53,748 nucleotides of DNA from Bacillota bacterium (GTDB lineage: Bacteria > Bacillota > Clostridia > TANB77 > CAG-508). Each line of letters starts with the position of its first letter. Position 1 is the first letter of the stretch. Both the position numbers and the translations under genes were made by a program. Shown in pieces: positions 1 to 53,748 of the stretch. The notes beneath the pieces were generated by a model. That model was not told the origin of the DNA. It was given only the letters and a program-made list of their open reading frames with translations, and ran no database searches. The stretch spans positions 1-53,748 of the forward strand of contig JBPOHA010000032.1 in NCBI GenBank assembly GCA_052036095.1. Reading direction: 5' to 3'.

Positions 1-149
1 TGTTATATAGCAATAAAATATTACTTATAAAAATAGCAAGATGCAAATTATAAAAGTATATTTTATGTGAAAAAGCTAATCTCTACTTATAAATTTGAGC
101 TATTTACAAATATTAAATTAATAAAAAATAATTATTTTAGCAAAAAGTA

Positions 150-178
150 TTGCAAATTTACATAATGTGTGATATTAT
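150..178 (+). promoter_or_regulatory. Putative sigma-A-type promoter (TTGCAA-N17-TATTAT with TGn extended -10)
   Basis: TTGCAA at 150-155 and TATTAT at 173-178 with a 17-nt spacer. TG lies at 170-171, one nt before the -10. No ORF follows before the terminator at 341-376. Confidence 0.4.
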
Positions 179-190
179 ATATATAAGTTA

Positions 191-263
<73 letters not shown>

Positions 264-340
264 ATGCATTAGCTAATACACTTGACGCGGTGAAAGTAAC
301 TTTGGCTAATGCAATTTCGCATAATTTTTCCTCTTTTCCT

Positions 341-376
341 CCCCTCCGGTTTTAATAAGCCGGGGGGACTTTTTGT
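341..376 (+). terminator. Rho-independent terminator
   Basis: GC-rich stem CCCCTCCGG (341-349) pairs with CCGGGGGG (360-367) with one bulge. It is followed by ACTTTTTGT. Confidence 0.6.
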
Positions 377-401
377 ATAAGATTGATCAAAAAAAAGTAT
401 A

Positions 402-436
402 GTAAAAATAAAAATCTCAGCAGATAAGCTGAGATT
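402..436 (-). terminator. Rho-independent terminator downstream of tRNA-Gln(CUG)
   Basis: Hairpin AATCTCAGC (413-421) / GCTGAGATT (428-436). On the minus strand it is followed by TTTTTATTTTT (complement of 402-412). Confidence 0.6.
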
Positions 437-446
437 AGTATATTAT

Positions 447-522
447 TGGCTGGGGTACTGTGATTCGAACACAGGAAATGTCGGAGTCAGAGTCCGATGC
501 CTTACCACTTGGCGATACCCCA
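447..522 (-). tRNA. tRNA-Gln (anticodon CUG)
   Basis: The reverse complement reads TGGGGTATCGCCAAGTGGTAAGGCATCGGACTCTGACTCCGACATTTCCTGTGTTCGAATCACAGTACCCCAGCCA. Acceptor stem is TGGGGTA/TACCCCA. Anticodon stem is TCGGA/TCCGA with loop CTCTGAC. T-loop is TTCGAAT and the CCA is encoded. It closely resembles bacterial tRNA-Gln. Confidence 0.93.
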
Positions 523-714
523 ATAATTTGTACTTAAATAATATATCACATAATTTAAAAATTTACAAGGAAAATAATAACAAATTGTAATTAATTAATA
601 ATATATAAAAGATATGCTAAAGAATTAAAATAATGTTATAATAATATTAAAAGTAAAAGAAAAATGTTATAATATAATTGAAAGGAATCAATTAAATAGA
701 AGGTATAACTATAA

Positions 715-1569
715 TTGATTATTAATAATATGGATAAGATAAATGAAATTACAAAAGAACAAAAAGAAGATGATAAATTGCTAATTTCAAAAGTGTTGGA
801 CAAATTAAAATTTGTAAAAGCGAGAAATAGATTTGAAAACACCAATTTTCTCGATTTAGCACAGAAACAATTGGTAAGTGAAACACTTCAAAAGAGAAAA
901 ATAATTAACTATGAATTTTTTGGAGGCTTTCCTGAAGCGGAAAGAACGATATTAATCTTAATTTCAGAGGAATATATGGAACTAGAAAATATAAAAGATA
1001 TTTCAGAAAGTTCTAATAATCAAATGATTACAAGTATCTATAATCAGATTATGAGCATAATTAGAGTGACATTACCAAAAGAATTATGGGGAACTTTTGA
1101 ACATAGAACATATCTTGGTGCATTGATGAAAATCGGCTTAAAACGAGAGAAAATAGGGGATATATTAGTTAGAAATGATGGGGCGGATATTGTAATTTCA
1201 AATGATATTAAAGACTTTATAATAAATAATATAAATCAATTAACACGTTTTCAAAAAGCAAAAATAGAATCACTAACAGTTAATCAAATAAAATATATTC
1301 CAGCTAAAAATGAAATAATTAAAATTAATGTTGCATCTATGAGACTAGATGCAATTATTGGTGAACTTGCAAGATGCTCGAGAAGTGATAGTTCGGAGTT
1401 GCTAGAACAGGAAAGAGTTATGGTAAATTTTAAAGAAGAAATTCGAGGAACTAGAATAATTGAGGATAATACAATGATTACAATTAGAGGAAAAGGAAGA
1501 TTTAAAATTAATAAAATATTAGGAAATACTAAAAGTGGAAGAACAAATGTAGAAGTTATAAAATGGTAA
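715..1569 (+). CDS. ylmH: YlmH-like RNA-binding S4-domain protein (cell-division cluster family)
   Basis: 284-aa ORF. The N-terminal segment (LLISKVLDKL...FLDLAQ...) and the C-terminal S4-like segment (MRLDAIIGELARCSRSDSSELLEQERVMVNF) are typical of YlmH. TTG start at 715 has a GAAGG about 10 nt upstream. The alternative ATG is at 730. Confidence 0.7.
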   Translation: MIINNMDKINEITKEQKEDDKLLISKVLDKLKFVKARNRFENTNFLDLAQKQLVSETLQKRKIINYEFFGGFPEAERTILILISEEYMELENIKDISESSNNQMITSIYNQIMSIIRVTLPKELWGTFEHRTYLGALMKIGLKREKIGDILVRNDGADIVISNDIKDFIINNINQLTRFQKAKIESLTVNQIKYIPAKNEIIKINVASMRLDAIIGELARCSRSDSSELLEQERVMVNFKEEIRGTRIIEDNTMITIRGKGRFKINKILGNTKSGRTNVEVIKW

Positions 1570-1777
1570 AAAAAGAATAAAAATATAATTATTGGAAATA
1601 ATTTCGTAATAGAATATAAACTTTGGATTTATTTACAGAAAAAATATGTGAAGAGCAAAAATAAATTAATGTATAATTAAAAAGATACTAAGAATTTGAA
1701 GTTTATAAAATAAATGTAGTATTAAAAGTTAAAAAGTAGAACAATTTATTACTACAATACAGATTTGGAGGAAATTT

Positions 1778-3037
1778 ATGAAAGAAATGCCAATAAAAGA
1801 TATTGAAGCAATACAAATTTTTGATTCGAGGGGAAATCCTACAATACAAGTAACTGTGAGACTTGAAAATGATATTGTAGGAACTGCGCTAATTCCATCT
1901 GGGGCATCAACGGGTAGTTTTGAAGCTGTTGAATTGAGAGATGGAGATATGCAAGAATATAATGGATTTGGTGTAGAAAATGCAGTAGAGAATGTTAACA
2001 AAAAAATATCAAAAATATTAAAAGGAGAAAATTGTTTTGAACAAGAAAAGCTAGATAAAAAAATGATTAGACTTGATGGAACTGATAACAAATCAAAATT
2101 AGGTGCAAACGCAATATTAGGGACGTCACTTGCAATAGCGAGAGCTGCTGCTAATACAATAAACATGCCATTATATCAGTATATAGGAGGAATAAGTGGA
2201 AATACAATTCCAATTCCAATGATGAATATATTAAATGGTGGAAAGCATTCAGATAATAATCTTAATATTCAAGAATTTATGATAATACCGGTTAGTGGTA
2301 ATACTTTCAAAGAAAAAATGCAAATAAGTGTTGAAACATATCATGTATTAAAGGAAATATTAAAACAAAAAAAATTACAGACTTCTGTTGGAGATGAAGG
2401 TGGATTTGCACCAAATCTTGAAAATGATGAAGAAGCGATTAAGTTAATAATTGAGGCAATAGAAGAAGCTGGATATAAACCTGGAAAAGATATATCAATA
2501 GCACTGGATTTTGCAAGTAGTGAGATGAGAGAAGAAGCTAAAAAAATACAAAAAGAAGGATATTATTTTTGGAAGACGAAAGAATATAAGACAAAAGAAG
2601 AGATGATAGATTATATAGTCAATTTAACAGACAAATATCCAATAACATCAGTTGAAGATGGATTAGCAGAAGAAGATTGGAAAGCATGGAGAGATTTAAC
2701 TGTAAAATTAGGTAAAAAGATACAATTAGTTGGAGATGACTTATTTGTTACTAATAAGGAAAGACTAAAAAAAGGTATTAAAAATAAAGTAGCTAATGCA
2801 ATTTTAATAAAACCAAATCAAATAGGAACATTAACTGAAACATTAGAAACGATAAAATTAGCGAGAAGAAATGGATATAACATAGTAATATCACATAGGT
2901 CTGGAGAAACAGAAGATACATTTATAGCAGATCTTGCAGTTGCTATAAATGCAGGACAAATAAAAGCAGGTGCACCATGTAGAACAGATAGAGTTTCAAA
3001 ATATAATAGATTATTAAATATAGAGAATGAAGTATAA
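1778..3037 (+). CDS. eno: Enolase (phosphopyruvate hydratase)
   Basis: 419 aa. Hallmark enolase segments are [54 protein letters not shown] and [25 protein letters not shown] lies upstream. Confidence 0.97.
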
Positions 3038-3054
3038 GGAGAAATATAATTAAA

Positions 3055-4572
3055 ATGAAAGTACAATTTTTTACACTAGGATGCAAAACAAATCAATATG
3101 AAACTAATGCAATGGAGCAAAAGTTTATAGAAAGTGGATACGAAGTTATTAGAAACACTAAAAATAACGATATGAAAGATAACCAAAATAATGATTTTAA
3201 CAATCAAGAAAATGTAGAGATTGCTGATATATATGTAATTAATACTTGTAGTGTAACTAATATAGCAGAAAGAAAATCAAGACAATTTATTAGAAGAGCA
3301 AAAGAATTAAATAAAGATTCTATAGTAATAGCATGTGGTTGTTATGCACAAGTTGCAAAAAGTGAAATTGAAAAAATATTTGAAGTAGATATTGTTTTAG
3401 GAATAAATGAAAAAAATAATATTGTAGAAATCGTAAATAATTTTATAATTGAAAAAAACATTAATAAAAAAGATTATGAAAAAATAGAAAGCAAAATCAA
3501 TTTTGATTCAAGTTTGAAAGAGAATAAAGATAATACTGAAAAAGAGGAAACAATAGTTTCTGATGTTATGCATCAAAATGAATATAAGGATTTTGGAACA
3601 ACAACATATACTGAAGAAAATAGGGCTATAATAAAAATACAAGATGGTTGCGATAGATTCTGTACATATTGCATAATTCCATATGCAAGAGGAAAAGTAA
3701 GAAGCAGAGAGCCTAATAATATATTAGAAGAAATAAAAAAGAATACAGATGAAGGGACAAAAGAGATTGTATTAACTGGTATTCATATAGCATCTTATGG
3801 AAAAGATTTTAGCAAAGAAGAAACTGCTAAATTTAGAAAAAATTATGGATATTCTAAAAATTATAAACCTTTTGATCCAAAACAAGATTTATCATCAGGA
3901 GGTTTTAGATTAATAGAATTATTAGAGCAAATTAATAAGATTGAGAAAGTACAAAGAATAAGAATAGGTTCATTAGAACCAAAGCTAATTACACCAGAAT
4001 TTGTAGAAAGACTTTCAAAACTCGAAAAAATATGCAATCATTTTCATCTTTCTTTACAAAGTGGATGTGATGATACTTTAAAGAGAATGAATAGAAGATA
4101 TAATACAGATGAATTTACAAGTTCAGTGAAAACTCTAATAGAAAATTTTGAAAATTTAAATTTAACGACCGATGTAATAGTTGGATTTCCAGGGGAAACA
4201 GAAGAAGAATTTGAAACTACATATAAATTTTTAAAAAAAATTAAATTTTATAAAATGCACATATTTAAGTATTCACCTAAGAGAGGTACTGCTGCTGAGA
4301 AAATGCCTAACCAAATAGATGGGAAAACTAAGGAAATTAGAAGCCAAAAACTTATTAAATTATCAGAAGAAAATCAACTAGAATATAATAAATCTTATAT
4401 AGGAAGTCAAGTTTCTGTACTATTTGAAAATAAGGATGGTGAATATTTTAAAGGACATACAAGTAATTATTTATTAGTAAAAGTAAAATCTGATAAAGAT
4501 TTAAAAAATGAAATTTGTAATGTTATAATAAATAATGTTGATGAATTAGATTTAATTGGAAGTATTATATAA
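3055..4572 (+). CDS. mtaB: tRNA methylthiotransferase, MtaB-like radical-SAM enzyme
   Basis: N-terminal UPF0004 motif is FFTLGCKTNQYETNAM. Radical-SAM motif is QDGCDRFCTYCIIPYARG. A C-terminal TRAM-like region is present. Asn/Lys-rich low-complexity insertions are also present. Confidence 0.85.
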   Translation: MKVQFFTLGCKTNQYETNAMEQKFIESGYEVIRNTKNNDMKDNQNNDFNNQENVEIADIYVINTCSVTNIAERKSRQFIRRAKELNKDSIVIACGCYAQVAKSEIEKIFEVDIVLGINEKNNIVEIVNNFIIEKNINKKDYEKIESKINFDSSLKENKDNTEKEETIVSDVMHQNEYKDFGTTTYTEENRAIIKIQDGCDRFCTYCIIPYARGKVRSREPNNILEEIKKNTDEGTKEIVLTGIHIASYGKDFSKEETAKFRKNYGYSKNYKPFDPKQDLSSGGFRLIELLEQINKIEKVQRIRIGSLEPKLITPEFVERLSKLEKICNHFHLSLQSGCDDTLKRMNRRYNTDEFTSSVKTLIENFENLNLTTDVIVGFPGETEEEFETTYKFLKKIKFYKMHIFKYSPKRGTAAEKMPNQIDGKTKEIRSQKLIKLSEENQLEYNKSYIGSQVSVLFENKDGEYFKGHTSNYLLVKVKSDKDLKNEICNVIINNVDELDLIGSII

Positions 4573-4608
4573 AATACAACTACATGGTCAGTTTAAGAAA
4601 AACATGAA

Positions 4609-4640
4609 AAATCTATGATATAATAACATAGATTTTATAT
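4609..4640 (+). terminator. Intrinsic terminator after mtaB
   Basis: Stem AAATCTATG (4609-4617) / CATAGATTT (4627-4635) followed by a T-rich tail. Confidence 0.5.
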
Positions 4641-4883
4641 AAATGAAATGATAATAATATTATATTATTATAAAAATATTATATATAACTAAAGCAAAAA
4701 ATACACACAAATGAATTTACTAAACTTATAAGCTTATTTTAATTTATAAGTATCACAATTTTTATTTATAAAATTTTACTAGAAACTTAAAAATAGAAAC
4801 TAGAAATAAAAAACAATTTGTTATATAAAAATAAAGGTTACAAATAAAAAAATGTCATGCTAAAATAAAAGATAGGAGATAGT

Positions 4884-5561
4884 ATGCCAAGAACAAAATT
4901 GAAAGATAGGGAACTCCCAGAATATACAAAGGGAGAAGAAATATTTAATATGGTTTCACATATTGTAGGAGGAGCATTTTCAATAGTTGCTACAATTATA
5001 TGTTTAATTGTATCTACATTGCACTCAAATGGATTAGGCATAGCAAGTAGCATTGTATATGGTTTTTCAATAATATTTTTATATACAATGTCAAGTATAT
5101 ATCATGGATTGAGCTCGAAAAAGATGGCAAAGAGAGTTTTTCAAGTATTAGATCATTGCTCAATATTTTTAATGATTGCTGGATGTTATACTCCAATATT
5201 ATTGTGTGGCATAATGAAGGAATCACCAGTAGCTGCGTGGGTAATATTTGGGATAGTATGGTTAATGGCTATTTTAGGAATTACTTTAAATGCGATTGAT
5301 TTAAAAAAGTATAAAGTATTTTCAATGGTATGTTATTTAGTAATGGGATGGAGCATAATATTTAAGATAAATATTTTATATGAAGTTTTGGGATTATCAG
5401 GATTCTTATTAATGATAGCAGGTGGATTATCATATACGATAGGCGCTTTATTATATGGATTAAATAAAAAGAAACATGTAAAATATATGCACTCAATATT
5501 TCATCTATTTGTTTTATTAGCAAGTATTTTACAATTCTTAGCTATTATAAAAATATTATAA
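4884..5561 (+). CDS. Hemolysin III / PAQR family membrane protein
   Basis: 225 aa with about 7 TM segments. Family motifs are NMVSHIVG, SSIYHGL and LDHCSIFLMIAGCYTP, plus a C-terminal HLFVL. Confidence 0.85.
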   Translation: MPRTKLKDRELPEYTKGEEIFNMVSHIVGGAFSIVATIICLIVSTLHSNGLGIASSIVYGFSIIFLYTMSSIYHGLSSKKMAKRVFQVLDHCSIFLMIAGCYTPILLCGIMKESPVAAWVIFGIVWLMAILGITLNAIDLKKYKVFSMVCYLVMGWSIIFKINILYEVLGLSGFLLMIAGGLSYTIGALLYGLNKKKHVKYMHSIFHLFVLLASILQFLAIIKIL

Positions 5562-5587
5562 AATATTTAAATATAATATATATAACA

Positions 5588-5624
5588 AATCAGCATAATT
5601 ATTAGTAATTATGCTGATTTTTTT
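5588..5624 (+). terminator. Intrinsic terminator
   Basis: Perfect stem AAATCAGCATAATTA / TAATTATGCTGATTT followed by TTTTT. Confidence 0.75.
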
Positions 5625-5711
5625 AGCAAAAAAGTAAGTGAAATTTTGTAAAATTATGTTGGAGTTTAAGTTATTTCACAACTCAAAAAGCTTATATGGA
5701 GAGCACAAAAT

Positions 5712-5740
5712 TTGACTATATTAAGAAAATATGGTATAAT
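5712..5740 (+). promoter_or_regulatory. Putative sigma-A promoter (TTGACT-N17-TATAAT)
   Basis: TTGACT at 5712-5717 and TATAAT at 5735-5740 with a 17-nt spacer. It lies about 80 nt upstream of the 5818 CDS. Confidence 0.45.
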
Positions 5741-5817
5741 TAATTTTGTCGTTGATAAAAAAATAAAAATTATAGCAAACAAAAATAGAAAAACGACGGA
5801 AAGAGAGTTATACAAAA

Positions 5818-6657
5818 ATGAAATCAGATAGTGAAAGTGTGCTGAAAATTGGACAAATAACAATTATATTTTTCATATTAATTGTTTTAGGAGTATGCAC
5901 ACAATTATTAATTTCAAATAATACAAACGAAATAGCCAGCATAGAAAATCAATTAACAAATAACCAAGAATCAATAGAAAACAATCAAAATTCAAAAGAA
6001 AATGATTTAAACAGTCAAACACAATTAGCAGAAGCATTTTCAAGAGAAAATAATACAACTATAACATCAAGATCATCAATAAATAGATATGCATTAGCAT
6101 CCAATCAAGTAACAGATATAAATGCTACAACAACTGAAGATTCAGATTCAACAGAAAATAAAACACAAAATACAACAGAAGATGTTACATATAAATCAAT
6201 AGAAGATATTACTATTTCAAAAGATATGGATTTAACTGAAAGATGTGGAATATCAAAAGAAGATTTTAAAACTTTAATTGGAAATACATCAGCAGATACA
6301 ACAAAATTCTTTTATGACAATAGTGATATAATATATGATTTATGTGAAGAATATCAAATAAATGAAATATTCTTCTGTGGTTTAATGGCAGGAGAATCAG
6401 GATGGAATATAGCATCCAATCATAGAACAAAGCATAATTATATAAGTATGATGTCTTCTAGTGGAACTATGATATCATATTCAACAGTAGAAGAAGGATT
6501 AGAAGCAGGAGCTAAATTATTACATACAAGATATTTAACACCAGGTGCTTCATGCTACTCTGGTAAAACTTTATCAGGAGTTCAAAAGAGATTTTGTCCA
6601 AACTCATCTACATGGGTTAATTTAATTTATACTTGTATGAAAAAGATTGTAAGATAA
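5818..6657 (+). CDS. Membrane-anchored glucosaminidase-domain (GH73-like) cell-wall hydrolase
   Basis: N-terminal TM, then a low-complexity N/T/S-rich linker. The C-terminal domain carries FFCGLMAGESGWN. This resembles the ESGWG catalytic segment of the paralogue at 24052-25320. Confidence 0.6.
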   Translation: MKSDSESVLKIGQITIIFFILIVLGVCTQLLISNNTNEIASIENQLTNNQESIENNQNSKENDLNSQTQLAEAFSRENNTTITSRSSINRYALASNQVTDINATTTEDSDSTENKTQNTTEDVTYKSIEDITISKDMDLTERCGISKEDFKTLIGNTSADTTKFFYDNSDIIYDLCEEYQINEIFFCGLMAGESGWNIASNHRTKHNYISMMSSSGTMISYSTVEEGLEAGAKLLHTRYLTPGASCYSGKTLSGVQKRFCPNSSTWVNLIYTCMKKIVR

Positions 6658-6721
6658 TTAATATAAAGTATATTAAAATTAAAAATAGTTTTTAGCAGAT
6701 AGTTTTTATTATAATTGAAAA

Positions 6722-6758
6722 GATGGATAAGCAATATATGCTTATCCATTTTATTTTG
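6722..6758 (+). terminator. Intrinsic terminator
   Basis: Stem GATGGATAAGCA / TGCTTATCCAT followed by TTTATTTTG. Confidence 0.6.
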
Positions 6759-6894
6759 TATAATTAAATTATTTTATAAGATATATTATTTATTACTATT
6801 GAAAAATAAATATGAATAATGTAAAATAATAATGTATTAGAAAAAATTAGAATATAAAAAAATAAAACAAAAGCAGAAAGGAAAAAATAAAAAA

Positions 6895-8847
6895 ATGAAA
6901 AAAGGAAAAATAGTAAAAAGTGCCAAGGGAATTACTTTAATAGCTATTGTGGTAACAATTATTGTGTTATTGATATTAGCATCAGTATCAATTAATATAG
7001 CAATTAATATAGGAATAATAGGAAAATCAAAAGATGCAAAGACAAAATATAATAATGGAGTAGATGGTGAGTTAAATAAATTAGCAAAAGTAGAAGAGTA
7101 TATATCAAATCAAGGAGAAGAAAATAAAGATTCATTGCAAGAAACAGTTAAAGGAAAGATAAATAGCAACGAAAAAACTAAATATACAGATAATAATAAT
7201 CAAGTAGCAATAATACCTGAGGGATTTTGCGTAGTAACTGATGCAACAACGATAAAAGATGGATTAGTAATATCGGATAAAGAAAATGACGATTTAGCAA
7301 ATAGCAAGTTAGGTAATCAATTTGTATGGATACCATGTACAATAGATGGTACAAATGAAAGTATAAAATATGATAGGTATGCTTTTAAATTATCAGAAAG
7401 TACATACAGCGATTATTTAGAAACAGTAGCAACAGATGAAAAAGAAAGTATAACAAAATATAAAGGCTATTATATTGGAAGATATGAAGCTGGAAGAGAT
7501 TCTGATGACAAAGCTATAGAACAAAAAAATAAGGATGCATACATAGATGTAAAGAGAGATATAGCTTTAGACTTAGCAAAAGCGGTAAAGTTTAATAATA
7601 ATTATATATCAACAACTAAATTATGTAGCAGTTATGCATGGGATACGGCATTAAATTTTATAGATAAAAATTCTATAAATACTAGCTACTCAACAAATAG
7701 CATACAAGGAAATTATTATAATCAAGGATTTAACTATACAGATACAAATGGAGTTATTCAAAAAAAAGGTGAAAATGAAGCTATAGTACTTCATACAGGG
7801 GAAACAACTCCAGTATGTAATATATATGATATGGGAGGAAATGTATATGAATGGACAACGGAAATTACTAAGTATGAGTATTTCCCTTATGCTTTTAGAG
7901 GAGGACGCTATTATAGTAGCTCAAATAGTGATTCAGCAAGTGAAAGAGATTATAGCCCTTTGAGTACGTTTGGATTTAGGGTTACTCTATATTTAACAGA
8001 AAAAAATGAAAAACAGATAATTGAAAATTTAGGTACTGTCGAGGAAGCTAAAAAAAGATTAGAATGTTATGAAGAAGAAACAGAATTGAAAGATTCAAGC
8101 ATATTACCAAAAATAATAAAAATTCCAGAAGGATTTAAAATAGCCCAAGATTCAGCAATTAAAGTAGCAGATGGAATCGTAATTGAGGACAAAAATGGAA
8201 ACCAATATGTATGGATACCATGTACTATTGAAGGGACAAGTGGAGACTTAAAATATGATAGAAAAAACTTTTCTTCGCAAGAGGCAAACTTTTCAGAAGA
8301 TATGCCAATAGACGAAAAAGAAAGTATACAAAAAAATGGAGGTTACTATATTGGAAGATATGAAGCAGGTATTTTAAAATCTAGGGTGTCAAACGAAAAT
8401 CAAGAAAAAAATACTATGGAAGATTTAGGAGAAGTATTAGAACAAAAAGAGAAATCTGTATATAGTTATGTAACGGAGAAACAAGCTGAAGCATTATCAA
8501 AAGAAGTAAGCACACATTATGGATATAAAGTAGAAAGCAAATTATGTAGCAGTTATGCGTGGGATACAGCTATAAAATTTATAGATAGAAATTCAAACAA
8601 TAATTTTTATTATGATAGAAGCACAGAAGGAAATATTAGTTCTTCACTAATGGAAACTGGAAAGACTACATCTGTATGTAATATATTTGATATGGGTGGA
8701 AATGCATGGGAGTGGACGACAGAAAATTGTGTATTTACATTTAGCCCATGTGTTACTCGTGGATATTATAGCGCTGGTTGCAGAAGTTGGTATGCTTCCA
8801 CATATTCTGAAAATAATATTAGTTTTCGAGTTGCCTTATATTTATAA
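6895..8847 (+). CDS. Secreted/anchored protein with two tandem FGE-sulfatase (SUMF1, C-type-lectin-fold) domains and a pilin-like N-terminal hydrophobic segment
   Basis: The N-terminus KGITLIAIVVTIIVLLILASV resembles a prepilin-type leader but lacks Glu5. Two internally repeated modules each contain GNQ(F/Y)VWIPC, YYIGRYEAG, CSSYAWDTA, D MGGN(V/A)(Y/W)EWTTE and a terminal F(G)FRV(T/A)LYL. These are typical of the SUMF1/FGE fold. Confidence 0.7.
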   Translation: MKKGKIVKSAKGITLIAIVVTIIVLLILASVSINIAINIGIIGKSKDAKTKYNNGVDGELNKLAKVEEYISNQGEENKDSLQETVKGKINSNEKTKYTDNNNQVAIIPEGFCVVTDATTIKDGLVISDKENDDLANSKLGNQFVWIPCTIDGTNESIKYDRYAFKLSESTYSDYLETVATDEKESITKYKGYYIGRYEAGRDSDDKAIEQKNKDAYIDVKRDIALDLAKAVKFNNNYISTTKLCSSYAWDTALNFIDKNSINTSYSTNSIQGNYYNQGFNYTDTNGVIQKKGENEAIVLHTGETTPVCNIYDMGGNVYEWTTEITKYEYFPYAFRGGRYYSSSNSDSASERDYSPLSTFGFRVTLYLTEKNEKQIIENLGTVEEAKKRLECYEEETELKDSSILPKIIKIPEGFKIAQDSAIKVADGIVIEDKNGNQYVWIPCTIEGTSGDLKYDRKNFSSQEANFSEDMPIDEKESIQKNGGYYIGRYEAGILKSRVSNENQEKNTMEDLGEVLEQKEKSVYSYVTEKQAEALSKEVSTHYGYKVESKLCSSYAWDTAIKFIDRNSNNNFYYDRSTEGNISSSLMETGKTTSVCNIFDMGGNAWEWTTENCVFTFSPCVTRGYYSAGCRSWYASTYSENNISFRVALYL

Positions 8848-9079
8848 GTTATATGAATCAGATTACTGCATAATAATTTATAGATGAAAAATAAATGGAT
8901 ATGAAATTGAAATATAATTACATAAAAAAGGTTTACAAAATAAGGTAATTTATGTTATAATTAAATATGTAAACTGTATTTAAATTTAATGATAATTAAA
9001 TTGAAAATTAATACTAAATTAAAATGAGACATATTTTAGATATTAATAGAAAAAACATAAAGAAAAGAGAATTAATAAA

Positions 9080-10831
9080 ATGAAAGCAATCGAAATAAGA
9101 AATAAATATTTGAAATTTTTTGAAGCACATGGACATAAAGTAATTCCATCAGCTCCATTAATACCAGAAAATGATTCCTCTGTATTATTTACAACAGCTG
9201 GAATGCAACCATTAGTACCATATTTATTAGGCGAAAAACACCCAGAAGGTACAAGACTTACAGATTATCAAAAATGCTTACGTACTAATGATATCGATGA
9301 AGTAGGTGACAACCGTCACTTAACTTATTTTGAAATGCTTGGAAATTGGTCATTAGGAGACTATTTTAAAGAAGAAGCAATAGCAATGAGCTTTGAATTT
9401 TTAACAAAAGAATTAGGAATTCCAAGCGAAAAATTATCAGTAACTTGTTTTGCAGGAGATGAAGATTGCAAAAGAGATACAGTTACGGCAGATTGTTGGA
9501 GAAAAGCAGGAATACCAGATGAAAGAATATATTTCTATGGAAAAGATGATAACTGGTGGATAGCAGGAGAAGAGGGCCCTTGTGGACCTGATACTGAAAT
9601 GTACTATGATACTGGAAAACCAGCATGCGGACCTGATTGCCAACCATCTTGTGGATGTGGAAAATATGTTGAAATATGGAATAATGTTTTCATGGAATTC
9701 TTAAAGAAAGATGGAAAATATACGAAACTAGCCCAACATAATGTTGATACAGGATTAGGAGTAGAAAGAATGGCAATGTTACTTCAAGGAAAAACTACTC
9801 CATTTGATATAGAAATATTTAAGCCAATAATGGATGAACTTCAAAAATTAGCTAAAAATGATGATATTGCAAGCAGAAGAATTGTAACAGAACATTTACG
9901 TTCTAGTATAATGATAATTGCAGATGGTGGAAGACCAAGTAACTTAGACAGAGGATACATATTAAGAAGATTAATTCGTAGAATGACAAGACATCTTAAT
10001 AAACTTGAAATTGATCTAAATAAATTACCTGAATTAATAGATTTAGATATTGATACATTAAAAGAAATGTATCCAGAATTAGTTTCTAAAAAAGATATAA
10101 TAAAAGAAGTAATAATCGAAGAGAAAGATAAATTTGAAAAAACATTAGCAAATGGTGAAAAAGAATTTAATAAGATTGTAATAAAACTTAAAGGGCAAGG
10201 GAAAGATACTATTGATGGCCAAACTTTATTTACATTATATGAAACTTATGGTTTCCCACCAGAAGTAACAAAAGATTTAAGCACAGAGCAAGGATTAAAA
10301 GTTGATAGTTCAGAGTTTGATAGATTATTTAAAGAGCATCAAGATAAATCTCGTATGGGTAGTGACCAAAAATTCAAAGGTGGATTAGCAAGTACAGGAG
10401 AACAAGAAATAAAATACCATACAGCAACACATTTATTAAATGCAGCTTTAAAAGTAGTAGTTGGAAAAGATGTACATCAAAAAGGATCAAATATAACTCC
10501 TGAAAGAATGAGATTTGATTTTAGTTGTGATCATAAATTAACTGATGAAGAAAAACAAAAAACAGAAGATTTAGTAAACGAATGGATAAATCAAGATTTA
10601 TCAGTAGTTGTTGAAACAATGAAAAAAGAGGATGCTATTAAAACTGGAGCAGAATGTATGTTTATAGAAAAATATCCTGATATAGTTACTGTATATACAA
10701 TAGGCAATGTTTCAAAGGAATTATGTGGTGGACCACATGTAAAACATACCAGTGAAATAGGACATTTTAAAATAGTTAAAGAGGAAGCAAGCTCAGCAGG
10801 AGTAAGAAGAATCAAAGCAGTAGTTGAGTAA
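9080..10831 (+). CDS. alaS: Alanine--tRNA ligase, short form (catalytic + tRNA-recognition + editing core, no C-Ala domain)
   Basis: Class-II AlaRS N-terminus: FFEAHGHKVIPSAPLIP, FTTAGMQP, GDNRHLTYFEMLGNWS, GPCGPDTEMYYD and EIWNNVFMEF. Editing-core zinc motifs are HTATHLL and CGGPHV. The ORF ends right after GVRRIKAVVE at 583 aa. Confidence 0.85.
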   Translation: MKAIEIRNKYLKFFEAHGHKVIPSAPLIPENDSSVLFTTAGMQPLVPYLLGEKHPEGTRLTDYQKCLRTNDIDEVGDNRHLTYFEMLGNWSLGDYFKEEAIAMSFEFLTKELGIPSEKLSVTCFAGDEDCKRDTVTADCWRKAGIPDERIYFYGKDDNWWIAGEEGPCGPDTEMYYDTGKPACGPDCQPSCGCGKYVEIWNNVFMEFLKKDGKYTKLAQHNVDTGLGVERMAMLLQGKTTPFDIEIFKPIMDELQKLAKNDDIASRRIVTEHLRSSIMIIADGGRPSNLDRGYILRRLIRRMTRHLNKLEIDLNKLPELIDLDIDTLKEMYPELVSKKDIIKEVIIEEKDKFEKTLANGEKEFNKIVIKLKGQGKDTIDGQTLFTLYETYGFPPEVTKDLSTEQGLKVDSSEFDRLFKEHQDKSRMGSDQKFKGGLASTGEQEIKYHTATHLLNAALKVVVGKDVHQKGSNITPERMRFDFSCDHKLTDEEKQKTEDLVNEWINQDLSVVVETMKKEDAIKTGAECMFIEKYPDIVTVYTIGNVSKELCGGPHVKHTSEIGHFKIVKEEASSAGVRRIKAVVE

Positions 10832-11120
10832 AATTTTAAAAATAAATATTTGATAACTATCTAAAAATATATAAGAAAAATGTGAAATAAAAATAATAGG
10901 TAATAAAAATGTAATCAAATTGTAATTGGTTATACCTTGAATTAAAACGAAAAAAAGATATAATAGATTATATAATATTTCATTAAGATTTAAAATATTA
11001 AATTAAAGTTAATATTGCAATATAAATAGTTTATAGGTAATCTATTATAAAAACCTAAATTTATAATAGTGTGAAAAATTAAAAAAATATTCATGCTAAA
11101 AAGTTGTATGAGGAATAAAA

Positions 11121-11456
11121 ATGGACGAAGATTGTGTTTTTTGTAAGATAGTTAAAGGTGAGATACCCTCAACAAAAGTATATGAAGATGAAGATATAAT
11201 TGCATTTAATGACATAAATCCAATAGCACCAATACATATATTAGTAGTTCCAAAGAAACATATATTAAGTATAATGGAATTAGAAGACGAAAAATTACTA
11301 TCACATATTTTAAAAGTAATAAAACAAATAGCTAAAGAAAAAGGATTAGATGAAAAGGGTTTTAGAATAGTTACTAATATAGGAAAAGATGGAGGACAGG
11401 CAGTAAAACACTTACATTTTCATATATTAGGTGGTATGCAATTACCAACAAGATAA
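11121..11456 (+). CDS. HIT (histidine triad) family nucleotide hydrolase
   Basis: 111 aa. CVFCKIV at the N-terminus and the histidine-triad motif HLHFHILGG near the C-terminus. Confidence 0.9.
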   Translation: MDEDCVFCKIVKGEIPSTKVYEDEDIIAFNDINPIAPIHILVVPKKHILSIMELEDEKLLSHILKVIKQIAKEKGLDEKGFRIVTNIGKDGGQAVKHLHFHILGGMQLPTR

Positions 11457-11617
11457 ATAAGATTCAGTTTAAAAGTTTACAAATTTTAAAAGAGATAAAT
11501 TAAAAAATGTAAAAGTTAAAATAAGACAAATCATAATAAAAAATGTTATGTAGTAAATTATTTAATTTTAGAAAATAGGAAGGAGAGTATGATTTAATAA
11601 ATCATACAAATTGTAAA

Positions 11618-12340
11618 ATGATTGATAAAAAATATAATAAGGTTTTAACTGTAATATTAGTTATAGTTGGGGTATTAATCGTTGGAGCATTAGGATTTTG
11701 GGGATACGAAATATACACTCAATATTATACAAAAAAGTCAACGAAAGAGGCAGTCCAAGACTTTGACAATATAATAGCAAGTTTTAATAATAATCAAACA
11801 AATTCATATCAAAATGTTTCTTTAGCTAATGAAACAAGCAATGTAACTTTAGAAAATACAACAGAGAGTTTAAATACAACAGAAACAAATACTAATACTA
11901 ATAAAAATACATCATCATCTTCTTCTAAAGTAAGCACTCAAACATATAAAGGCTTTACAGTAGTTGGAAAAATTGAAATACCAAAGACAAATGTAAGCTT
12001 GCCAGTATTAAATGTTGCTACAAAAAAGTCAATGGAAGCATCTGTAGGAGTTGTTTTTGGACCAGGACTTAATAAAGTTGGGAATACTGTTATTTTAGGA
12101 CATAACTATAGAAATGGGACATTCTTCTCAAATAATAAAAATTTAGTTAGTGGAGATTTAATATACATTACAGATACTACTGGAGCTAGAATTAAATATA
12201 CAATTTATAATACGTATACAACCGGTTCTGATGATTTTGATTATGCAACAAGAGATACAGCAGGAAAGAGGGAAATATCACTTTCAACTTGTACGGATGA
12301 TGTAAAATCAAGATTAGTAATATGGGCAAAAGAAGACTAA
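11618..12340 (+). CDS. Sortase-family transpeptidase
   Basis: N-terminal TM and an N/T/S-rich linker. Catalytic-domain motifs are ILGHNYRNGTFFSN (His) and ISLSTCT (TLxTC-type Cys), followed by a conserved Arg (SRLVIWA). Confidence 0.8.
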   Translation: MIDKKYNKVLTVILVIVGVLIVGALGFWGYEIYTQYYTKKSTKEAVQDFDNIIASFNNNQTNSYQNVSLANETSNVTLENTTESLNTTETNTNTNKNTSSSSSKVSTQTYKGFTVVGKIEIPKTNVSLPVLNVATKKSMEASVGVVFGPGLNKVGNTVILGHNYRNGTFFSNNKNLVSGDLIYITDTTGARIKYTIYNTYTTGSDDFDYATRDTAGKREISLSTCTDDVKSRLVIWAKED

Positions 12341-12458
12341 AAAATTAAAGTTTTTATTATAAAAGCAAATTAATAAGAGTATGTTAATATGAAAATTTAT
12401 AAAATATTGAGTAAAGATAAAAAAATGTATAATATTTTAATAAATTCAAAAAAATAGG

Positions 12459-12487
12459 TTGACAATAAATAAAAAATAATGTAAAAT
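12459..12487 (+). promoter_or_regulatory. Putative sigma-A promoter for the tRNA-His/tRNA-Gln pair (TTGACA-N17-TAAAAT)
   Basis: TTGACA at 12459-12464 and TAAAAT at 12482-12487 with a 17-nt spacer. Confidence 0.5.
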
Positions 12488-12558
12488 AAATAGTGTTTTG
12501 TAGTGATAAGATTATTATGAAACATATATGTTATTTATCAAAATAATATACATGAGAT

Positions 12559-12636
12559 GGTGGATTTAGCGTAGCTGGTTAACGCGCCAGTTTGTGGCAC
12601 TGGAGATCGTGGGTTCGAATCCCACACTCCACCCCA
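12559..12636 (+). tRNA. tRNA-His (anticodon GUG) with encoded G-1
   Basis: Cloverleaf: G-1 + GTGGATT / ACTCCAC (one U-C mismatch), D-arm GCGT/ACGC, anticodon stem CCAGT/ACTGG with loop TTGTGGC, T-arm GTGGG-TTCGAAT-CCCAC, then C73 and encoded CCA. Confidence 0.92.
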
Positions 12637-12662
12637 TTATAATATATTATTAATTTAAATAT

Positions 12663-12737
12663 TGGGCTATAGCCAAGCGGTAAGGCATTAGACTTTGACT
12701 CTAACATGCGGTAGTTCGAATCTACCTAGCCCAACCA
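12663..12737 (+). tRNA. tRNA-Gln (anticodon UUG)
   Basis: Sequence is TGGGCTATAGCCAAGCGGTAAGGCATTAGACTTTGACTCTAACATGCGGTAGTTCGAATCTACCTAGCCCAACCA. Acceptor stem is TGGGCTA/TAGCCCA. Anticodon loop is CTTTGAC. CCA is encoded. Confidence 0.93.
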
Positions 12738-12740
12738 AAA

Positions 12741-12776
12741 AAACAGAATTTGTACTAAATTCTGTTTTATTTTTTG
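12741..12776 (+). terminator. Intrinsic terminator after the tRNA pair
   Basis: Stem AAACAGAATTT / AAATTCTGTTT with loop GTACT, followed by TATTTTTT. Confidence 0.75.
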
Positions 12777-12868
12777 TTATCAATCTATCATTATAAGTAG
12801 TTAATTGATTTTTTACACTAATTGTGGTAAAATCTATGATAGATAAGTAATGAAAGGAAAAGAAAAAA

Positions 12869-14188
12869 ATGAACGAGAAAAAAAGCTTTAGTGAGTTTTT
12901 AAGTTGTGTTAATTTGGTATCAGCTAATTCAAAAATAAGAGAAATAGAAAGAAACAAGGAAAGAAAATTAACTAAAATGGAAAAAGAAAAAATATATCAA
13001 AAAAGATATATTTTACAAGAGACATCTGACAATAATAAAGTTAATAAATGGTTGCTAAGAAAATCTATAGAAAAATCTATTTTAGGTGAATGCAATGAAA
13101 AAAAGAAAACAATAATAGAACTAGAAAAAGAAGACATTGATAGAATAGTTAAAGAGTGTAAAGATAGGAAAAGTAAAATTATATCAGGTAGTGCCTTTTT
13201 TTTAGCAGGTTGTTTGGCAACTAGTGCAACTGTAGTAGGAATAAATTCTCGTAATACTGGAAATGGTTATCCAACAGTAAAGCAAAAAAATGGTAATTTT
13301 GTAATTGAGCAATCAAATAAGTATATTAAAGATTGCGATGAACATAACTACAGTGATCCAGAAGATTTTGAAGTTAATATGAAAAACGAAACTGGTAATG
13401 TAACTGTTAATAACAAGGATGGAGGTATACATAAAGTATATATAAATAATATTCCTAATGGGAGCGAATGGAATTATAATGATATAACTGATAATTCTGC
13501 TTTATATAATGATACTAATGTTACAATTAATGGATATGTGATTACTAATAAAGAAGTAAATTTAGAAGAGACAGCAAATGCAAAGAGTGTGTCAGAAATA
13601 AATAAATTAAATACCTCAAAGAAAGTTTTGGATTTTGCGAAAGGCATATATATAAAAGAGTATAATAAAAATAATGGTACAAACTACACAATAGACCAAG
13701 TAGAGTTATCAAAAACTAGAAATAATAGTAGCTTGCGTTATTATGATTCTAAAAAAGTTTTCGTAGAAAGTGAAGAAGCTGGCATAGATGAAAAAGCAGA
13801 AAAATTGAATAATAAAGAATTAGGTTTAATTTCAACTTCATTAGGCGAAAAAGTATATCCAGGGGATTATGATTTTTATCCAAAGATGGTAAGTGTATTT
13901 GATAGTCTACAAGAAGCTGATAATCCACCTGCAAATGCAAATATTTCATTAATACATACAGGAGCAGTTTTGACAAATCTTTTGGATTTATATTTGGCAT
14001 TAAACTTAGAAGAAAATGGAAAGAAAAGTGGAGCAGTAGATATTTATACTAAAAGATGTATATCTGCACTAACAAATTATCGTATAGAAGAAGCCTACCG
14101 TGTAATGGAGGAAGATGCATGCACTACATATTCGTATGTTAATGAAAAGAATACAATAGATGATAAAGTGACAGATGATGGAAGATAA
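12869..14188 (+). CDS. Hypothetical single-pass membrane protein (no recognisable domain)
   Basis: 439-aa ORF. It has a Lys/Glu-rich N-terminal region, one TM (IISGSAFFLAGCLATSATVVGI) and an N-rich extracytoplasmic region. The stop is 5 nt before the next CDS. Confidence 0.55.
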   Translation: MNEKKSFSEFLSCVNLVSANSKIREIERNKERKLTKMEKEKIYQKRYILQETSDNNKVNKWLLRKSIEKSILGECNEKKKTIIELEKEDIDRIVKECKDRKSKIISGSAFFLAGCLATSATVVGINSRNTGNGYPTVKQKNGNFVIEQSNKYIKDCDEHNYSDPEDFEVNMKNETGNVTVNNKDGGIHKVYINNIPNGSEWNYNDITDNSALYNDTNVTINGYVITNKEVNLEETANAKSVSEINKLNTSKKVLDFAKGIYIKEYNKNNGTNYTIDQVELSKTRNNSSLRYYDSKKVFVESEEAGIDEKAEKLNNKELGLISTSLGEKVYPGDYDFYPKMVSVFDSLQEADNPPANANISLIHTGAVLTNLLDLYLALNLEENGKKSGAVDIYTKRCISALTNYRIEEAYRVMEEDACTTYSYVNEKNTIDDKVTDDGR

Positions 14189-14193
14189 ATAAA

Positions 14194-15357
14194 TTGGAGT
14201 ATAATAGAAAAGATATGAGTCAATGTAAGATTAGTTCTAAATGTGGTGGATGTACATTTATTGAGTTCCCTTATGAAGAACAATTGAATAAGAAAACTAA
14301 TTATATGAAACAATTAATGAAAGGTGTTATTAATGCAAAAATTGATAACACTATTGGCATGGAAATGCCATTACATTATAGAAATAAAGGTAAATATGCT
14401 TTAAAAAATGGTAAGATGGGTTTCTATGAAGAAGGCACTCATACAATAGTATATGAAAAATGTATTATTCAAAATGAAAAAATAAATGAAGTTGCTGACT
14501 ATATATTTCAATTAGTAAAAAAGTATAATATAAGTATATATAATGAGGATAATGGAAAAGGTTTTTTACGTTATGTAGTAATTAGATATGGAATAAATAC
14601 AGATGAAATTATGATTATATTTGTAACTACTAATGGAAGATTATTTAAAAGAAATGAAATTATAAAAGATATTTTAAATAAATTTTCTAATGTAAAATCC
14701 ATAGTACAAAATATTAATGAAAAGGATACTAATGCAATATTAGGAAGCAAAGTATATAATTTATATGGAAATGATTATATATTTGATAAAATTAAAATTA
14801 ATAATGTTGAATTTAAATTCAAAATATCACCATTGTCTTTTTATCAAGTTAATACAATTCAAATGCAAGTTTTGTATTCAAAAGCGATAGAACTTGCACA
14901 ATTAGATAATACTCAAATTGTGTATGATTTATATTCTGGGATAGGAACTATTTCTATATGCATATCTAATAATATTAAAAAGGTATATGGGATTGAGATA
15001 GTTAAAGATGCTGTCAGAGATGCCGTGGAAAATGCAAAAATAAATAACATAAAAAATGCAAAATTTATTTCTGGAAAAGTTGAAGACTTGCTTCCTAGAT
15101 TGTGTGCTACAGAAAAAGCTGATGTAATTTTTGTTGATCCACCAAGAAGCGGATTAGATAAAAAAACGATAGATATATTATTAAAAGTTAAACCTAAAAA
15201 AATAGTATATATAAGTTGTAATCCAGAAACTTTAAAGAGTGATTTAATTAATTTAAAAAAACAATATGTTATTAATGAAATTCAACCAGTTGATATGTTT
15301 CCATTTACAAAACACGTGGAGTGTGTGACAATGCTAAAATTAAAAAATAATTTATAA
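14194..15357 (+). CDS. 23S rRNA (uracil-5-)-methyltransferase, RumA/RlmCD family
   Basis: N-terminal Fe-S Cys cluster (C..KCGGC). SAM-MTase motifs are DLYSGIGTISI, VDPPRSGL and YISCNPETL. The catalytic-Cys segment is VDMFPFTKHVECV. The start is uncertain (TTG 14194 or ATG 14215). Confidence 0.85.
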   Translation: MEYNRKDMSQCKISSKCGGCTFIEFPYEEQLNKKTNYMKQLMKGVINAKIDNTIGMEMPLHYRNKGKYALKNGKMGFYEEGTHTIVYEKCIIQNEKINEVADYIFQLVKKYNISIYNEDNGKGFLRYVVIRYGINTDEIMIIFVTTNGRLFKRNEIIKDILNKFSNVKSIVQNINEKDTNAILGSKVYNLYGNDYIFDKIKINNVEFKFKISPLSFYQVNTIQMQVLYSKAIELAQLDNTQIVYDLYSGIGTISICISNNIKKVYGIEIVKDAVRDAVENAKINNIKNAKFISGKVEDLLPRLCATEKADVIFVDPPRSGLDKKTIDILLKVKPKKIVYISCNPETLKSDLINLKKQYVINEIQPVDMFPFTKHVECVTMLKLKNNL

Positions 15358-15427
15358 AGGAGGAAAAATAAAAGAAATTTTAAATTAAAAAATTAAAGAA
15401 ATTAAAGAAATTTTAAAGGAGAAAAAA

Positions 15428-16081
15428 ATGAAAAAAGTTATATTAAGTATAATAATTATTTTAGTTATAGTTTTGTTAGGATTAGGAGGATATTTACTTT
15501 ATACTAAACTTAATGCAAAGAATATTGATGTGTCTGCAATTAATATTGCAAATTCAGCAGAAGTAAAAAATATGGTAAATGAAAGTTCGAATAAAGTAGA
15601 AAATATAGTAGAAAGTCAAAATGCAAATAAAATAGAAAGCCAAAATGCAAATAAAATAGAAAGCAAAAATGCAAATAAAATAGAAAGCCAAGAAACAAAT
15701 GCGACAGAAAGTCAAGAATCAATAATTAGAAGATTATTTTTAAAAGAGTTAGAAAAAGATAATGAAAATTGTTCAGAAAAATTAGAAGATTACAGAATTG
15801 ATAGTATACAGATATATCAAGGAAAAGAAAGAGAAGATATTATTAGCACTTGGTTTGAAGGTGAGAACGCAAATAGTTTAGAACAAAAGGTTAATATATC
15901 ATCAGCATCAATTTTTGCTAGTGTAAATTATTCTGTTAAACCTAAAGATATTAATAATACTGTTTGGATAGCAGGAAGTGGATCTGCAGATAAAGAAGGC
16001 TGGTTAAATAAAGGATCATATGTATATGCAGACAAAAAAGACGGAAATTATGAAATTATTGATAGTGGAACTGGTTGGTAA
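15428..16081 (+). CDS. Hypothetical N-terminally anchored/secreted protein with (ESQNANKI)x3 repeat
   Basis: 217 aa. GGAG RBS, N-terminal TM/signal and a 24-bp coding tandem repeat around 15605-15680. Confidence 0.55.
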   Translation: MKKVILSIIIILVIVLLGLGGYLLYTKLNAKNIDVSAINIANSAEVKNMVNESSNKVENIVESQNANKIESQNANKIESKNANKIESQETNATESQESIIRRLFLKELEKDNENCSEKLEDYRIDSIQIYQGKEREDIISTWFEGENANSLEQKVNISSASIFASVNYSVKPKDINNTVWIAGSGSADKEGWLNKGSYVYADKKDGNYEIIDSGTGW

Positions 16082-16138
16082 AATTTAAATAATATTATTT
16101 GAATTTTAAGTTAACAATTTTATTTACTATTTAATACA

Positions 16139-16597
16139 TTAATTTAATAATAAAACATTGTAGCATATTATGCTTGCAAATATTAACCATATAATATATG
16201 GAATTTGTAAAAATGCTGCAGTCTTGCTAATCTTTAGAAATTTGAAGAACATAATTATAACGAATACTAAAATAAGCAAAATCCAAATAAAAGAGAATAA
16301 GAACCATTTCATTCTGAAAAAGAATAATGTCCATAGAGAATTGAGAACAAGCTGTATTCCATAAAAGATTAAGGCTTGTTTTTTATTTTGACTTTTTGAT
16401 TCATAAATGATATAGCTGGAAATTCCCATGAGAGTGTAAAGTATTATCCAAACAATAGGAAAAACTATTGCAGGTGGAACAAAATTAGGTTTATTAATAT
16501 TATTAAAACCAGCGGAAGAATTTCCAAGCAGACCTCCTAAAGCTCCAACAACATTTGGAATTATTATATTAATTATTAGACTTTTTAGACTAATCAT
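16139..16597 (-). CDS. tspO: TspO/MBR family tryptophan-rich sensory protein
   Basis: 152 aa with 5 TM segments. Family-like segments are PNFVPPAIVFPIVWIILYTLMGISSY, LVLNSLWTLFFF and FLQIPYIIWLIFA. RBS GGAGG lies upstream on the minus strand. Confidence 0.8.
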   Translation of the reverse strand: MISLKSLIINIIIPNVVGALGGLLGNSSAGFNNINKPNFVPPAIVFPIVWIILYTLMGISSYIIYESKSQNKKQALIFYGIQLVLNSLWTLFFFRMKWFLFSFIWILLILVFVIIMFFKFLKISKTAAFLQIPYIIWLIFASIICYNVLLLN

Positions 16598-16722
16598 TTT
16601 GAAAATCCTCCATTACTTAAGAGTATATTCAAAATTTTAATTATTATTCTCTTAATGATTATAATCTTTTAATTTGAGTTAAAATATTTTTGTGTCCAAA
16701 TTGTAAAAAATTTCTAAATTTA

Positions 16723-16750
16723 TTGACAATAAATTGTTTTATAGTATAAT
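16723..16750 (+). promoter_or_regulatory. Putative sigma-A promoter of the ABC-exporter operon (TTGACA-N16-TATAAT)
   Basis: TTGACA at 16723-16728 and TATAAT at 16745-16750. It lies about 260 nt upstream of the 17012 start. Confidence 0.5.
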
Positions 16751-16790
16751 ATTAGAAAGTTAATAAAAAATTTTTTATTATTTAGAAGGT

Positions 16791-16940
16791 TAATTAAACA
16801 ATATAAGTATTTAATAATGTTAATTATTTAGAAACTTAATTAAACAATATAAGTATTTAATAATGTTAATTATTTATAAATTTAATTAAACAATATAAGT
16901 ATTTAATAATGTTAATTATTTATAAATTTAATTGAAAAAT
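16791..16940. repeat. 46-bp tandem repeat, 3 full copies plus a partial one
   Basis: The unit TAATTAAACAATATAAGTATTTAATAATGTTAATTATTTA(G/T)AAA(C/T)T starts at 16791, 16837 and 16883. A partial copy starts at 16929. Each unit contains the imperfect inverted repeat TAATTAA(A)CA...TGTTAATTA. Confidence 0.9.
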
Positions 16941-17011
16941 ATGTATATTTTAAAATCTTTATTATAAAGTTTATTTATAAAAAATTAAAAAATACAGATA
17001 GGGGAAGTTTA

Positions 17012-18778
17012 ATGCTTAAATTATTATTTAAAAACTTTAAGAAAAAAGAGATAATACAAACTATTATTTGTATAGGCTTAGTATTGGTACAGGTATGGCT
17101 AGATTTAAAGTTACCAGATTATATGACGGAGATAACTAAGCTAGTAAAGACTGATGGAACGGAAATTTCAGCGATTTTAAAACAAGGTGGTTATATGCTA
17201 CTTTGTGCTTTTGGCAGTTTAATTTCTGCTGTTATTGTATGTTATTTATGTTCATCAATTTCTGCAAGTTTTTCTAAAAATCTTAGAAAGAAATTATTTA
17301 ATAAAGTTGAAAGTTTTAGTATGGAAGAGATAAATAAATTTTCTACAAGTAGCTTAATTACTAGAACTACTAATGATATAACTAATATTCAAATGCTAGT
17401 ATCTATGGGATTACATATGGTACTTAAAGCACCAATTACAGCTGTATGGGCTATTACTAAGATAGTAGATAAAGGATGGCAATGGAGTGCAATTACTGGT
17501 GCTTCTGTGCTTGTATTAATGGCAACTATTGCTGTAATAATGATTATATTATTGCCAAGATTTAAGAAAGTTCAAAAATTAATTGATAATATAAATGAAC
17601 TTACTAGGGAAAATCTTACAGGTATTAGAGTTGTAAGAGCTTTTAATGCGGAAAAATATCAAGAAGATAAATTTGAAGTTGGGAATGATGAACTAACTAG
17701 GACTCAATCTATTAATCAGAAAACGTTGGCAGTATTGATTCCAGTTATGTATTTAGTAATGAATTTATTGACACTTGGTGTATATTTTGTTGGTGCTAAA
17801 ATGATAAATGATGCTGGTATGATGGATAAGATTACATTATTTAGCAATATGGTTGTTTTTACAAGTTATGCAATGCAAGTTATAATGTCATTTTTAATGC
17901 TTGCTATGATATTTGTAATGTATCCAAGAGCAAGTGTTTCTGCAAAAAGAATTGGGGAAGTTTTAGATACTCATACTAAGATAAAAGATGGTAAAATTGC
18001 AAAATCTGAAAATGGTAAGGTAGGAGAAGTTGAATTTAAAAATGTTTCTTTCAAATATCCTGATTCTGATGAATATGTACTAAATAATATTTCTTTTAAA
18101 GCTAATAAGGGAGATGTTATAGCAATTATTGGCTCAACAGGATCTGGAAAGACTACTCTTGTTAACCTTATACCTAGATTTTATGATACTACTGAAGGAG
18201 AAATTATTGTTGATGGTGTAAATGTAAAAGATTATAAACAAGATGCTTTACATGACAAATTAGGATATGTACCACAGAAAGCTGTAATGTTTAATGGTAG
18301 TGTAAATTATAATGTATCTTATGGTGATAATGGAAGAGGAGAAATCTCAGAAGAAAAGGTTAAAGAAGCAGTAGAAGTAGCACAAGCAAAAGACTTCGTT
18401 GAAAATATGCCTGAAAAATATGATGCTAATATTGCTCGTGGAGGTACAAATGTATCTGGTGGTCAAAAGCAAAGATTAGCAATAGCAAGAGCAATCGCTC
18501 GTGATCCTGAAATTTATATTTTTGATGATTCTTTTAGTGCATTAGATTATAAAACTGATTATTTATTAAGAAATGAACTAAAAAAATATACTAAAGATGC
18601 AACAAATATAATTGTTGCACAAAGAATTGGAACAATATTGAATGCTGATAAAATATTAGTTCTAGAAAATGGTGAATGCGTTGGAATGGGAACTCATAAA
18701 GAGTTACTTGCAAATTGCGAGGTTTACCAAGAAATTGCATATTCACAACTTTCAAAGGAGGAACTAGTAAATGGATAA
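17012..18778 (+). CDS. ABC exporter, fused permease/ATPase subunit 1 (heterodimeric multidrug-type, type IV exporter fold)
   Basis: 588 aa with 6 TM segments plus an NBD. Walker A is GSTGSGKTT, the signature is VSGGQKQRLAIARA and Walker B is IYIFDDSFSALD. Confidence 0.9.
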   Translation: MLKLLFKNFKKKEIIQTIICIGLVLVQVWLDLKLPDYMTEITKLVKTDGTEISAILKQGGYMLLCAFGSLISAVIVCYLCSSISASFSKNLRKKLFNKVESFSMEEINKFSTSSLITRTTNDITNIQMLVSMGLHMVLKAPITAVWAITKIVDKGWQWSAITGASVLVLMATIAVIMIILLPRFKKVQKLIDNINELTRENLTGIRVVRAFNAEKYQEDKFEVGNDELTRTQSINQKTLAVLIPVMYLVMNLLTLGVYFVGAKMINDAGMMDKITLFSNMVVFTSYAMQVIMSFLMLAMIFVMYPRASVSAKRIGEVLDTHTKIKDGKIAKSENGKVGEVEFKNVSFKYPDSDEYVLNNISFKANKGDVIAIIGSTGSGKTTLVNLIPRFYDTTEGEIIVDGVNVKDYKQDALHDKLGYVPQKAVMFNGSVNYNVSYGDNGRGEISEEKVKEAVEVAQAKDFVENMPEKYDANIARGGTNVSGGQKQRLAIARAIARDPEIYIFDDSFSALDYKTDYLLRNELKKYTKDATNIIVAQRIGTILNADKILVLENGECVGMGTHKELLANCEVYQEIAYSQLSKEELVNG

Positions 18779-20600
18779 TGATGAAAATGAAGATTTAAAA
18801 GATACGAAGCCAGCTCCACGTCAGCATGGACCTAATCGTGTACAAGAAAAACCAAAAGATTTAAAAAAGACTTTGAAAAAGTTACGAATATATTTAAAAA
18901 GATTTATGCCTTTGATTATATCAGCACTTATATTAGCAGCTTTAGGTTCAATATTCTCAATAGTAGGACCAAACAAATTAAGCGAAATGACTGATGTTAT
19001 AACAAGTGGAATAATGACCGGAATTGATTTAGAGAAAATAACATCCATTGCAGTATTTTTACTTATACTATATTTAACAAGCGCAGCATTCAACTATTTG
19101 CAAGGTTTTATAATGGCAAAGGTTGCAAATGATTTTGCAAAAGAACTTCGTGCTAAAATATCAATAAAGATAAATAAATTACCTTTAAGATATTTTGATA
19201 CACATAGCTATGGAGATATTTTATCAAGAGTAACAAATGATGTTGATACCATTGGTACAACATTATATCAAAGTTTAGGCACATTGGTAGGAGCAATTAC
19301 ATTATTCTTAGGTTCGATTGTAATGATGTTTTATACTAATTGGATTATGGCTATAACAGGAATAGTTGCATCGATTGTAGGATTTGTTCTAATGGGAATA
19401 ATTCTTGGAAAATCACAAAAGTATTTTAATGCAAGACAGGTTGAACTTGGAAAATTAAATGGACACATTGAAGAAATATATTCGAGTCATAATATTGTTA
19501 AAGCATACAATGGAAAAAAAGAGTCAGATGAAAAATTTGATAAATTCAATGAAAGTGTATATGAATGCAATTTAAAAAGTCAATTCTTATCTGGTTTGAT
19601 GCCACCAATTATGGGATTTACAGGTAATTTTAGCTATGTTGCAGTATGCGTTGTTGGAGCAATACTTGCTATAAATGGAAGTATTTCTTTTGGAGTAATA
19701 GTTGCATTTATGGTATATGTACGTTTGTTTACAAATCCTCTTTCACAGATAGCACTAGGATTAACGAATCTTCAAACAACTGCAGCAGCATCTGAAAGAG
19801 TATTTGAATTTTTAGAAGAACCAGAGATGGATACACAAAAAGATATTACAAAGAAATTGAATTCTAAGAATGCTCAAGGAAATATTGTGTTTGATGATAT
19901 AAAATTTTCTTATGATGACAAAGAATTAGTTATAAAGGATTTTTCATGTAATGTAAAAAGAGGAGAGAAAGTTGCAATAGTAGGGCCAACAGGAGCTGGA
20001 AAAACAACAATGGTAAATCTTCTTATGAAATTTTATAATATCAAAGATGGAGATATTAAGATTGATGGAGTTTCTATAAAAGAATTATCAAGAGAAAATG
20101 TACACGATTTATTTGTAATGGTACTTCAAGATACTTGGTTATTTAATGGTACAATTAGAGATAACATTAGATACAATAAAGCTCATATTACAGATGAGCA
20201 AATTTTAGAGGCTTGTAAAACGGTTGGAATATATAAATTTGTTAAGTCACTTCCAGGAGGCTTAGATTATGAATTAACTGATAGTGATAGTATTTCAGCT
20301 GGACAAAAACAGCTAATTACAATAGCAAGAGGAATGATTGCAAATGCACCTTTCTTGATATTGGATGAAGCTACAAGCAGTGTTGATACACGTACAGAAG
20401 AACTCGTACAAAAAGCTATGGATAAATTAACAGAGGGAAGAACCTCATTTATAATCGCCCATAGATTGTCAACTATTAAAAATGCTGATATTATACTTGT
20501 TATGGATAAAGGTAATATTATTGAGCAAGGAAATCATGAAGAACTTATGGCTAAAAATGGTTTCTATGCAGATTTATATAATTCACAATTTCAAAAATAG
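18771..20600 (+). CDS. ABC exporter, fused permease/ATPase subunit 2
   Basis: 609 aa. Walker A is GPTGAGKTT, the signature is ISAGQKQLITIARG and Walker B is FLILDEATSSVD. It overlaps the upstream partner by 8 nt, which suggests translational coupling. Confidence 0.9.
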   Translation: MDNDENEDLKDTKPAPRQHGPNRVQEKPKDLKKTLKKLRIYLKRFMPLIISALILAALGSIFSIVGPNKLSEMTDVITSGIMTGIDLEKITSIAVFLLILYLTSAAFNYLQGFIMAKVANDFAKELRAKISIKINKLPLRYFDTHSYGDILSRVTNDVDTIGTTLYQSLGTLVGAITLFLGSIVMMFYTNWIMAITGIVASIVGFVLMGIILGKSQKYFNARQVELGKLNGHIEEIYSSHNIVKAYNGKKESDEKFDKFNESVYECNLKSQFLSGLMPPIMGFTGNFSYVAVCVVGAILAINGSISFGVIVAFMVYVRLFTNPLSQIALGLTNLQTTAAASERVFEFLEEPEMDTQKDITKKLNSKNAQGNIVFDDIKFSYDDKELVIKDFSCNVKRGEKVAIVGPTGAGKTTMVNLLMKFYNIKDGDIKIDGVSIKELSRENVHDLFVMVLQDTWLFNGTIRDNIRYNKAHITDEQILEACKTVGIYKFVKSLPGGLDYELTDSDSISAGQKQLITIARGMIANAPFLILDEATSSVDTRTEELVQKAMDKLTEGRTSFIIAHRLSTIKNADIILVMDKGNIIEQGNHEELMAKNGFYADLYNSQFQK

Positions 20601-20633
20601 TATAAAATTATAAGAATTAAGCTTAAAAAAAAT

Positions 20634-20805
20634 AAAACTAAAAGTAGCAGATAAATATTTTATTGTCCTTGCGTCCGACTTGCTTCCTCATGTTACAAAT
20701 CAAAGATTATGTAACTGATTCGTCGTTAGATGCAAGTCGGAAGTCGCGCTTCGCTTGTTCGCTGAGCGCGGACTACTAAAATTTTTATCTGCTATTTTTA
20801 GTTTT
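20634..20805. repeat. 29-bp imperfect inverted repeat clamping a 114-nt GC-rich, internally self-complementary core
   Basis: The arms are AAAACTAAAAGTAGCAGATAAATATTTTA (20634-20662) and TAAAATTTTTATCTGCTATTTTTAGTTTT (20777-20805): 27 Watson-Crick pairs, 1 G-T and 1 mismatch. The core 20663-20776 has 55 G/C of 114 by hand count. It has nested stems, for example TCCGACTTGC (20674-20683) / GCAAGTCGGA (20732-20741). Confidence 0.8.
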
Positions 20806-20834
20806 TGCTATATAAAAAATATATTCTTATAATT

Positions 20835-23522
20835 TTATACAAATTTATTGAGATTTCCATTAGTAAAATCTGCTCCACTAAAAGGTTCATCTAATTTAAC
20901 ATTTTTTAATATATTACATATAGAATCAATATCTTCATCTAATATACTAACTAATAAATTGCTTATAGGAATATCACTATATTTTATAGAAGTAATCTTG
21001 CTATTGTAAATTGTAGTTATTGTTTGAAGATTATCAGGTATAATTCTAAATTTGTATCCTAGTCTATCTTTTAAATAATATTTAGCACTTTCTCTACAAC
21101 CAAGACTGCAAGTTGGATAACATTTATTAGATGATCCTAATAAGCAATATCCAGTATTCATTACAGGTAGTTTTCCATATACCATAAATTCAGTAGAAAG
21201 TGATGAATTTTTTGCTAAATCTTGCAATGTTTTTTTGTCTAATTCAGGAGAAAGCATTACTCTATTAATTCCAAGAGATTTAAGTTCTTCTATTGTATGT
21301 GTATTAAATACATTTAAAGTATAATTAGATACAATATCTAATTTATTAGCATATTTAACCATAAATTCAATTCCAGAAATATTAGATATAACAATTCCTT
21401 TTACACTAAAATCTTTTATATAATCATCTATATTATTAAAGAAAATATTTCTGAAATTATCTTTTTTTATAGTTGGAAGATAGATGTATAATTTTGAATT
21501 TTGTGAAATCATTTTAATAATATCATGATATGATTTATTTAAAAAGAACTTTAATGGTATGTAGATATTATTTAATAATTTGTAATCTAATTTTGAATAA
21601 TCAAAATCTAAATTTATTTCATTTAATAACAGAGAAATTGGTCTATTATTTAGTGAGTTTTCATTTTTTAAAATAGAGCTATTATTTTCATTCAAAGTAT
21701 TGGTGCTATTCGTAATTTCATTATCTATATTAAATTTATTTTCAGATGTTGATGATTCAACATTCAATAAAATAGAATTTTTATCTAAATTTGTATTAAG
21801 TGGAATAGAGTCATTATTATTTGAATCAAAAATATCATTTCTTTCAAATCTTTTTATTGCTTGATTTTCTAAATCTTCTACAATTTCACGTCTTAGTTCA
21901 TTAATTGCAGAAATTTTAGGAATATAAGTATTATCATCTAGCACAATTTTTATATTTTTAAATTCAAAAGGAGTATCAGTTGTTTTATTTAATTGTTCAC
22001 TTATTCTTTCAGCAGTTATAGGACTACTTATGGCATCAATTGGTATAATATCAATTTGCTTATGAGATGCCATTGAGAAATAACTGCCATTTTCAGTATC
22101 CATAGAAAGTACATCAAGTGTAATTGGCAATCCTTTTTTTACAGTCATAACGCATGAAAGAGGTATTTTTTTATTTTCTTTATTTGAAAATTCAGCCACT
22201 TCTTTTGAAAGAGTATTACTGCTTAATTTATAAACTTTGTCTCCTAAATTCAAATTTCCTTTGACTCTACCAATTGTTATAATGTCACCTGGCAAAGCAT
22301 TAGGAATATTTTCATTATTTTTTAGTAATTCTGAAACGGTATATTTATGTTCTTCATGTTCTACAGAAAAATTGTCACCTATTTTTAAAGATTCAGAGGT
22401 TGTGAGTGTTATTAAACTTTTAGTATTATTTATATTAGAAATATTTCCAATATATAATCCTATATTATTAGGTTTTTCTTTATATACATACGAAGTATTA
22501 GGCTCATCTGAGAAATTTCCTTTAGAAAATCCACCACGATTAAATACTAGCATAAGACTTTTTATGTCGTTTTCGTCTACTGTATATGGTTTGTCAGATA
22601 AAGCTAAATCTATATATTTTCTATATATTTTAGTAACTACTGATACATATTCAGGGGGTTTCATTCTACCTTCAATTTTAAAACATTTGACACCTGCTTT
22701 TATTAAATCAGGTATATATTCCAATCCACATAAATCTCTTGGACTTAGCAAATATCCTTTATCTAAAACAGTATAATTATTAGATTGTTCACATATCTTT
22801 TGAGAATTTGCTAAATTATTGTTTAATAAATTAGTATCAAAATTATTTTTTATATTATTGCAAAAAATATTTTTATTACTATTGTCTAATAAATTAGAAT
22901 CTTGATTAATATTTTCTTTTAATAATTCATATGGTAATCGACAAGGCTGTGCACATCGACCACGATTACCAGAACGGCCACCTATTGTACTAGAAAATAA
23001 ACATTGACCAGAATAAGATATGCACAACGCACCATGAATAAAAGTTTCAATTTCAACATTAGAATTATGACAAATATATTCGATCTCTGATAAAGACAAT
23101 TCACGAGAAAGAACGACTCTTTTAAATCCAAGGTTTTGAAGTGCAATAACACCTTGAAGATTATGAGCAGTAATTTGTGTGCTAGCATGAATATCCATAT
23201 CAGGATATTTATTAATAAGATATTTAGCAAATCCTAAATCTTGCACAATTATAGCATCAGCTCCAAGAGTATAAACATAGTTTGCAAGTTTAGCAGCATC
23301 TTCAAATTCATCATCTTTAAGCAAAGTATTTAAAGTAAAATTAATTTTTACATTTCTAAGCTTGGCATATCTAATTGCATTTTTAAGTCCTTCTTCATCA
23401 AAGTTAGAAGCAGAAGTACGTGCATTAAAAAGTTGCCCACCAAAGTAAACGCTATCGGCACCACTTTGAACAGCAGCTTTTAAACATTCAAAATCTCCAA
23501 CAGGAGATAGTAGCTCAATCAT
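20835..23522 (-). CDS. Peptidase U32 family protein, long form with a C-terminal second U32-like half and N-rich insertions
   Basis: N-terminus MIELLSPVGDFECLKAAVQSGADSVYFGG. U32 core segments are HASTQ, VLSRELS, ETFIHGALC.SYSGQC and GRSGNRGRCAQPCR. ATG at 23522 is preceded by GGAGG. The track ORF extends to 23582 but lacks an RBS there. Confidence 0.85.
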   Translation of the reverse strand: MIELLSPVGDFECLKAAVQSGADSVYFGGQLFNARTSASNFDEEGLKNAIRYAKLRNVKINFTLNTLLKDDEFEDAAKLANYVYTLGADAIIVQDLGFAKYLINKYPDMDIHASTQITAHNLQGVIALQNLGFKRVVLSRELSLSEIEYICHNSNVEIETFIHGALCISYSGQCLFSSTIGGRSGNRGRCAQPCRLPYELLKENINQDSNLLDNSNKNIFCNNIKNNFDTNLLNNNLANSQKICEQSNNYTVLDKGYLLSPRDLCGLEYIPDLIKAGVKCFKIEGRMKPPEYVSVVTKIYRKYIDLALSDKPYTVDENDIKSLMLVFNRGGFSKGNFSDEPNTSYVYKEKPNNIGLYIGNISNINNTKSLITLTTSESLKIGDNFSVEHEEHKYTVSELLKNNENIPNALPGDIITIGRVKGNLNLGDKVYKLSSNTLSKEVAEFSNKENKKIPLSCVMTVKKGLPITLDVLSMDTENGSYFSMASHKQIDIIPIDAISSPITAERISEQLNKTTDTPFEFKNIKIVLDDNTYIPKISAINELRREIVEDLENQAIKRFERNDIFDSNNNDSIPLNTNLDKNSILLNVESSTSENKFNIDNEITNSTNTLNENNSSILKNENSLNNRPISLLLNEINLDFDYSKLDYKLLNNIYIPLKFFLNKSYHDIIKMISQNSKLYIYLPTIKKDNFRNIFFNNIDDYIKDFSVKGIVISNISGIEFMVKYANKLDIVSNYTLNVFNTHTIEELKSLGINRVMLSPELDKKTLQDLAKNSSLSTEFMVYGKLPVMNTGYCLLGSSNKCYPTCSLGCRESAKYYLKDRLGYKFRIIPDNLQTITTIYNSKITSIKYSDIPISNLLVSILDEDIDSICNILKNVKLDEPFSGADFTNGNLNKFV

Positions 23523-23669
23523 TATTTCCTCCAAATATTTAAATTTCTCTAAATATTGTAACACAAAAAATACAAATTGCATACTATGTAATATAAAATA
23601 ATTTGTGAGATAAGATATATAAACAGTTATTACATAGAAATTATAATCTCACGAGAAAAGGAGATAATT

Positions 23670-23828
23670 ATGGGTAATGATAATTCTTGCTGTTGCGGAG
23701 GACTAGGAGGAAATTCAAATAATTTTTTAGATGACATATTTAACAATCAAAATACTGAGATACTTTTATTTTTAGTAGTATTTTTACTATTATTTACGAC
23801 TTATGGAAAAAAAGGGTCAATATTATAA
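23670..23828 (+). CDS. Small (52 aa) Cys/Gly-rich hydrophobic peptide, hypothetical
   Basis: Not in the ORF track (under 60 aa). Strong RBS AAAGGAG lies 7 nt before the ATG. Translation is MGNDNSCCCGGLGGNSNNFLDDIFNNQNTEILLFLVVFLLLFTTYGKKGSIL. TATAAT is at 23642-23647. Confidence 0.35.
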   Translation: MGNDNSCCCGGLGGNSNNFLDDIFNNQNTEILLFLVVFLLLFTTYGKKGSIL

Positions 23829-24051
23829 AAGATGTATATAAGACAATTACGAGAAAAAATATTTACTAAAAGTATTACAAAAGTGAACAATATAATATAC
23901 AAAAGCAGAAGTATAACTTAAATTAAATAATAAAAAAGTAAAAATATATTAAAAAAGGTATTGATAAAATATAAAAATATTGATAAGATTAATTAAGTAA
24001 ATTTTCGTAATTAAATTCATAGTAATATAAAGTTAGATATAAGGTAAAATT

Positions 24052-25320
24052 ATGATAAAAAAACATTATTTTTTAAAATATATAATTTCAACAATAATAG
24101 CCATAGCCATAGTTATAGCTGTTATTTTTGGTATTAAAATAACAAAAAACAATTCACTAGCAGCAACCACAAAAGGCAATCAATTAGAAAATATATCAAA
24201 TTCCGTCACATTAAATAATATGACAGAAGATTCAATAATACAAATTGAGGCACAGAAAAATAACAAAGATATAGACTTAGAAAATATAGTATTAAAAAAT
24301 CAAGAATATATTATTACTGAAAAGATAGAAAGACAAGAAGTAGATTTAGAATATACAACTCAATATAGGGAAAATAATTCATTAGCTAAAGGAAAAATTC
24401 AAACTTTACAAGAAGGAAATGATGGAAAACAAGATGCAATTGTAAAGAAAATTTATAGAAATGGGGAACTTGTTTCATTAGAACAAATATCTTCAGAAGT
24501 AAAAAAAGTAGCAGTAGACAAGATAGTAGAGATAGGGACAGCTTCTTTTTCTAGCAATTATGTACCAATTATGGGGGACAAGCTTAAGGTAACGTCAAGT
24601 AGCTTAGCTATTAGAGTTACACCAGATAGCAATTCTGAAAAAATAATTACAATAGATAAAAATTCAGAAGTAACTTTAAAAGATAAGCAAGATGGGTGGT
24701 ATTATATATCATATGAAAGCTATATTGGATGGATTCCAACTGATTGTGTAACATATGTTGATCCAAATTCAGGCAGTGATGGCGATGGAAATAATATTCA
24801 ATATTCAAAAGAACAACTTTCACAAGACCTTGGAATAAGTATGTTATTAAATAAAAAAAGTGGACTAACATTAGAGCAATTTAGAAAGATTTTATCAAAT
24901 GATACTAATGATAAAGAAGGAGTATTTACAAGCATAGCAGACTACTTTTATTATGTAGAGCAACAATATAACATTAATGGAATATTTGTTGCAGCAGTTG
25001 GAATACATGAAAGCGGATGGGGAACATCATCTATATCAAAAAATAAGAAAAATCTATTTGGATATGGAGCATATGATAGAGATCCATCAGGAAGTGCAGC
25101 TACTTTTGAAACGTACCAAGAGGGAGTAGATTTGGTATCAAGAGTACTTGTTAAGTATTACATAAATCCAATAGGAACGTCAATATACAGTGGAGAAACA
25201 GCGACTGGAACTTATTATAAAGGCTCAACATTAACTGCTGTAAATAAAACTTATGCAAGTGATACTAATTGGGCAAATGCTGTATACAAATGGATGATGT
25301 ATTTATATAATAAATTATAA
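24052..25320 (+). CDS. Cell-wall hydrolase: TM anchor + G5 domain + SH3b domain + glucosaminidase (GH73-like) domain
   Basis: G5-like segment: TTQYRENNSLAKGKIQTLQEGNDGKQDAIVKKIYRNGELV. SH3b-like segment: LAIRVTPDSNSEKIITIDKNSEVTLKDKQDGWYYISYESYIGWIP. Glucosaminidase segment: FVAAVGIHESGWGTS...NLFGYGAYD. Confidence 0.8.
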   Translation: MIKKHYFLKYIISTIIAIAIVIAVIFGIKITKNNSLAATTKGNQLENISNSVTLNNMTEDSIIQIEAQKNNKDIDLENIVLKNQEYIITEKIERQEVDLEYTTQYRENNSLAKGKIQTLQEGNDGKQDAIVKKIYRNGELVSLEQISSEVKKVAVDKIVEIGTASFSSNYVPIMGDKLKVTSSSLAIRVTPDSNSEKIITIDKNSEVTLKDKQDGWYYISYESYIGWIPTDCVTYVDPNSGSDGDGNNIQYSKEQLSQDLGISMLLNKKSGLTLEQFRKILSNDTNDKEGVFTSIADYFYYVEQQYNINGIFVAAVGIHESGWGTSSISKNKKNLFGYGAYDRDPSGSAATFETYQEGVDLVSRVLVKYYINPIGTSIYSGETATGTYYKGSTLTAVNKTYASDTNWANAVYKWMMYLYNKL

Positions 25321-25328
25321 AATTTTAC

Positions 25329-25357
25329 TTGATATTTTATAAAACTTAGTGTATGAT
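25329..25357 (+). promoter_or_regulatory. Putative promoter of the 25399-30323 gene set (TTGATA-N17-TATGAT)
   Basis: TTGATA at 25329-25334 and TATGAT at 25352-25357 with a 17-nt spacer. GGAGG RBS precedes the 25399 start. Confidence 0.35.
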
Positions 25358-25398
25358 AATATAGAAAGAAAAAATGGACATAATAATAGGAGGAGAAA

Positions 25399-25791
25399 AT
25401 GATGAAAAGGACAATCATTGTTATTACTATTTTCTTAAGTATTCTAAGTGTTGGTTCAGTATATGCAGAAACAATTTCAAATCAGACTAAGAGCCAGTTA
25501 ATAGAAATTAAAGATAATGAATTAAAGTCAATGGAAGATTATCAACAAGCCTACGGAAATACTACATACGGAACAGTAGCTTATGTACTTAATAAAGTTA
25601 GAATATATAGTATTCCTTTTGCAATATTAGGAATAGCAATAAGTGCTATTTATGAATATGTAATAGGATTAAGGCATGCAGAATCAAGAGATAAAGGATT
25701 CAATTCAATGATAGCAATAGTAACTTTGCTAGTAATATGCCAAGTATTGCCATTAATATTTGCTATCATAGTAAAAGGTTGGAGGGGTTAA
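25399..25791 (+). CDS. Small membrane protein: signal peptide plus two TM helices, hypothetical
   Basis: 130 aa. Signal-like N-terminus is IIVITIFLSILSVGSVYA. Two hydrophobic helices follow (IPFAILGIAISAIYEYVIGL and MIAIVTLLVICQVLPLIFAIIV). The stop is 4 nt before the next start. Confidence 0.6.
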   Translation: MMKRTIIVITIFLSILSVGSVYAETISNQTKSQLIEIKDNELKSMEDYQQAYGNTTYGTVAYVLNKVRIYSIPFAILGIAISAIYEYVIGLRHAESRDKGFNSMIAIVTLLVICQVLPLIFAIIVKGWRG

Positions 25792-25795
25792 ACAA

Positions 25796-27784
25796 ATGAA
25801 GGTTTTATTTGCAGTAAGTAATGATAATATAACAACATCAGTTGTTAATAGATATCAACAAAAATTTAAGGAAATAATAACTAGTAAAAATGTATATTAT
25901 TTTAATGCAATAATAAAAGAATTACAAAAAGACAAAACATACGACATAGTTGTAATTGGAGAGGATTTAGAACCAATTTCCAATAATAATTATGATGCAG
26001 TTGATAAATTTATATTTGAAAAGCTTGATAGTATAAGCGATGAGGCATCAAAACCAACAGGTGAGGATATCCCAATTATACTAATTTGCTCTGATAGAAG
26101 GACAAAGTCAGACCAATTATTAATAAAATTATTTGGAATAGGCGTTTATAATGCCTTATTAGGTAATGACAGAAGCATAGATATGGTATGCAATTTAATT
26201 GCAAAGCCACGTAATAAAAAAGAAGCTAAGAATTACTACAAAATAGAGTCAAATGATGTAGAATATAAGCCGGAAACCGATAGCGATGTGAGCGAATCAG
26301 AAATACAAAGTATATTAGCACATTATAAGAAAGTAGGAAATAATGAAAAAAAATGTGTTGAAAGTTTTGATAGCATTGCTGAACAATATACGGATTCACA
26401 ATTAAGAATAATAGTTACATTCTTACCAATTAGTGTAAAAGCTATTTTGGAAGCTAATTCACCAAGATATCAACAATTAATGACAAGTGGAACAGTATTA
26501 ACAAATGGAAAATATATGCAATACAATAAACAACCAGTTACGAAACCAGGAAATATTGACGTGTTAACTAAAGACTTGGAAAAGCCAAAACTAAATGAAC
26601 CAGTAATAATACCAGCTACGATGAATATTCAAGAAAAATTGGAAAATGAATTAAAAAAAGGAATATCACAACAAAGCTATAACCAGTCAACTAATGTTAT
26701 AAATCAATATGGACAACCAAATTACAATAAGAATTTTCAGCAGTCAAATTATAATCAATCAAGCAATGTTGCAAATCAATATATGCAACCAAATTACAAT
26801 AAAAATACCCAGCAGTCAAATTATAATCAATCAAGCAATGTTGCAAATCAATATATGCAACCAAATTACAATAAAAATACCCAACAGGCAAATTATAATC
26901 AATCAAGCAATGTTGCAAATCAATATATGCAGCCAAATTATAATGCAAATACCCAACAGGCAAATTATAATCAATCAAGCAATGCTGCAAATCAATATAC
27001 ACAGCCAAATTATAATACAAATACTCAACAAGCAAATTATAATATAAATAATGAAAATCAATTTCAAAATGATAATCTTAATGCACAATACAACGATAAA
27101 AAAAATGCAAATATGACATTTAATATAGAAGAATTAGCTACTCCAGTAAAAAATAATAATAATGAAGTTAATGTTGAATCTAATAAAGATTTAAACAAAT
27201 TGTTAAATCAAACCCCTTCTTTAAATAATTTTAATGATGCTAAAAATACAACTATGCCAGTACAAGAAGAAAAAAGTAGTATATTGCCAGGACTAGAAGA
27301 AACAAGTAGTGTATTGCCAGGAATGGATGAAACAAGTAGTGTATTGCCAGGACTAGAAGAAACAAGCAGTGTATTGCCAGGAATAGATGAAACAAGCAGT
27401 GTATTGCCAGGACTAGAAGAAACAAGTAGTGTATTGCCAGGAATAGATGGAACAAGTAATGTATTGCCAGGAACAGATGAAACAAGTAATGTATTGCCAA
27501 AAGCAGAAAATGAAAATATATCTGCAAATCAGTTAGTAGTGCAACCAGAAAATTTATTAACTACAATGCAAACAAATACTTCTTTGCAAAATTTTCCAAC
27601 AGAAGGGGAAACTATTAGAAGAAGAGGTAGACCAAGAAAAGTTTATACTGGTGATATAATTGAAAATCAAGTAGATTCTACACCAAAAAGAAGAGGCAGA
27701 CCAAGAAAAGTTGTTGATGAGCCAAATAATCAACAATTATTTCAAAATGAATTTAATAATATGCAAGTAGATAATACGAATTAA
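25796..27784 (+). CDS. Repeat-rich protein: receiver-like N-terminal domain, Q/N/Y-rich 24-aa repeats, (ETSSVLPG[LI][ED]) repeats, two AT-hooks. Ends at an in-repeat TAA
   Basis: The N-terminus has alternating beta/alpha character (KVLFAVSND...YDIVVIGEDLEP...IPIILICSD), which looks like a CheY-like fold. RRRGRPRK is at 27617-27640 and KRRGRPRK at 27686-27709. It is in the same frame as the next ORF. Confidence 0.7.
   Translation: MKVLFAVSNDNITTSVVNRYQQKFKEIITSKNVYYFNAIIKELQKDKTYDIVVIGEDLEPISNNNYDAVDKFIFEKLDSISDEASKPTGEDIPIILICSDRRTKSDQLLIKLFGIGVYNALLGNDRSIDMVCNLIAKPRNKKEAKNYYKIESNDVEYKPETDSDVSESEIQSILAHYKKVGNNEKKCVESFDSIAEQYTDSQLRIIVTFLPISVKAILEANSPRYQQLMTSGTVLTNGKYMQYNKQPVTKPGNIDVLTKDLEKPKLNEPVIIPATMNIQEKLENELKKGISQQSYNQSTNVINQYGQPNYNKNFQQSNYNQSSNVANQYMQPNYNKNTQQSNYNQSSNVANQYMQPNYNKNTQQANYNQSSNVANQYMQPNYNANTQQANYNQSSNAANQYTQPNYNTNTQQANYNINNENQFQNDNLNAQYNDKKNANMTFNIEELATPVKNNNNEVNVESNKDLNKLLNQTPSLNNFNDAKNTTMPVQEEKSSILPGLEETSSVLPGMDETSSVLPGLEETSSVLPGIDETSSVLPGLEETSSVLPGIDGTSNVLPGTDETSNVLPKAENENISANQLVVQPENLLTTMQTNTSLQNFPTEGETIRRRGRPRKVYTGDIIENQVDSTPKRRGRPRKVVDEPNNQQLFQNEFNNMQVDNTN
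26669..27043 (+). repeat. 72-bp coding tandem repeat (about 5 copies) encoding QQ(S/A)NYNQSSNVANQYMQPNYN(K/A/T)NT
   Basis: Direct reading of the DNA and the translation. It also creates spurious long ORFs on other frames and strands (26697-27035 -, 26709-27047 +). Confidence 0.9.
27266..27500 (+). repeat. 30-bp coding tandem repeat (about 8 copies) encoding ETSSVLPG(L/I/M)(E/D)
   Basis: Direct reading: gaagaaacaagtagtgtattgccaggacta-type units repeated back to back. Confidence 0.9.
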
Positions 27785-28135
27785 TATTCAAATAGAAATC
27801 AAGTAGACAATACGAATTCATATTCAAATAGCAATCAAGTAGACAATACGAATTCATATCAAAATAGCAATTCAGTAGACAATACGAATTCATATTCAAA
27901 TAGCAATCCAGTAGACAATACGAATTCATATCAAAATAGCAATCCAGTAGATAATACGAATTCATATTTAAATAGCAATCCAGTAGACAATATGAATTCA
28001 TATTCAAATAGCAATCCAGTGGATAATACGAATCCATATTTAAATAGCAATCCAGTAGATAATATGAATTCATATTCAAATAGCAATCCAGTAGAAAATA
28101 TGAACCCATATTCAAACAGCACTCCAGTAGAAAAT
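27755..28135 (+). repeat. 36-bp coding tandem repeat (about 10 copies) encoding NSNPVDNTNSYS. It spans the stop of ORF 25796-27784 and the start of ORF 27992-29161
   Basis: Units of the type aat agc aat cca gta gac aat acg aat tca tat tca read continuously in one frame from before 27782 to about 28135. Confidence 0.9.
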
Positions 28136-29161
28136 ATAGATAATTTTAGTGCACAACAAGAGACTAATAAATCAAATGATGATTTAATTGCTATTCAAAA
28201 TAATCAGCAATATAAGAACAACCTCTCATTTACAGGAATTGGAAAATTGGTAGCATTTATAGGGACGAGTAAAAATGGAACATCATTTATTGTAAATAAT
28301 TTGGCACAATTACTTTCACAAAGTGGAATAAATGTAGCGATATTAGATGTTACTAAAAATAAAAATTCATATTATATGTTTACAGATAATAATCCAGAAT
28401 TAGTGAAGGTAGCAACAGACAGTATAAAGAATTTGTCAGAAGGAAGAACACAAGGATTAAAAGTAAATGCAAAGTTGACTGTTTATACATCATTACCAGG
28501 AGAAATTGAAGAAAATGATAATCCTAAGATAATGTTACAAACACTATCAAGTAATTATGATGTTACACTTATAGACTGTGATTTTAAATCAGATATTTCA
28601 TATTTTACTGATGTAAATGAAATATATTTAGTTCAATCAATGGATGCATTAACAATTCAGCCATTAACACAATTTTTAAATGACTTAAAAAATAGAAATT
28701 TGTTAGTAGAAAGTAAACTTAGAGTTATTATAAATAAATATGTTAGATTAAAAATGTTAAATGATAAAATGATAATAGCAGGTATGTCAAGATATAATGA
28801 ACCTTCAATGACACTACAAAAAGATTTATTTAATAGAGATACAATTAAATATATTGATATTCCATTTGAAATGCAAACATACGAAAGATATCTTGAAGAA
28901 ATAGCTTTATGTCAAATTTCGATAAATGGATATTCTCAACAATTTATTGAAAGCTTAAATGAACTAAAAAATATGGTATATCCTCTTATATCTGGAAGAA
29001 ACAGTGGAAATTATGAAAAAAAAGTAAATAGTGTGTATAATAATTACGAAAAGACAAAAAAACATGGCTTTTTCGGATTAAGAAAACCAAAGCAACAACA
29101 AGCAACACAATTCTCTGGTGATGTAAATGATACATTAAACAAAATGAGATCAAATTTTTAG
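27992..29161 (+). CDS. ParA/MinD-fold protein with degenerate Walker A. The reading frame is open upstream to 27785
   Basis: By eye it aligns with MinD/ParA: VAFIGTSKNGTSFIVNNLAQLLSQSGINVAILDV corresponds to the xxSGKGGVGKTT...VxxxDxD region, VTLIDCDF to the Walker B region, and RVIINKY to the later conserved strand. There is no RBS before the ATG at 27992, which sits inside the repeat array. Confidence 0.65.
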   Translation: MNSYSNSNPVDNTNPYLNSNPVDNMNSYSNSNPVENMNPYSNSTPVENIDNFSAQQETNKSNDDLIAIQNNQQYKNNLSFTGIGKLVAFIGTSKNGTSFIVNNLAQLLSQSGINVAILDVTKNKNSYYMFTDNNPELVKVATDSIKNLSEGRTQGLKVNAKLTVYTSLPGEIEENDNPKIMLQTLSSNYDVTLIDCDFKSDISYFTDVNEIYLVQSMDALTIQPLTQFLNDLKNRNLLVESKLRVIINKYVRLKMLNDKMIIAGMSRYNEPSMTLQKDLFNRDTIKYIDIPFEMQTYERYLEEIALCQISINGYSQQFIESLNELKNMVYPLISGRNSGNYEKKVNSVYNNYEKTKKHGFFGLRKPKQQQATQFSGDVNDTLNKMRSNF

Positions 29162-29183
29162 CATTATATAAATTAGAAATGAG

Positions 29184-30323
29184 GTGAATTTTTTGATATT
29201 AGGCATAATAATATTATTAGTTACAATTGTTATAATTTTAATGATATATAACTATTCTGTCCATAAAAAAATAGATACTTTTACAAATTTAAATCAAAGA
29301 GTTACTAGCCTTAATATTTTACAAGAATTTATGAATACTCTAGGTGAGAGCACGTCTATAAACGAAAAGTTAGAAAATATTAATGACATATTAATTAATA
29401 AGTATTCTATAAAATATTCTACGATAGTCGTATTTGATGGTTCTGAGTATGTAGTAAAGGCCTCAAATGTTGATAAAAAGCATTGGGAAACTTTAAAAAA
29501 CTTACAAAGTGATCCAGTTTTTGGAGATAGTATAAAAACAGCTACTCCTAAATACGTTACAGTCGATAATGAAAGTGAAAAATTGCCTTATCAAAAAATG
29601 GAATTTGGAAGAGCAAAATGTGCAATGTTCTTTCCACTATATGTAGAAAATGTATATATTGGATATTGGATTATAGAAGGTAGTGTTCCACACGAATTTG
29701 ACAAAATGGACACGACAATTTTGGAAGTCGTACGAGATAACATTGTAACAATATTAAAGACTGTAGAAAATCAGGCAACAATCGAAAATATAGTAAGAGA
29801 TGACTTATATTCAGGCTTAAAGTCAGCAGAATATTTGTATGGAGAAGGAAAGAAAAAGATTGATCAGTATACTACATCTGCAATATGTTTATTTAAAATT
29901 AGTAATTTGTTAGAGATAGACAATAATGTAAGTAGAAAAACTGGAGATAATGTAATTACAATTATATCAAAGACAGTTAAAGAAAATTTGGCTGATAATT
30001 ATGTTTTTGTACGTTATATGGGTCCAAAATTTGCTATAGTATTTTCAGGGGCAGATGTTAATGGAGTTATGAATTTTATGACATCTATTAAAGAAAGATT
30101 AGAACAATTGAAAATACAAGCTGCAGACGATTATTTTAAAGATATCTCTAATCAAAGGGAAAGTGAAAATCAAAAAATAGTTAGCAGACCTACTATTGCT
30201 GTAAGCCCTAAGATAAGAGCTGTAATCTCTACATATTATAAAGGAACATCATTAGATGGTGCTTTAAAAAAGCTAGAAGAGTATATAGATTCTTCAAATG
30301 AAAATAATATAATATCAATGTAA
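29184..30323 (+). CDS. Membrane-anchored GAF-like + degenerate GGDEF-domain protein
   Basis: N-terminal TM. The central region is GAF-like ([18 protein letters not shown]...[19 protein letters not shown]). The C-terminal region has GGDEF-fold landmarks: [10 protein letters not shown] (for DxLTGLxNR), TGDNVI (for GHxxGDxVL) and RYMGPKF in place of RxGGDEF. The start is uncertain (GTG 29184 or TTG 29193 after GAGGTG). Confidence 0.7.
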
Positions 30324-30349
30324 AATTTTATAAAAAAGGAGAGAAAATT

Positions 30350-30604
30350 ATGGCTACAGATGAAACAGTAAGTTTTAATGTTGAAAGAGAAGAAAATGCT
30401 AAAACGAAAGAAATATTAAAAGATGTGTATGATGCTTTACAAGAGAAAGGCTATAATCCAATTAATCAAATAGTAGGTTATATATTATCTGGTGATCCAA
30501 CATATATTACTAGCCATAAAGGTGCACGTAATTTAATAAGACAAGTTGAAAGAGACGAACTTCTTGAAAAGATGGTAAAAGAATACATTAATGTTAATAA
30601 ATAA
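30350..30604 (+). CDS. ireB: IreB-family regulatory phosphoprotein (UPF0297 / YrzL)
   Basis: 84 aa. The conserved core is [40 protein letters not shown]. It lies immediately upstream of ruvX, as in Bacillus (yrzL-yrrK). Confidence 0.85.
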
Positions 30605-30610
30605 AAAAAT

Positions 30611-30666
30611 CGGAACGCTAATAAACTAATAATTTTTATTGTTTTAAGCGTTCCGTAAGTTTTTTC
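30611..30666 (+). terminator. Possible intrinsic terminator (large loop)
   Basis: Stem CGGAACGCT (30611-30619) / AGCGTTCCG (30647-30655), followed by TAAGTTTTTTC. The 27-nt loop lowers confidence. Confidence 0.45.
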
Positions 30667-30783
30667 TTATTAAAAGCTATTTTTTATAATATTATTAATA
30701 GAATAACAAAAAAATGCAAGAATAGTATATAGAAATATGGAAGATAAGTATAAAATAAAAAAATTACTAGAATAGGATAAGAT

Positions 30784-31203
30784 ATGAGTAGAAAATTAGG
30801 AATTGATTACGGTATTTCAAGAACAGGAATAGCAATAACAGACGAATTAGGAATAACTGCACAAGGATTAGAAACTATAACTTCAAATGGAAATGACAAA
30901 GCGATATTAAGGAGAATAGCAGCACTACTTGAACAATATGATATTGATACTTTTGCAATTGGAAATCCTTTAAATATGGATGGAACAGAAAGCAAGAGGT
31001 CAATAGAAACTGACGAGTTCATTCATAAATTGAAGTCAAGGTTTAACAATATTGAAATAGTAAAAGTAGACGAAAGACTAACAACGGTTGAAGCACATAA
31101 AACTATGAATTTATTAAATATAAATAATAGGAAAAAGAAAGAAGTAGTAGACACTATTGCAGCAGTATATATATTAGAGGGTTATATTAATAAAAAAAAG
31201 TAA
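30784..31203 (+). CDS. ruvX: Holliday-junction resolvase-like / pre-16S rRNA nuclease RuvX (YqgF)
   Basis: 139 aa. N-terminus is LGIDYGISRTGIAITDELGITAQGLETI. DERLTTVEA is also present. This is the typical YqgF family. Confidence 0.9.
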   Translation: MSRKLGIDYGISRTGIAITDELGITAQGLETITSNGNDKAILRRIAALLEQYDIDTFAIGNPLNMDGTESKRSIETDEFIHKLKSRFNNIEIVKVDERLTTVEAHKTMNLLNINNRKKKEVVDTIAAVYILEGYINKKK

Positions 31204-31545
31204 AAGTTTTGAAATATTAAATTAAAAAAAGATAATATAGAATAAATCATCTAGATTTTATGACATAACATAATAAATAAATATTTTTATCTATTGTGCG
31301 ATTAAATAGTTAAGTAAAAGATATTACTATTGTCATATAATTTATGAGAAAATACTTGATTTTTGAGCCAAATTGGTGTAAAATAAATGATGTCGCATAC
31401 AAAGTATGCAAAGAGAACGCTTAAAATTTATTATTAAGCAATTTATTAATTAAAATTTTGATAAATTTAGAATATTCCAATTAATTAATGTCAAATATTA
31501 GTTTTGATAAAATTAGAATATTAATTGTAGAAAGGGGTAATAATA

Positions 31546-32112
31546 ATGGCAACAGTATATTCAGCAGGAGATTTTAGAAATGGAACAACATTTGAAATGG
31601 ATGGTAATGTATATAGGATAGTAGAATTCCAACACGTAAAACCAGGAAAGGGATCAGCATTCGTTAGAACAAAGATTAAGAATGTTGTAAATGGAAGTGT
31701 AATTGAAAGAACTTTCAATCCATCAGAAAAATTTCCAGCAGCAGAAATAGAAAAGAAAGAAATGCAATATCTATATGAAGATAGTGGATTATATTATTTC
31801 ATGGATAATGAAACTTATGAACAAATTCCATTAAATAAAGAACAATTAGGAGATAGTTTAAAATTCTTAAAGGAAAATATGAATGTTAAACTATTATCAA
31901 TAAAAGGCAATGTATTTTCTATTGAACTTCCAATATCAATAGAATTAAAAGTTACTTATACAGAGCCAGGATTTGCAGGAAATACTTCAACAACATCAGG
32001 AAAACCTGCCACACTAGAAAATGGTTATGAATTAACTGTACCTATGTTTATAAACATAGGTGATGTAGTTAGAGTAGACACAAGAAATGGTGAATACATG
32101 GAGAGAGTCTAA
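31546..32112 (+). CDS. efp: Elongation factor P
   Basis: 188 aa. It contains [38 protein letters not shown] and a C-terminal [17 protein letters not shown]. Confidence 0.95.
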
Positions 32113-32141
32113 TTATAATAAATAGTTTCATAGGAGGGTAA

Positions 32142-32855
32142 ATGTCTGACTTAAGTAAAAAGTACGATAAAATTCTATTAGAATTAAAAGATAAGATTAA
32201 GAATCCAGAAGAATATCAATTTGTAAAGGATAAAGTAAGTGAACTTACAATAATGTTCATGGATTCAATTGATAAGTTTATAGAACTTCAAAATAATCAA
32301 GAAAAAATAGAAAATAAAATAAAAAAGATTCAAAAAGATATAAAACACATTCAAAGCGATTTTTACGTAGAAGAAGATGATGAGTGCAACAATTGTAATT
32401 CTGAATGTGATGATGATGAATGCAATAATTGTAATTGTGGATGTGATGATGATGAATGCGACCACAACAATTGTGAATATGACAATGATAAAGAATGCGA
32501 ATTTGAAATTATTTGCCCATATTGCGATTATGAATTTATTGCTGGTAATACATCAAAAAATACAGACGTAATTGAATGTCCAAAATGTCATAAAATGATT
32601 GAACTTGATTGGAATGACGAAGAATGCGATTGCGAGTCTTGTTCATCATGTTGCTCAGACGAAAAAAATGAAAGTCAAGTATGCAAAAAAACAAATAATA
32701 TTGAAAAAGTTGCTGAAGATTCTACCAATTATGATATTGATTCAAAAAATGAATCAAGTAAAGATTTAGAAAGTTCTAAAAGCAAAGATAATATATTAAA
32801 TTCTAAAAAGAAAAATAAGAATATTTCAAATAATAAAAATGAAGATGATATGTAA
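32142..32855 (+). CDS. Cys/Asp-rich protein with zinc-ribbon motif, conserved position downstream of efp (hypothetical)
   Basis: 237 aa with a coiled-coil-like N-terminus. The (DDDECNNCNC)-type Cys/Asp repeats are followed by CPYC...CPKC (zinc ribbon) and a C.C.SC.SCC cluster. The tail is K/N/S-rich. Confidence 0.6.
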   Translation: MSDLSKKYDKILLELKDKIKNPEEYQFVKDKVSELTIMFMDSIDKFIELQNNQEKIENKIKKIQKDIKHIQSDFYVEEDDECNNCNSECDDDECNNCNCGCDDDECDHNNCEYDNDKECEFEIICPYCDYEFIAGNTSKNTDVIECPKCHKMIELDWNDEECDCESCSSCCSDEKNESQVCKKTNNIEKVAEDSTNYDIDSKNESSKDLESSKSKDNILNSKKKNKNISNNKNEDDM

Positions 32856-32887
32856 TAAAGTAAAAAAATATTAGATGTCAATAAAGA

Positions 32888-32926
32888 AAAAATGGATAAG
32901 CAGTAAAATGAATATCCATTTTTTTG
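32888..32926 (+). terminator. Intrinsic terminator
   Basis: Stem ATGGATA (32892-32898) / TATCCAT (32913-32919), followed by TTTTTT. Confidence 0.5.
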
Positions 32927-32986
32927 AAATATTTGGATTATCATTTTTTTGAAACATTTTAATTATCTATTTTTTAAATACTATAA

Positions 32987-33637
32987 TTAGTTATTTATCG
33001 AAAAAAATTTTAAAGGATTAACAGGAGTGTTCTTTTCTTTTATTGATAAATGAAGATGACATCCAGTAGTGGCTCCATTTGTGGGTTTACCAGTTGAGTC
33101 TTTATAAGGATTATTAGAGATATTATATACATTTTTAGGACCTACATATCCAATTAATTGTTTAGAATAAACTTGATCACCTTTGGAAACAATAAGATTA
33201 GGAGAAACGTGACAATAAGATATAAAAATGTCAGGGTGCGCAGTAGACTGTAAAGTAATTGTGTATCCACCACTAGATCCCCAACCTGAAAAGACTATTT
33301 GCCCATTGACTGAAGCATATAAATTAGTTCCTTCCAACGCAGGAATATCAATCCCTGAATGATAACTTGAAGCACCAGTAGTTGGGACATTACGCTTCCC
33401 AAAGTATGATGAAATTCTTGTATATCCAGGAATTGGCCATGCAAAGTCAAAAATAGAAGAAACTTTAATTGAATCTTCATAATTATCTTGACTTGTATTA
33501 TTTGATAAGATTGAAAAATTGGAAAGAAATGATATAGGGGTGAAAAAGGCAGAGAATATTAAAAGTGTTATTAAAAAAAGTATAGAATATTTAAAAATAG
33601 AATTTGAAAATGGAAAATAAAAAAAAGTACCAAACAT
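32987..33637 (-). CDS. M23 family metallopeptidase (LytM-type)
   Basis: 216 aa with an N-terminal hydrophobic anchor. M23 motifs are YHSGIDIPA (HxxxD) and GCHLHLSI (HxH). Confidence 0.85.
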   Translation of the reverse strand: MFGTFFYFPFSNSIFKYSILFLITLLIFSAFFTPISFLSNFSILSNNTSQDNYEDSIKVSSIFDFAWPIPGYTRISSYFGKRNVPTTGASSYHSGIDIPALEGTNLYASVNGQIVFSGWGSSGGYTITLQSTAHPDIFISYCHVSPNLIVSKGDQVYSKQLIGYVGPKNVYNISNNPYKDSTGKPTNGATTGCHLHLSIKEKNTPVNPLKFFSINN

Positions 33638-33683
33638 GAATTAACCTCCATATCTAGTACCCCTACTAAAATATTAATTTTAT

Positions 33684-33758
33684 TGGCAGGAGTAGTAGGA
33701 TTTGAACCCACACGCACGGTTTTGGAGACCGGAATGCTACCATTAACATCATACTCCT
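33684..33758 (-). tRNA. tRNA-Trp (anticodon CCA)
   Basis: The reverse complement is AGGAGTATGATGTTAATGGTAGCATTCCGGTCTCCAAAACCGTGCGTGTGGGTTCAAATCCTACTACTCCTGCCA. Acceptor stem is AGGAGTA/TACTCCT. Anticodon loop is CTCCAAA. T-arm is GTGGG-TTCAAAT-CCTAC. CCA is encoded. Confidence 0.92.
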
Positions 33759-33989
33759 ATAAAAAATACATAAAATTATATATGTTAAGTAAGTATAATA
33801 AAATATAATTATCAACTTAACAAAAATAATGATAACACAAAAAAGCCAATTCTGCAAGTAAATTTAAAAAATATTATAAAAATATTATAAAAAAAGTATA
33901 AAAATATTATATAAATAAGTATATTACTAATTTACAACTTTATAGGTATCTTAGATTTGAAACCTAAATAAATTGAAAAGGAAAGAGAT

Positions 33990-34760
33990 ATGATAGCATT
34001 AGTTACAGGGGCTTCTTCAGGAATTGGAAGAGATATGGCGAGAGAACTTGCAAAGAAAAAATATGATTTAATTTTAGTTGCAAGAAATGAAAAAGAATTA
34101 AATAGATTGAAATGTGAATTTGAAAAAGATTATAAAATTAAGGTTGATGTTATGCCAACTGACTTAAGTAATAGTTCAACTTGCAAAGATTTGCACGATA
34201 ATGTAAAAAAAAAATATGGAACGATAGATGTTCTTATAAATGATGCAGGATTTGGAACTTGTGGAGAGTTCATTAATACTGATTTAGACAAAGAAATAAA
34301 AATGATTGATACAAATGTTATTGCTCTTCACATACTTACAAAGCTATTTATGCAAGATATGGTTAAAGTTAATAAAGGACATATTTTAAATGTCGCTTCA
34401 ATTGCAGGATTTATGCCTGGTCCATTAATGGCAACATATTATTCTACAAAAGCTTATGTAGTAAGACTTACACAAGCTTTAAGGGAAGAACTATTTATGA
34501 TGCATTCTAAAGTGAAAATAATGGCACTTTGCCCAGGACCTGTAAAAACGAACTTTAATAAAGTTGCAGATGTAAAGTTTAATTGGCTTGAAGCTGATAG
34601 CAAATGGGTTGCAAAATATGGAATTACTATGATGTTTTGTAATAGAATTATTGCTTATCCAAGTATTATAATGTTATTTTTTAGAATTTTTGCAAAAATA
34701 TTACCAGATCAATTAATGGCATTTTTCTGCTACTTTGCACAAAAACGTAAAATACAATAG
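33990..34760 (+). CDS. SDR-family (short-chain dehydrogenase/reductase) oxidoreductase
   Basis: 256 aa. The cofactor motif is VTGASSGIG. The catalytic motif YSTKAY (YxxxK) follows a SIAG serine. The C-terminal tail is hydrophobic. Confidence 0.9.
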   Translation: MIALVTGASSGIGRDMARELAKKKYDLILVARNEKELNRLKCEFEKDYKIKVDVMPTDLSNSSTCKDLHDNVKKKYGTIDVLINDAGFGTCGEFINTDLDKEIKMIDTNVIALHILTKLFMQDMVKVNKGHILNVASIAGFMPGPLMATYYSTKAYVVRLTQALREELFMMHSKVKIMALCPGPVKTNFNKVADVKFNWLEADSKWVAKYGITMMFCNRIIAYPSIIMLFFRIFAKILPDQLMAFFCYFAQKRKIQ

Positions 34761-34788
34761 AAAAATTGAAAACTAATATATAAGATAT

Positions 34789-34872
34789 AAAAATAAAAGA
34801 AAAAATAAAAGAAAAAATAAAAGAAAAAATAAAAGAAAAAATAAAAGAAAAAATAAAAGAAAAAATAATAGA
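34789..34872. repeat. 12-bp tandem repeat (ATAAAAGAAAAA)x6-7
   Basis: Direct reading. Unit starts are at 34793, 34805, 34817, 34829, 34841 and 34853. Confidence 0.9.
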
Positions 34873-34938
34873 AGAAATAGCAGAGAAAACAAAATAAAAA
34901 AAAAAATAATAATAAATATATAAATTAATAATTTATTA

Positions 34939-35778
34939 TTATTTTAAATTTAGCATTTGATAAGCATTACATAATTCACAACCAGTGCACATTAAGATTC
35001 TATCAGAGAAAATCATTTTTATGGTTTTTATGAAAGAGTCTTCTTTTGTTGTTAGATGAAGACATATTTTTGCAGGTAATAAACTAACTAGAGTATTCAA
35101 AACATAGTCATTATTTGAAAAACTAATATCTGATAAGTAAATAGAATTAAATTTATCAAGTTTAATAGTATTTCCAGTTTCGTCAAGTAAGAATGCTTTA
35201 GAATTTACATATACAAGGTTAATAATAATGTTATTTGGAATTTTTGAATCAACATAGTTTTTCAATAAATCAACAAATTCGAAAAATTCTTTATCAACAA
35301 CAAATTGATTTACAGAATCTTCAAGTAGTTTTGTGATATACGAAATATAGCGAGATAATCTAAAATATACAAATCCACTTAGAACTAATGATTTATTATT
35401 TTTTATATAATTAATTAACTCTTTTTTTATTAATCGTTGTTTTAAATTAAAATTATTTTTACGATTTCTTTTAGTTATCAATTTATATTCATCCATAATT
35501 ATTTTTTCATCTGGAATATCAAAGTAGAAATAGTTATAATCAAATAATCTTTTTAAAATTTGTGGTTCATAAAATTTTATTATTGCTTTTGAAATGATAA
35601 AAGCAATGAAATCATAAAATGAGGATAAATTTTTACCTTTATAATGGATAATTAAATTATCATATATCTTAAATTTCTTTATAGAAAAATATATTTCAGA
35701 AATGCTACTTTTTTTGATTTCACTTAATAAAAAATTTTGAATTTTTTTGTTGTTTTCTTTTATGCTTAAAGAAATCAT
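34939..35778 (-). CDS. Hypothetical protein, possibly YtxC-like sporulation protein
   Basis: 279 aa. The segment LSGFVYFRLSRYISYITKLLEDSVNQFVVDKEFFEFVDLLKNYV resembles what I remember of the YtxC family. This is not verified. Confidence 0.4.
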   Translation of the reverse strand: MISLSIKENNKKIQNFLLSEIKKSSISEIYFSIKKFKIYDNLIIHYKGKNLSSFYDFIAFIISKAIIKFYEPQILKRLFDYNYFYFDIPDEKIIMDEYKLITKRNRKNNFNLKQRLIKKELINYIKNNKSLVLSGFVYFRLSRYISYITKLLEDSVNQFVVDKEFFEFVDLLKNYVDSKIPNNIIINLVYVNSKAFLLDETGNTIKLDKFNSIYLSDISFSNNDYVLNTLVSLLPAKICLHLTTKEDSFIKTIKMIFSDRILMCTGCELCNAYQMLNLK

Positions 35779-36117
35779 TGTAGCTCCTTCCTAATTAATT
35801 TTATAAGACTTATTATGTTCAAATATAATATATATTATTCAATAAATGCAATATCTGCTATTGATTTTATAAAATAAATAAGCTATAATCTAAATGAAAA
35901 AATATGTACATAATGAGTACATTTAAATTCTTTTTTATGTAAATTAATATACTAAATATAAATAATTTAGCAATCAAAAATAAAATTAAAGATTATTTTT
36001 TAGTGATAAAAATAATTATTTTGAAACGAAAACTCTTGATATTATTACATTTGAAAATAAACTATTTATTTAAAATATGGAAAATTATTAATCAAGAATG
36101 GTGAAAGAGGGAGTTTA

Positions 36118-38571
36118 ATGAGAAGAAAAAAGAAAAATTCTGAAAAGAAATTAAATATTACAGTAACTGTACTTATAGTATTAAGTATACTTTTAGGTGT
36201 TTTAATTTATACAAAATCTGGATCTATTGGAAAAACTTTAAGCCCAGCTTTGGGAGGGGTATTAGGATTTGTAAAATATTTATTACCAGTAGGATTATTT
36301 ATTATGTCGTTATATGTAGCTTATGAGAAAGATACAAAATATTATTCTAAGAAATTAATTATGTTCATAGTAATATTAATTTTAATTGATGCTGTACTTT
36401 CAAGCTATCAATTCTCTGATGGAGGAAACTTAGATCCTTCAAAGGATATTCAATCTGCACTTTCTAAAGCATATGAATTGGGTAGCAAAGAAATTGGTGG
36501 AGGAGTAATTGGAACGGTAATAGCATATCCTCTAATAAAATTAATTGGAATAGTTGGCACGGTAATTGCTTCAGTTGGAGCATCATTAGTATTACTTGTA
36601 TTCATTTTTGGATTACATCCAGCAGATGCAATATCGGATTCATTAGATAAAATTGCAGAGAAAAAACAAGCTAGAGAAAAAGAAAATTTAAAGAAAAATG
36701 AAAGTGAAGAAAAAATTCATAAAGAAACTTTTAGAGAGAGAATATTAAGAGAGAAAACAGAAAGAGAAGTTGCTAAACAACAAGAATTAGCAAATAAAAA
36801 AGTTAATACTCCACTAGAAGAACAAATTACAATTAACTTAAAAAATTCTCAAGATGAAAAATTAATTGGAGTTCAAAAATATGATCATTCGAAAGATGGA
36901 TTAGATGTTCCAAATTTTGGTGGTGGTAGTAAAATCCAGCCTATTAAAGAACCAGTTTCTAAAATAGATTCACAAGATAATTTTAAACAGGAAGAAGTTC
37001 AAAAAGAAGCTAAAACTAAAGAGGTTCTACAATTAGAACATGCATTAACTGTTGAAGATAAAAAATATGAATTTCCACCAATTGAACTTTTAAGTGAGGG
37101 AAAAAACAATGATGATGGAAATAGTAGAAAAGCTTTACTTGCAACAGCAGAAAAGTTAAGAAAGACATTATACAGTTTTGGAGTTTCTGCAAAAGTAGAA
37201 AATGTTTCTGTAGGACCTGCTATAACAAGATATGAACTAGCACCAGCAGAAGGTGTAAGAGTTAGCAAAATTGCTAATCTTGCAGATGATATAGCTCTTA
37301 GCTTAGAGGCAGAAACTATAAGAATTGAAGCTCCAATTCCAGGTAAACATACAGTAGGAATTGAAGTACCAAATAAAAATAAATCAGTAGTAGCTTTAAG
37401 AGATGTTATAGAATCCTCTTCTTTTGAAGATAGCAAATCTAAATTAGCATTTGCATTAGGAAAAGATGTAGCAGGTGAAATAATTGTAAGTGATATTGGA
37501 AAAATGCCACATTTACTTATAGCTGGTGCGACTGGATCTGGAAAATCAGTATGCATAAATACTTTGGTAACAAGTATAATTTACAAGGCTAAACCAAGTG
37601 AAGTAAAGTTATTAATGGTAGATCCAAAAGTAGTTGAACTTTCTGTTTATAATGGAATTCCACATTTATTAATTCCAGTTGTAACTGATCCAAAAAAAGC
37701 AGCGGGAGCTTTACAATGGGCAGTACAGGAAATGGTAAATAGATATAGCTTATTTGCTAGCAAAAATGTAAGAGATATAAAAGGCTACAATGAAGTTGCT
37801 GAAAAAGAATGTAGTCCAAAATTACCACAAATAGTAATAATTATAGATGAGCTTGCAGATTTAATGATGGTTGCAGCAAAAGAAGTAGAAGATGCAATTT
37901 GTAGATTAGCACAAATGGCAAGAGCAGCTGGGATGCATTTAGTAATAGCTACACAAAGACCTTCAGTTGATGTAATTACAGGTATTATAAAAGCTAATAT
38001 TCCATCAAGAATAGCATTTGCAGTTTCTTCACAAGTTGATTCAAGAACAATATTAGATGGAGCAGGAGCAGAGAAATTATTAGGAAAAGGAGATATGCTT
38101 TTCTTCCCAACAGGAGCTCCAAAGCCTACCAGAATTCAAGGTGCATTTATATCAGATAAAGAAGTTGAAAATATAGTAAAATTTATCAAGAAAGATGGAG
38201 AAAGTCAATATGATGAAGATATTATAGAAAAAATTGAAAACTCTGATAAGCCAGATCCAAAGGCAACTGGAGAAGATGAAGATGATGATACAGATTCATT
38301 ATTAAATGAAGCAATAGATATGGTAGTAGAATCTGGACAAGCATCAACATCATATATACAAAGAAGATTTAAAGTTGGATATGCACGTGCAGGAAGAATA
38401 ATAGATCAAATGGAAGAAAGAGGTATTATTTCTGGATATCAAGGTAGCAAGCCGAGAGAAGTATTAATGTCAAAAGAAAGATGGCAAGAATTGAAAATGA
38501 CGCCAACATCAACTACAAATTCCGATAGCAATGAAAACCAGACAAGTGGAAATAACTCAAAAGAATTTTAA
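36118..38571 (+). CDS. ftsK: DNA translocase FtsK/SpoIIIE
   Basis: 817 aa with N-terminal TM helices and a charged linker. The motor domain has HLLIAGATGSGKS (Walker A), IIIDELADLMM (Walker B) and ATQRPSVDVITG. The C-terminal gamma winged-helix is ASTSYIQRRFKVGYARAGRIIDQMEERGI. Confidence 0.95.
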   Translation: MRRKKKNSEKKLNITVTVLIVLSILLGVLIYTKSGSIGKTLSPALGGVLGFVKYLLPVGLFIMSLYVAYEKDTKYYSKKLIMFIVILILIDAVLSSYQFSDGGNLDPSKDIQSALSKAYELGSKEIGGGVIGTVIAYPLIKLIGIVGTVIASVGASLVLLVFIFGLHPADAISDSLDKIAEKKQAREKENLKKNESEEKIHKETFRERILREKTEREVAKQQELANKKVNTPLEEQITINLKNSQDEKLIGVQKYDHSKDGLDVPNFGGGSKIQPIKEPVSKIDSQDNFKQEEVQKEAKTKEVLQLEHALTVEDKKYEFPPIELLSEGKNNDDGNSRKALLATAEKLRKTLYSFGVSAKVENVSVGPAITRYELAPAEGVRVSKIANLADDIALSLEAETIRIEAPIPGKHTVGIEVPNKNKSVVALRDVIESSSFEDSKSKLAFALGKDVAGEIIVSDIGKMPHLLIAGATGSGKSVCINTLVTSIIYKAKPSEVKLLMVDPKVVELSVYNGIPHLLIPVVTDPKKAAGALQWAVQEMVNRYSLFASKNVRDIKGYNEVAEKECSPKLPQIVIIIDELADLMMVAAKEVEDAICRLAQMARAAGMHLVIATQRPSVDVITGIIKANIPSRIAFAVSSQVDSRTILDGAGAEKLLGKGDMLFFPTGAPKPTRIQGAFISDKEVENIVKFIKKDGESQYDEDIIEKIENSDKPDPKATGEDEDDDTDSLLNEAIDMVVESGQASTSYIQRRFKVGYARAGRIIDQMEERGIISGYQGSKPREVLMSKERWQELKMTPTSTTNSDSNENQTSGNNSKEF

Positions 38572-38708
38572 AATAGCAATTAAATAATAAAATTTAATAA
38601 TAAATGAAAATTTAAAAGCAAAATATATAAAAATATATAGGAATTTTTATAGAAGCTTTTAATATGAATAAACTTTAATTGATTAACTTATGAAAAAGAA
38701 AAGACAAA

Positions 38709-40193
38709 ATGTTAAGGAGAATTAAATTGAAAAATAAAATATTAGGAGCTGTAGATTATAAAGATGAATTAGCTAATATAATTGAAATAAAAGGATTTGG
38801 AGAAGAAATCGAAAATCTTTTACTTAGTATGCTTTATAAAGCAGAAGATGGATTTGTAAATTATTCAATAGTGAAAAGAGAAGTACCAACTCAAGCTGAG
38901 TTGGCACAAGAAATAGTAGAAAATGTAAAAAAATATTGTAAAGAAATTATAATAGCAGAACCTAATTCTGACTTAGCAAAAGAACTAAAGGAAAAAAGAT
39001 GTAAAATTATTCCGGAAGAAAATGAATATGAAAAAGGACAAAAAGTTATATCTTTTCCAAATGAAAAAACATTATTATATGGAATAACAAAAGCTGGAAT
39101 TATTAATAAAATAAAAGGTGATATGACTTTAGAGGAAAAAGCTATTTTGACAGCTATTAATATTGGAAAATGTATATCTACTTCAGAAGTAATAAGAGAT
39201 TTTAATGGGTGGTCATGGTCGATAGTTGAAAAAGAGATAGAAAATACGCAATGCAACATAATATATAATTTTTTAGTTTTCCTTCTTGGATATAGTTTTG
39301 TTGAATCAATTACAGATATTAGAAGTTTAAAAAATAACATTCCAGAAAGTTTATATGAAGAAATTAAGAAGGTTTCAATAGAATTTTATCGTACTTATGA
39401 TGTTGAAGAAAATGAAAAATTATTAAATGAATTATCAATATATAAAGCAAAGTTACAAAAAATGCGAAATCAGGTTTTATATCAAGAAGAAATTACAAGA
39501 AAGAAAAAAGAAGACTTATCAGAGATAAAACATATAGATGAAATTCTAAATAATCCACAAGAACTAAAAAACGAGTATATTGAATTAAATAGCAAATTGA
39601 CAAATGAAAATAAAATATTTAGTGTAAGCAATTATGAAGAAATAGTTGAAGAAAAAAGAAAAAGTTTGATTAGTGAGTTAGCTGAATTTAATAGAATGCA
39701 GAATCCAACAGAGTTTACAAAGATAAAAGAGGAATTATTAGTAAAAATAAAATTAATTGAAGAAAAAACTGATATTTCAAAATTAGAAAAAGAGTTTTTG
39801 AAATGTTTTGAAACTAAAATTGATATGTCAAATGATAGAAAGACAATATTGAATTTAATATATGAAACTAGATATTTAAATTTCTTGCCGAATTGCAAAA
39901 TGAGGTTAAATGATATAGAAGAAAAATTAATTCCAAAGGCAATCGAATTAGGAGTTATAAATCCAATTTCAAATAATAATGAATTAGATTATAGAATTTT
40001 AAAAGGAATATTTGATTCTCAAGTAGTGTCATTAGAAGGTTTATATATACAACTTTCAACAGCAAAAGAAGGGATATGTGTTGAACTATATGATGGAGAA
40101 GTACATGATAGGACATATATAGCTACGACTCCTGAAGGAAGTGATATTGAAATTAGAAGAACTAAAAAAACAAAAATTTTTGCGAGAATTTAA
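38709..40193 (+). CDS. Hypothetical protein (no recognisable domain, coiled-coil-rich middle)
   Basis: 494-aa ORF with normal coding composition for this genome. No motif recognised by eye. Confidence 0.55.
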   Translation: MLRRIKLKNKILGAVDYKDELANIIEIKGFGEEIENLLLSMLYKAEDGFVNYSIVKREVPTQAELAQEIVENVKKYCKEIIIAEPNSDLAKELKEKRCKIIPEENEYEKGQKVISFPNEKTLLYGITKAGIINKIKGDMTLEEKAILTAINIGKCISTSEVIRDFNGWSWSIVEKEIENTQCNIIYNFLVFLLGYSFVESITDIRSLKNNIPESLYEEIKKVSIEFYRTYDVEENEKLLNELSIYKAKLQKMRNQVLYQEEITRKKKEDLSEIKHIDEILNNPQELKNEYIELNSKLTNENKIFSVSNYEEIVEEKRKSLISELAEFNRMQNPTEFTKIKEELLVKIKLIEEKTDISKLEKEFLKCFETKIDMSNDRKTILNLIYETRYLNFLPNCKMRLNDIEEKLIPKAIELGVINPISNNNELDYRILKGIFDSQVVSLEGLYIQLSTAKEGICVELYDGEVHDRTYIATTPEGSDIEIRRTKKTKIFARI

Positions 40194-40338
40194 TATTATG
40201 AAAATTTCAATTTTTGATTACAATATAAAGTAAAAAAGATGCAATAATTTGCAATACAAAATATTAGAACACAAGATTTAAAAGGTTTATGAGTATCCTT
40301 GAAAAAACTTAAATATATTTTACAAGGGAAAAATAAAA

Positions 40339-41997
40339 ATGAATATAACGTTTTTAGGAGCTACAAAAGCTGTAACAGGATCTAATTATTTAGTAGAAGG
40401 TGCTGGAAAAAGATTTTTAGTAGATTGTGGTCTACATCAAGGGAGCATGGAAGAAGAGCTAATGAATGATGTTCCATTTGATTATGATGTAACTACAATA
40501 GATTTTATGTTATTAACGCATGCTCATATTGATCACTCAGGAAGGATACCAAAACTATATAAAGATGGATATAGAAATCCAATATATGCAACAAAAGCGA
40601 CTTGTGATTTGTGTAATATAATGCTTCCAGATAGTGGACATATACAAGAAGTTGAAAATGACATAAAAAATAAAAAACGCAAAAGAGCAGGAAAAACTCA
40701 ATTATCAGAACCACTTTATACTGCAAAAGATGCACTAGATTGTATGGAAATATTTAATCCAGTAGAATACGATACAATTATAGATATTACTCCAGAAATA
40801 TCTGTAAGATTTAATGATGCTGGGCATATGCTAGGCTCAAGCATGATTGAAGTTTGGATAACTGAAAATGGAAAGCAAGAAAAAATAGTTTTTAGTGGAG
40901 ATATTGGAAATAATGATATTCCTTTATTAAGTAGTCCAACAATGATTGACAGCGCAGATTATTTAATAATGGAATCAACTTATGGAGATAGACTTCATGT
41001 AAGAAATGATGACAAAGCTTCAATGTTTCTTGATGTAGTATCAGAAACAATTGATAATGGTGGAACAGTTGTAATTCCATCATTTGCTGTAGGCAGAACT
41101 CAAGAAATATTATATGAAATAAATAAAATAAAAGATCAACACAAAGATGATGAAAAATTTCAAAGAGAATATGAAACACTTATGAAAGTTCCAGTATATG
41201 TTGATAGCCCTCTTGCAGTATCTGCAACAGAAGTATTTAAGAAAAATATGAATTTATTTTCAGATGAAATACGAGAATTTATGAAAAGAGGAGATAACCC
41301 TCTAGAATTTCCAGGATTAAAATTTACTCAAACAGTTGATGACTCTAAGGCACTAAATACTTCAAATGAACCTTGTATAATAATTTCAGCAAGTGGAATG
41401 TGTGATGTTGGAAGAATAAAACATCATTTGAAACATCATATATGGAATCCAGCAAGTACAATTTTATTTGTTGGATATCAAGCACCTGGAACATTAGGCA
41501 GAAGAATAGTAGATGGCGCAAAAGAAGTAAAAATTTTAGGGGAAGAATTTGCGGTTAAAGCGAGAGTTGAGTACATAGAAGGATTTTCAGGACATGCTGA
41601 CCAAGAAGGCTTATTAAGTTTTATATATTCATTTACTACCAAATTGCCAAATCATATATTTTTAGTTCATGGAGAGCCAAATGCACAAGAAACTTTAAAA
41701 GGGAAAATATTAGAAAATACATCTATAGGAGTAACAATACCAAATTATGGTGAACAATTTACTCTTGACGATTCACTTCAAATGAAAGAAAAATATGTAA
41801 ATCCAGCTATAAAACAATTAAATAGACTTGATTTACTAGATAAAATGCAATCATTGGAAAATGAAATTGAAGATATGAAACATATGATAAAAGATAATAT
41901 ACGTTTATCAAGTGGGTCAGATGATGATATGGCCAAGTTAAATAATAGAATAAGCGACTTAAGGAAACAGATAGTACAAATTATGAACAAGGAGTAA
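40339..41997 (+). CDS. MBL-fold / beta-CASP family ribonuclease (CPSF73-like)
   Basis: 552 aa. The MBL motif is THAHIDHSGRIP. Later His/Asp motifs are NDAGHMLGSS and ESTYGDR. The beta-CASP and C-terminal motif is GFSGHADQ. The tail looks coiled-coil. Confidence 0.85.
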   Translation: MNITFLGATKAVTGSNYLVEGAGKRFLVDCGLHQGSMEEELMNDVPFDYDVTTIDFMLLTHAHIDHSGRIPKLYKDGYRNPIYATKATCDLCNIMLPDSGHIQEVENDIKNKKRKRAGKTQLSEPLYTAKDALDCMEIFNPVEYDTIIDITPEISVRFNDAGHMLGSSMIEVWITENGKQEKIVFSGDIGNNDIPLLSSPTMIDSADYLIMESTYGDRLHVRNDDKASMFLDVVSETIDNGGTVVIPSFAVGRTQEILYEINKIKDQHKDDEKFQREYETLMKVPVYVDSPLAVSATEVFKKNMNLFSDEIREFMKRGDNPLEFPGLKFTQTVDDSKALNTSNEPCIIISASGMCDVGRIKHHLKHHIWNPASTILFVGYQAPGTLGRRIVDGAKEVKILGEEFAVKARVEYIEGFSGHADQEGLLSFIYSFTTKLPNHIFLVHGEPNAQETLKGKILENTSIGVTIPNYGEQFTLDDSLQMKEKYVNPAIKQLNRLDLLDKMQSLENEIEDMKHMIKDNIRLSSGSDDDMAKLNNRISDLRKQIVQIMNKE

Positions 41998-42080
41998 TAC
42001 ATATTCAGATAAAGAATTTAAACTTAAGAAAGGCAATAATATAAAATGAAAAATATATATTCACAAGGAGAAATAAACAA

Positions 42081-44042
42081 ATGATGAAGAAATATTACAA
42101 TGATGCATTTATAGGAAATAAAAATATAACAGCAAGTTATAGCAAATACGGAGAATTATTAAGATTATATTATCCATCACCTGATTACCGACAATATTCA
42201 GAGTATTTTCATGTTGGAATAAAATTAAATGATTCAAATATAATTTATTTGCATAATGATATAAACAATAAATACAAACAATATTATGAAGAAAATAGCA
42301 ATGTGCTTGTAACAGAAATAGATAATACATATTTTAACTTAAAAACAAAACAAGTTGATGCAGTAATGATTAATCAAGATGTACTTATAAAAAAATATAC
42401 TTTTACAAATGAAAACACTATTGATTTTAATATTAATTTATTAGTACATTCAAGGGTAATATCTTCATTTAACAATATGGCTGGTGGAATGATTACAAAT
42501 GATGCATTAATTCAATATAGTCACAATTTTACATGTGTAATTTTGGCTAAGAAAAAATTATTAAGCCATCAACTTAACAATTGCGAAAGAAATATATCAT
42601 CAGGCACAATATATGATAAAGATTATGTTGGAATGAGTCCAGATTCAGCAATAAGCTATGATTTAGAAACAATAAAGCCAGGAGAATCAGTAGAATTCAC
42701 ATTATTAATGTATATGAAATATGATGATGGTAATATGAACGAAGCTGAAGGTGAAATAACAAAATTAAGAAAACTAAACACTGATAAAGAAATAGAAAAA
42801 ATACAAAAATATTGGGAAGATTATCTTGAAGAACATGATACTTTAAAATTAAAGAAAGATGGTACAGAATATAAAAATAAACTGATTAATATTTATAAAA
42901 GAACGATATTATTTATGCCATTGTTAATAAATGAAAAAACAGGAGGAATAGCTGCAACACTTGAGGTAGATGAAGAAAGAGACCAATCAGGTAGATATTC
43001 ATACTGCTGGCCAAGAGATGCTGTAATGATATACTCAAATTTAGATCATTTAAATTTTGGTGATGTCACAAAGAAATTTTATGAAAAATTTTTAACAGAT
43101 ACACAATCAAAAAATGGAATGTGGGAACAAAGATTCTATACAGATGAAAGACTTGCACCATGCTGGGGATATCAGATAGATGAAACTGCAATATCAGTAT
43201 GGGGAGCATATAAACACTACAAAACAATGGAAAAACGTACAGGAAAGAAAGATAAAAAATTCTTAAAAGATAATTTAAGAATGTTAGAAAGAGCAACTAA
43301 TTTTATTGAAAAATATTTATGCTATGTATTGAATATAGATTCAAAGCCAGATGATGTTGTACGCAAACAATTAGAAAAAGACTACAAATATAAAGATAGA
43401 GATGAAATATATAAGCATCCAAGTTATGACCTTTGGGAAATGAATGAAGGAGTTAATATATATTCATTATCATCTATATATGGTGCTTTTGACGCAATGG
43501 TAAATATTTATAGTGAGATATCTGAAATGTTTGAGAATAATAGATTAAAACAGGATGATATTATTTTAGCAAAAGCGAGATATGAAAGTTACAAAAGAGA
43601 AATTAGAAAATATATATTAGAAAATCTTGTAGACAAGCAAAAAAAAGTATTAGTAAGGAATACAACAGATAGACTTACAGATATAAGTATTTTAGGAGCA
43701 GTTATTCCATTTGAAATATTTGATCCAGAAGAAAAAATAATAACTAATACAATTGAACAAATAAATATGACTTTAAGAACATATTCAGGAGGTTACCTAA
43801 GATTTCAAGGGGATACTTATATTGGTGGGAATAATCCTTGGATAATATCAACAGCTTGGATGGCAATGTATTATAAAAAAATTGGAAATAAAAAAGAAGT
43901 GGAAAATTGCATGAAGTTTATTGTAAATAGTGCAACTGATAATGGATTTCTTGCTGAGCAAACTAGTAGCGATTTTAAAGAAAGATGGGTTATTGGACTT
44001 GGCTGGTCTCATGCAATGTTTATAGGAATGCTTATTGATTAA
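42081..44042 (+). CDS. Glycoside hydrolase family 15 (glucoamylase-like) protein
   Basis: 653 aa. (alpha/alpha)6-barrel landmarks are YSYCWPRDA, DLWEMNEG, GGYLRFQGDTYIGGNPWIISTAWMA and GFLAEQ. Confidence 0.8.
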   Translation: MMKKYYNDAFIGNKNITASYSKYGELLRLYYPSPDYRQYSEYFHVGIKLNDSNIIYLHNDINNKYKQYYEENSNVLVTEIDNTYFNLKTKQVDAVMINQDVLIKKYTFTNENTIDFNINLLVHSRVISSFNNMAGGMITNDALIQYSHNFTCVILAKKKLLSHQLNNCERNISSGTIYDKDYVGMSPDSAISYDLETIKPGESVEFTLLMYMKYDDGNMNEAEGEITKLRKLNTDKEIEKIQKYWEDYLEEHDTLKLKKDGTEYKNKLINIYKRTILFMPLLINEKTGGIAATLEVDEERDQSGRYSYCWPRDAVMIYSNLDHLNFGDVTKKFYEKFLTDTQSKNGMWEQRFYTDERLAPCWGYQIDETAISVWGAYKHYKTMEKRTGKKDKKFLKDNLRMLERATNFIEKYLCYVLNIDSKPDDVVRKQLEKDYKYKDRDEIYKHPSYDLWEMNEGVNIYSLSSIYGAFDAMVNIYSEISEMFENNRLKQDDIILAKARYESYKREIRKYILENLVDKQKKVLVRNTTDRLTDISILGAVIPFEIFDPEEKIITNTIEQINMTLRTYSGGYLRFQGDTYIGGNNPWIISTAWMAMYYKKIGNKKEVENCMKFIVNSATDNGFLAEQTSSDFKERWVIGLGWSHAMFIGMLID

Positions 44043-44145
44043 TGATTGATATGTAGTTTAAGTACAATTAAGAATTTTTAATATAAAATATTATAGAAAT
44101 AGAAATATAAATATAAATGATATACCGATTGGAAAGGAATGTTAG

Positions 44146-45504
44146 ATGGCAAAGGCTAAAAGTGTTTTTGTGTGTAGTGATTGTGGATATGAGTCTCCTA
44201 AATGGCTAGGAAAGTGCCCTTCTTGTGGCGCTTGGAATACTTTTTATGAAGAAACTATTCAACCATCAGTTACATCAAATGGTAAAACTAAAGAAGCGGC
44301 TAAACCTATGAATTTAAACAATATAGAAGGTAAAGAGTCTATAAGAATTGATACTGGATATGATGAACTTAATAGAACTCTTGGTGGAGGATTAGTTAAA
44401 GGTTCTTTGGTACTTTTAGGTGGTGAACCTGGTATTGGAAAATCTACTTTAGTATTGCAGTTGTGCGACAAAATTGCCAATGATGGAAAAGTATTATATA
44501 TATCAGGAGAAGAGTCAGCTGAACAAGTAAAATTGAGAGCTGATAGACTTGAAATAAAAAATGATAATATTATGTTTTTAGGAGAAACAGATATAAACTG
44601 CATTGAACAAGAAATTATAAATATGAATCCTAAAATGGTAGTAATAGATTCAATTCAAACTATGTATTCTCCAGAACTTACATCAGCACCAGGAACAGTT
44701 AGCCAAGTAAGAGAAATAACTGCTAGACTAATGAGATGTTGCAAGCAAAACCAGATAACAACTATAATTATTGGTCATGTTACAAAAGATGGTAATATAG
44801 CAGGGCCAAGGGTATTAGAACACATGGTAGATACAGTATTATATCTTGAAGGAGAAAGATTTTTCTCATATAGAATTTTAAGAAGTGTAAAAAATAGATT
44901 TGGTTCTACTAATGAAGTCGGAATGTTTGAAATGCAAAATGAAGGAATGTGTGAAGTTACTAATCCTTCATCAATATTAATTTCGGAAAATAATGAAGAA
45001 CTTCCAGGATCTGCAATAGTATGTAGCATAGAAGGTACAAGACCTTTGCTAGTGGAATTACAAGCACTAACAACTCCAAGTGTTTATGGTTTGCCAAAAA
45101 GAACTGCAAATGGTGTAGATTTTAATAGAGTTGCATTACTAATAGCAGTATTAGAAAAATGTGGACATATAATGCTTGGAAATCAAGATGTTTACTTAAA
45201 TGTTGTAAGTGGAATGAAATTGCAAGAGCCAGCAATAGATTTAGGAATAGCCCTTGTAATAGCATCAAGTTTTAAAAACTTATATATACCAAAAGATACT
45301 GCAATAATTGGAGAAGTAGGACTAACAGGAGAAATTAGAGCAGTAAACTTAATAGATAAAAGGCTAAAAGAAGTTGAAAGACTAGGAATTAAAAAAGTTA
45401 TAATTCCACAAAATAACAAAAAACTATTGAAAAATACATATAAATTAGATATAATAGGGGTTAGAAATATTAATGATGCATTAAAAGCTATTGGACTTAG
45501 ATAG
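44146..45504 (+). CDS. radA: DNA repair protein RadA/Sms
   Basis: 452 aa. The zinc finger is CSDCGYESPKWLGKCPSCGAWNT. Walker A is GGEPGIGKST. The KNRFG motif and a Lon-like C-terminal domain are present. Confidence 0.95.
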   Translation: MAKAKSVFVCSDCGYESPKWLGKCPSCGAWNTFYEETIQPSVTSNGKTKEAAKPMNLNNIEGKESIRIDTGYDELNRTLGGGLVKGSLVLLGGEPGIGKSTLVLQLCDKIANDGKVLYISGEESAEQVKLRADRLEIKNDNIMFLGETDINCIEQEIINMNPKMVVIDSIQTMYSPELTSAPGTVSQVREITARLMRCCKQNQITTIIIGHVTKDGNIAGPRVLEHMVDTVLYLEGERFFSYRILRSVKNRFGSTNEVGMFEMQNEGMCEVTNPSSILISENNEELPGSAIVCSIEGTRPLLVELQALTTPSVYGLPKRTANGVDFNRVALLIAVLEKCGHIMLGNQDVYLNVVSGMKLQEPAIDLGIALVIASSFKNLYIPKDTAIIGEVGLTGEIRAVNLIDKRLKEVERLGIKKVIIPQNNKKLLKNTYKLDIIGVRNINDALKAIGLR

Positions 45505-45559
45505 CTAGTTTAAATTATGCAAAAGCTGGAAAATCTAGAAATAAGTATCAGGAGAAAAG

Positions 45560-46606
45560 ATGGAAGTAATTGATATTTTAAAAATGATAGCACCTGGAAC
45601 ATTGATAAGAGAAGGACTAGATAATATTTTAAAAGCAAGAACAGGTGCGCTAATTGTTATAGGAGATAACAAAGAAGTATTAGATATAGTTGATGGGGGA
45701 TTCAATATCAATGTAGACTATACTCCAGCAAGATTATATGAGCTTGCAAAAATGGATGGATCAATAATATTAAGTGCAGATTTGAAAAAAATAATTATTG
45801 CAAATGCACAATTAACACCAAATTCAAGTATACAATCTTCAGAAACAGGGACAAGACATAGAACAGCAGAGCGCACAGCAAAACAAACTGGAAACATAGT
45901 AATAAGTATATCACAAAGAAGAAGCATTATAACTATATATCAAAGTGATAAAAGCTATGTACTTGAAGATACATCAAGAGTTGCAGCAAAAGCAAATCAA
46001 GCACTTCAAACTGTTGAAAAATATAAGAAAGTTGTAGATAACAAAATCACAACATTAGATGAATATGAATTTAATGATATTTCAACACTAAAAATAGTAA
46101 TAGAGACAATACAAAGAATAGAAATGCTAATGAAAATTGCAGATGAAGTACAAAAATCAATTTATGAATTAGGAGTTGATGGAAGATTAATTCAAATGCA
46201 ATTAGACGAATTAACAGCAGGAATAGAACAAGAAGAATTATTATTAATAAAAGATTATGTAACAAAAAGAGAGCCAGAAGATGCATTCAATAAGATTAGG
46301 AGTCTTTCACATGATGACTTAATGAAAGACAGCAATATAGCTAAGATACTAGAAATAAAAGAAACAGACGATTATGATGAAGTAGCAGTATATACAAGAG
46401 GATATAGAATTCTAAGCAAGGTTCCAAGAATGCCAGCAAGTGTAGTAGATAATGTTGTAAAAAAATTTAAATCATTTCAAAAATTATTATCAGCAGATAT
46501 TGAAAAACTTAATGATGTTGATGGTGTTGGAGCAGTAAGAGCGAAAACGATAGTGCAAACTCTTAAAAGAATGCAAGAACAATTTGTTTTTAATGATATG
46601 CTCTAA
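45560..46606 (+). CDS. disA: DNA integrity scanning protein DisA (diadenylate cyclase)
   Basis: 348 aa. The DAC domain has GALIVIG, DGSIIL and GTRHRTAERTAKQT. A C-terminal HhH is present (VDGVGAVRAKTI). It lies immediately downstream of radA, as in most Firmicutes. Confidence 0.93.
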   Translation: MEVIDILKMIAPGTLIREGLDNILKARTGALIVIGDNKEVLDIVDGGFNINVDYTPARLYELAKMDGSIILSADLKKIIIANAQLTPNSSIQSSETGTRHRTAERTAKQTGNIVISISQRRSIITIYQSDKSYVLEDTSRVAAKANQALQTVEKYKKVVDNKITTLDEYEFNDISTLKIVIETIQRIEMLMKIADEVQKSIYELGVDGRLIQMQLDELTAGIEQEELLLIKDYVTKREPEDAFNKIRSLSHDDLMKDSNIAKILEIKETDDYDEVAVYTRGYRILSKVPRMPASVVDNVVKKFKSFQKLLSADIEKLNDVDGVGAVRAKTIVQTLKRMQEQFVFNDML

Positions 46607-46753
46607 ATATTAATAAATTATTTTAATAAAGATGAAATTCAATAAAAGATATAAAATTAATAATATTAAATGTTGACTAAATATAAAAAGATTAAAAAGG
46701 TTTATGGGAATTACTTAAAACCCAAATTTGTATAGCAAGGATTATATGACAAG

Positions 46754-47755
46754 ATGAGAAAAGAAAATTTAAAAAAAGTTAAGAATAAAGATGTAGAAGC
46801 TAAAACAAAAATAGTAGAATCTGCAAATGAAAAAGAAATCGAAGAAAAAGTAAGCAAAGAGAAATTGAAAGCAGAAAAGGTAAAAACTAAAGAAGAAAAA
46901 ATAATAGATAAGAAGGCAGCAAAAAATGCAAAAAAAGCTGCTAAAATAGAAGCTAAAGCTAATAAAGCAAAAACACATGCTGGACCTAAAATAGCTTTTA
47001 TAGCAACAGCAATTGTAATTGTAATTGTATTAGGATTAATTGGATATGTAATGAATACAATAATTAAAAAACAAAATTTTACTGTACAGGATCCAGTTGC
47101 AACTATTGAAATAAAAGACTATGGAACGATAACAGCAGTATTATATCCTGAATATGCACCTAATACTGTAGCTAATTTTATAACATTAGCAAATAATGGA
47201 TTTTATAATGGACTTACATTTCACAGAGTTATAGAAGATTTTATGATACAAGGTGGAGACCCTAATGGAGATGGAAGCGGAAGTGCAAAATTATCTAATT
47301 TAGGAGAAGAAAGCACAGATGCGTATGCAATAGAAGGAGAATTTATATTAAATGGATTTAATCAAAACACTCTAAGGCATAAAAGGGGAGTAATTTCTAT
47401 GGCAAGATCAGACTACAGTAGCTATAGCTCAAGTCTAACAAAAAAAGGATATGATTCAGGTTCATGCCAATTCTTTATAATGACTAAAGATACTACAAGT
47501 TTAGACGGATCTTATGCAGCATTTGGAGAAGTAACAAGTGGAATGGATATAGTTGATAAAATATCAGCACTAGAAGTAGAAACTACTGATACAAGTGATA
47601 CAACCAAAACCGCTAACAAACCTATTAATCCACCAGTTATTACATCAATTTCTGTAGAAACTTATGGTGTAGACTATGGTAAACCAACAACAGTAACTCC
47701 ATTTGATTATTATTCATATATGATGCAACAATATTATGGTAGTTCAAGTTATTAA
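46754..47755 (+). CDS. Cyclophilin-type peptidyl-prolyl cis-trans isomerase with Lys-rich N-terminus and TM anchor
   Basis: The cyclophilin core is FHRVIEDFMIQGGDP...GVISMAR...SQFFIMT...AFGEV. It is preceded by a K/A/E-rich segment and the TM IAFIATAIVIVIVLGLIGYV. Confidence 0.9.
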   Translation: MRKENLKKVKNKDVEAKTKIVESANEKEIEEKVSKEKLKAEKVKTKEEKIIDKKAAKNAKKAAKIEAKANKAKTHAGPKIAFIATAIVIVIVLGLIGYVMNTIIKKQNFTVQDPVATIEIKDYGTITAVLYPEYAPNTVANFITLANNGFYNGLTFHRVIEDFMIQGGDPNGDGSGSAKLSNLGEESTDAYAIEGEFILNGFNQNTLRHKRGVISMARSDYSSYSSSLTKKGYDSGSCQFFIMTKDTTSLDGSYAAFGEVTSGMDIVDKISALEVETTDTSDTTKTANKPINPPVITSISVETYGVDYGKPTTVTPFDYYSYMMQQYYGSSSY

Positions 47756-47853
47756 TAAATATAACATATAAGCTAGCAAAAATATAATAATAAAATATTA
47801 TATAAGGTAGAAGAATAGTATATGTAATTTCTAAATATAATAATAAGTTATTT

Positions 47854-48009
47854 AAAAATATTGGCATAGCAATCCTTACTAGGTAAACAAATAAATAAAA
47901 GAATTTGAAATAAACAGTTAAACTGCTCTTCAATCTCTTCCATGTAATTTTAGAACTCCAACTCTAAAATTATAGTATATCTAGTAAGGATTACTATGCC
48001 AATATTTTT
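47854..48009. repeat. 29-bp near-perfect inverted repeat (28/29) enclosing a 98-nt AT-rich core with an internal hairpin
   Basis: The arms are AAAAATATTGGCATAGCAATCCTTACTAG (47854-47882) and CTAGTAAGGATTACTATGCCAATATTTTT (47981-48009). The inner hairpin is TAATTTTAGA...TCTAAAATTA. Confidence 0.8.
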
Positions 48010-48074
48010 TTTATTAACAAAACATTAAGAAAAAATATTAGTTATAACAAAATCGACAAATTTTTCCATTTTCC

Positions 48075-48103
48075 TTGATTTGGAAAAAAATATATGATAT
48101 AAT
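48075..48103 (+). promoter_or_regulatory. Putative sigma-A promoter of abrB (TTGATT-N17-TATAAT, TGn extended -10)
   Basis: TTGATT at 48075-48080 and TATAAT at 48098-48103. TG is at 48095-48096. Confidence 0.5.
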
Positions 48104-48134
48104 ATGGCAAAATAAGTAAATAGGAGGTATCAAT

Positions 48135-48377
48135 ATGAAAGCTACTGGGGTTGTTAGAAATATAGACAGTTTAGGAAGAATAGTAATTCCAATGGAAATA
48201 AGAAACAAATTAAAAATTTCTGTAAAAGATCCATTAGAGATTCACGTAGAAGGTACTGCAATTATGGTTAGAAAATACGAACCTGATTGTGTATTTTGTG
48301 GAAGCTCAAAAAATGTTGTCGAATATAAAGGCAAAAATGTTTGCGAAAAATGTATTAATGATATAAAAAAAATCTAA
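48135..48377 (+). CDS. abrB: AbrB-family transition-state regulator (SpoVT/AbrB swapped-hairpin DNA-binding domain)
   Basis: 80 aa. The N-terminus is MKATGVVRNIDSLGRIVIPMEIRNKL. The C-terminal half has a CVFCG...CEKC pattern. RBS AGGAGG is present. Confidence 0.9.
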   Translation: MKATGVVRNIDSLGRIVIPMEIRNKLKISVKDPLEIHVEGTAIMVRKYEPDCVFCGSSKNVVEYKGKNVCEKCINDIKKI

Positions 48378-48421
48378 TTATAACAATTAATTGATTAATA
48401 AGTATTTATATTAAAATATAT

Positions 48422-48463
48422 AAAAAGATATGGTAATTTTTTAAATTACCATATCTTTTTATT
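48422..48463 (+). terminator. Intrinsic (bidirectional-looking) terminator after abrB
   Basis: The 18-bp perfect stem AAAAAGATATGGTAATTT / AAATTACCATATCTTTTT has A/T runs on both sides. Confidence 0.8.
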
Positions 48464-48801
48464 ATCAAATTTGAAGATATAATTATAGTTAAAATATTAT
48501 GATATTAACATTTAGAAATCTAGAGTGGGTACTATATTTCAAATATGTTACGTTTTCATTATTTGCTTGACTAATAAAAGACAGAATGATAAAATTATAA
48601 TGTTAAAAGTCGAAAAATGTAAGAAAAAATAGATAAGTACCAAAAGTGCTAATTAATGACATATATATTATAGCTTTAAAATCTCATATTATATTAAAAA
48701 AGTTAGCAAATTATAAATTATATGAACGATAAAATGGTAATTATATGTTATAAAATAATGTAACAATTTAAATGATTTTCTATAAAGCGGAGGAAAAAAA
48801 G

Positions 48802-50922
48802 TTGAAAAAAATTATTAATTTACATAAGAAAATAATAGCATTAATTTTAATTTTTATAATGTCTTTTTATTTTATTGATATAATGAATGGAATAAGTATT
48901 GTAAAAGCTGATTCTAACAGATATACATATAATAACACTAATCTAGATGATACTGTATATCCAGGATTTAAAGAAAAAATCGATGCATTAAAAAAAGCAC
49001 ATCCAAGTTGGAATTTTGTAATAATGGAAACTGGACTCGATTGGAATCAAGTAATTACTGCAGAATATGCAGGACATTGGGGAAGTCCATTGTCATTAAT
49101 TCAAGGTGAAAGAGGAAGTTGGATTTGCCCAATTTGTGGAACTCACTCATATGATAATGGCTCATGGTATCATGCATCAGAAGATGCTATCAAATATTAT
49201 ATGGATGCTCGTAATTGGTTAAATGATGATTCTCCATATATATTACAATTTTTACAAATAGGATATGTGTCAACTACTGATGAAAATATATACAATGCAC
49301 TAAATGGTACATTTTTATCAAGCATGGAAAATGCTAAAATAATTAATAAAGTTTGCAAAGAAACAAATACAAATCCATATTATATAGTAGCAAGACTCCT
49401 TCAAGAACAAGGTAGTAAAGGTGGAGCTACTTGGAAAATGGAATTAGAAGGAAATTATTATTATAATTTATTTAACATTGGAGCTAGTGGAAATGGAACA
49501 GCAACAATTATCGCAAATGCACTTGCAAAAGCAAAAGAAAATGGTTGGACATCTGTTGAAAGTAGCTTAAAGGGTGGAATAAATTTCTTATTATCAAGTT
49601 ACATAAATTGGAAACAAGATACATTATATTTACAAAAATTTGATGTTGAATCATATAAAGGAATATATTCACACCAGTATATGCAAAATATTCAAGCTCC
49701 AACTTCAGAAGCTATAACAATGTATAACAAAATTAAAGATACAGATTTATTAAACCAATCTTTAACATTTGTTATTCCAGTCTTTTACAATATGCCAACA
49801 AGTATATCTGAATCACCAAATGCTAATGTAGAAATTGGTGCTAAAAATATTAAATTAAAATCAGGACACAGTGATTGGAGTATAAGATCTGCAAAAACTA
49901 CAAATTCATCAGAAATAGGGAAAATAGCAGATTCTAATACAATAGTTCTTTCAGACGAAAGATACAGTGATGGATGGCACAGAATAATATTAACAAATGG
50001 TACAAAGGGATATATATACTTTAATACAGACGCTTGGGAAGAAGTAGACGATGTAACAAATTGCAGTGAAACGGTTATGCTAACTGGAGATCAAGTTAAT
50101 TTAAGAGCTGGACCTGGAACAGATGAAGCAGTAATTACAACACTATCACAAGGGCAAATTGTAACGAGAATAGATAATTCTGGAAGATATAATTATGGTG
50201 GAATAATATGGGATAGAGTAAAACTTTCAGATGGTAGACAAGGATTTATAGCAAGCTACTATTTAGCAAAAACAAGTAGTTCAACAGAAATTTATATAAT
50301 ATCAGCAGAAGGTGGATTAGCATTAAGAGCTGAACCAAATGGAGATTTAATTCGTTGGCTAGGAAATGGAACGTATGTTACAAGAACAGATATTGCAACA
50401 GCTGAAGTAAATGGACATTACTGGGATAAGATAACAACTCCAGATGGTGCTACTGGTTACGTTGCTAGAGATTATATAAAAGATTCTAATGGAAATGCAC
50501 CAGCAGGTAAAACGTTAAATTCAGCAGATGAAACAAATAGTAAAAAAGATGATACAGCTAAAACAATAACTATGGAACCTAATGCGGAAGTTTCTAACTT
50601 AAAAACTTCTTATGGTGATAATATATCTGTAACAAAAGCAGATGGAACAGTAGTTACTTCTGGCCAAATTGGAACAGGATATAAAATAAAAGTAAATGGA
50701 ACAGAATTTACAGCTATAAAAAAAGGTGATGTAAATGGAGATGGAGATGTGAATACTGGGGATACATTTCTATTAAAACAAGTAGTAATGAATGTAAAAC
50801 AGTTAAATCAATCATCATTTAAATCTTCGGCAGATATAAATGGCGATGGAGATATAAATACTGGAGATACATTTTTATTAAAGAAAAAAGTAATGGGAGT
50901 ATCGACTATATCGTTAAATTAA
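48802..50922 (+). CDS. Secreted cell-wall hydrolase: glucosaminidase-like (GH73-type) domain + multiple SH3b repeats + C-terminal type-I dockerin
   Basis: The likely start is TTG 48802, 8 nt after GGAGG (the track ORF begins at ATG 48772). A signal peptide is present. The GH73-like segment is YYIVARLLQEQGSKGG...YYNLFNIGASG. SH3b-like repeats are seen (GWHRIILTNGTKGYIY, IWDRVKLSDGRQGFI, HYWDKITTPDGATGYV). The dockerin duplicate is GDVNGDGDVNTGDTFLLK / ADINGDGDINTGDTFLLK. Confidence 0.8.
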   Translation: MKKIINLHKKIIALILIFIMSFYFIDIMNGISIVKADSNRYTYNNTNLDDTVYPGFKEKIDALKKAHPSWNFVIMETGLDWNQVITAEYAGHWGSPLSLIQGERGSWICPICGTHSYDNGSWYHASEDAIKYYMDARNWLNDDSPYILQFLQIGYVSTTDENIYNALNGTFLSSMENAKIINKVCKETNTNPYYIVARLLQEQGSKGGATWKMELEGNYYYNLFNIGASGNGTATIIANALAKAKENGWTSVESSLKGGINFLLSSYINWKQDTLYLQKFDVESYKGIYSHQYMQNIQAPTSEAITMYNKIKDTDLLNQSLTFVIPVFYNMPTSISESPNANVEIGAKNIKLKSGHSDWSIRSAKTTNSSEIGKIADSNTIVLSDERYSDGWHRIILTNGTKGYIYFNTDAWEEVDDVTNCSETVMLTGDQVNLRAGPGTDEAVITTLSQGQIVTRIDNSGRYNYGGIIWDRVKLSDGRQGFIASYYLAKTSSSTEIYIISAEGGLALRAEPNGDLIRWLGNGTYVTRTDIATAEVNGHYWDKITTPDGATGYVARDYIKDSNGNAPAGKTLNSADETNSKKDDTAKTITMEPNAEVSNLKTSYGDNISVTKADGTVVTSGQIGTGYKIKVNGTEFTAIKKGDVNGDGDVNTGDTFLLKQVVMNVKQLNQSSFKSSADINGDGDINTGDTFLLKKKVMGVSTISLN

Positions 50923-51062
50923 AAATAGTTAAAAAATTATATAAACGAGAAAAGATTATTATATTACATAACAATTTTAAAAGTTTATAAAACGAAAATA
51001 GATTTTGTAAATTTATTATATTTATAATAATTGAAATATTATAAAATGAAAGGAAAGTTAAA

Positions 51063-52748
51063 ATGGAAAAAACTGCAAAAAATATATTTCAAGTTTTATT
51101 AATTATAATGATTTCAAGTTCATTATTAATTATTAGTAAGCCAATTTCAAATGCTGCTAGCGCAGCAATTTCATGTAGTAGTTCAATAGAAGTCAACAAA
51201 ACTGTAACTATATCAGTTACTGGCTCTGCTGTACAATGGAACCTCACATTAGCTGTAAATGGAGAAAAAATAGCAAATAGTAGTGAACTTGAAAATTATC
51301 AAGCAAATAAATCAATAAATTTTTCAGGTTCCTATACACCTACTTCTACAGGAACACTTAATGTTACACTTTCCGGAAGTATAACAGAAGCTAATGATGG
51401 AAGTACAATAAAATCATTTACTTCAAAAAATATAACTGTAAAAGAGGCAACTCCAACCCCAACTACTAATAATACAACAAACAACAGCAGTGAAACTGAT
51501 GCAAAAGTAGTAACACCAACAGAAACCAAAACAACAACAACAAAAACTAGTGATAAAACTACTAAATCAAGCAATAATAGTTTAAAATCATTAACTGTAA
51601 GCAAAGGAAATCTTGATCCAGAATTTAATAGAAGCACTAAAGAATACACAGTTGATTTAAGTAATGAAGAAAATGCTACATCTATCAATTCGATAACAAT
51701 CGGAGCTAAAGCAGAAAACAGCAAAGCAACAGTTAATGGTACTGGAGATAAAGATTTAAGTGATGGTGAAAATAATTTTGATATAAATGTAACAGCAGAA
51801 GATGGAACAGAGACTACATATAAAGTAAAAGTTATTAAACCTAAAAAATTGACTCAATCTGATTTAAGATTGAAAGCATTAGAAGTAAATAAAATTAATA
51901 CTGTTGGACAAATTGCTAAGGTTGAACTAAACAAAGCATTTGATGCAGAAACTTTTGATTATACTTGCAATTTGGAAAAAGATATTGATAAATTAGATAT
52001 AACTGCCAATGTGGATAATGATAATATTTTGGTTGAGATAAGTGGAACCAAAAATTTAACTAGTGGCGTAAATAAGGCAACTATTACATTAACAGCTAAA
52101 GATGATTCTACTGTAAAATCAGTATATACGATTACTGCAAACAAAGAAAAAGATGTAGTGCAAGTGTCAACTGAGCCAGAAACAGAAAATGGCTTCAAGT
52201 TTGATTATAAAATAGCTATTTATGTTGGAGCTGGAGTTATTGGACTATTAATATTAATTCTAATTATTCTATTAATTGTAAATAAGAAACAGAAAAAAGC
52301 AAAAGAAACATCAGATGAAGAAAATAATTATAAAAATAAAGAATTTGCTAATAATGATTCAAATAATGAAGAGGATGATGAATATAAGAGCAAATTAGAC
52401 TTTGTAAATGGAGAACCAACTTACAAAGTTGATACTGAAAATTCAGCAGACAATAATTCAGACACTGATAAAGAAGAAAGTGAAAATATAGAAGAAGATA
52501 AATCTAAAATAGATGAAGGAATTAAAAAAGTAAAAGATTTAGAAAAAAATGAAGACTTTGACGAACCTGAAAATCTTAAAGAAAATCAAGATACTAAAGA
52601 AAATAAAAAAAATATATCTTTAAAAAATGAAAACGATGAAAATAATTGTAATACTGAAAATGAAAAATATTCAGATAATTATTATATTGATGATAATAAT
52701 AAAGATAAAAAACATAGCAAGCGCAACAAAGGAAAACGTTTTATATAA
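51063..52748 (+). CDS. Surface protein: signal peptide, Ig-like N-domain, T/N-rich linker, two cadherin-like beta-sandwich repeats, TM anchor, acidic/Lys-rich cytoplasmic tail
   Basis: SLKSLTVSKGNLDPEFNRSTKEYTVDL and LKALEVNK...LNKAFDAETFDYTCNL match the L..L.vs.G.L.P.F....Y.v pattern of cadherin-like beta-sandwich domains. The TM is IAIYVGAGVIGLLILILIILLIV. Confidence 0.7.
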   Translation: MEKTAKNIFQVLLIIMISSSLLIISKPISNAASAAISCSSSIEVNKTVTISVTGSAVQWNLTLAVNGEKIANSSELENYQANKSINFSGSYTPTSTGTLNVTLSGSITEANDGSTIKSFTSKNITVKEATPTPTTNNTTNNSSETDAKVVTPTETKTTTTKTSDKTTKSSNNSLKSLTVSKGNLDPEFNRSTKEYTVDLSNEENATSINSITIGAKAENSKATVNGTGDKDLSDGENNFDINVTAEDGTETTYKVKVIKPKKLTQSDLRLKALEVNKINTVGQIAKVELNKAFDAETFDYTCNLEKDIDKLDITANVDNDNILVEISGTKNLTSGVNKATITLTAKDDSTVKSVYTITANKEKDVVQVSTEPETENGFKFDYKIAIYVGAGVIGLLILILIILLIVNKKQKKAKETSDEENNYKNKEFANNDSNNEEDDEYKSKLDFVNGEPTYKVDTENSADNNSDTDKEESENIEEDKSKIDEGIKKVKDLEKNEDFDEPENLKENQDTKENKKNISLKNENDENNCNTENEKYSDNYYIDDNNKDKKHSKRNKGKRFI

Positions 52749-52763
52749 AATTAAATAATGTTA

Positions 52764-52806
52764 AAATATGAAATTGTAATTATAAATTATGATTTCATAT
52801 TTTTTG
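52764..52806 (+). terminator. Intrinsic terminator
   Basis: Stem AAAATATGAAAT / ATTTCATATTTT followed by TT. Confidence 0.6.
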
Positions 52807-52932
52807 CACAAAACATGAAAAAAGTATATTTATTTTCTTCAACAATATTTGCTAAAATGCTTTACAAAATGCGGTAAAAACGGTAAAATATAAACGAAGA
52901 ATTTTAAATTAATTGTGATAGGAATTAGAATT

Positions 52933-53577
52933 ATGAATATTGATGAAATAACAAATAAAGAGGAAAAATTGAAACTTGCAATGAGAATTATTGACAAGGT
53001 AAAAGATGGACAAAATATTGGATTTGGATCTGGTACAACTTCATATATTGCAGCAAATGAAATTGGTAAAAAAGTACAAGCTGAAAATTTGAATATAATA
53101 GCTGTACCAACTTCAAAAATAATTGAAGATGTATGCAAAAAATATAATATTAAAATTGGAAATTTGCTTGAAAATAAATTAGATTGGGCTTTTGATGGTG
53201 CAGACGAAGTTGATAACAACAATTGGCTTATTAAAGGTAAAGGTGCGGCAATGTTTAAGGAAAAACTTAATATTGTTAGTTCTCCAATCACATATATTTT
53301 AGTTGATGACACAAAAATTGTAAAAAAACTAGGAGAAAAAAATCCAGTTCCAGTTGAAGTATTTCCTTCAGCACTAAATTATGTGGCTGCTGAGCTTGAA
53401 AAAATTGGGGCTACTGAGATTACTTTTAGAGGTTTAACTGAAAATGATAATTCTATTTTGGATACTAGATTTGATAATATTGATGCAAGCCTTGAAAAGA
53501 AAATAAAACAAATTCCAGGAGTAATTGAGTCAGGATTATTTATAGATTATAGGGTAGAAATTATAAAAAATAATTAA
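52933..53577 (+). CDS. rpiA: Ribose-5-phosphate isomerase A
   Basis: Motifs are GFGSGTTS, AVPTS, DGADEVD and LIKGKGAAMFKEK. ATG 52933 is preceded by AGGA. The track ORF starts at GTG 52915. Confidence 0.85.
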   Translation: MNIDEITNKEEKLKLAMRIIDKVKDGQNIGFGSGTTSYIAANEIGKKVQAENLNIIAVPTSKIIEDVCKKYNIKIGNLLENKLDWAFDGADEVDNNNWLIKGKGAAMFKEKLNIVSSPITYILVDDTKIVKKLGEKNPVPVEVFPSALNYVAAELEKIGATEITFRGLTENDNSILDTRFDNIDASLEKKIKQIPGVIESGLFIDYRVEIIKNN

Positions 53578-53649
53578 GATGTGAATTTTGAACTATTTAA
53601 TAGAAATAGCTTGCAATAATTAAAATAAACATATTGATTAGAAAAATAA

Positions 53650-53748
53650 GAATAAATTAAAAATAGAAATAAAATAAATTAAAAATAGAAATAAAATAAA
53701 TTAAAAATAGAAATAAAATAAATTAAAAATAGAAATAAAATAAATTAA
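53650..53748. repeat. 22-bp tandem repeat (ATTAAAAATAGAAATAAAATAA), at least 4 copies, running off the window end
   Basis: The internal TAG recurs at 53664, 53686, 53708 and 53730, giving a period of 22. Confidence 0.9.

Follow-up and report, generated by a model that had tools for sequence, protein, structure and literature searches.

Four open reading frames of the same strand (25399-25791, 25796-27784, 27992-29161 and 29184-30323) lie upstream of ireB and ruvX in the window, the whole 53.7-kb stretch of clostridial DNA that was analysed (~27% GC). The initial annotation took them for a four-gene module, with 4 nt between the first and second frames and 22 nt between the third and fourth. 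The frames are real and co-directional and both gaps are correct, but the 207-nt gap between the second and third frames was overlooked, and it is open in the same frame. As these two frames make up one TadZ/MinD-like gene, a putative scaffold, split by a single stop codon, the genes number three and not four. The cassette is almost certainly composed of three genes, A-BC-D, and forms the front part of the ireB-ruvX operon:

25329 to 25357, + strand: promoter-like site, TTGATA and TATGAT 17 nt apart, 10/12 matches
25388 to 25396, + strand: Shine-Dalgarno sequence AGGAGGAG before gene A, read from the sequence
25399 to 25791, + strand: gene A, 130 aa, small secreted protein with two transmembrane (TM) segments (alignment of 27 orthologues)
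25796 to 29161, + strand: gene BC, 1121 codons, same frame throughout, one in-frame stop here, uninterrupted in relatives
29184 to 30323, + strand: gene D, TM helix at the N-terminus, then a sensor-like domain and a GGDEF domain without the catalytic motif
30350 to 30604, + strand: ireB, 26 nt past D (Pfam IreB, E 1e-39)
30611 to 30668, + strand: terminator-like hairpin with U-run after ireB (fold -20.2 kcal/mol, z -4.3)
30784 to 31203, + strand: ruvX, 179 nt downstream of ireB here

The single promoter-like site and the single strong ribosome-binding site originally proposed to drive the cassette are both present, and a strong AGGAGG precedes the ATG at 25399. The promoter-like site is nevertheless weak evidence, because such sites are no commoner in this AT-rich DNA than in shuffled sequences (76 found against 62.7±7.2 expected). 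The hairpin downstream of ireB escaped a simple scan owing to its long loop; ireB is probably the last gene of the cassette transcript in the window. In most relatives ruvX abuts or overlaps ireB.

The upstream flank encodes a G5-SH3-glucosaminidase and the downstream flank IreB and RuvX, as expected from the cell-wall hydrolase and the ireB-ruvX pair described before. The cassette is not inserted between them, as had been thought, but packed directly upstream of ireB-ruvX in about 85 loci, where the order A-BC-D-IreB-RuvX is kept with median gaps of 4 nt between A and BC (85 loci), 16 nt between BC and D, 15 nt between D and IreB (84 loci) and -1.5 nt between IreB and RuvX. This co-occurrence, seen in essentially all of the related loci, bears out the proposal of a conserved uncharacterised module. 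Its hosts form a large group of uncultured low-GC gut Clostridia with hundreds of members; the family comprises 413 clusters at 50% identity, and 559 matching stretches were found in a one-genome-per-species set. The distant locus L087 reads A-BC-IreB-RuvX-DUF1292, with D absent; L089 has the order with D present. Since distant lineages keep A, BC and ireB-ruvX without the GGDEF gene, D is accessory and not core. The A proteins of these loci are homologous, and gene A homologues adjoin the distant BC genes (L087 copy, 35% identity, E 6e-22). No family in Pfam, NCBIfam or PADLOC and no paper that we found describes the cassette, in line with the earlier statement that the combination belongs to no named system, and all four frames gave zero matches to the PADLOC models of anti-phage defence. 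The linkage of the cassette to ireB-ruvX may reflect merely shared housekeeping expression.

Gene A encodes, in this order, a signal peptide (..VYA), a segment of about 45 aa outside the membrane, and TM1 and TM2 joined by a short basic loop; TM2 ends in ..QVLPLIFAIIVKGWRG. The alignment of the 27 orthologues confirmed the signal peptide and both TM segments; the protein has no match in Pfam, NCBIfam or PADLOC.

The BC gene, all on the + strand, is built as follows:

25796 to 26203, + strand: N-terminal (beta-alpha)5 pseudo-receiver, aa 1-136 (AF2 pLDDT 79; Foldseek)
26216 to 26485, + strand: conserved five-helix domain of unknown type, aa 141-230 (AF2 model, alignment)
26678 to 27043, + strand: 72-nt tandem array, 5.1 copies, Q/N-rich spacer (TRF)
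27265 to 27499, + strand: 30-nt tandem array, 7.8 copies, [DE]ETSSVLPG[LIM] motifs (TRF)
27617 to 27640, + strand: AT-hook 1, RRRGRPRK, aa 608-615, R-G-R-P core with basic flanks
27686 to 27709, + strand: AT-hook 2, KRRGRPRK, aa 631-638 (Pfam AT_hook, E 0.011)
27766 to 28136, + strand: 36-nt tandem array, 10.3 copies, NSYSNSNPVDNT repeats, units in register (TRF)
27782 to 27784, + strand: in-frame stop TAA, TCA (Ser) in the repeat consensus and in strain L092
28229 to 28996, + strand: ParA/MinD-like (SIMIBI) domain with degenerate motifs (Pfam CbiA)
28262 to 28285, + strand: degenerate P-loop GTSKNGTS, Walker A Lys to Thr, family-invariant (alignments)
29111 to 29158, + strand: conserved C-terminal tail FSGDVNDTLNKMRSNF after KKHGFFGLRK (alignments)

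The second and third frames share one frame and are parted only by the TAA codon, which differs from TCA by a single C to A change within the 36-nt array. Strain L092, 99.4-99.7% identical to the window, has Ser at that codon and an intact BC of 1061 aa, and the gene is uninterrupted in 76/76 complete relatives from species genomes, with products of 693-1208 aa. The two frames are, with near certainty, a single gene cut by a stop. We consider it an even chance that either the window copy is partly dead, through a real nonsense mutation of recent origin and the loss of its ParA-like half, or the gene is intact and the stop arose from faulty assembly or base calling in the repeat. Besides the single base that separates the window from the repeat consensus and from L092, three observations speak for this: (i) none of the possible restart codons from 27785 to 28250 is preceded by a Shine-Dalgarno-like motif, and the ParA-like half would lack a ribosome-binding site of its own in the window strain; (ii) the 1.4 kb beyond the stop have no further defects and the copy keeps all family-invariant residues, which fits either an error or a change that happened very recently; and (iii) L092 has two fewer 72-nt units, and such a difference in repeat copy number between the two contigs shows that the stretch either changes readily or assembles poorly. 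With a real stop, efficient synthesis would be limited to a 662-aa N-terminal piece with the receiver and the AT-hooks. The JGI metagenome set yielded no contig identical to the window. The matter bears, however, on the window copy alone and not on the nature of the family.

The top Foldseek matches of the N-terminal domain in the PDB are the N-domains of CpaE2 (4myr) and CpaE (4n0p) and 4dad (E 5e-4, target TM 0.72), although the best CpaE match (E 5e-4) is only marginally ahead of ordinary receivers, which start from about 1e-3. The CheY-like pseudo-receiver of the initial annotation stands as a fold, by AF2 and Foldseek, but not as a sequence-level match, for none was obtained in the PDB or in Pfam, Response_reg included. 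The positions of the receiver quintet (DD...T...K, with the phospho-acceptor Asp), as judged from the strand ends of the AF2 model, would be occupied by S-N-[DE]-N in the beta1 loop and E-D at the end of beta3, and no K-P follows beta5. At the level of the fold only, the model suggests a pseudo-receiver of the CpaE/TadZ type. The five-helix domain that follows gave no match in a PDB profile search and has no detectable helix-turn-helix (HTH) signature.

The helical and ParA-like domains are separated by 147-663 residues of hypervariable spacer built from repeats, which carries acidic LPG-phi motifs and two AT-hooks and is unalignable outside the hooks; at least one [LIVM]PG[FLIVM] motif occurs in 60/76 BC orthologues. 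The AT-hooks noted earlier are well founded: two hooks with GRP cores are kept in 72/76 orthologues at a median spacing of 23 aa (consensus KRGRGRPKK), while the Pfam AT_hook score in the window, 15.9, is just under the cut-off of 17.4. It had been supposed that the hooks replace the DNA binding of a canonical ParA. This does not hold for the family as a whole, as most of its distant members lack hooks; the hooks are an add-on of the window's subclade, and nucleoid tethering cannot be the ancestral function of the family.

The assignment of a ParA/MinD fold without the P-loop lysine was correct. The domain of the window scores 27.1 bits with Pfam CbiA (cut-off 25.4), CbiA matches 33/38 members, and NGTS of BC is aligned with AGKS of CapB, a tyrosine kinase of the BY type that a PDB profile search retrieved at E 5e-3. 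The second Walker motif, A', is altered as well, with D-l-T opposite the D-G-D of CapB. A ParA/Soj partition ATPase was considered and rejected, given that both the Lys to Thr and the second Asp to Thr replacements are invariant and no parB is nearby. A MinD-like basic-GLF(G) tail is present at the C-terminus of about 17 of 22 distant members. The basic-G-phi-phi motif is found in 18/77 members of the window's subclade, whose terminal 16-mers have a mean amphipathic moment of 0.38, only moderately higher than the background (0.24±0.13), with only 16% exceeding the 95th percentile.

Gene D may start at GTG 29184 or at the in-frame TTG 29193. Its GGDEF domain reaches 28 bits in Pfam (cut-off 23.8), Foldseek matches it to GGDEF domains, and its profile retrieves DgcR (6zxb) from the PDB at E 6e-11. 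The catalytic motif is degenerate, as initially read, and its replacement is invariant:

30018 to 30032, + strand: MGPKF in place of GG[DE]EF, invariant as FVRYMGPKF

The D-x-D position of DgcR is occupied by L-F-K. In PleD-type cyclases the RxxD of the I-site precedes the GGDEF position by five residues; with this spacing, D has A-D-N-Y there. D was rejected as a diguanylate cyclase on the invariant MGPKF and the absence of both GGDEF and DxD motifs, and the lack of an RxxD I-site makes it unlike a known c-di-GMP receptor. The GAF sensor attributed to D, at residues ~55-200, stays putative: no match was found by sequence in the PDB or Pfam, and the one hint, a Foldseek top match to the GAF-GGDEF protein Dcsbis (TM 0.3), comes from a poor model with a pLDDT of 53, below 50 in that region. 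Staphylococcal GdpS resembles D in its membrane-anchored N-terminus and a GGDEF fold without catalytic motif, but D differs in having one TM helix and a cytoplasmic sensor-like domain, MGPKF and no RxxD I-site. The NCBIfam GdpS model matches D weakly (E 1.3e-4), and all matches are far under the family cut-offs.

Among known systems, TadZ/CpaE is the closest in design to BC. In both, an atypical receiver-like domain, predicted to be non-phosphorylatable, precedes an atypical ParA/MinD-type domain that has lost the canonical Walker A lysine, and the expected role is that of a localisation hub and not a motor. The likeness drawn at the outset is borne out by the presence of both parts on one polypeptide in 76/76 relatives and by the structural matches of the N-domain. 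TadZ proteins are localisation factors whose receiver domain is atypical and whose Walker-like motif reads K/RGGXGXS/T (bioRxiv 10.64898/2026.07.08.737194). In contrast, the P-loop of BC, GTSKNGTS, fits this motif only at its ..G-x-[ST] end and the Walker A' Asp is lost too. Furthermore, BC carries the AT-hook spacer between the domains and an extra helical domain, has no sequence-level match (none in NCBIfam), and adjoins ireB-ruvX, never tad/cpa genes. The TadZ of E. rectale has lost both conserved lysines and yet hydrolyses ATP (PMC10482377, citing Xu 2012); by this precedent the non-catalytic character of BC is not proven.

MinD shares with BC the SIMIBI ParA/MinD fold and an expected membrane association, and its membrane-targeting helix resembles the basic-GLF(G) tail of distant BC members. 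On the other hand, BC lacks KGGxGK[ST], has a large N-terminal extension and, in the window's subclade, a weakly amphipathic tail, and no minC or minE is present in the window or in the flanks of related loci. BY-kinases (CapB/Wzc-type) are the only solved structures matched by the ParA-like profile, and NCBIfam eps_fam also matches weakly, but BC has neither the Walker A lysine nor a C-terminal tyrosine cluster, and its neighbourhood is free of capsule and EPS genes. In Firmicutes, Noc, a ParB-like protein, and RacA, an HTH protein, tether chromosomal DNA to the membrane or to a membrane landmark or pole. Only the concept of simultaneous DNA and membrane or landmark binding is common to them and BC; the folds are unrelated, homology is not expected and BC would use non-specific AT-hooks.

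The nucleoid-tethered scaffold suggested initially is still the most economical reading. We propose, with a likelihood somewhat short of even, that BC links nucleoid and membrane as a positional scaffold of the TadZ/MinD type, for the most part without catalysis. DNA binding, membrane binding and oligomerisation of BC, as well as its partnerships with A and D, are what we infer from the sequences. In the model, BC would be a slow or non-hydrolysing positional scaffold instead of an ATP-driven ParA motor. The AT-hooks would hold BC on the AT-rich nucleoid, while the ParA-like domain and the tail would dock at the membrane. The likely partners there are A, the two-TM protein coupled to BC in translation, and D, which is anchored in the membrane, has a dead GGDEF domain and would act as a receptor or adaptor instead of a cyclase. 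The pseudo-receiver may serve oligomerisation or partner recruitment, and the length of the spacer would set the reach of BC. BC would in this way form a bridge between DNA and membrane or a landmark, and co-expression with ireB suggests an output in envelope growth or division.

A broader version of the scaffold model, which we regard as improbable on present data, is that the cassette constitutes a system, not recognised before, that couples nucleoid and membrane in uncultured gut Clostridia with small and very AT-rich genomes. A two-TM protein and a dead-GGDEF adaptor would receive at the membrane a TadZ/MinD-derived pseudo-ATPase with its own AT-hook anchor on a spacer of adjustable length. 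If true, it would take over jobs of Min, Noc or ParAB, placing the division site or growth zone relative to the chromosome, and would be wired into the operon of IreB, that is, into PASTA-kinase control of the cell wall.

It is similarly improbable that BC is a TadZ/CpaE paralogue positioning a Tad-like pilus machine encoded elsewhere, with A and D as accessory membrane factors. The CpaE/CpaE2 matches and the receiver-plus-atypical-ParA build would agree with it, A is pilin-like in size and hydrophobic layout (signal peptide, two hydrophobic helices), and a conserved Tad-like pilus cluster has been reported in TANB77-order genomes (PMC11680825). However, that cluster has TadZ-like and CpaE-like genes of its own (PMC11680825). 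The CpaE matches hardly exceed those of ordinary receivers, the K/RGG of the TadZ motif is absent, and the profile search of the ParA-like domain against all of the PDB, up to E=10, yielded BY-kinases only and no TadZ/CpaE ATPase domain. No tad/cpa genes were found in the window or within about 6-10 kb around the ~85 loci, and the absence of pilus, flagellar and partition genes, first remarked for the adjacent genes, extends to the whole window.

Less probable still is that BC is a DNA-binding regulator resembling an orphan response regulator, answering to the membrane sensor D and tuning the ireB-ruvX operon or many AT-rich promoters. Conserved hooks, the sensor-like layout of D and the position of the cassette at the head of the operon would suit such a regulator, and Foldseek aligns the N-terminal 225-243 residues to NarL/RcsB-type regulators, if poorly (query TM 0.33-0.37, rmsd 10-17 Å). 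Against it, the helical domain shows no HTH signature, AT-hooks discriminate poorly between sequences, neither the long spacer nor the ParA-like domain would have a role, and both hooks and D are missing in distant members.

Equally doubtful is a role in morphogenesis or at a stage of sporulation, for instance as a chromosome anchor at the pole or septum in asymmetric division analogous to RacA-DivIVA. The predicted DNA-plus-membrane bridging design, Spo0A and a sigma factor near the cassette in L087, YtxC and FtsK/SpoIIIE in the window, and a peptidoglycan hydrolase or PBP5-type carboxypeptidase upstream in several loci would be in keeping with it, but these neighbours are ordinary genes of Firmicute chromosomes.

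The locus had been described in the initial annotation as four co-directional ORFs with gaps of 4 nt (A to B) and 22 nt (C to D), and the coordinates agree with that layout:

25399-25791, + strand, ORF A, 130 aa
25796-27784, + strand, ORF B, 662 aa
27992-29161, + strand, ORF C, 389 aa
29184-30323, + strand, ORF D, 379 aa

The number of genes has nevertheless to be reduced to three since, judged by their sequences, ORFs B and C are a single gene (BC) cut by one stop codon, a question that the relatives settle. The 207-nt stretch that separates B from C is open and shares the frame of both ORFs, and translation of 25796-29161 gives 1121 codons with a sole stop, the TAA at 27782-27784. The gene contains three in-frame tandem arrays:

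26678-27043, 72-nt units
27265-27499, 30-nt units
27766-28136, 36-nt units, 10.3 copies

The TAA is located in unit 1 of the 36-nt array, and the aligned position reads TCA (Ser) in units 2-7 and 9 and CCA in units 8 and 10; hence the stop amounts to one C>A change. No Shine-Dalgarno motif was found at any candidate restart codon upstream of the ParA-like domain. In all 76 complete loci, drawn from a collection with one genome per species, a single unbroken ORF of 693-1208 aa spans both the receiver-like N-terminus and the ParA-like C-terminus, and the four exceptions, which are metagenome loci, are accounted for by scaffold N-gaps or one frameshift. The 90%-identity cluster of ORF C includes P0509, a protein of 1061 aa, and through the cluster look-up its contig L092, from the same species, was obtained; JGI metagenome contigs were scanned twice for one of the same strain, with no useful result. 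L092 has the gene order of the window with flanks 99.4-99.7% identical, and codes Ser where the window has the stop. All family-invariant residues are retained in the window copy. Taken together, the intact relatives, the Ser of L092 and the retained residues indicate that the stop either arose very recently as a nonsense allele or is an error of assembly or base calling. A dead or mis-assembled allele, a reading that concerns the window copy only, is given about even odds.

BC is mis-split elsewhere in public annotation as well: at L004:7316-9596 (GCA_037193195.1) the BC orthologue is frameshifted near codon 46, so that the gene caller output a 46-aa stub and a 531-aa protein. In three metagenome scaffolds of relatives (L001-L003) the spacer of BC contains runs of N, and 2.4-2.6 kb are left without a called gene; the repeats systematically break assembly and annotation of BC. 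Gene callers split or drop BC because of its repeats, and the split in the window was mistaken for two genes. Programmed phase variation through the repeats was discarded, the unit lengths of all three arrays being divisible by three.

In the AF2 model (pLDDT 79) residues 1-136 of BC form a (beta-alpha)5 fold and residues 141-230 a five-helix bundle. The closest PDB match of the N-terminal domain (N-domain) found by Foldseek is the N-terminal domain of CpaE2 (4myr; E 5e-4, target TM 0.72), followed by CpaE (4n0p) and a Burkholderia pilus-assembly protein (4dad), and the ordinary receivers ComE, NarL and Spo0A rank close behind. Profile searches with the N-domain and with the helical domain brought up no meaningful match in Pfam or among all PDB chains, so the receiver-like assignment stands as a fold and not as a sequence match. 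The spacer that follows, of 147-663 residues, is unalignable between species. In the window it is built of the 72-nt and 30-nt arrays, and relative to it L092 (L092:6001-9186) is shorter by two 72-nt units and one 36-nt unit; either spacer length is evolving fast or it is mis-assembled. The AT-hooks already recognized lie within the spacer and are retained as a pair, with the consensus KRGRGRPKK and a median spacing of 23 residues, in 72 of the 76 orthologues, and 60 of these 76 contain at least one acidic [LIVM]PG[FLIVM] motif, which looks like a linear binding motif for some partner. Mimicry of FtsZ C-terminal peptides and FHA/phospho-Thr sites were both considered for these motifs and rejected, as the flanking residues do not fit. 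In the form [LIVM]PG[FLIVM][DE] the motif recurs, in up to nine copies, in the stretch that separates the AT-hooks from the ParA-like domain (window 27265-27499; spacers of loci L005-L084).

The C-terminal 300 residues of BC are ParA/MinD-like: Pfam CbiA scores above cut-off and is matched in 33 of 38 members, and MipZ weakly in 18. By sequence the only solved relatives of this domain are the CapB BY-kinases (E 5e-3), on whose A-G-K-S the invariant N-G-T-S is aligned, with D-l-T on D-G-D. Hence the proposed ParA/MinD fold devoid of the P-loop lysine is confirmed, and both the Walker A Lys and the second Walker A' Asp are Thr, while Walker B (LLDCD) is retained. According to the passage of PMC10482377 that cites Xu 2012, TadZ of E. 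rectale has lost both lysines and still hydrolyses ATP; loss of the lysine does not, therefore, prove catalytic death of BC.

Protein A starts with a cleavable signal peptide, followed by about 45 residues on the outside and by two TM helices that a short basic loop connects, in agreement with the earlier description of a two-TM mini-protein with signal peptide. Protein D begins with one TM helix followed by HKK and, by the positive-inside rule, its bulk should be cytoplasmic. There follow a conserved 150-residue domain and a GGDEF-fold domain (DgcR by PDB profile, E 6e-11), in which MGPKF replaces GG[DE]EF and L-F-K replaces the metal-binding D-x-D, both invariantly; the degenerate GGDEF was thus correctly identified. 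The RxxD I-site is also invariably absent. D is of the same general kind as GdpS, both being dead GGDEF proteins, but D is without the I-site. The GAF domain attributed to D is putative: the N-domain of D has no sequence match among all PDB chains or Pfam, and the only likeness, by Foldseek, is to the GAF-GGDEF protein Dcsbis, from an AF2 model of pLDDT 53 that is poor because the usable relatives are only those of 72-79% identity.

The order A-BC-D-IreB-RuvX is kept in practically every one of about 85 loci, with median gaps of 4, 16, 15 and -1.5 nt. The cassette genes (A, BC and D) therefore co-occur in related genomes, which counts for the module suggested initially, and form with ireB-ruvX one packed operon rather than an insertion between a hydrolase and that pair. 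Upstream of the cassette is a G5-SH3-glucosaminidase gene, a neighbour mostly confined to closer relatives, and downstream are IreB, RuvX and EF-P. An AGGAGG upstream of gene A agrees with the predicted ribosome-binding site; the promoter-like site, TTGATA-17-TATGAT, is present at 25329-25357, although such sites occur at chance frequency in DNA of 27% GC. In the window ruvX is 179 nt from ireB, an unusual break since the two genes overlap in most relatives, and a long-loop hairpin with a U-run lies 3' of ireB (30611-30668; -20.2 kcal/mol, z -4.3), which a simple terminator scan did not pick up. The rest of the window, with YlmH, enolase, AlaRS, sortase, U32 peptidase, YtxC, FtsK, RadA, DisA and four tRNAs, is that of an ordinary Firmicute chromosome; pilus, flagellar, Min and Par genes are lacking throughout the 53.7-kb window, in agreement with the earlier remark on pilus, flagellar and partition genes beside the module. 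A mobile element is rejected on the housekeeping context and the conserved synteny, and a defence system on the lack of any PADLOC match.

The BC N-domain family comprises 413 clusters at 50% identity and is matched in hundreds of species genomes; among the matches listed the domain is N-terminal in every case, in proteins of up to 1434 aa. In the representative search the best 150 matches are all clear family members, and some 127 more, among which outgroups might be present, are weak (E 1e-10 to 1e-3). Distant members have the same build, receiver-like domain, spacer (ER/K-rich, Pro-rich or Q/N-rich) and ParA-like domain, with the P-loop G[AT]xKxGT[TS]F and mostly without AT-hooks; in about 17 of 22 the sequence closes with a MinD-like basic-GLF(G) tail. 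The distant members P0458, P0469, P0473, P0474, P0483, P0488, P0491 and others combine ER/K-rich spacers resembling single alpha-helices with KKGLF(G)-type tails like the MinD membrane-targeting sequence, and have no AT-hooks. Of two further loci, L087 encodes A (35% identical, E 6e-22), BC, IreB, RuvX and DUF1292 and has no gene D, and L089 has A, BC and D, the last with LGPKF. The lack of D in L087 and of hooks in most distant members point to A and BC beside ireB as the ancient core; D and the AT-hooks are, on this distribution, later additions. The best 80 genome matches are all MAGs of uncultured Clostridia (e.g. Clostridium sp. CAG:793, CAG:273 and Candidatus Merdicola), and record names of the related MAGs suggest that the cassette clade may be the GTDB order TANB77, which has been linked to immunotherapy response (PMC11680825). 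The cassette is a core, tightly conserved operon of a large uncultured gut clade.

We tentatively propose, from sequence and predicted structure, that BC might be a positional scaffold of the TadZ/MinD type linking nucleoid and membrane, a reading that falls somewhat short of even odds. In the model, BC would act as a hub with poor nucleotide binding or slow hydrolysis; the AT-hooks would seat it on AT-rich DNA, the pseudo-receiver would serve self-association or partner recruitment, and contact with the membrane would be made by the tail and the ParA-like domain as well as by way of A and D. The layout, the two lost catalytic residues, the conservation of the hooks and the operon packing are shown, and the nucleoid tether suggested initially is still the simplest account. 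A weak point is that the hooks are not ancestral to the family; another is the C-terminal tail, which in the subclade of the window is only moderately amphipathic. The precedent is TadZ, a localization factor whose receiver domain is atypical and whose Walker-like motif reads K/RGGXGXS/T (bioRxiv 10.64898/2026.07.08.737194); in its proposed working the cassette is closest to TadZ/CpaE and MinD, but motif, locus and sequence homology all fail to place it in either group. That BC is a paralogue of TadZ and works for the Tad-like pilus cluster reported from TANB77 is improbable, as that cluster has its own TadZ/CpaE-like genes (PMC11680825) and never adjoins the cassette. Slimmer still, and equally so, are the prospects of BC being an AT-hook transcription regulator or the cassette a sporulation or morphogenesis tether.

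That the combination belongs to no named system is sustained: for A, the N-domain and the cassette there is no model in Pfam, NCBIfam or PADLOC, and literature searches (AT-hook/ParA/MinD, IreB/RuvX/DUF1292, nucleoid/membrane tether) found no published description of it. A TadZ-like pseudo-receiver, HMGA-type AT-hooks, a ParA/MinD fold degenerate at two residues and a dead GGDEF partner are parts not seen together before. Were the nucleoid-membrane scaffold true, it would illustrate the reuse of positional ATPase folds as static tethers and provide a handle on cell organization in organisms not yet cultivable.

Other features of the window deserve mention. At 32142-32855 a 237-aa protein rich in CxxC and acidic repeats (ECNNCNSECDDDECNNCNCGCDDDECDH...) has no Pfam match; in the relatives L085 and L086 the place between efp and an M23 peptidase is taken by a gene of comparable size (247 aa, likewise without Pfam match), and in L092 by one of 237 aa. 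The 52-aa ORF at 23670-23828 (MGNDNSCCCGGLGG...LLFLVVFLLLF...), Cys/Gly-rich at its head and hydrophobic towards its tail, is a candidate small membrane peptide; in L092 a gene of equal length is called at the corresponding position. The alanyl-tRNA synthetase ORF (9080-10831) has only 583 aa, with catalytic and SAD domains and without the usual C-terminal part, and the U32 peptidase (20835-23582, - strand) is unusually long at 915 aa (895 aa in L092) and contains Asn-rich inserts of low complexity. ORFs of 439, 217 and 494 aa (12869-14188, 15428-16081 and 38709-40193) have no Pfam match at E<=1e-3. Finally, 48772-50922 and 51063-52748 encode apparent surface proteins, one with SH3_3 repeats and a type I dockerin and the other with cadherin-like domains, and the dockerin is a hint that the organism may form cohesin-dockerin assemblies.

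Follow-up and report, generated by a model that had tools for sequence, protein, structure and literature searches.

One reading frame with a single internal stop

The locus raises the question of whether two neighbouring called proteins, of 662 aa (P0242) and 389 aa (P0001), are products of two genes or the pieces of one, and, if one, what has split it. Both ORFs lie in the 53,748-nt stretch of DNA analysed here (the window) and share a common frame, ORF1 at 25796–27784 and ORF2 at 27992–29161. Translation of the + strand from 25796 to 29161 gives 1,122 codons with one internal stop, as the sequence-only reading had claimed, and the frame stays open for 459 codons past it. The regional base composition (A 45%, T 27%) would give about 103 stops in 1,122 codons, and the remaining two forward frames contain 111 and 156, so the open frame far exceeds chance. 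By eye, the real frame is also the only one open on the + strand in the consensus of the 36-bp repeat. The features of the interrupted frame are as follows.

25796–29161, + strand: entire gene as interrupted, with 1,121 sense codons and a single internal TAA; the conspecific orthologue is a single 1,061-aa ORF
27782–27784, + strand: in-frame TAA with T as the next base; A at 27783, against C in the conspecific contig (TCA, Ser)
27764–28136, + strand: 36-bp coding tandem array of about 10 units, NSNPVDNTNSYS-like, with the stop in unit 1; one unit more than the conspecific contig
27772–27796, + strand: cluster of three differences from the conspecific allele, in unit 1 (3 of 30 mismatches in 15.2 kb)
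26678–27043, + strand: 72-bp coding tandem array, 5.1 copies, N/Q/Y-rich; two units more than the conspecific contig
27265–27499, + strand: 30-bp coding tandem array, 7.8 copies, encoding seven [ST]S[SN][IV]LPGx[DE] motifs
27617–27640, + strand: AT-hook 1 (RRRGRPRK), with an RGRP core
27686–27709, + strand: AT-hook 2 (KRRGRPRK), with an RGRP core

The stop falls in the first unit of the 36-bp array (10.3 copies with 90% matches over 27766–28136), and the units run on in register on both sides of it, as had been described. Codon 7 of the unit is TAA in unit 1. Among the next nine units it is TCA in seven and CCA in two, so the earlier statement that every following copy has TCA was slightly overstated. 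All three unit sizes (72, 30 and 36 bp) are multiples of three. LPGxE-type motifs recur in orthologues, and exactly two RGRP cores are found in 75 of 76 full-length orthologues; the 36-bp repeat is a species-specific part of the protein. The long linker that bears the AT-hooks and the LPGxE motifs is disordered and N/Q-rich.

Orthologues and a conspecific contig encode a single ORF

The family is widespread: 582 genome stretches of GTDB species representatives hold confirmed relatives. For the locus census, 110 loci were retrieved by the N-terminal domain, a procedure blind to split status. All 77 species-representative loci with both domains have one frame and no stop (ORFs of 725–1,208 aa), and 30 of 33 metagenome contigs with both halves carry a single ORF of up to 1,244 aa. 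Overall, the gene is one uninterrupted ORF of 695–1,244 codons at 107 of 110 loci. At the other three, all on raw metagenome contigs, the frame is broken; two of these contigs have 1.5–3.6x coverage. Comparison of orthologues (one ORF or two) had been proposed as a way to decide the matter, and the answer is one.

Database matches point the other way at first sight. The 120 best matches to each half are all partial proteins shorter than 600 aa, which falsely suggests a two-gene family until whole loci are compared. These short matches are fragments from contig ends, N-gaps and frameshifts. Proteins of the P0106 type, for example, come from scaffolds with 100-N gaps, and loci L001 and L003 carry frameshifts; L001 also has a split ruvX and is therefore a low-quality MAG. 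The arrangement that the gene callers report, a receiver/AT-hook protein followed by a stand-alone ParA-like protein, is refuted by the census and by the conspecific single ORF, and the repeat crosses the supposed intergenic stretch in frame. We regard it as having essentially no chance of being correct. There is one gene here, not two.

The closest comparison is with a 21,345-nt contig from a different assembly (L138), which aligns to window positions 19796–35196 with 30 mismatches in 15.2 kb (99.8% identity). Its ORF is intact, with TCA where the window has TAA. A single C-to-A difference at 27783 thus separates the split frame from a full-length one, in agreement with the earlier proposal that one such change splits a gene of about 1,120 codons. 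The three clustered differences (window/L138) are T/C at 27772, which is synonymous, A/C at 27783 (stop/Ser) and A/C at 27796 (Arg/Ser). Apart from the last two, no site in 15 kb pairs A in the window with C in L138. All five non-synonymous differences lie in the linker and none in the receiver-like or ParA-like domain. The unit indels, one of 36 bp and two of 72 bp, are in frame. In the most parsimonious alignment, the 36-bp indel lies two units downstream of the stop, at a cost of 5 mismatches; treating the stop-bearing unit as the extra one costs 6. Near the end of ruvX the two assemblies show an A8/A9 difference, and it is the window, not L138, that has the family-typical protein end.

These two assemblies of the species are the ones that cover the site, one for each allele. 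Other conspecific contigs, looked up by way of IreB and a 130-aa protein encoded nearby, are too short to include it, and an exact scan of metagenome contigs for the site pattern with N at 27783 found no copy.

The downstream half lacks a translation start of its own

25781–25787, + strand: Shine-Dalgarno sequence GGAGGGG of the true start ATG 25796; anti-SD duplex −9.8 kcal/mol
27992–27994, + strand: ATG from which the 389-aa ORF is called; it arises where the repeat unit has ATG for ACG and lacks a Shine-Dalgarno sequence

The true start of the gene pairs strongly with the anti-SD; for comparison, 30 gene starts of the window have a median of −5.9 kcal/mol. The in-frame ATGs at 27992, 28064 and 28100 have no Shine-Dalgarno sequence, and each gives an anti-SD energy of −0.5 kcal/mol, which is background. 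The Met variant recurs in two later 36-bp units. The earlier description of ATG 27992 as a repeat-derived Met with no ribosome-binding site is therefore accurate, and the 389-aa "ParA-like protein" is most probably no real gene product. A consensus scan for an internal promoter or terminator gave nothing distinctive and no terminator.

We also considered whether one mRNA could give two isoforms, through low-level readthrough of the TAA or reinitiation at ATG 27992 or TTG 28247. The 459 open codons past the stop would allow this, and a weak SD-like match (−4.8 kcal/mol) accompanies TTG 28247, which lies at the first ParA-fold strand. However, that energy falls near the 5th percentile for randomly chosen positions of the region, and the nearest ATG is 208 nt downstream of the stop and has no SD. 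Few bacterial stop signals are as efficient as TAA followed by U, and it is a common natural gene end here: TAA ends 34 of 38 window ORFs, 13 of them as TAAT, and is the normal terminator of the genome. No suppressor was found among the four tRNAs in the window (Gln, His and Trp only), and an Rfam scan of the window returned only these four tRNAs, none in the gene region, and no recoding signal. The locus resembles programmed readthrough or recoding in that its frame stays open far beyond an in-frame stop and encodes a conserved domain there, and differs in that the stop is an ordinary TAA-T, is absent from every orthologue and has no recoding signal. Two isoforms are thus highly unlikely.

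A change of genetic code was rejected. TGA ends none of the 38 window ORFs, but relatives use it in 38 of 445 long ORFs, so its absence here is a matter of sampling; reassignment of TAA is rejected because TAA is the main terminator.

A recent nonsense allele or a consensus error

On balance, we favour a very recent, strain-level nonsense allele, in effect a nascent pseudogene. A C-to-A change at 27783 would have replaced the Ser codon TCA by TAA in the first repeat unit. Translation from the strong start at ATG 25796 would then end at TAA-T and give a 662-aa product with the receiver-like domain, linker and AT-hooks. Since it has no ribosome-binding site of its own, the ParA-like part would not be made, or would be made only in traces; most probably it is not translated. 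The substitution itself is probably present in the DNA and not an error of the consensus. It runs in the AT-biased direction in a genome of 26.7% GC, and in the rest of the 53.7-kb contig no ORF looks broken and the proteins scanned against Pfam match full-length. As in other strain-specific nonsense pseudogenes, a point substitution puts a stop into a gene whose orthologues, and whose counterpart in a conspecific genome, are intact, and, as in other split-gene annotations, an internal Met is taken as the start of a second ORF in the remainder downstream. Here, unlike in such pseudogenes, the lesion lies in a polymorphic coding tandem repeat, and a consensus error would look the same.

That second explanation deserves serious, if lesser, credence. 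The organism would have TCA and an intact gene, and erroneous or mixed-strain reads through the 36-bp repeat would have produced the A at 27783; the changes at 27772 and 27796 perhaps have the same source. The stop is one of three differences clustered in 25 bp of one repeat unit, compared to 30 in 15.2 kb, and two of the three are C-to-A. Linker repeats break or distort many assemblies of this gene, as seen in the 100-N gaps of P0106-type scaffolds, in L085 (3.6x coverage), where the two AT-hooks are collapsed, and in L089, where an odd GC-rich insert may be a chimeric join. Both conserved domains are unaltered, and this absence of decay would fit an artefact as well as it would a very recent mutation. 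However, the assembly faults seen elsewhere are indels, gaps and collapses rather than substitutions, and a de Bruijn assembler requires TAA-containing k-mers among the reads. In addition, no other gene in the contig appears broken, and the ruvX homopolymer is better resolved in the window than in L138.

The third possibility is a population ON/OFF state, in which loss of a repeat unit or gene conversion erases the stop and the ParA-like fusion switches between strains or cells. The conspecific assemblies do differ in the stop, in one 36-bp unit and in two 72-bp units, and aligning the stop-bearing unit as the extra one costs only one mismatch more. However, one allele of each kind is known, the best alignment places the unit indel away from the stop, and there is no linker stop in the 107 intact orthologues or in the 99.8%-identical allele. 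Simple-sequence contingency loci likewise have ON and OFF forms in close genomes with different repeat copy numbers, but classical examples switch by frame-changing repeats, whereas here the OFF form is a base substitution and every unit is in frame. We found no evidence of switching and consider a population ON/OFF state unlikely. That the stop-bearing unit is a heritable OFF state, undone by loss of a 36-bp unit or by gene conversion, is more doubtful still. If this were true, gut Clostridia strains would toggle between a ParA-tethered receiver/AT-hook protein and an untethered, ParA-less form, and the switch would work by substitution plus repeat contraction, not by slippage.

The sequence-only reading had listed four possibilities. 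Two of them, a nonsense allele and an assembly or consensus error, stand, while the on/off switch and readthrough or reinitiation have gained no positive support. The stop is thus an ordinary strain-specific knockout or a sequencing error, with no new mechanism. For annotation, the 662-aa and 389-aa called proteins are best joined into a single entry marked as a disrupted gene; more generally, low-complexity repeat linkers seed databases with protein fragments. In favour of a real change, natural disruption of the gene is tolerated in another species, where at least 22 contigs, drawn from several samples and with coverage of up to 67x, share a +1 frameshift at residue 44. If the allele described here is real, it adds to the evidence that this widespread, uncharacterised protein is dispensable in some strains.

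A receiver-like domain joined to a ParA/MinD fold with an altered Walker A position

25796–26203, + strand: receiver-like (beta-alpha)5 domain, aa 1–136; AlphaFold model, pLDDT 66.7; Foldseek matches to receiver domains
26216–26482, + strand: conserved all-helical subdomain, aa 141–229, after the receiver-like fold
28244–28984, + strand: ParA/MinD-fold domain; Pfam CbiA and Foldseek
28262–28285, + strand: Walker-A position, GTSKNGTS, with Thr for both the signature lysine and the MinD catalytic lysine

The sequence-only reading had labelled the parts of the protein receiver-like, AT-hook and ParA-like; Foldseek supports the labels of both halves, and the two RGRP cores support the AT-hooks. 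The N-terminal domain matches no Pfam or NCBIfam model. Its structural model has five strand-helix pairs over aa 1–136, and its top Foldseek matches are receiver domains, including the N-terminal domains of CpaE/TadZ, at E values of only about 1e-3. After strand 3 is the pair E56-D57 (GEDLEP, 25958–25975), in which E56 is invariant and D57 at least 90% conserved in A1; all orthologue variants listed at this position contain ED. A CheY-like phospho-acceptor pocket is expected to have two acidic residues behind strand 1, Asp behind strand 3, Thr/Ser behind strand 4 and Lys behind strand 5; judged by eye, this domain would have SNDN, the conserved E56-D57, Ser/Asp and no Lys, respectively, at these places.

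The C-terminal domain scores 27.1 bits with Pfam CbiA (cut-off 25.4), and its model has pLDDT above 85 over most of the core. Its best Foldseek match is ParA 3ea0 (1.4e-9), followed by MinD 4v02, BcsQ 6yay, FlhG 4rz3 and FleN. The fold is thus like that of the SIMIBI P-loop proteins MinD, ParA, FlhG, FleN and BcsQ (E 1e-9 to 1e-6, target-normalised TM-score 0.6–0.73), and a conserved hhhhDCD Walker-B-like strand is present. It is unlike them in having Thr, family-wide, for both lysines of the deviant Walker A motif (KGGxGK[ST]). The motif reads G[TS][TS]KNGTS in 69 of 76 orthologues, and GxxxxGK[ST] is found in none of the 76. The Walker A register was set by hhalign against E. coli MinD, a weak match (E = 0.095). 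With both lysines replaced, ATP hydrolysis by the usual mechanism is doubtful. DNA may be contacted via the AT-hooks rather than the ATPase surface.

TadZ/CpaE proteins of Tad pilus loci combine an atypical receiver domain, described as an N-terminal "ARD" (bioRxiv 10.64898/2026.07.08.737194), with a ParA/MinD ATPase. The protein studied here shares with TadZ/CpaE (PDB 4n0p, 4lda, 4dn6, 4myr) an N-terminal receiver-like fold and a C-terminal ParA/MinD fold, but this likeness is at the level of fold, with no sequence-level match found. It differs further in its extra helical subdomain, in GTSKNGTS at Walker A, and in the disordered linker with two AT-hooks between the domains, which is 140–610 aa long in the family and about 500 aa here. 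Searching PDB sequences with both domain profiles gave nothing useful, and a literature search found no paper on the protein family. The family is uncharacterised and mildly interesting in its combination of receiver-like domain, two AT-hooks and ParA/MinD fold without the two usual Walker A lysines, and as an experimental target it is more worthwhile than the stop codon.

The gene neighbourhood also separates this protein from TadZ/CpaE. No tad/cpa genes are nearby, and a Pfam scan of window ORFs as far as about 36 kb gave no Tad components. The neighbours in the window are instead a peptidoglycan hydrolase, a small membrane protein, a GGDEF-like protein, IreB and RuvX, and the last four of these are conserved neighbours in other species.

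A single in-frame stop codon interrupts a repeat-rich gene

The ORFs at 25796-27784 (662 aa) and 27992-29161 (389 aa) share a common frame. Translation of 25796-29161 as a whole gives 1,122 codons with a sole internal stop, TAA at 27782-27784, bearing out the lone interruption proposed in the sequence-only reading. With 45% A and 27% T, the region would be expected to contain approximately 103 stops, and the two remaining forward frames contain 111 and 156. Tandem Repeats Finder called three coding arrays within the gene:

26678-27043, + strand: 72-bp coding array, 5.1 copies
27265-27499, + strand: 30-bp coding array, 7.8 copies
27766-28136, + strand: 36-bp coding array, 10.3 copies

With the 36-bp units placed in register, codon 7 is TAA in the first copy (unit 1), and TCA (7/9) or CCA (2/9) in the later units. 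The ATG at 27992 is a variant of the same unit, changed from ACG.

A single fused gene is the norm among relatives

Protein searches with either half returned hundreds of homologues, the best 120 of which were all shorter than 600 aa. This suggested a two-gene reading, which was dropped, as those proteins are fragments. For some, the source scaffold has 100-N gaps within the linker repeats (L134-L137), and others start at contig ends or internal Met codons. At L001 and L003, loci picked via short proteins, the halves lie in different frames. Later loci were gathered by N-terminal domain search alone, regardless of split status. Among GTDB species representatives, 582 genome stretches were confirmed to hold relatives; 80 loci (L004-L083) were retained, every one from an uncultured gut Clostridia MAG, e.g. 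Clostridium sp. CAG:508. Both domains are present in 77 of these, and in every case (77/77) they share a frame uninterrupted by any stop, the ORFs measuring 725-1,208 aa. Raw metagenome contigs gave the same arrangement in 30 of 33 loci, the longest ORF being 1,244 aa. Because the short database proteins are fragments and the loci are intact, a single fused gene is the norm; the locus is not a conserved two-gene arrangement.

The three metagenome exceptions are frame breaks. One is in L125, a contig with 1.5x coverage. In L085 (3.6x coverage) the stretch between the two AT-hooks is collapsed at ~1200-1240, and in L089 the junction (~7300-7350) contains an unusual GC-rich insert, which may be a chimeric join. 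Short-read assemblies regularly break or become distorted in the linker repeats of this family, with gaps, collapse and GC-rich insertion, and as a result databases hold many partial "proteins" of the family.

A conspecific contig carries the intact allele

Clustered at 90% identity, the 389-aa protein has one companion, the 1,061-aa database protein P0241. Its contig, L138 (ena:ERZ22666005 k127_6822953, 21,345 nt), differs from window 19796-35196 by 30 mismatches in 15.2 kb (99.8% identical) and is therefore the same species in another assembly. The gene in L138 is a single intact ORF; 11 substitutions, together with two unit indels that keep the frame, separate it from the window copy. Position 27783 is A in the window and C in L138, giving TCA (Ser), exactly the base that had been inferred from the repeat. 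Together with the orthologue census, this allele shows that the interpretation of one gene split by a single base was correct. Length differences between the two contigs, found by alignment, are as follows:

26745-26888: two extra 72-bp units in the window
27838-27873: one extra 36-bp unit in the window
34789-34824: three 12-bp AATAAAAGAAAA units, intergenic, differing in copy number
31191: A8/A9 run, altering the C-terminal residues of RuvX (139 aa vs 145 aa)

If the entire stop-bearing unit is instead aligned as the extra one, the mismatches number 6 vs 5. Beyond the window and L138, we found no further assembly spanning the stop site among the metagenome and conspecific contigs searched. 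The species is also present in JGI 3300045608 and in the sample behind ERZ17987050.

Translation of the interrupted gene as sequenced

Before the true gene start lies a strong Shine-Dalgarno sequence, GGAGGGG, at -9.8 kcal/mol, compared with an anti-SD median of -5.9 kcal/mol over 30 gene starts in the window. In-frame ATGs past the stop (27992, 28064 and 28100) score -0.5 each, equal to regional background, and a TTG at 28247 reaches -4.8, a value around the 5th percentile for random positions. For ATG 27992, this score and the unit register both agree with its earlier description as a Met variant of the repeat lacking a Shine-Dalgarno. The stretch from the stop to the ParA-like domain showed nothing resembling a terminator and no distinctive promoter. 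The TAA allele would be expected to yield a truncated protein of 662 aa, with the ParA-like product absent.

The 38 ORF ends in the window comprise 34 TAA, 4 TAG and 0 TGA, and 13 of the 34 TAA ends are followed by T, as is the TAA at 27782-27784. Relatives do use TGA (38/445 long ORFs; 10/121 in the closest 22 loci), and the zero count in the window probably reflects sampling, the genome having 26.7% GC. A search of the window for a bypass tRNA found only Gln, His, Gln and Trp tRNAs, and an Rfam scan of the window detected no RNA element besides these.

Downstream, the ORF finder starts a GGDEF-like gene (29184-30323) at a GTG inside a Shine-Dalgarno-like motif, GAGGTGA. Its real start is probably a TTG at ~29193, a few bases past the called GTG.

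Real allele or consensus error

We lean towards the TAA being a real allele in the DNA. The C-to-A substitution runs with the AT bias of a 26.7% GC genome. No ORF looks broken in the rest of the 53.7-kb contig, whose Pfam-scanned proteins give full-length domain matches, and at the A8/A9 site near the ruvX end it is the window, not L138, that yields the family-typical protein end. The gene can also suffer natural disruption, judging from another species whose orthologue has its frame shifted by +1 at residue 44; at least 22 contigs, drawn from several samples and covered up to 67x, show this:

L130 3388-3528 / 3509-5608, also in L131-L133: residue-44 +1 frameshift allele, cgggag vs caaaga

The 700 codons beyond this frameshift remain open, and it looks like a real, widespread allele that is disrupted or N-terminally truncated.

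A consensus error is the more doubtful explanation of the TAA, with several observations on its side. Three of the 30 mismatches to L138 fall within 25 bp of unit 1 (27772 T/C, 27783 A/C and 27796 A/C, window/L138), and 27783 and 27796 are the sole window-A/L138-C sites in 15 kb. The linker is demonstrably assembly-prone. Both domains are pristine: the five non-synonymous differences are all in the linker, and within the receiver-like and ParA-like domains every difference is synonymous. A regulated or functional stop, whether a switch, readthrough or reinitiation, is improbable when these are taken jointly; an ON/OFF switch was not demonstrated at TAA 27782-27784, and the codon is not a recoding site. 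The case is an ordinary one: a repeat-rich gene that is intact everywhere else differs here by one nonsense change of very recent origin or by a consensus error.

A large uncharacterised protein family

The protein family itself, large and uncharacterised, is a more interesting by-product than the stop codon. Its layout has a fixed order: receiver-like domain, helical subdomain, linker and ParA/MinD fold. The N-terminal 285 aa have no match in Pfam, NCBIfam or PDB sequences. An AlphaFold model of this part (pLDDT 66.7) has a (beta-alpha)5 unit at aa 1-136 followed by the helical subdomain at aa 141-229, and the best Foldseek matches of the N-domain are receiver domains, including CpaE/TadZ N-domains (E about 1e-3). 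The linker is N/Q-rich and disordered (141-614 aa), with two AT-hooks and LPGxE motifs; exactly two RGRP cores occur in 75/76 full-length orthologues.

The C-terminal domain, modelled with pLDDT >85 across most of its core, matches the folds of ParA (3ea0, 1.4e-9), MinD, BcsQ, FlhG and FleN, and scores above the Pfam CbiA threshold. Its Walker A position reads G[TS][TS]KNGTS in 69/76 full-length orthologues (GTSKNGTS in the window gene), and GxxxxGK[ST] in 0/76. In the register of a weak hhalign match to E. coli MinD (E = 0.095), Thr stands opposite each of the two MinD lysines.

A small membrane protein is the conserved upstream neighbour, and the conserved downstream neighbours are, without exception, a GGDEF-like membrane protein, IreB and RuvX; no Tad genes were present among the window ORFs scanned, up to ~36 kb. 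While the domain order recalls TadZ/CpaE, membership is opposed by the family's genomic context, long AT-hook linker and lysine-less P-loop. A role as a DNA-tethered positioning or scaffold protein would be plausible.

Elsewhere in the window, the alanyl-tRNA synthetase ORF (9080-10831) encodes just 583 aa, comprising the catalytic core and tRNA_SAD domain; bacterial AlaRS is typically ~870 aa.
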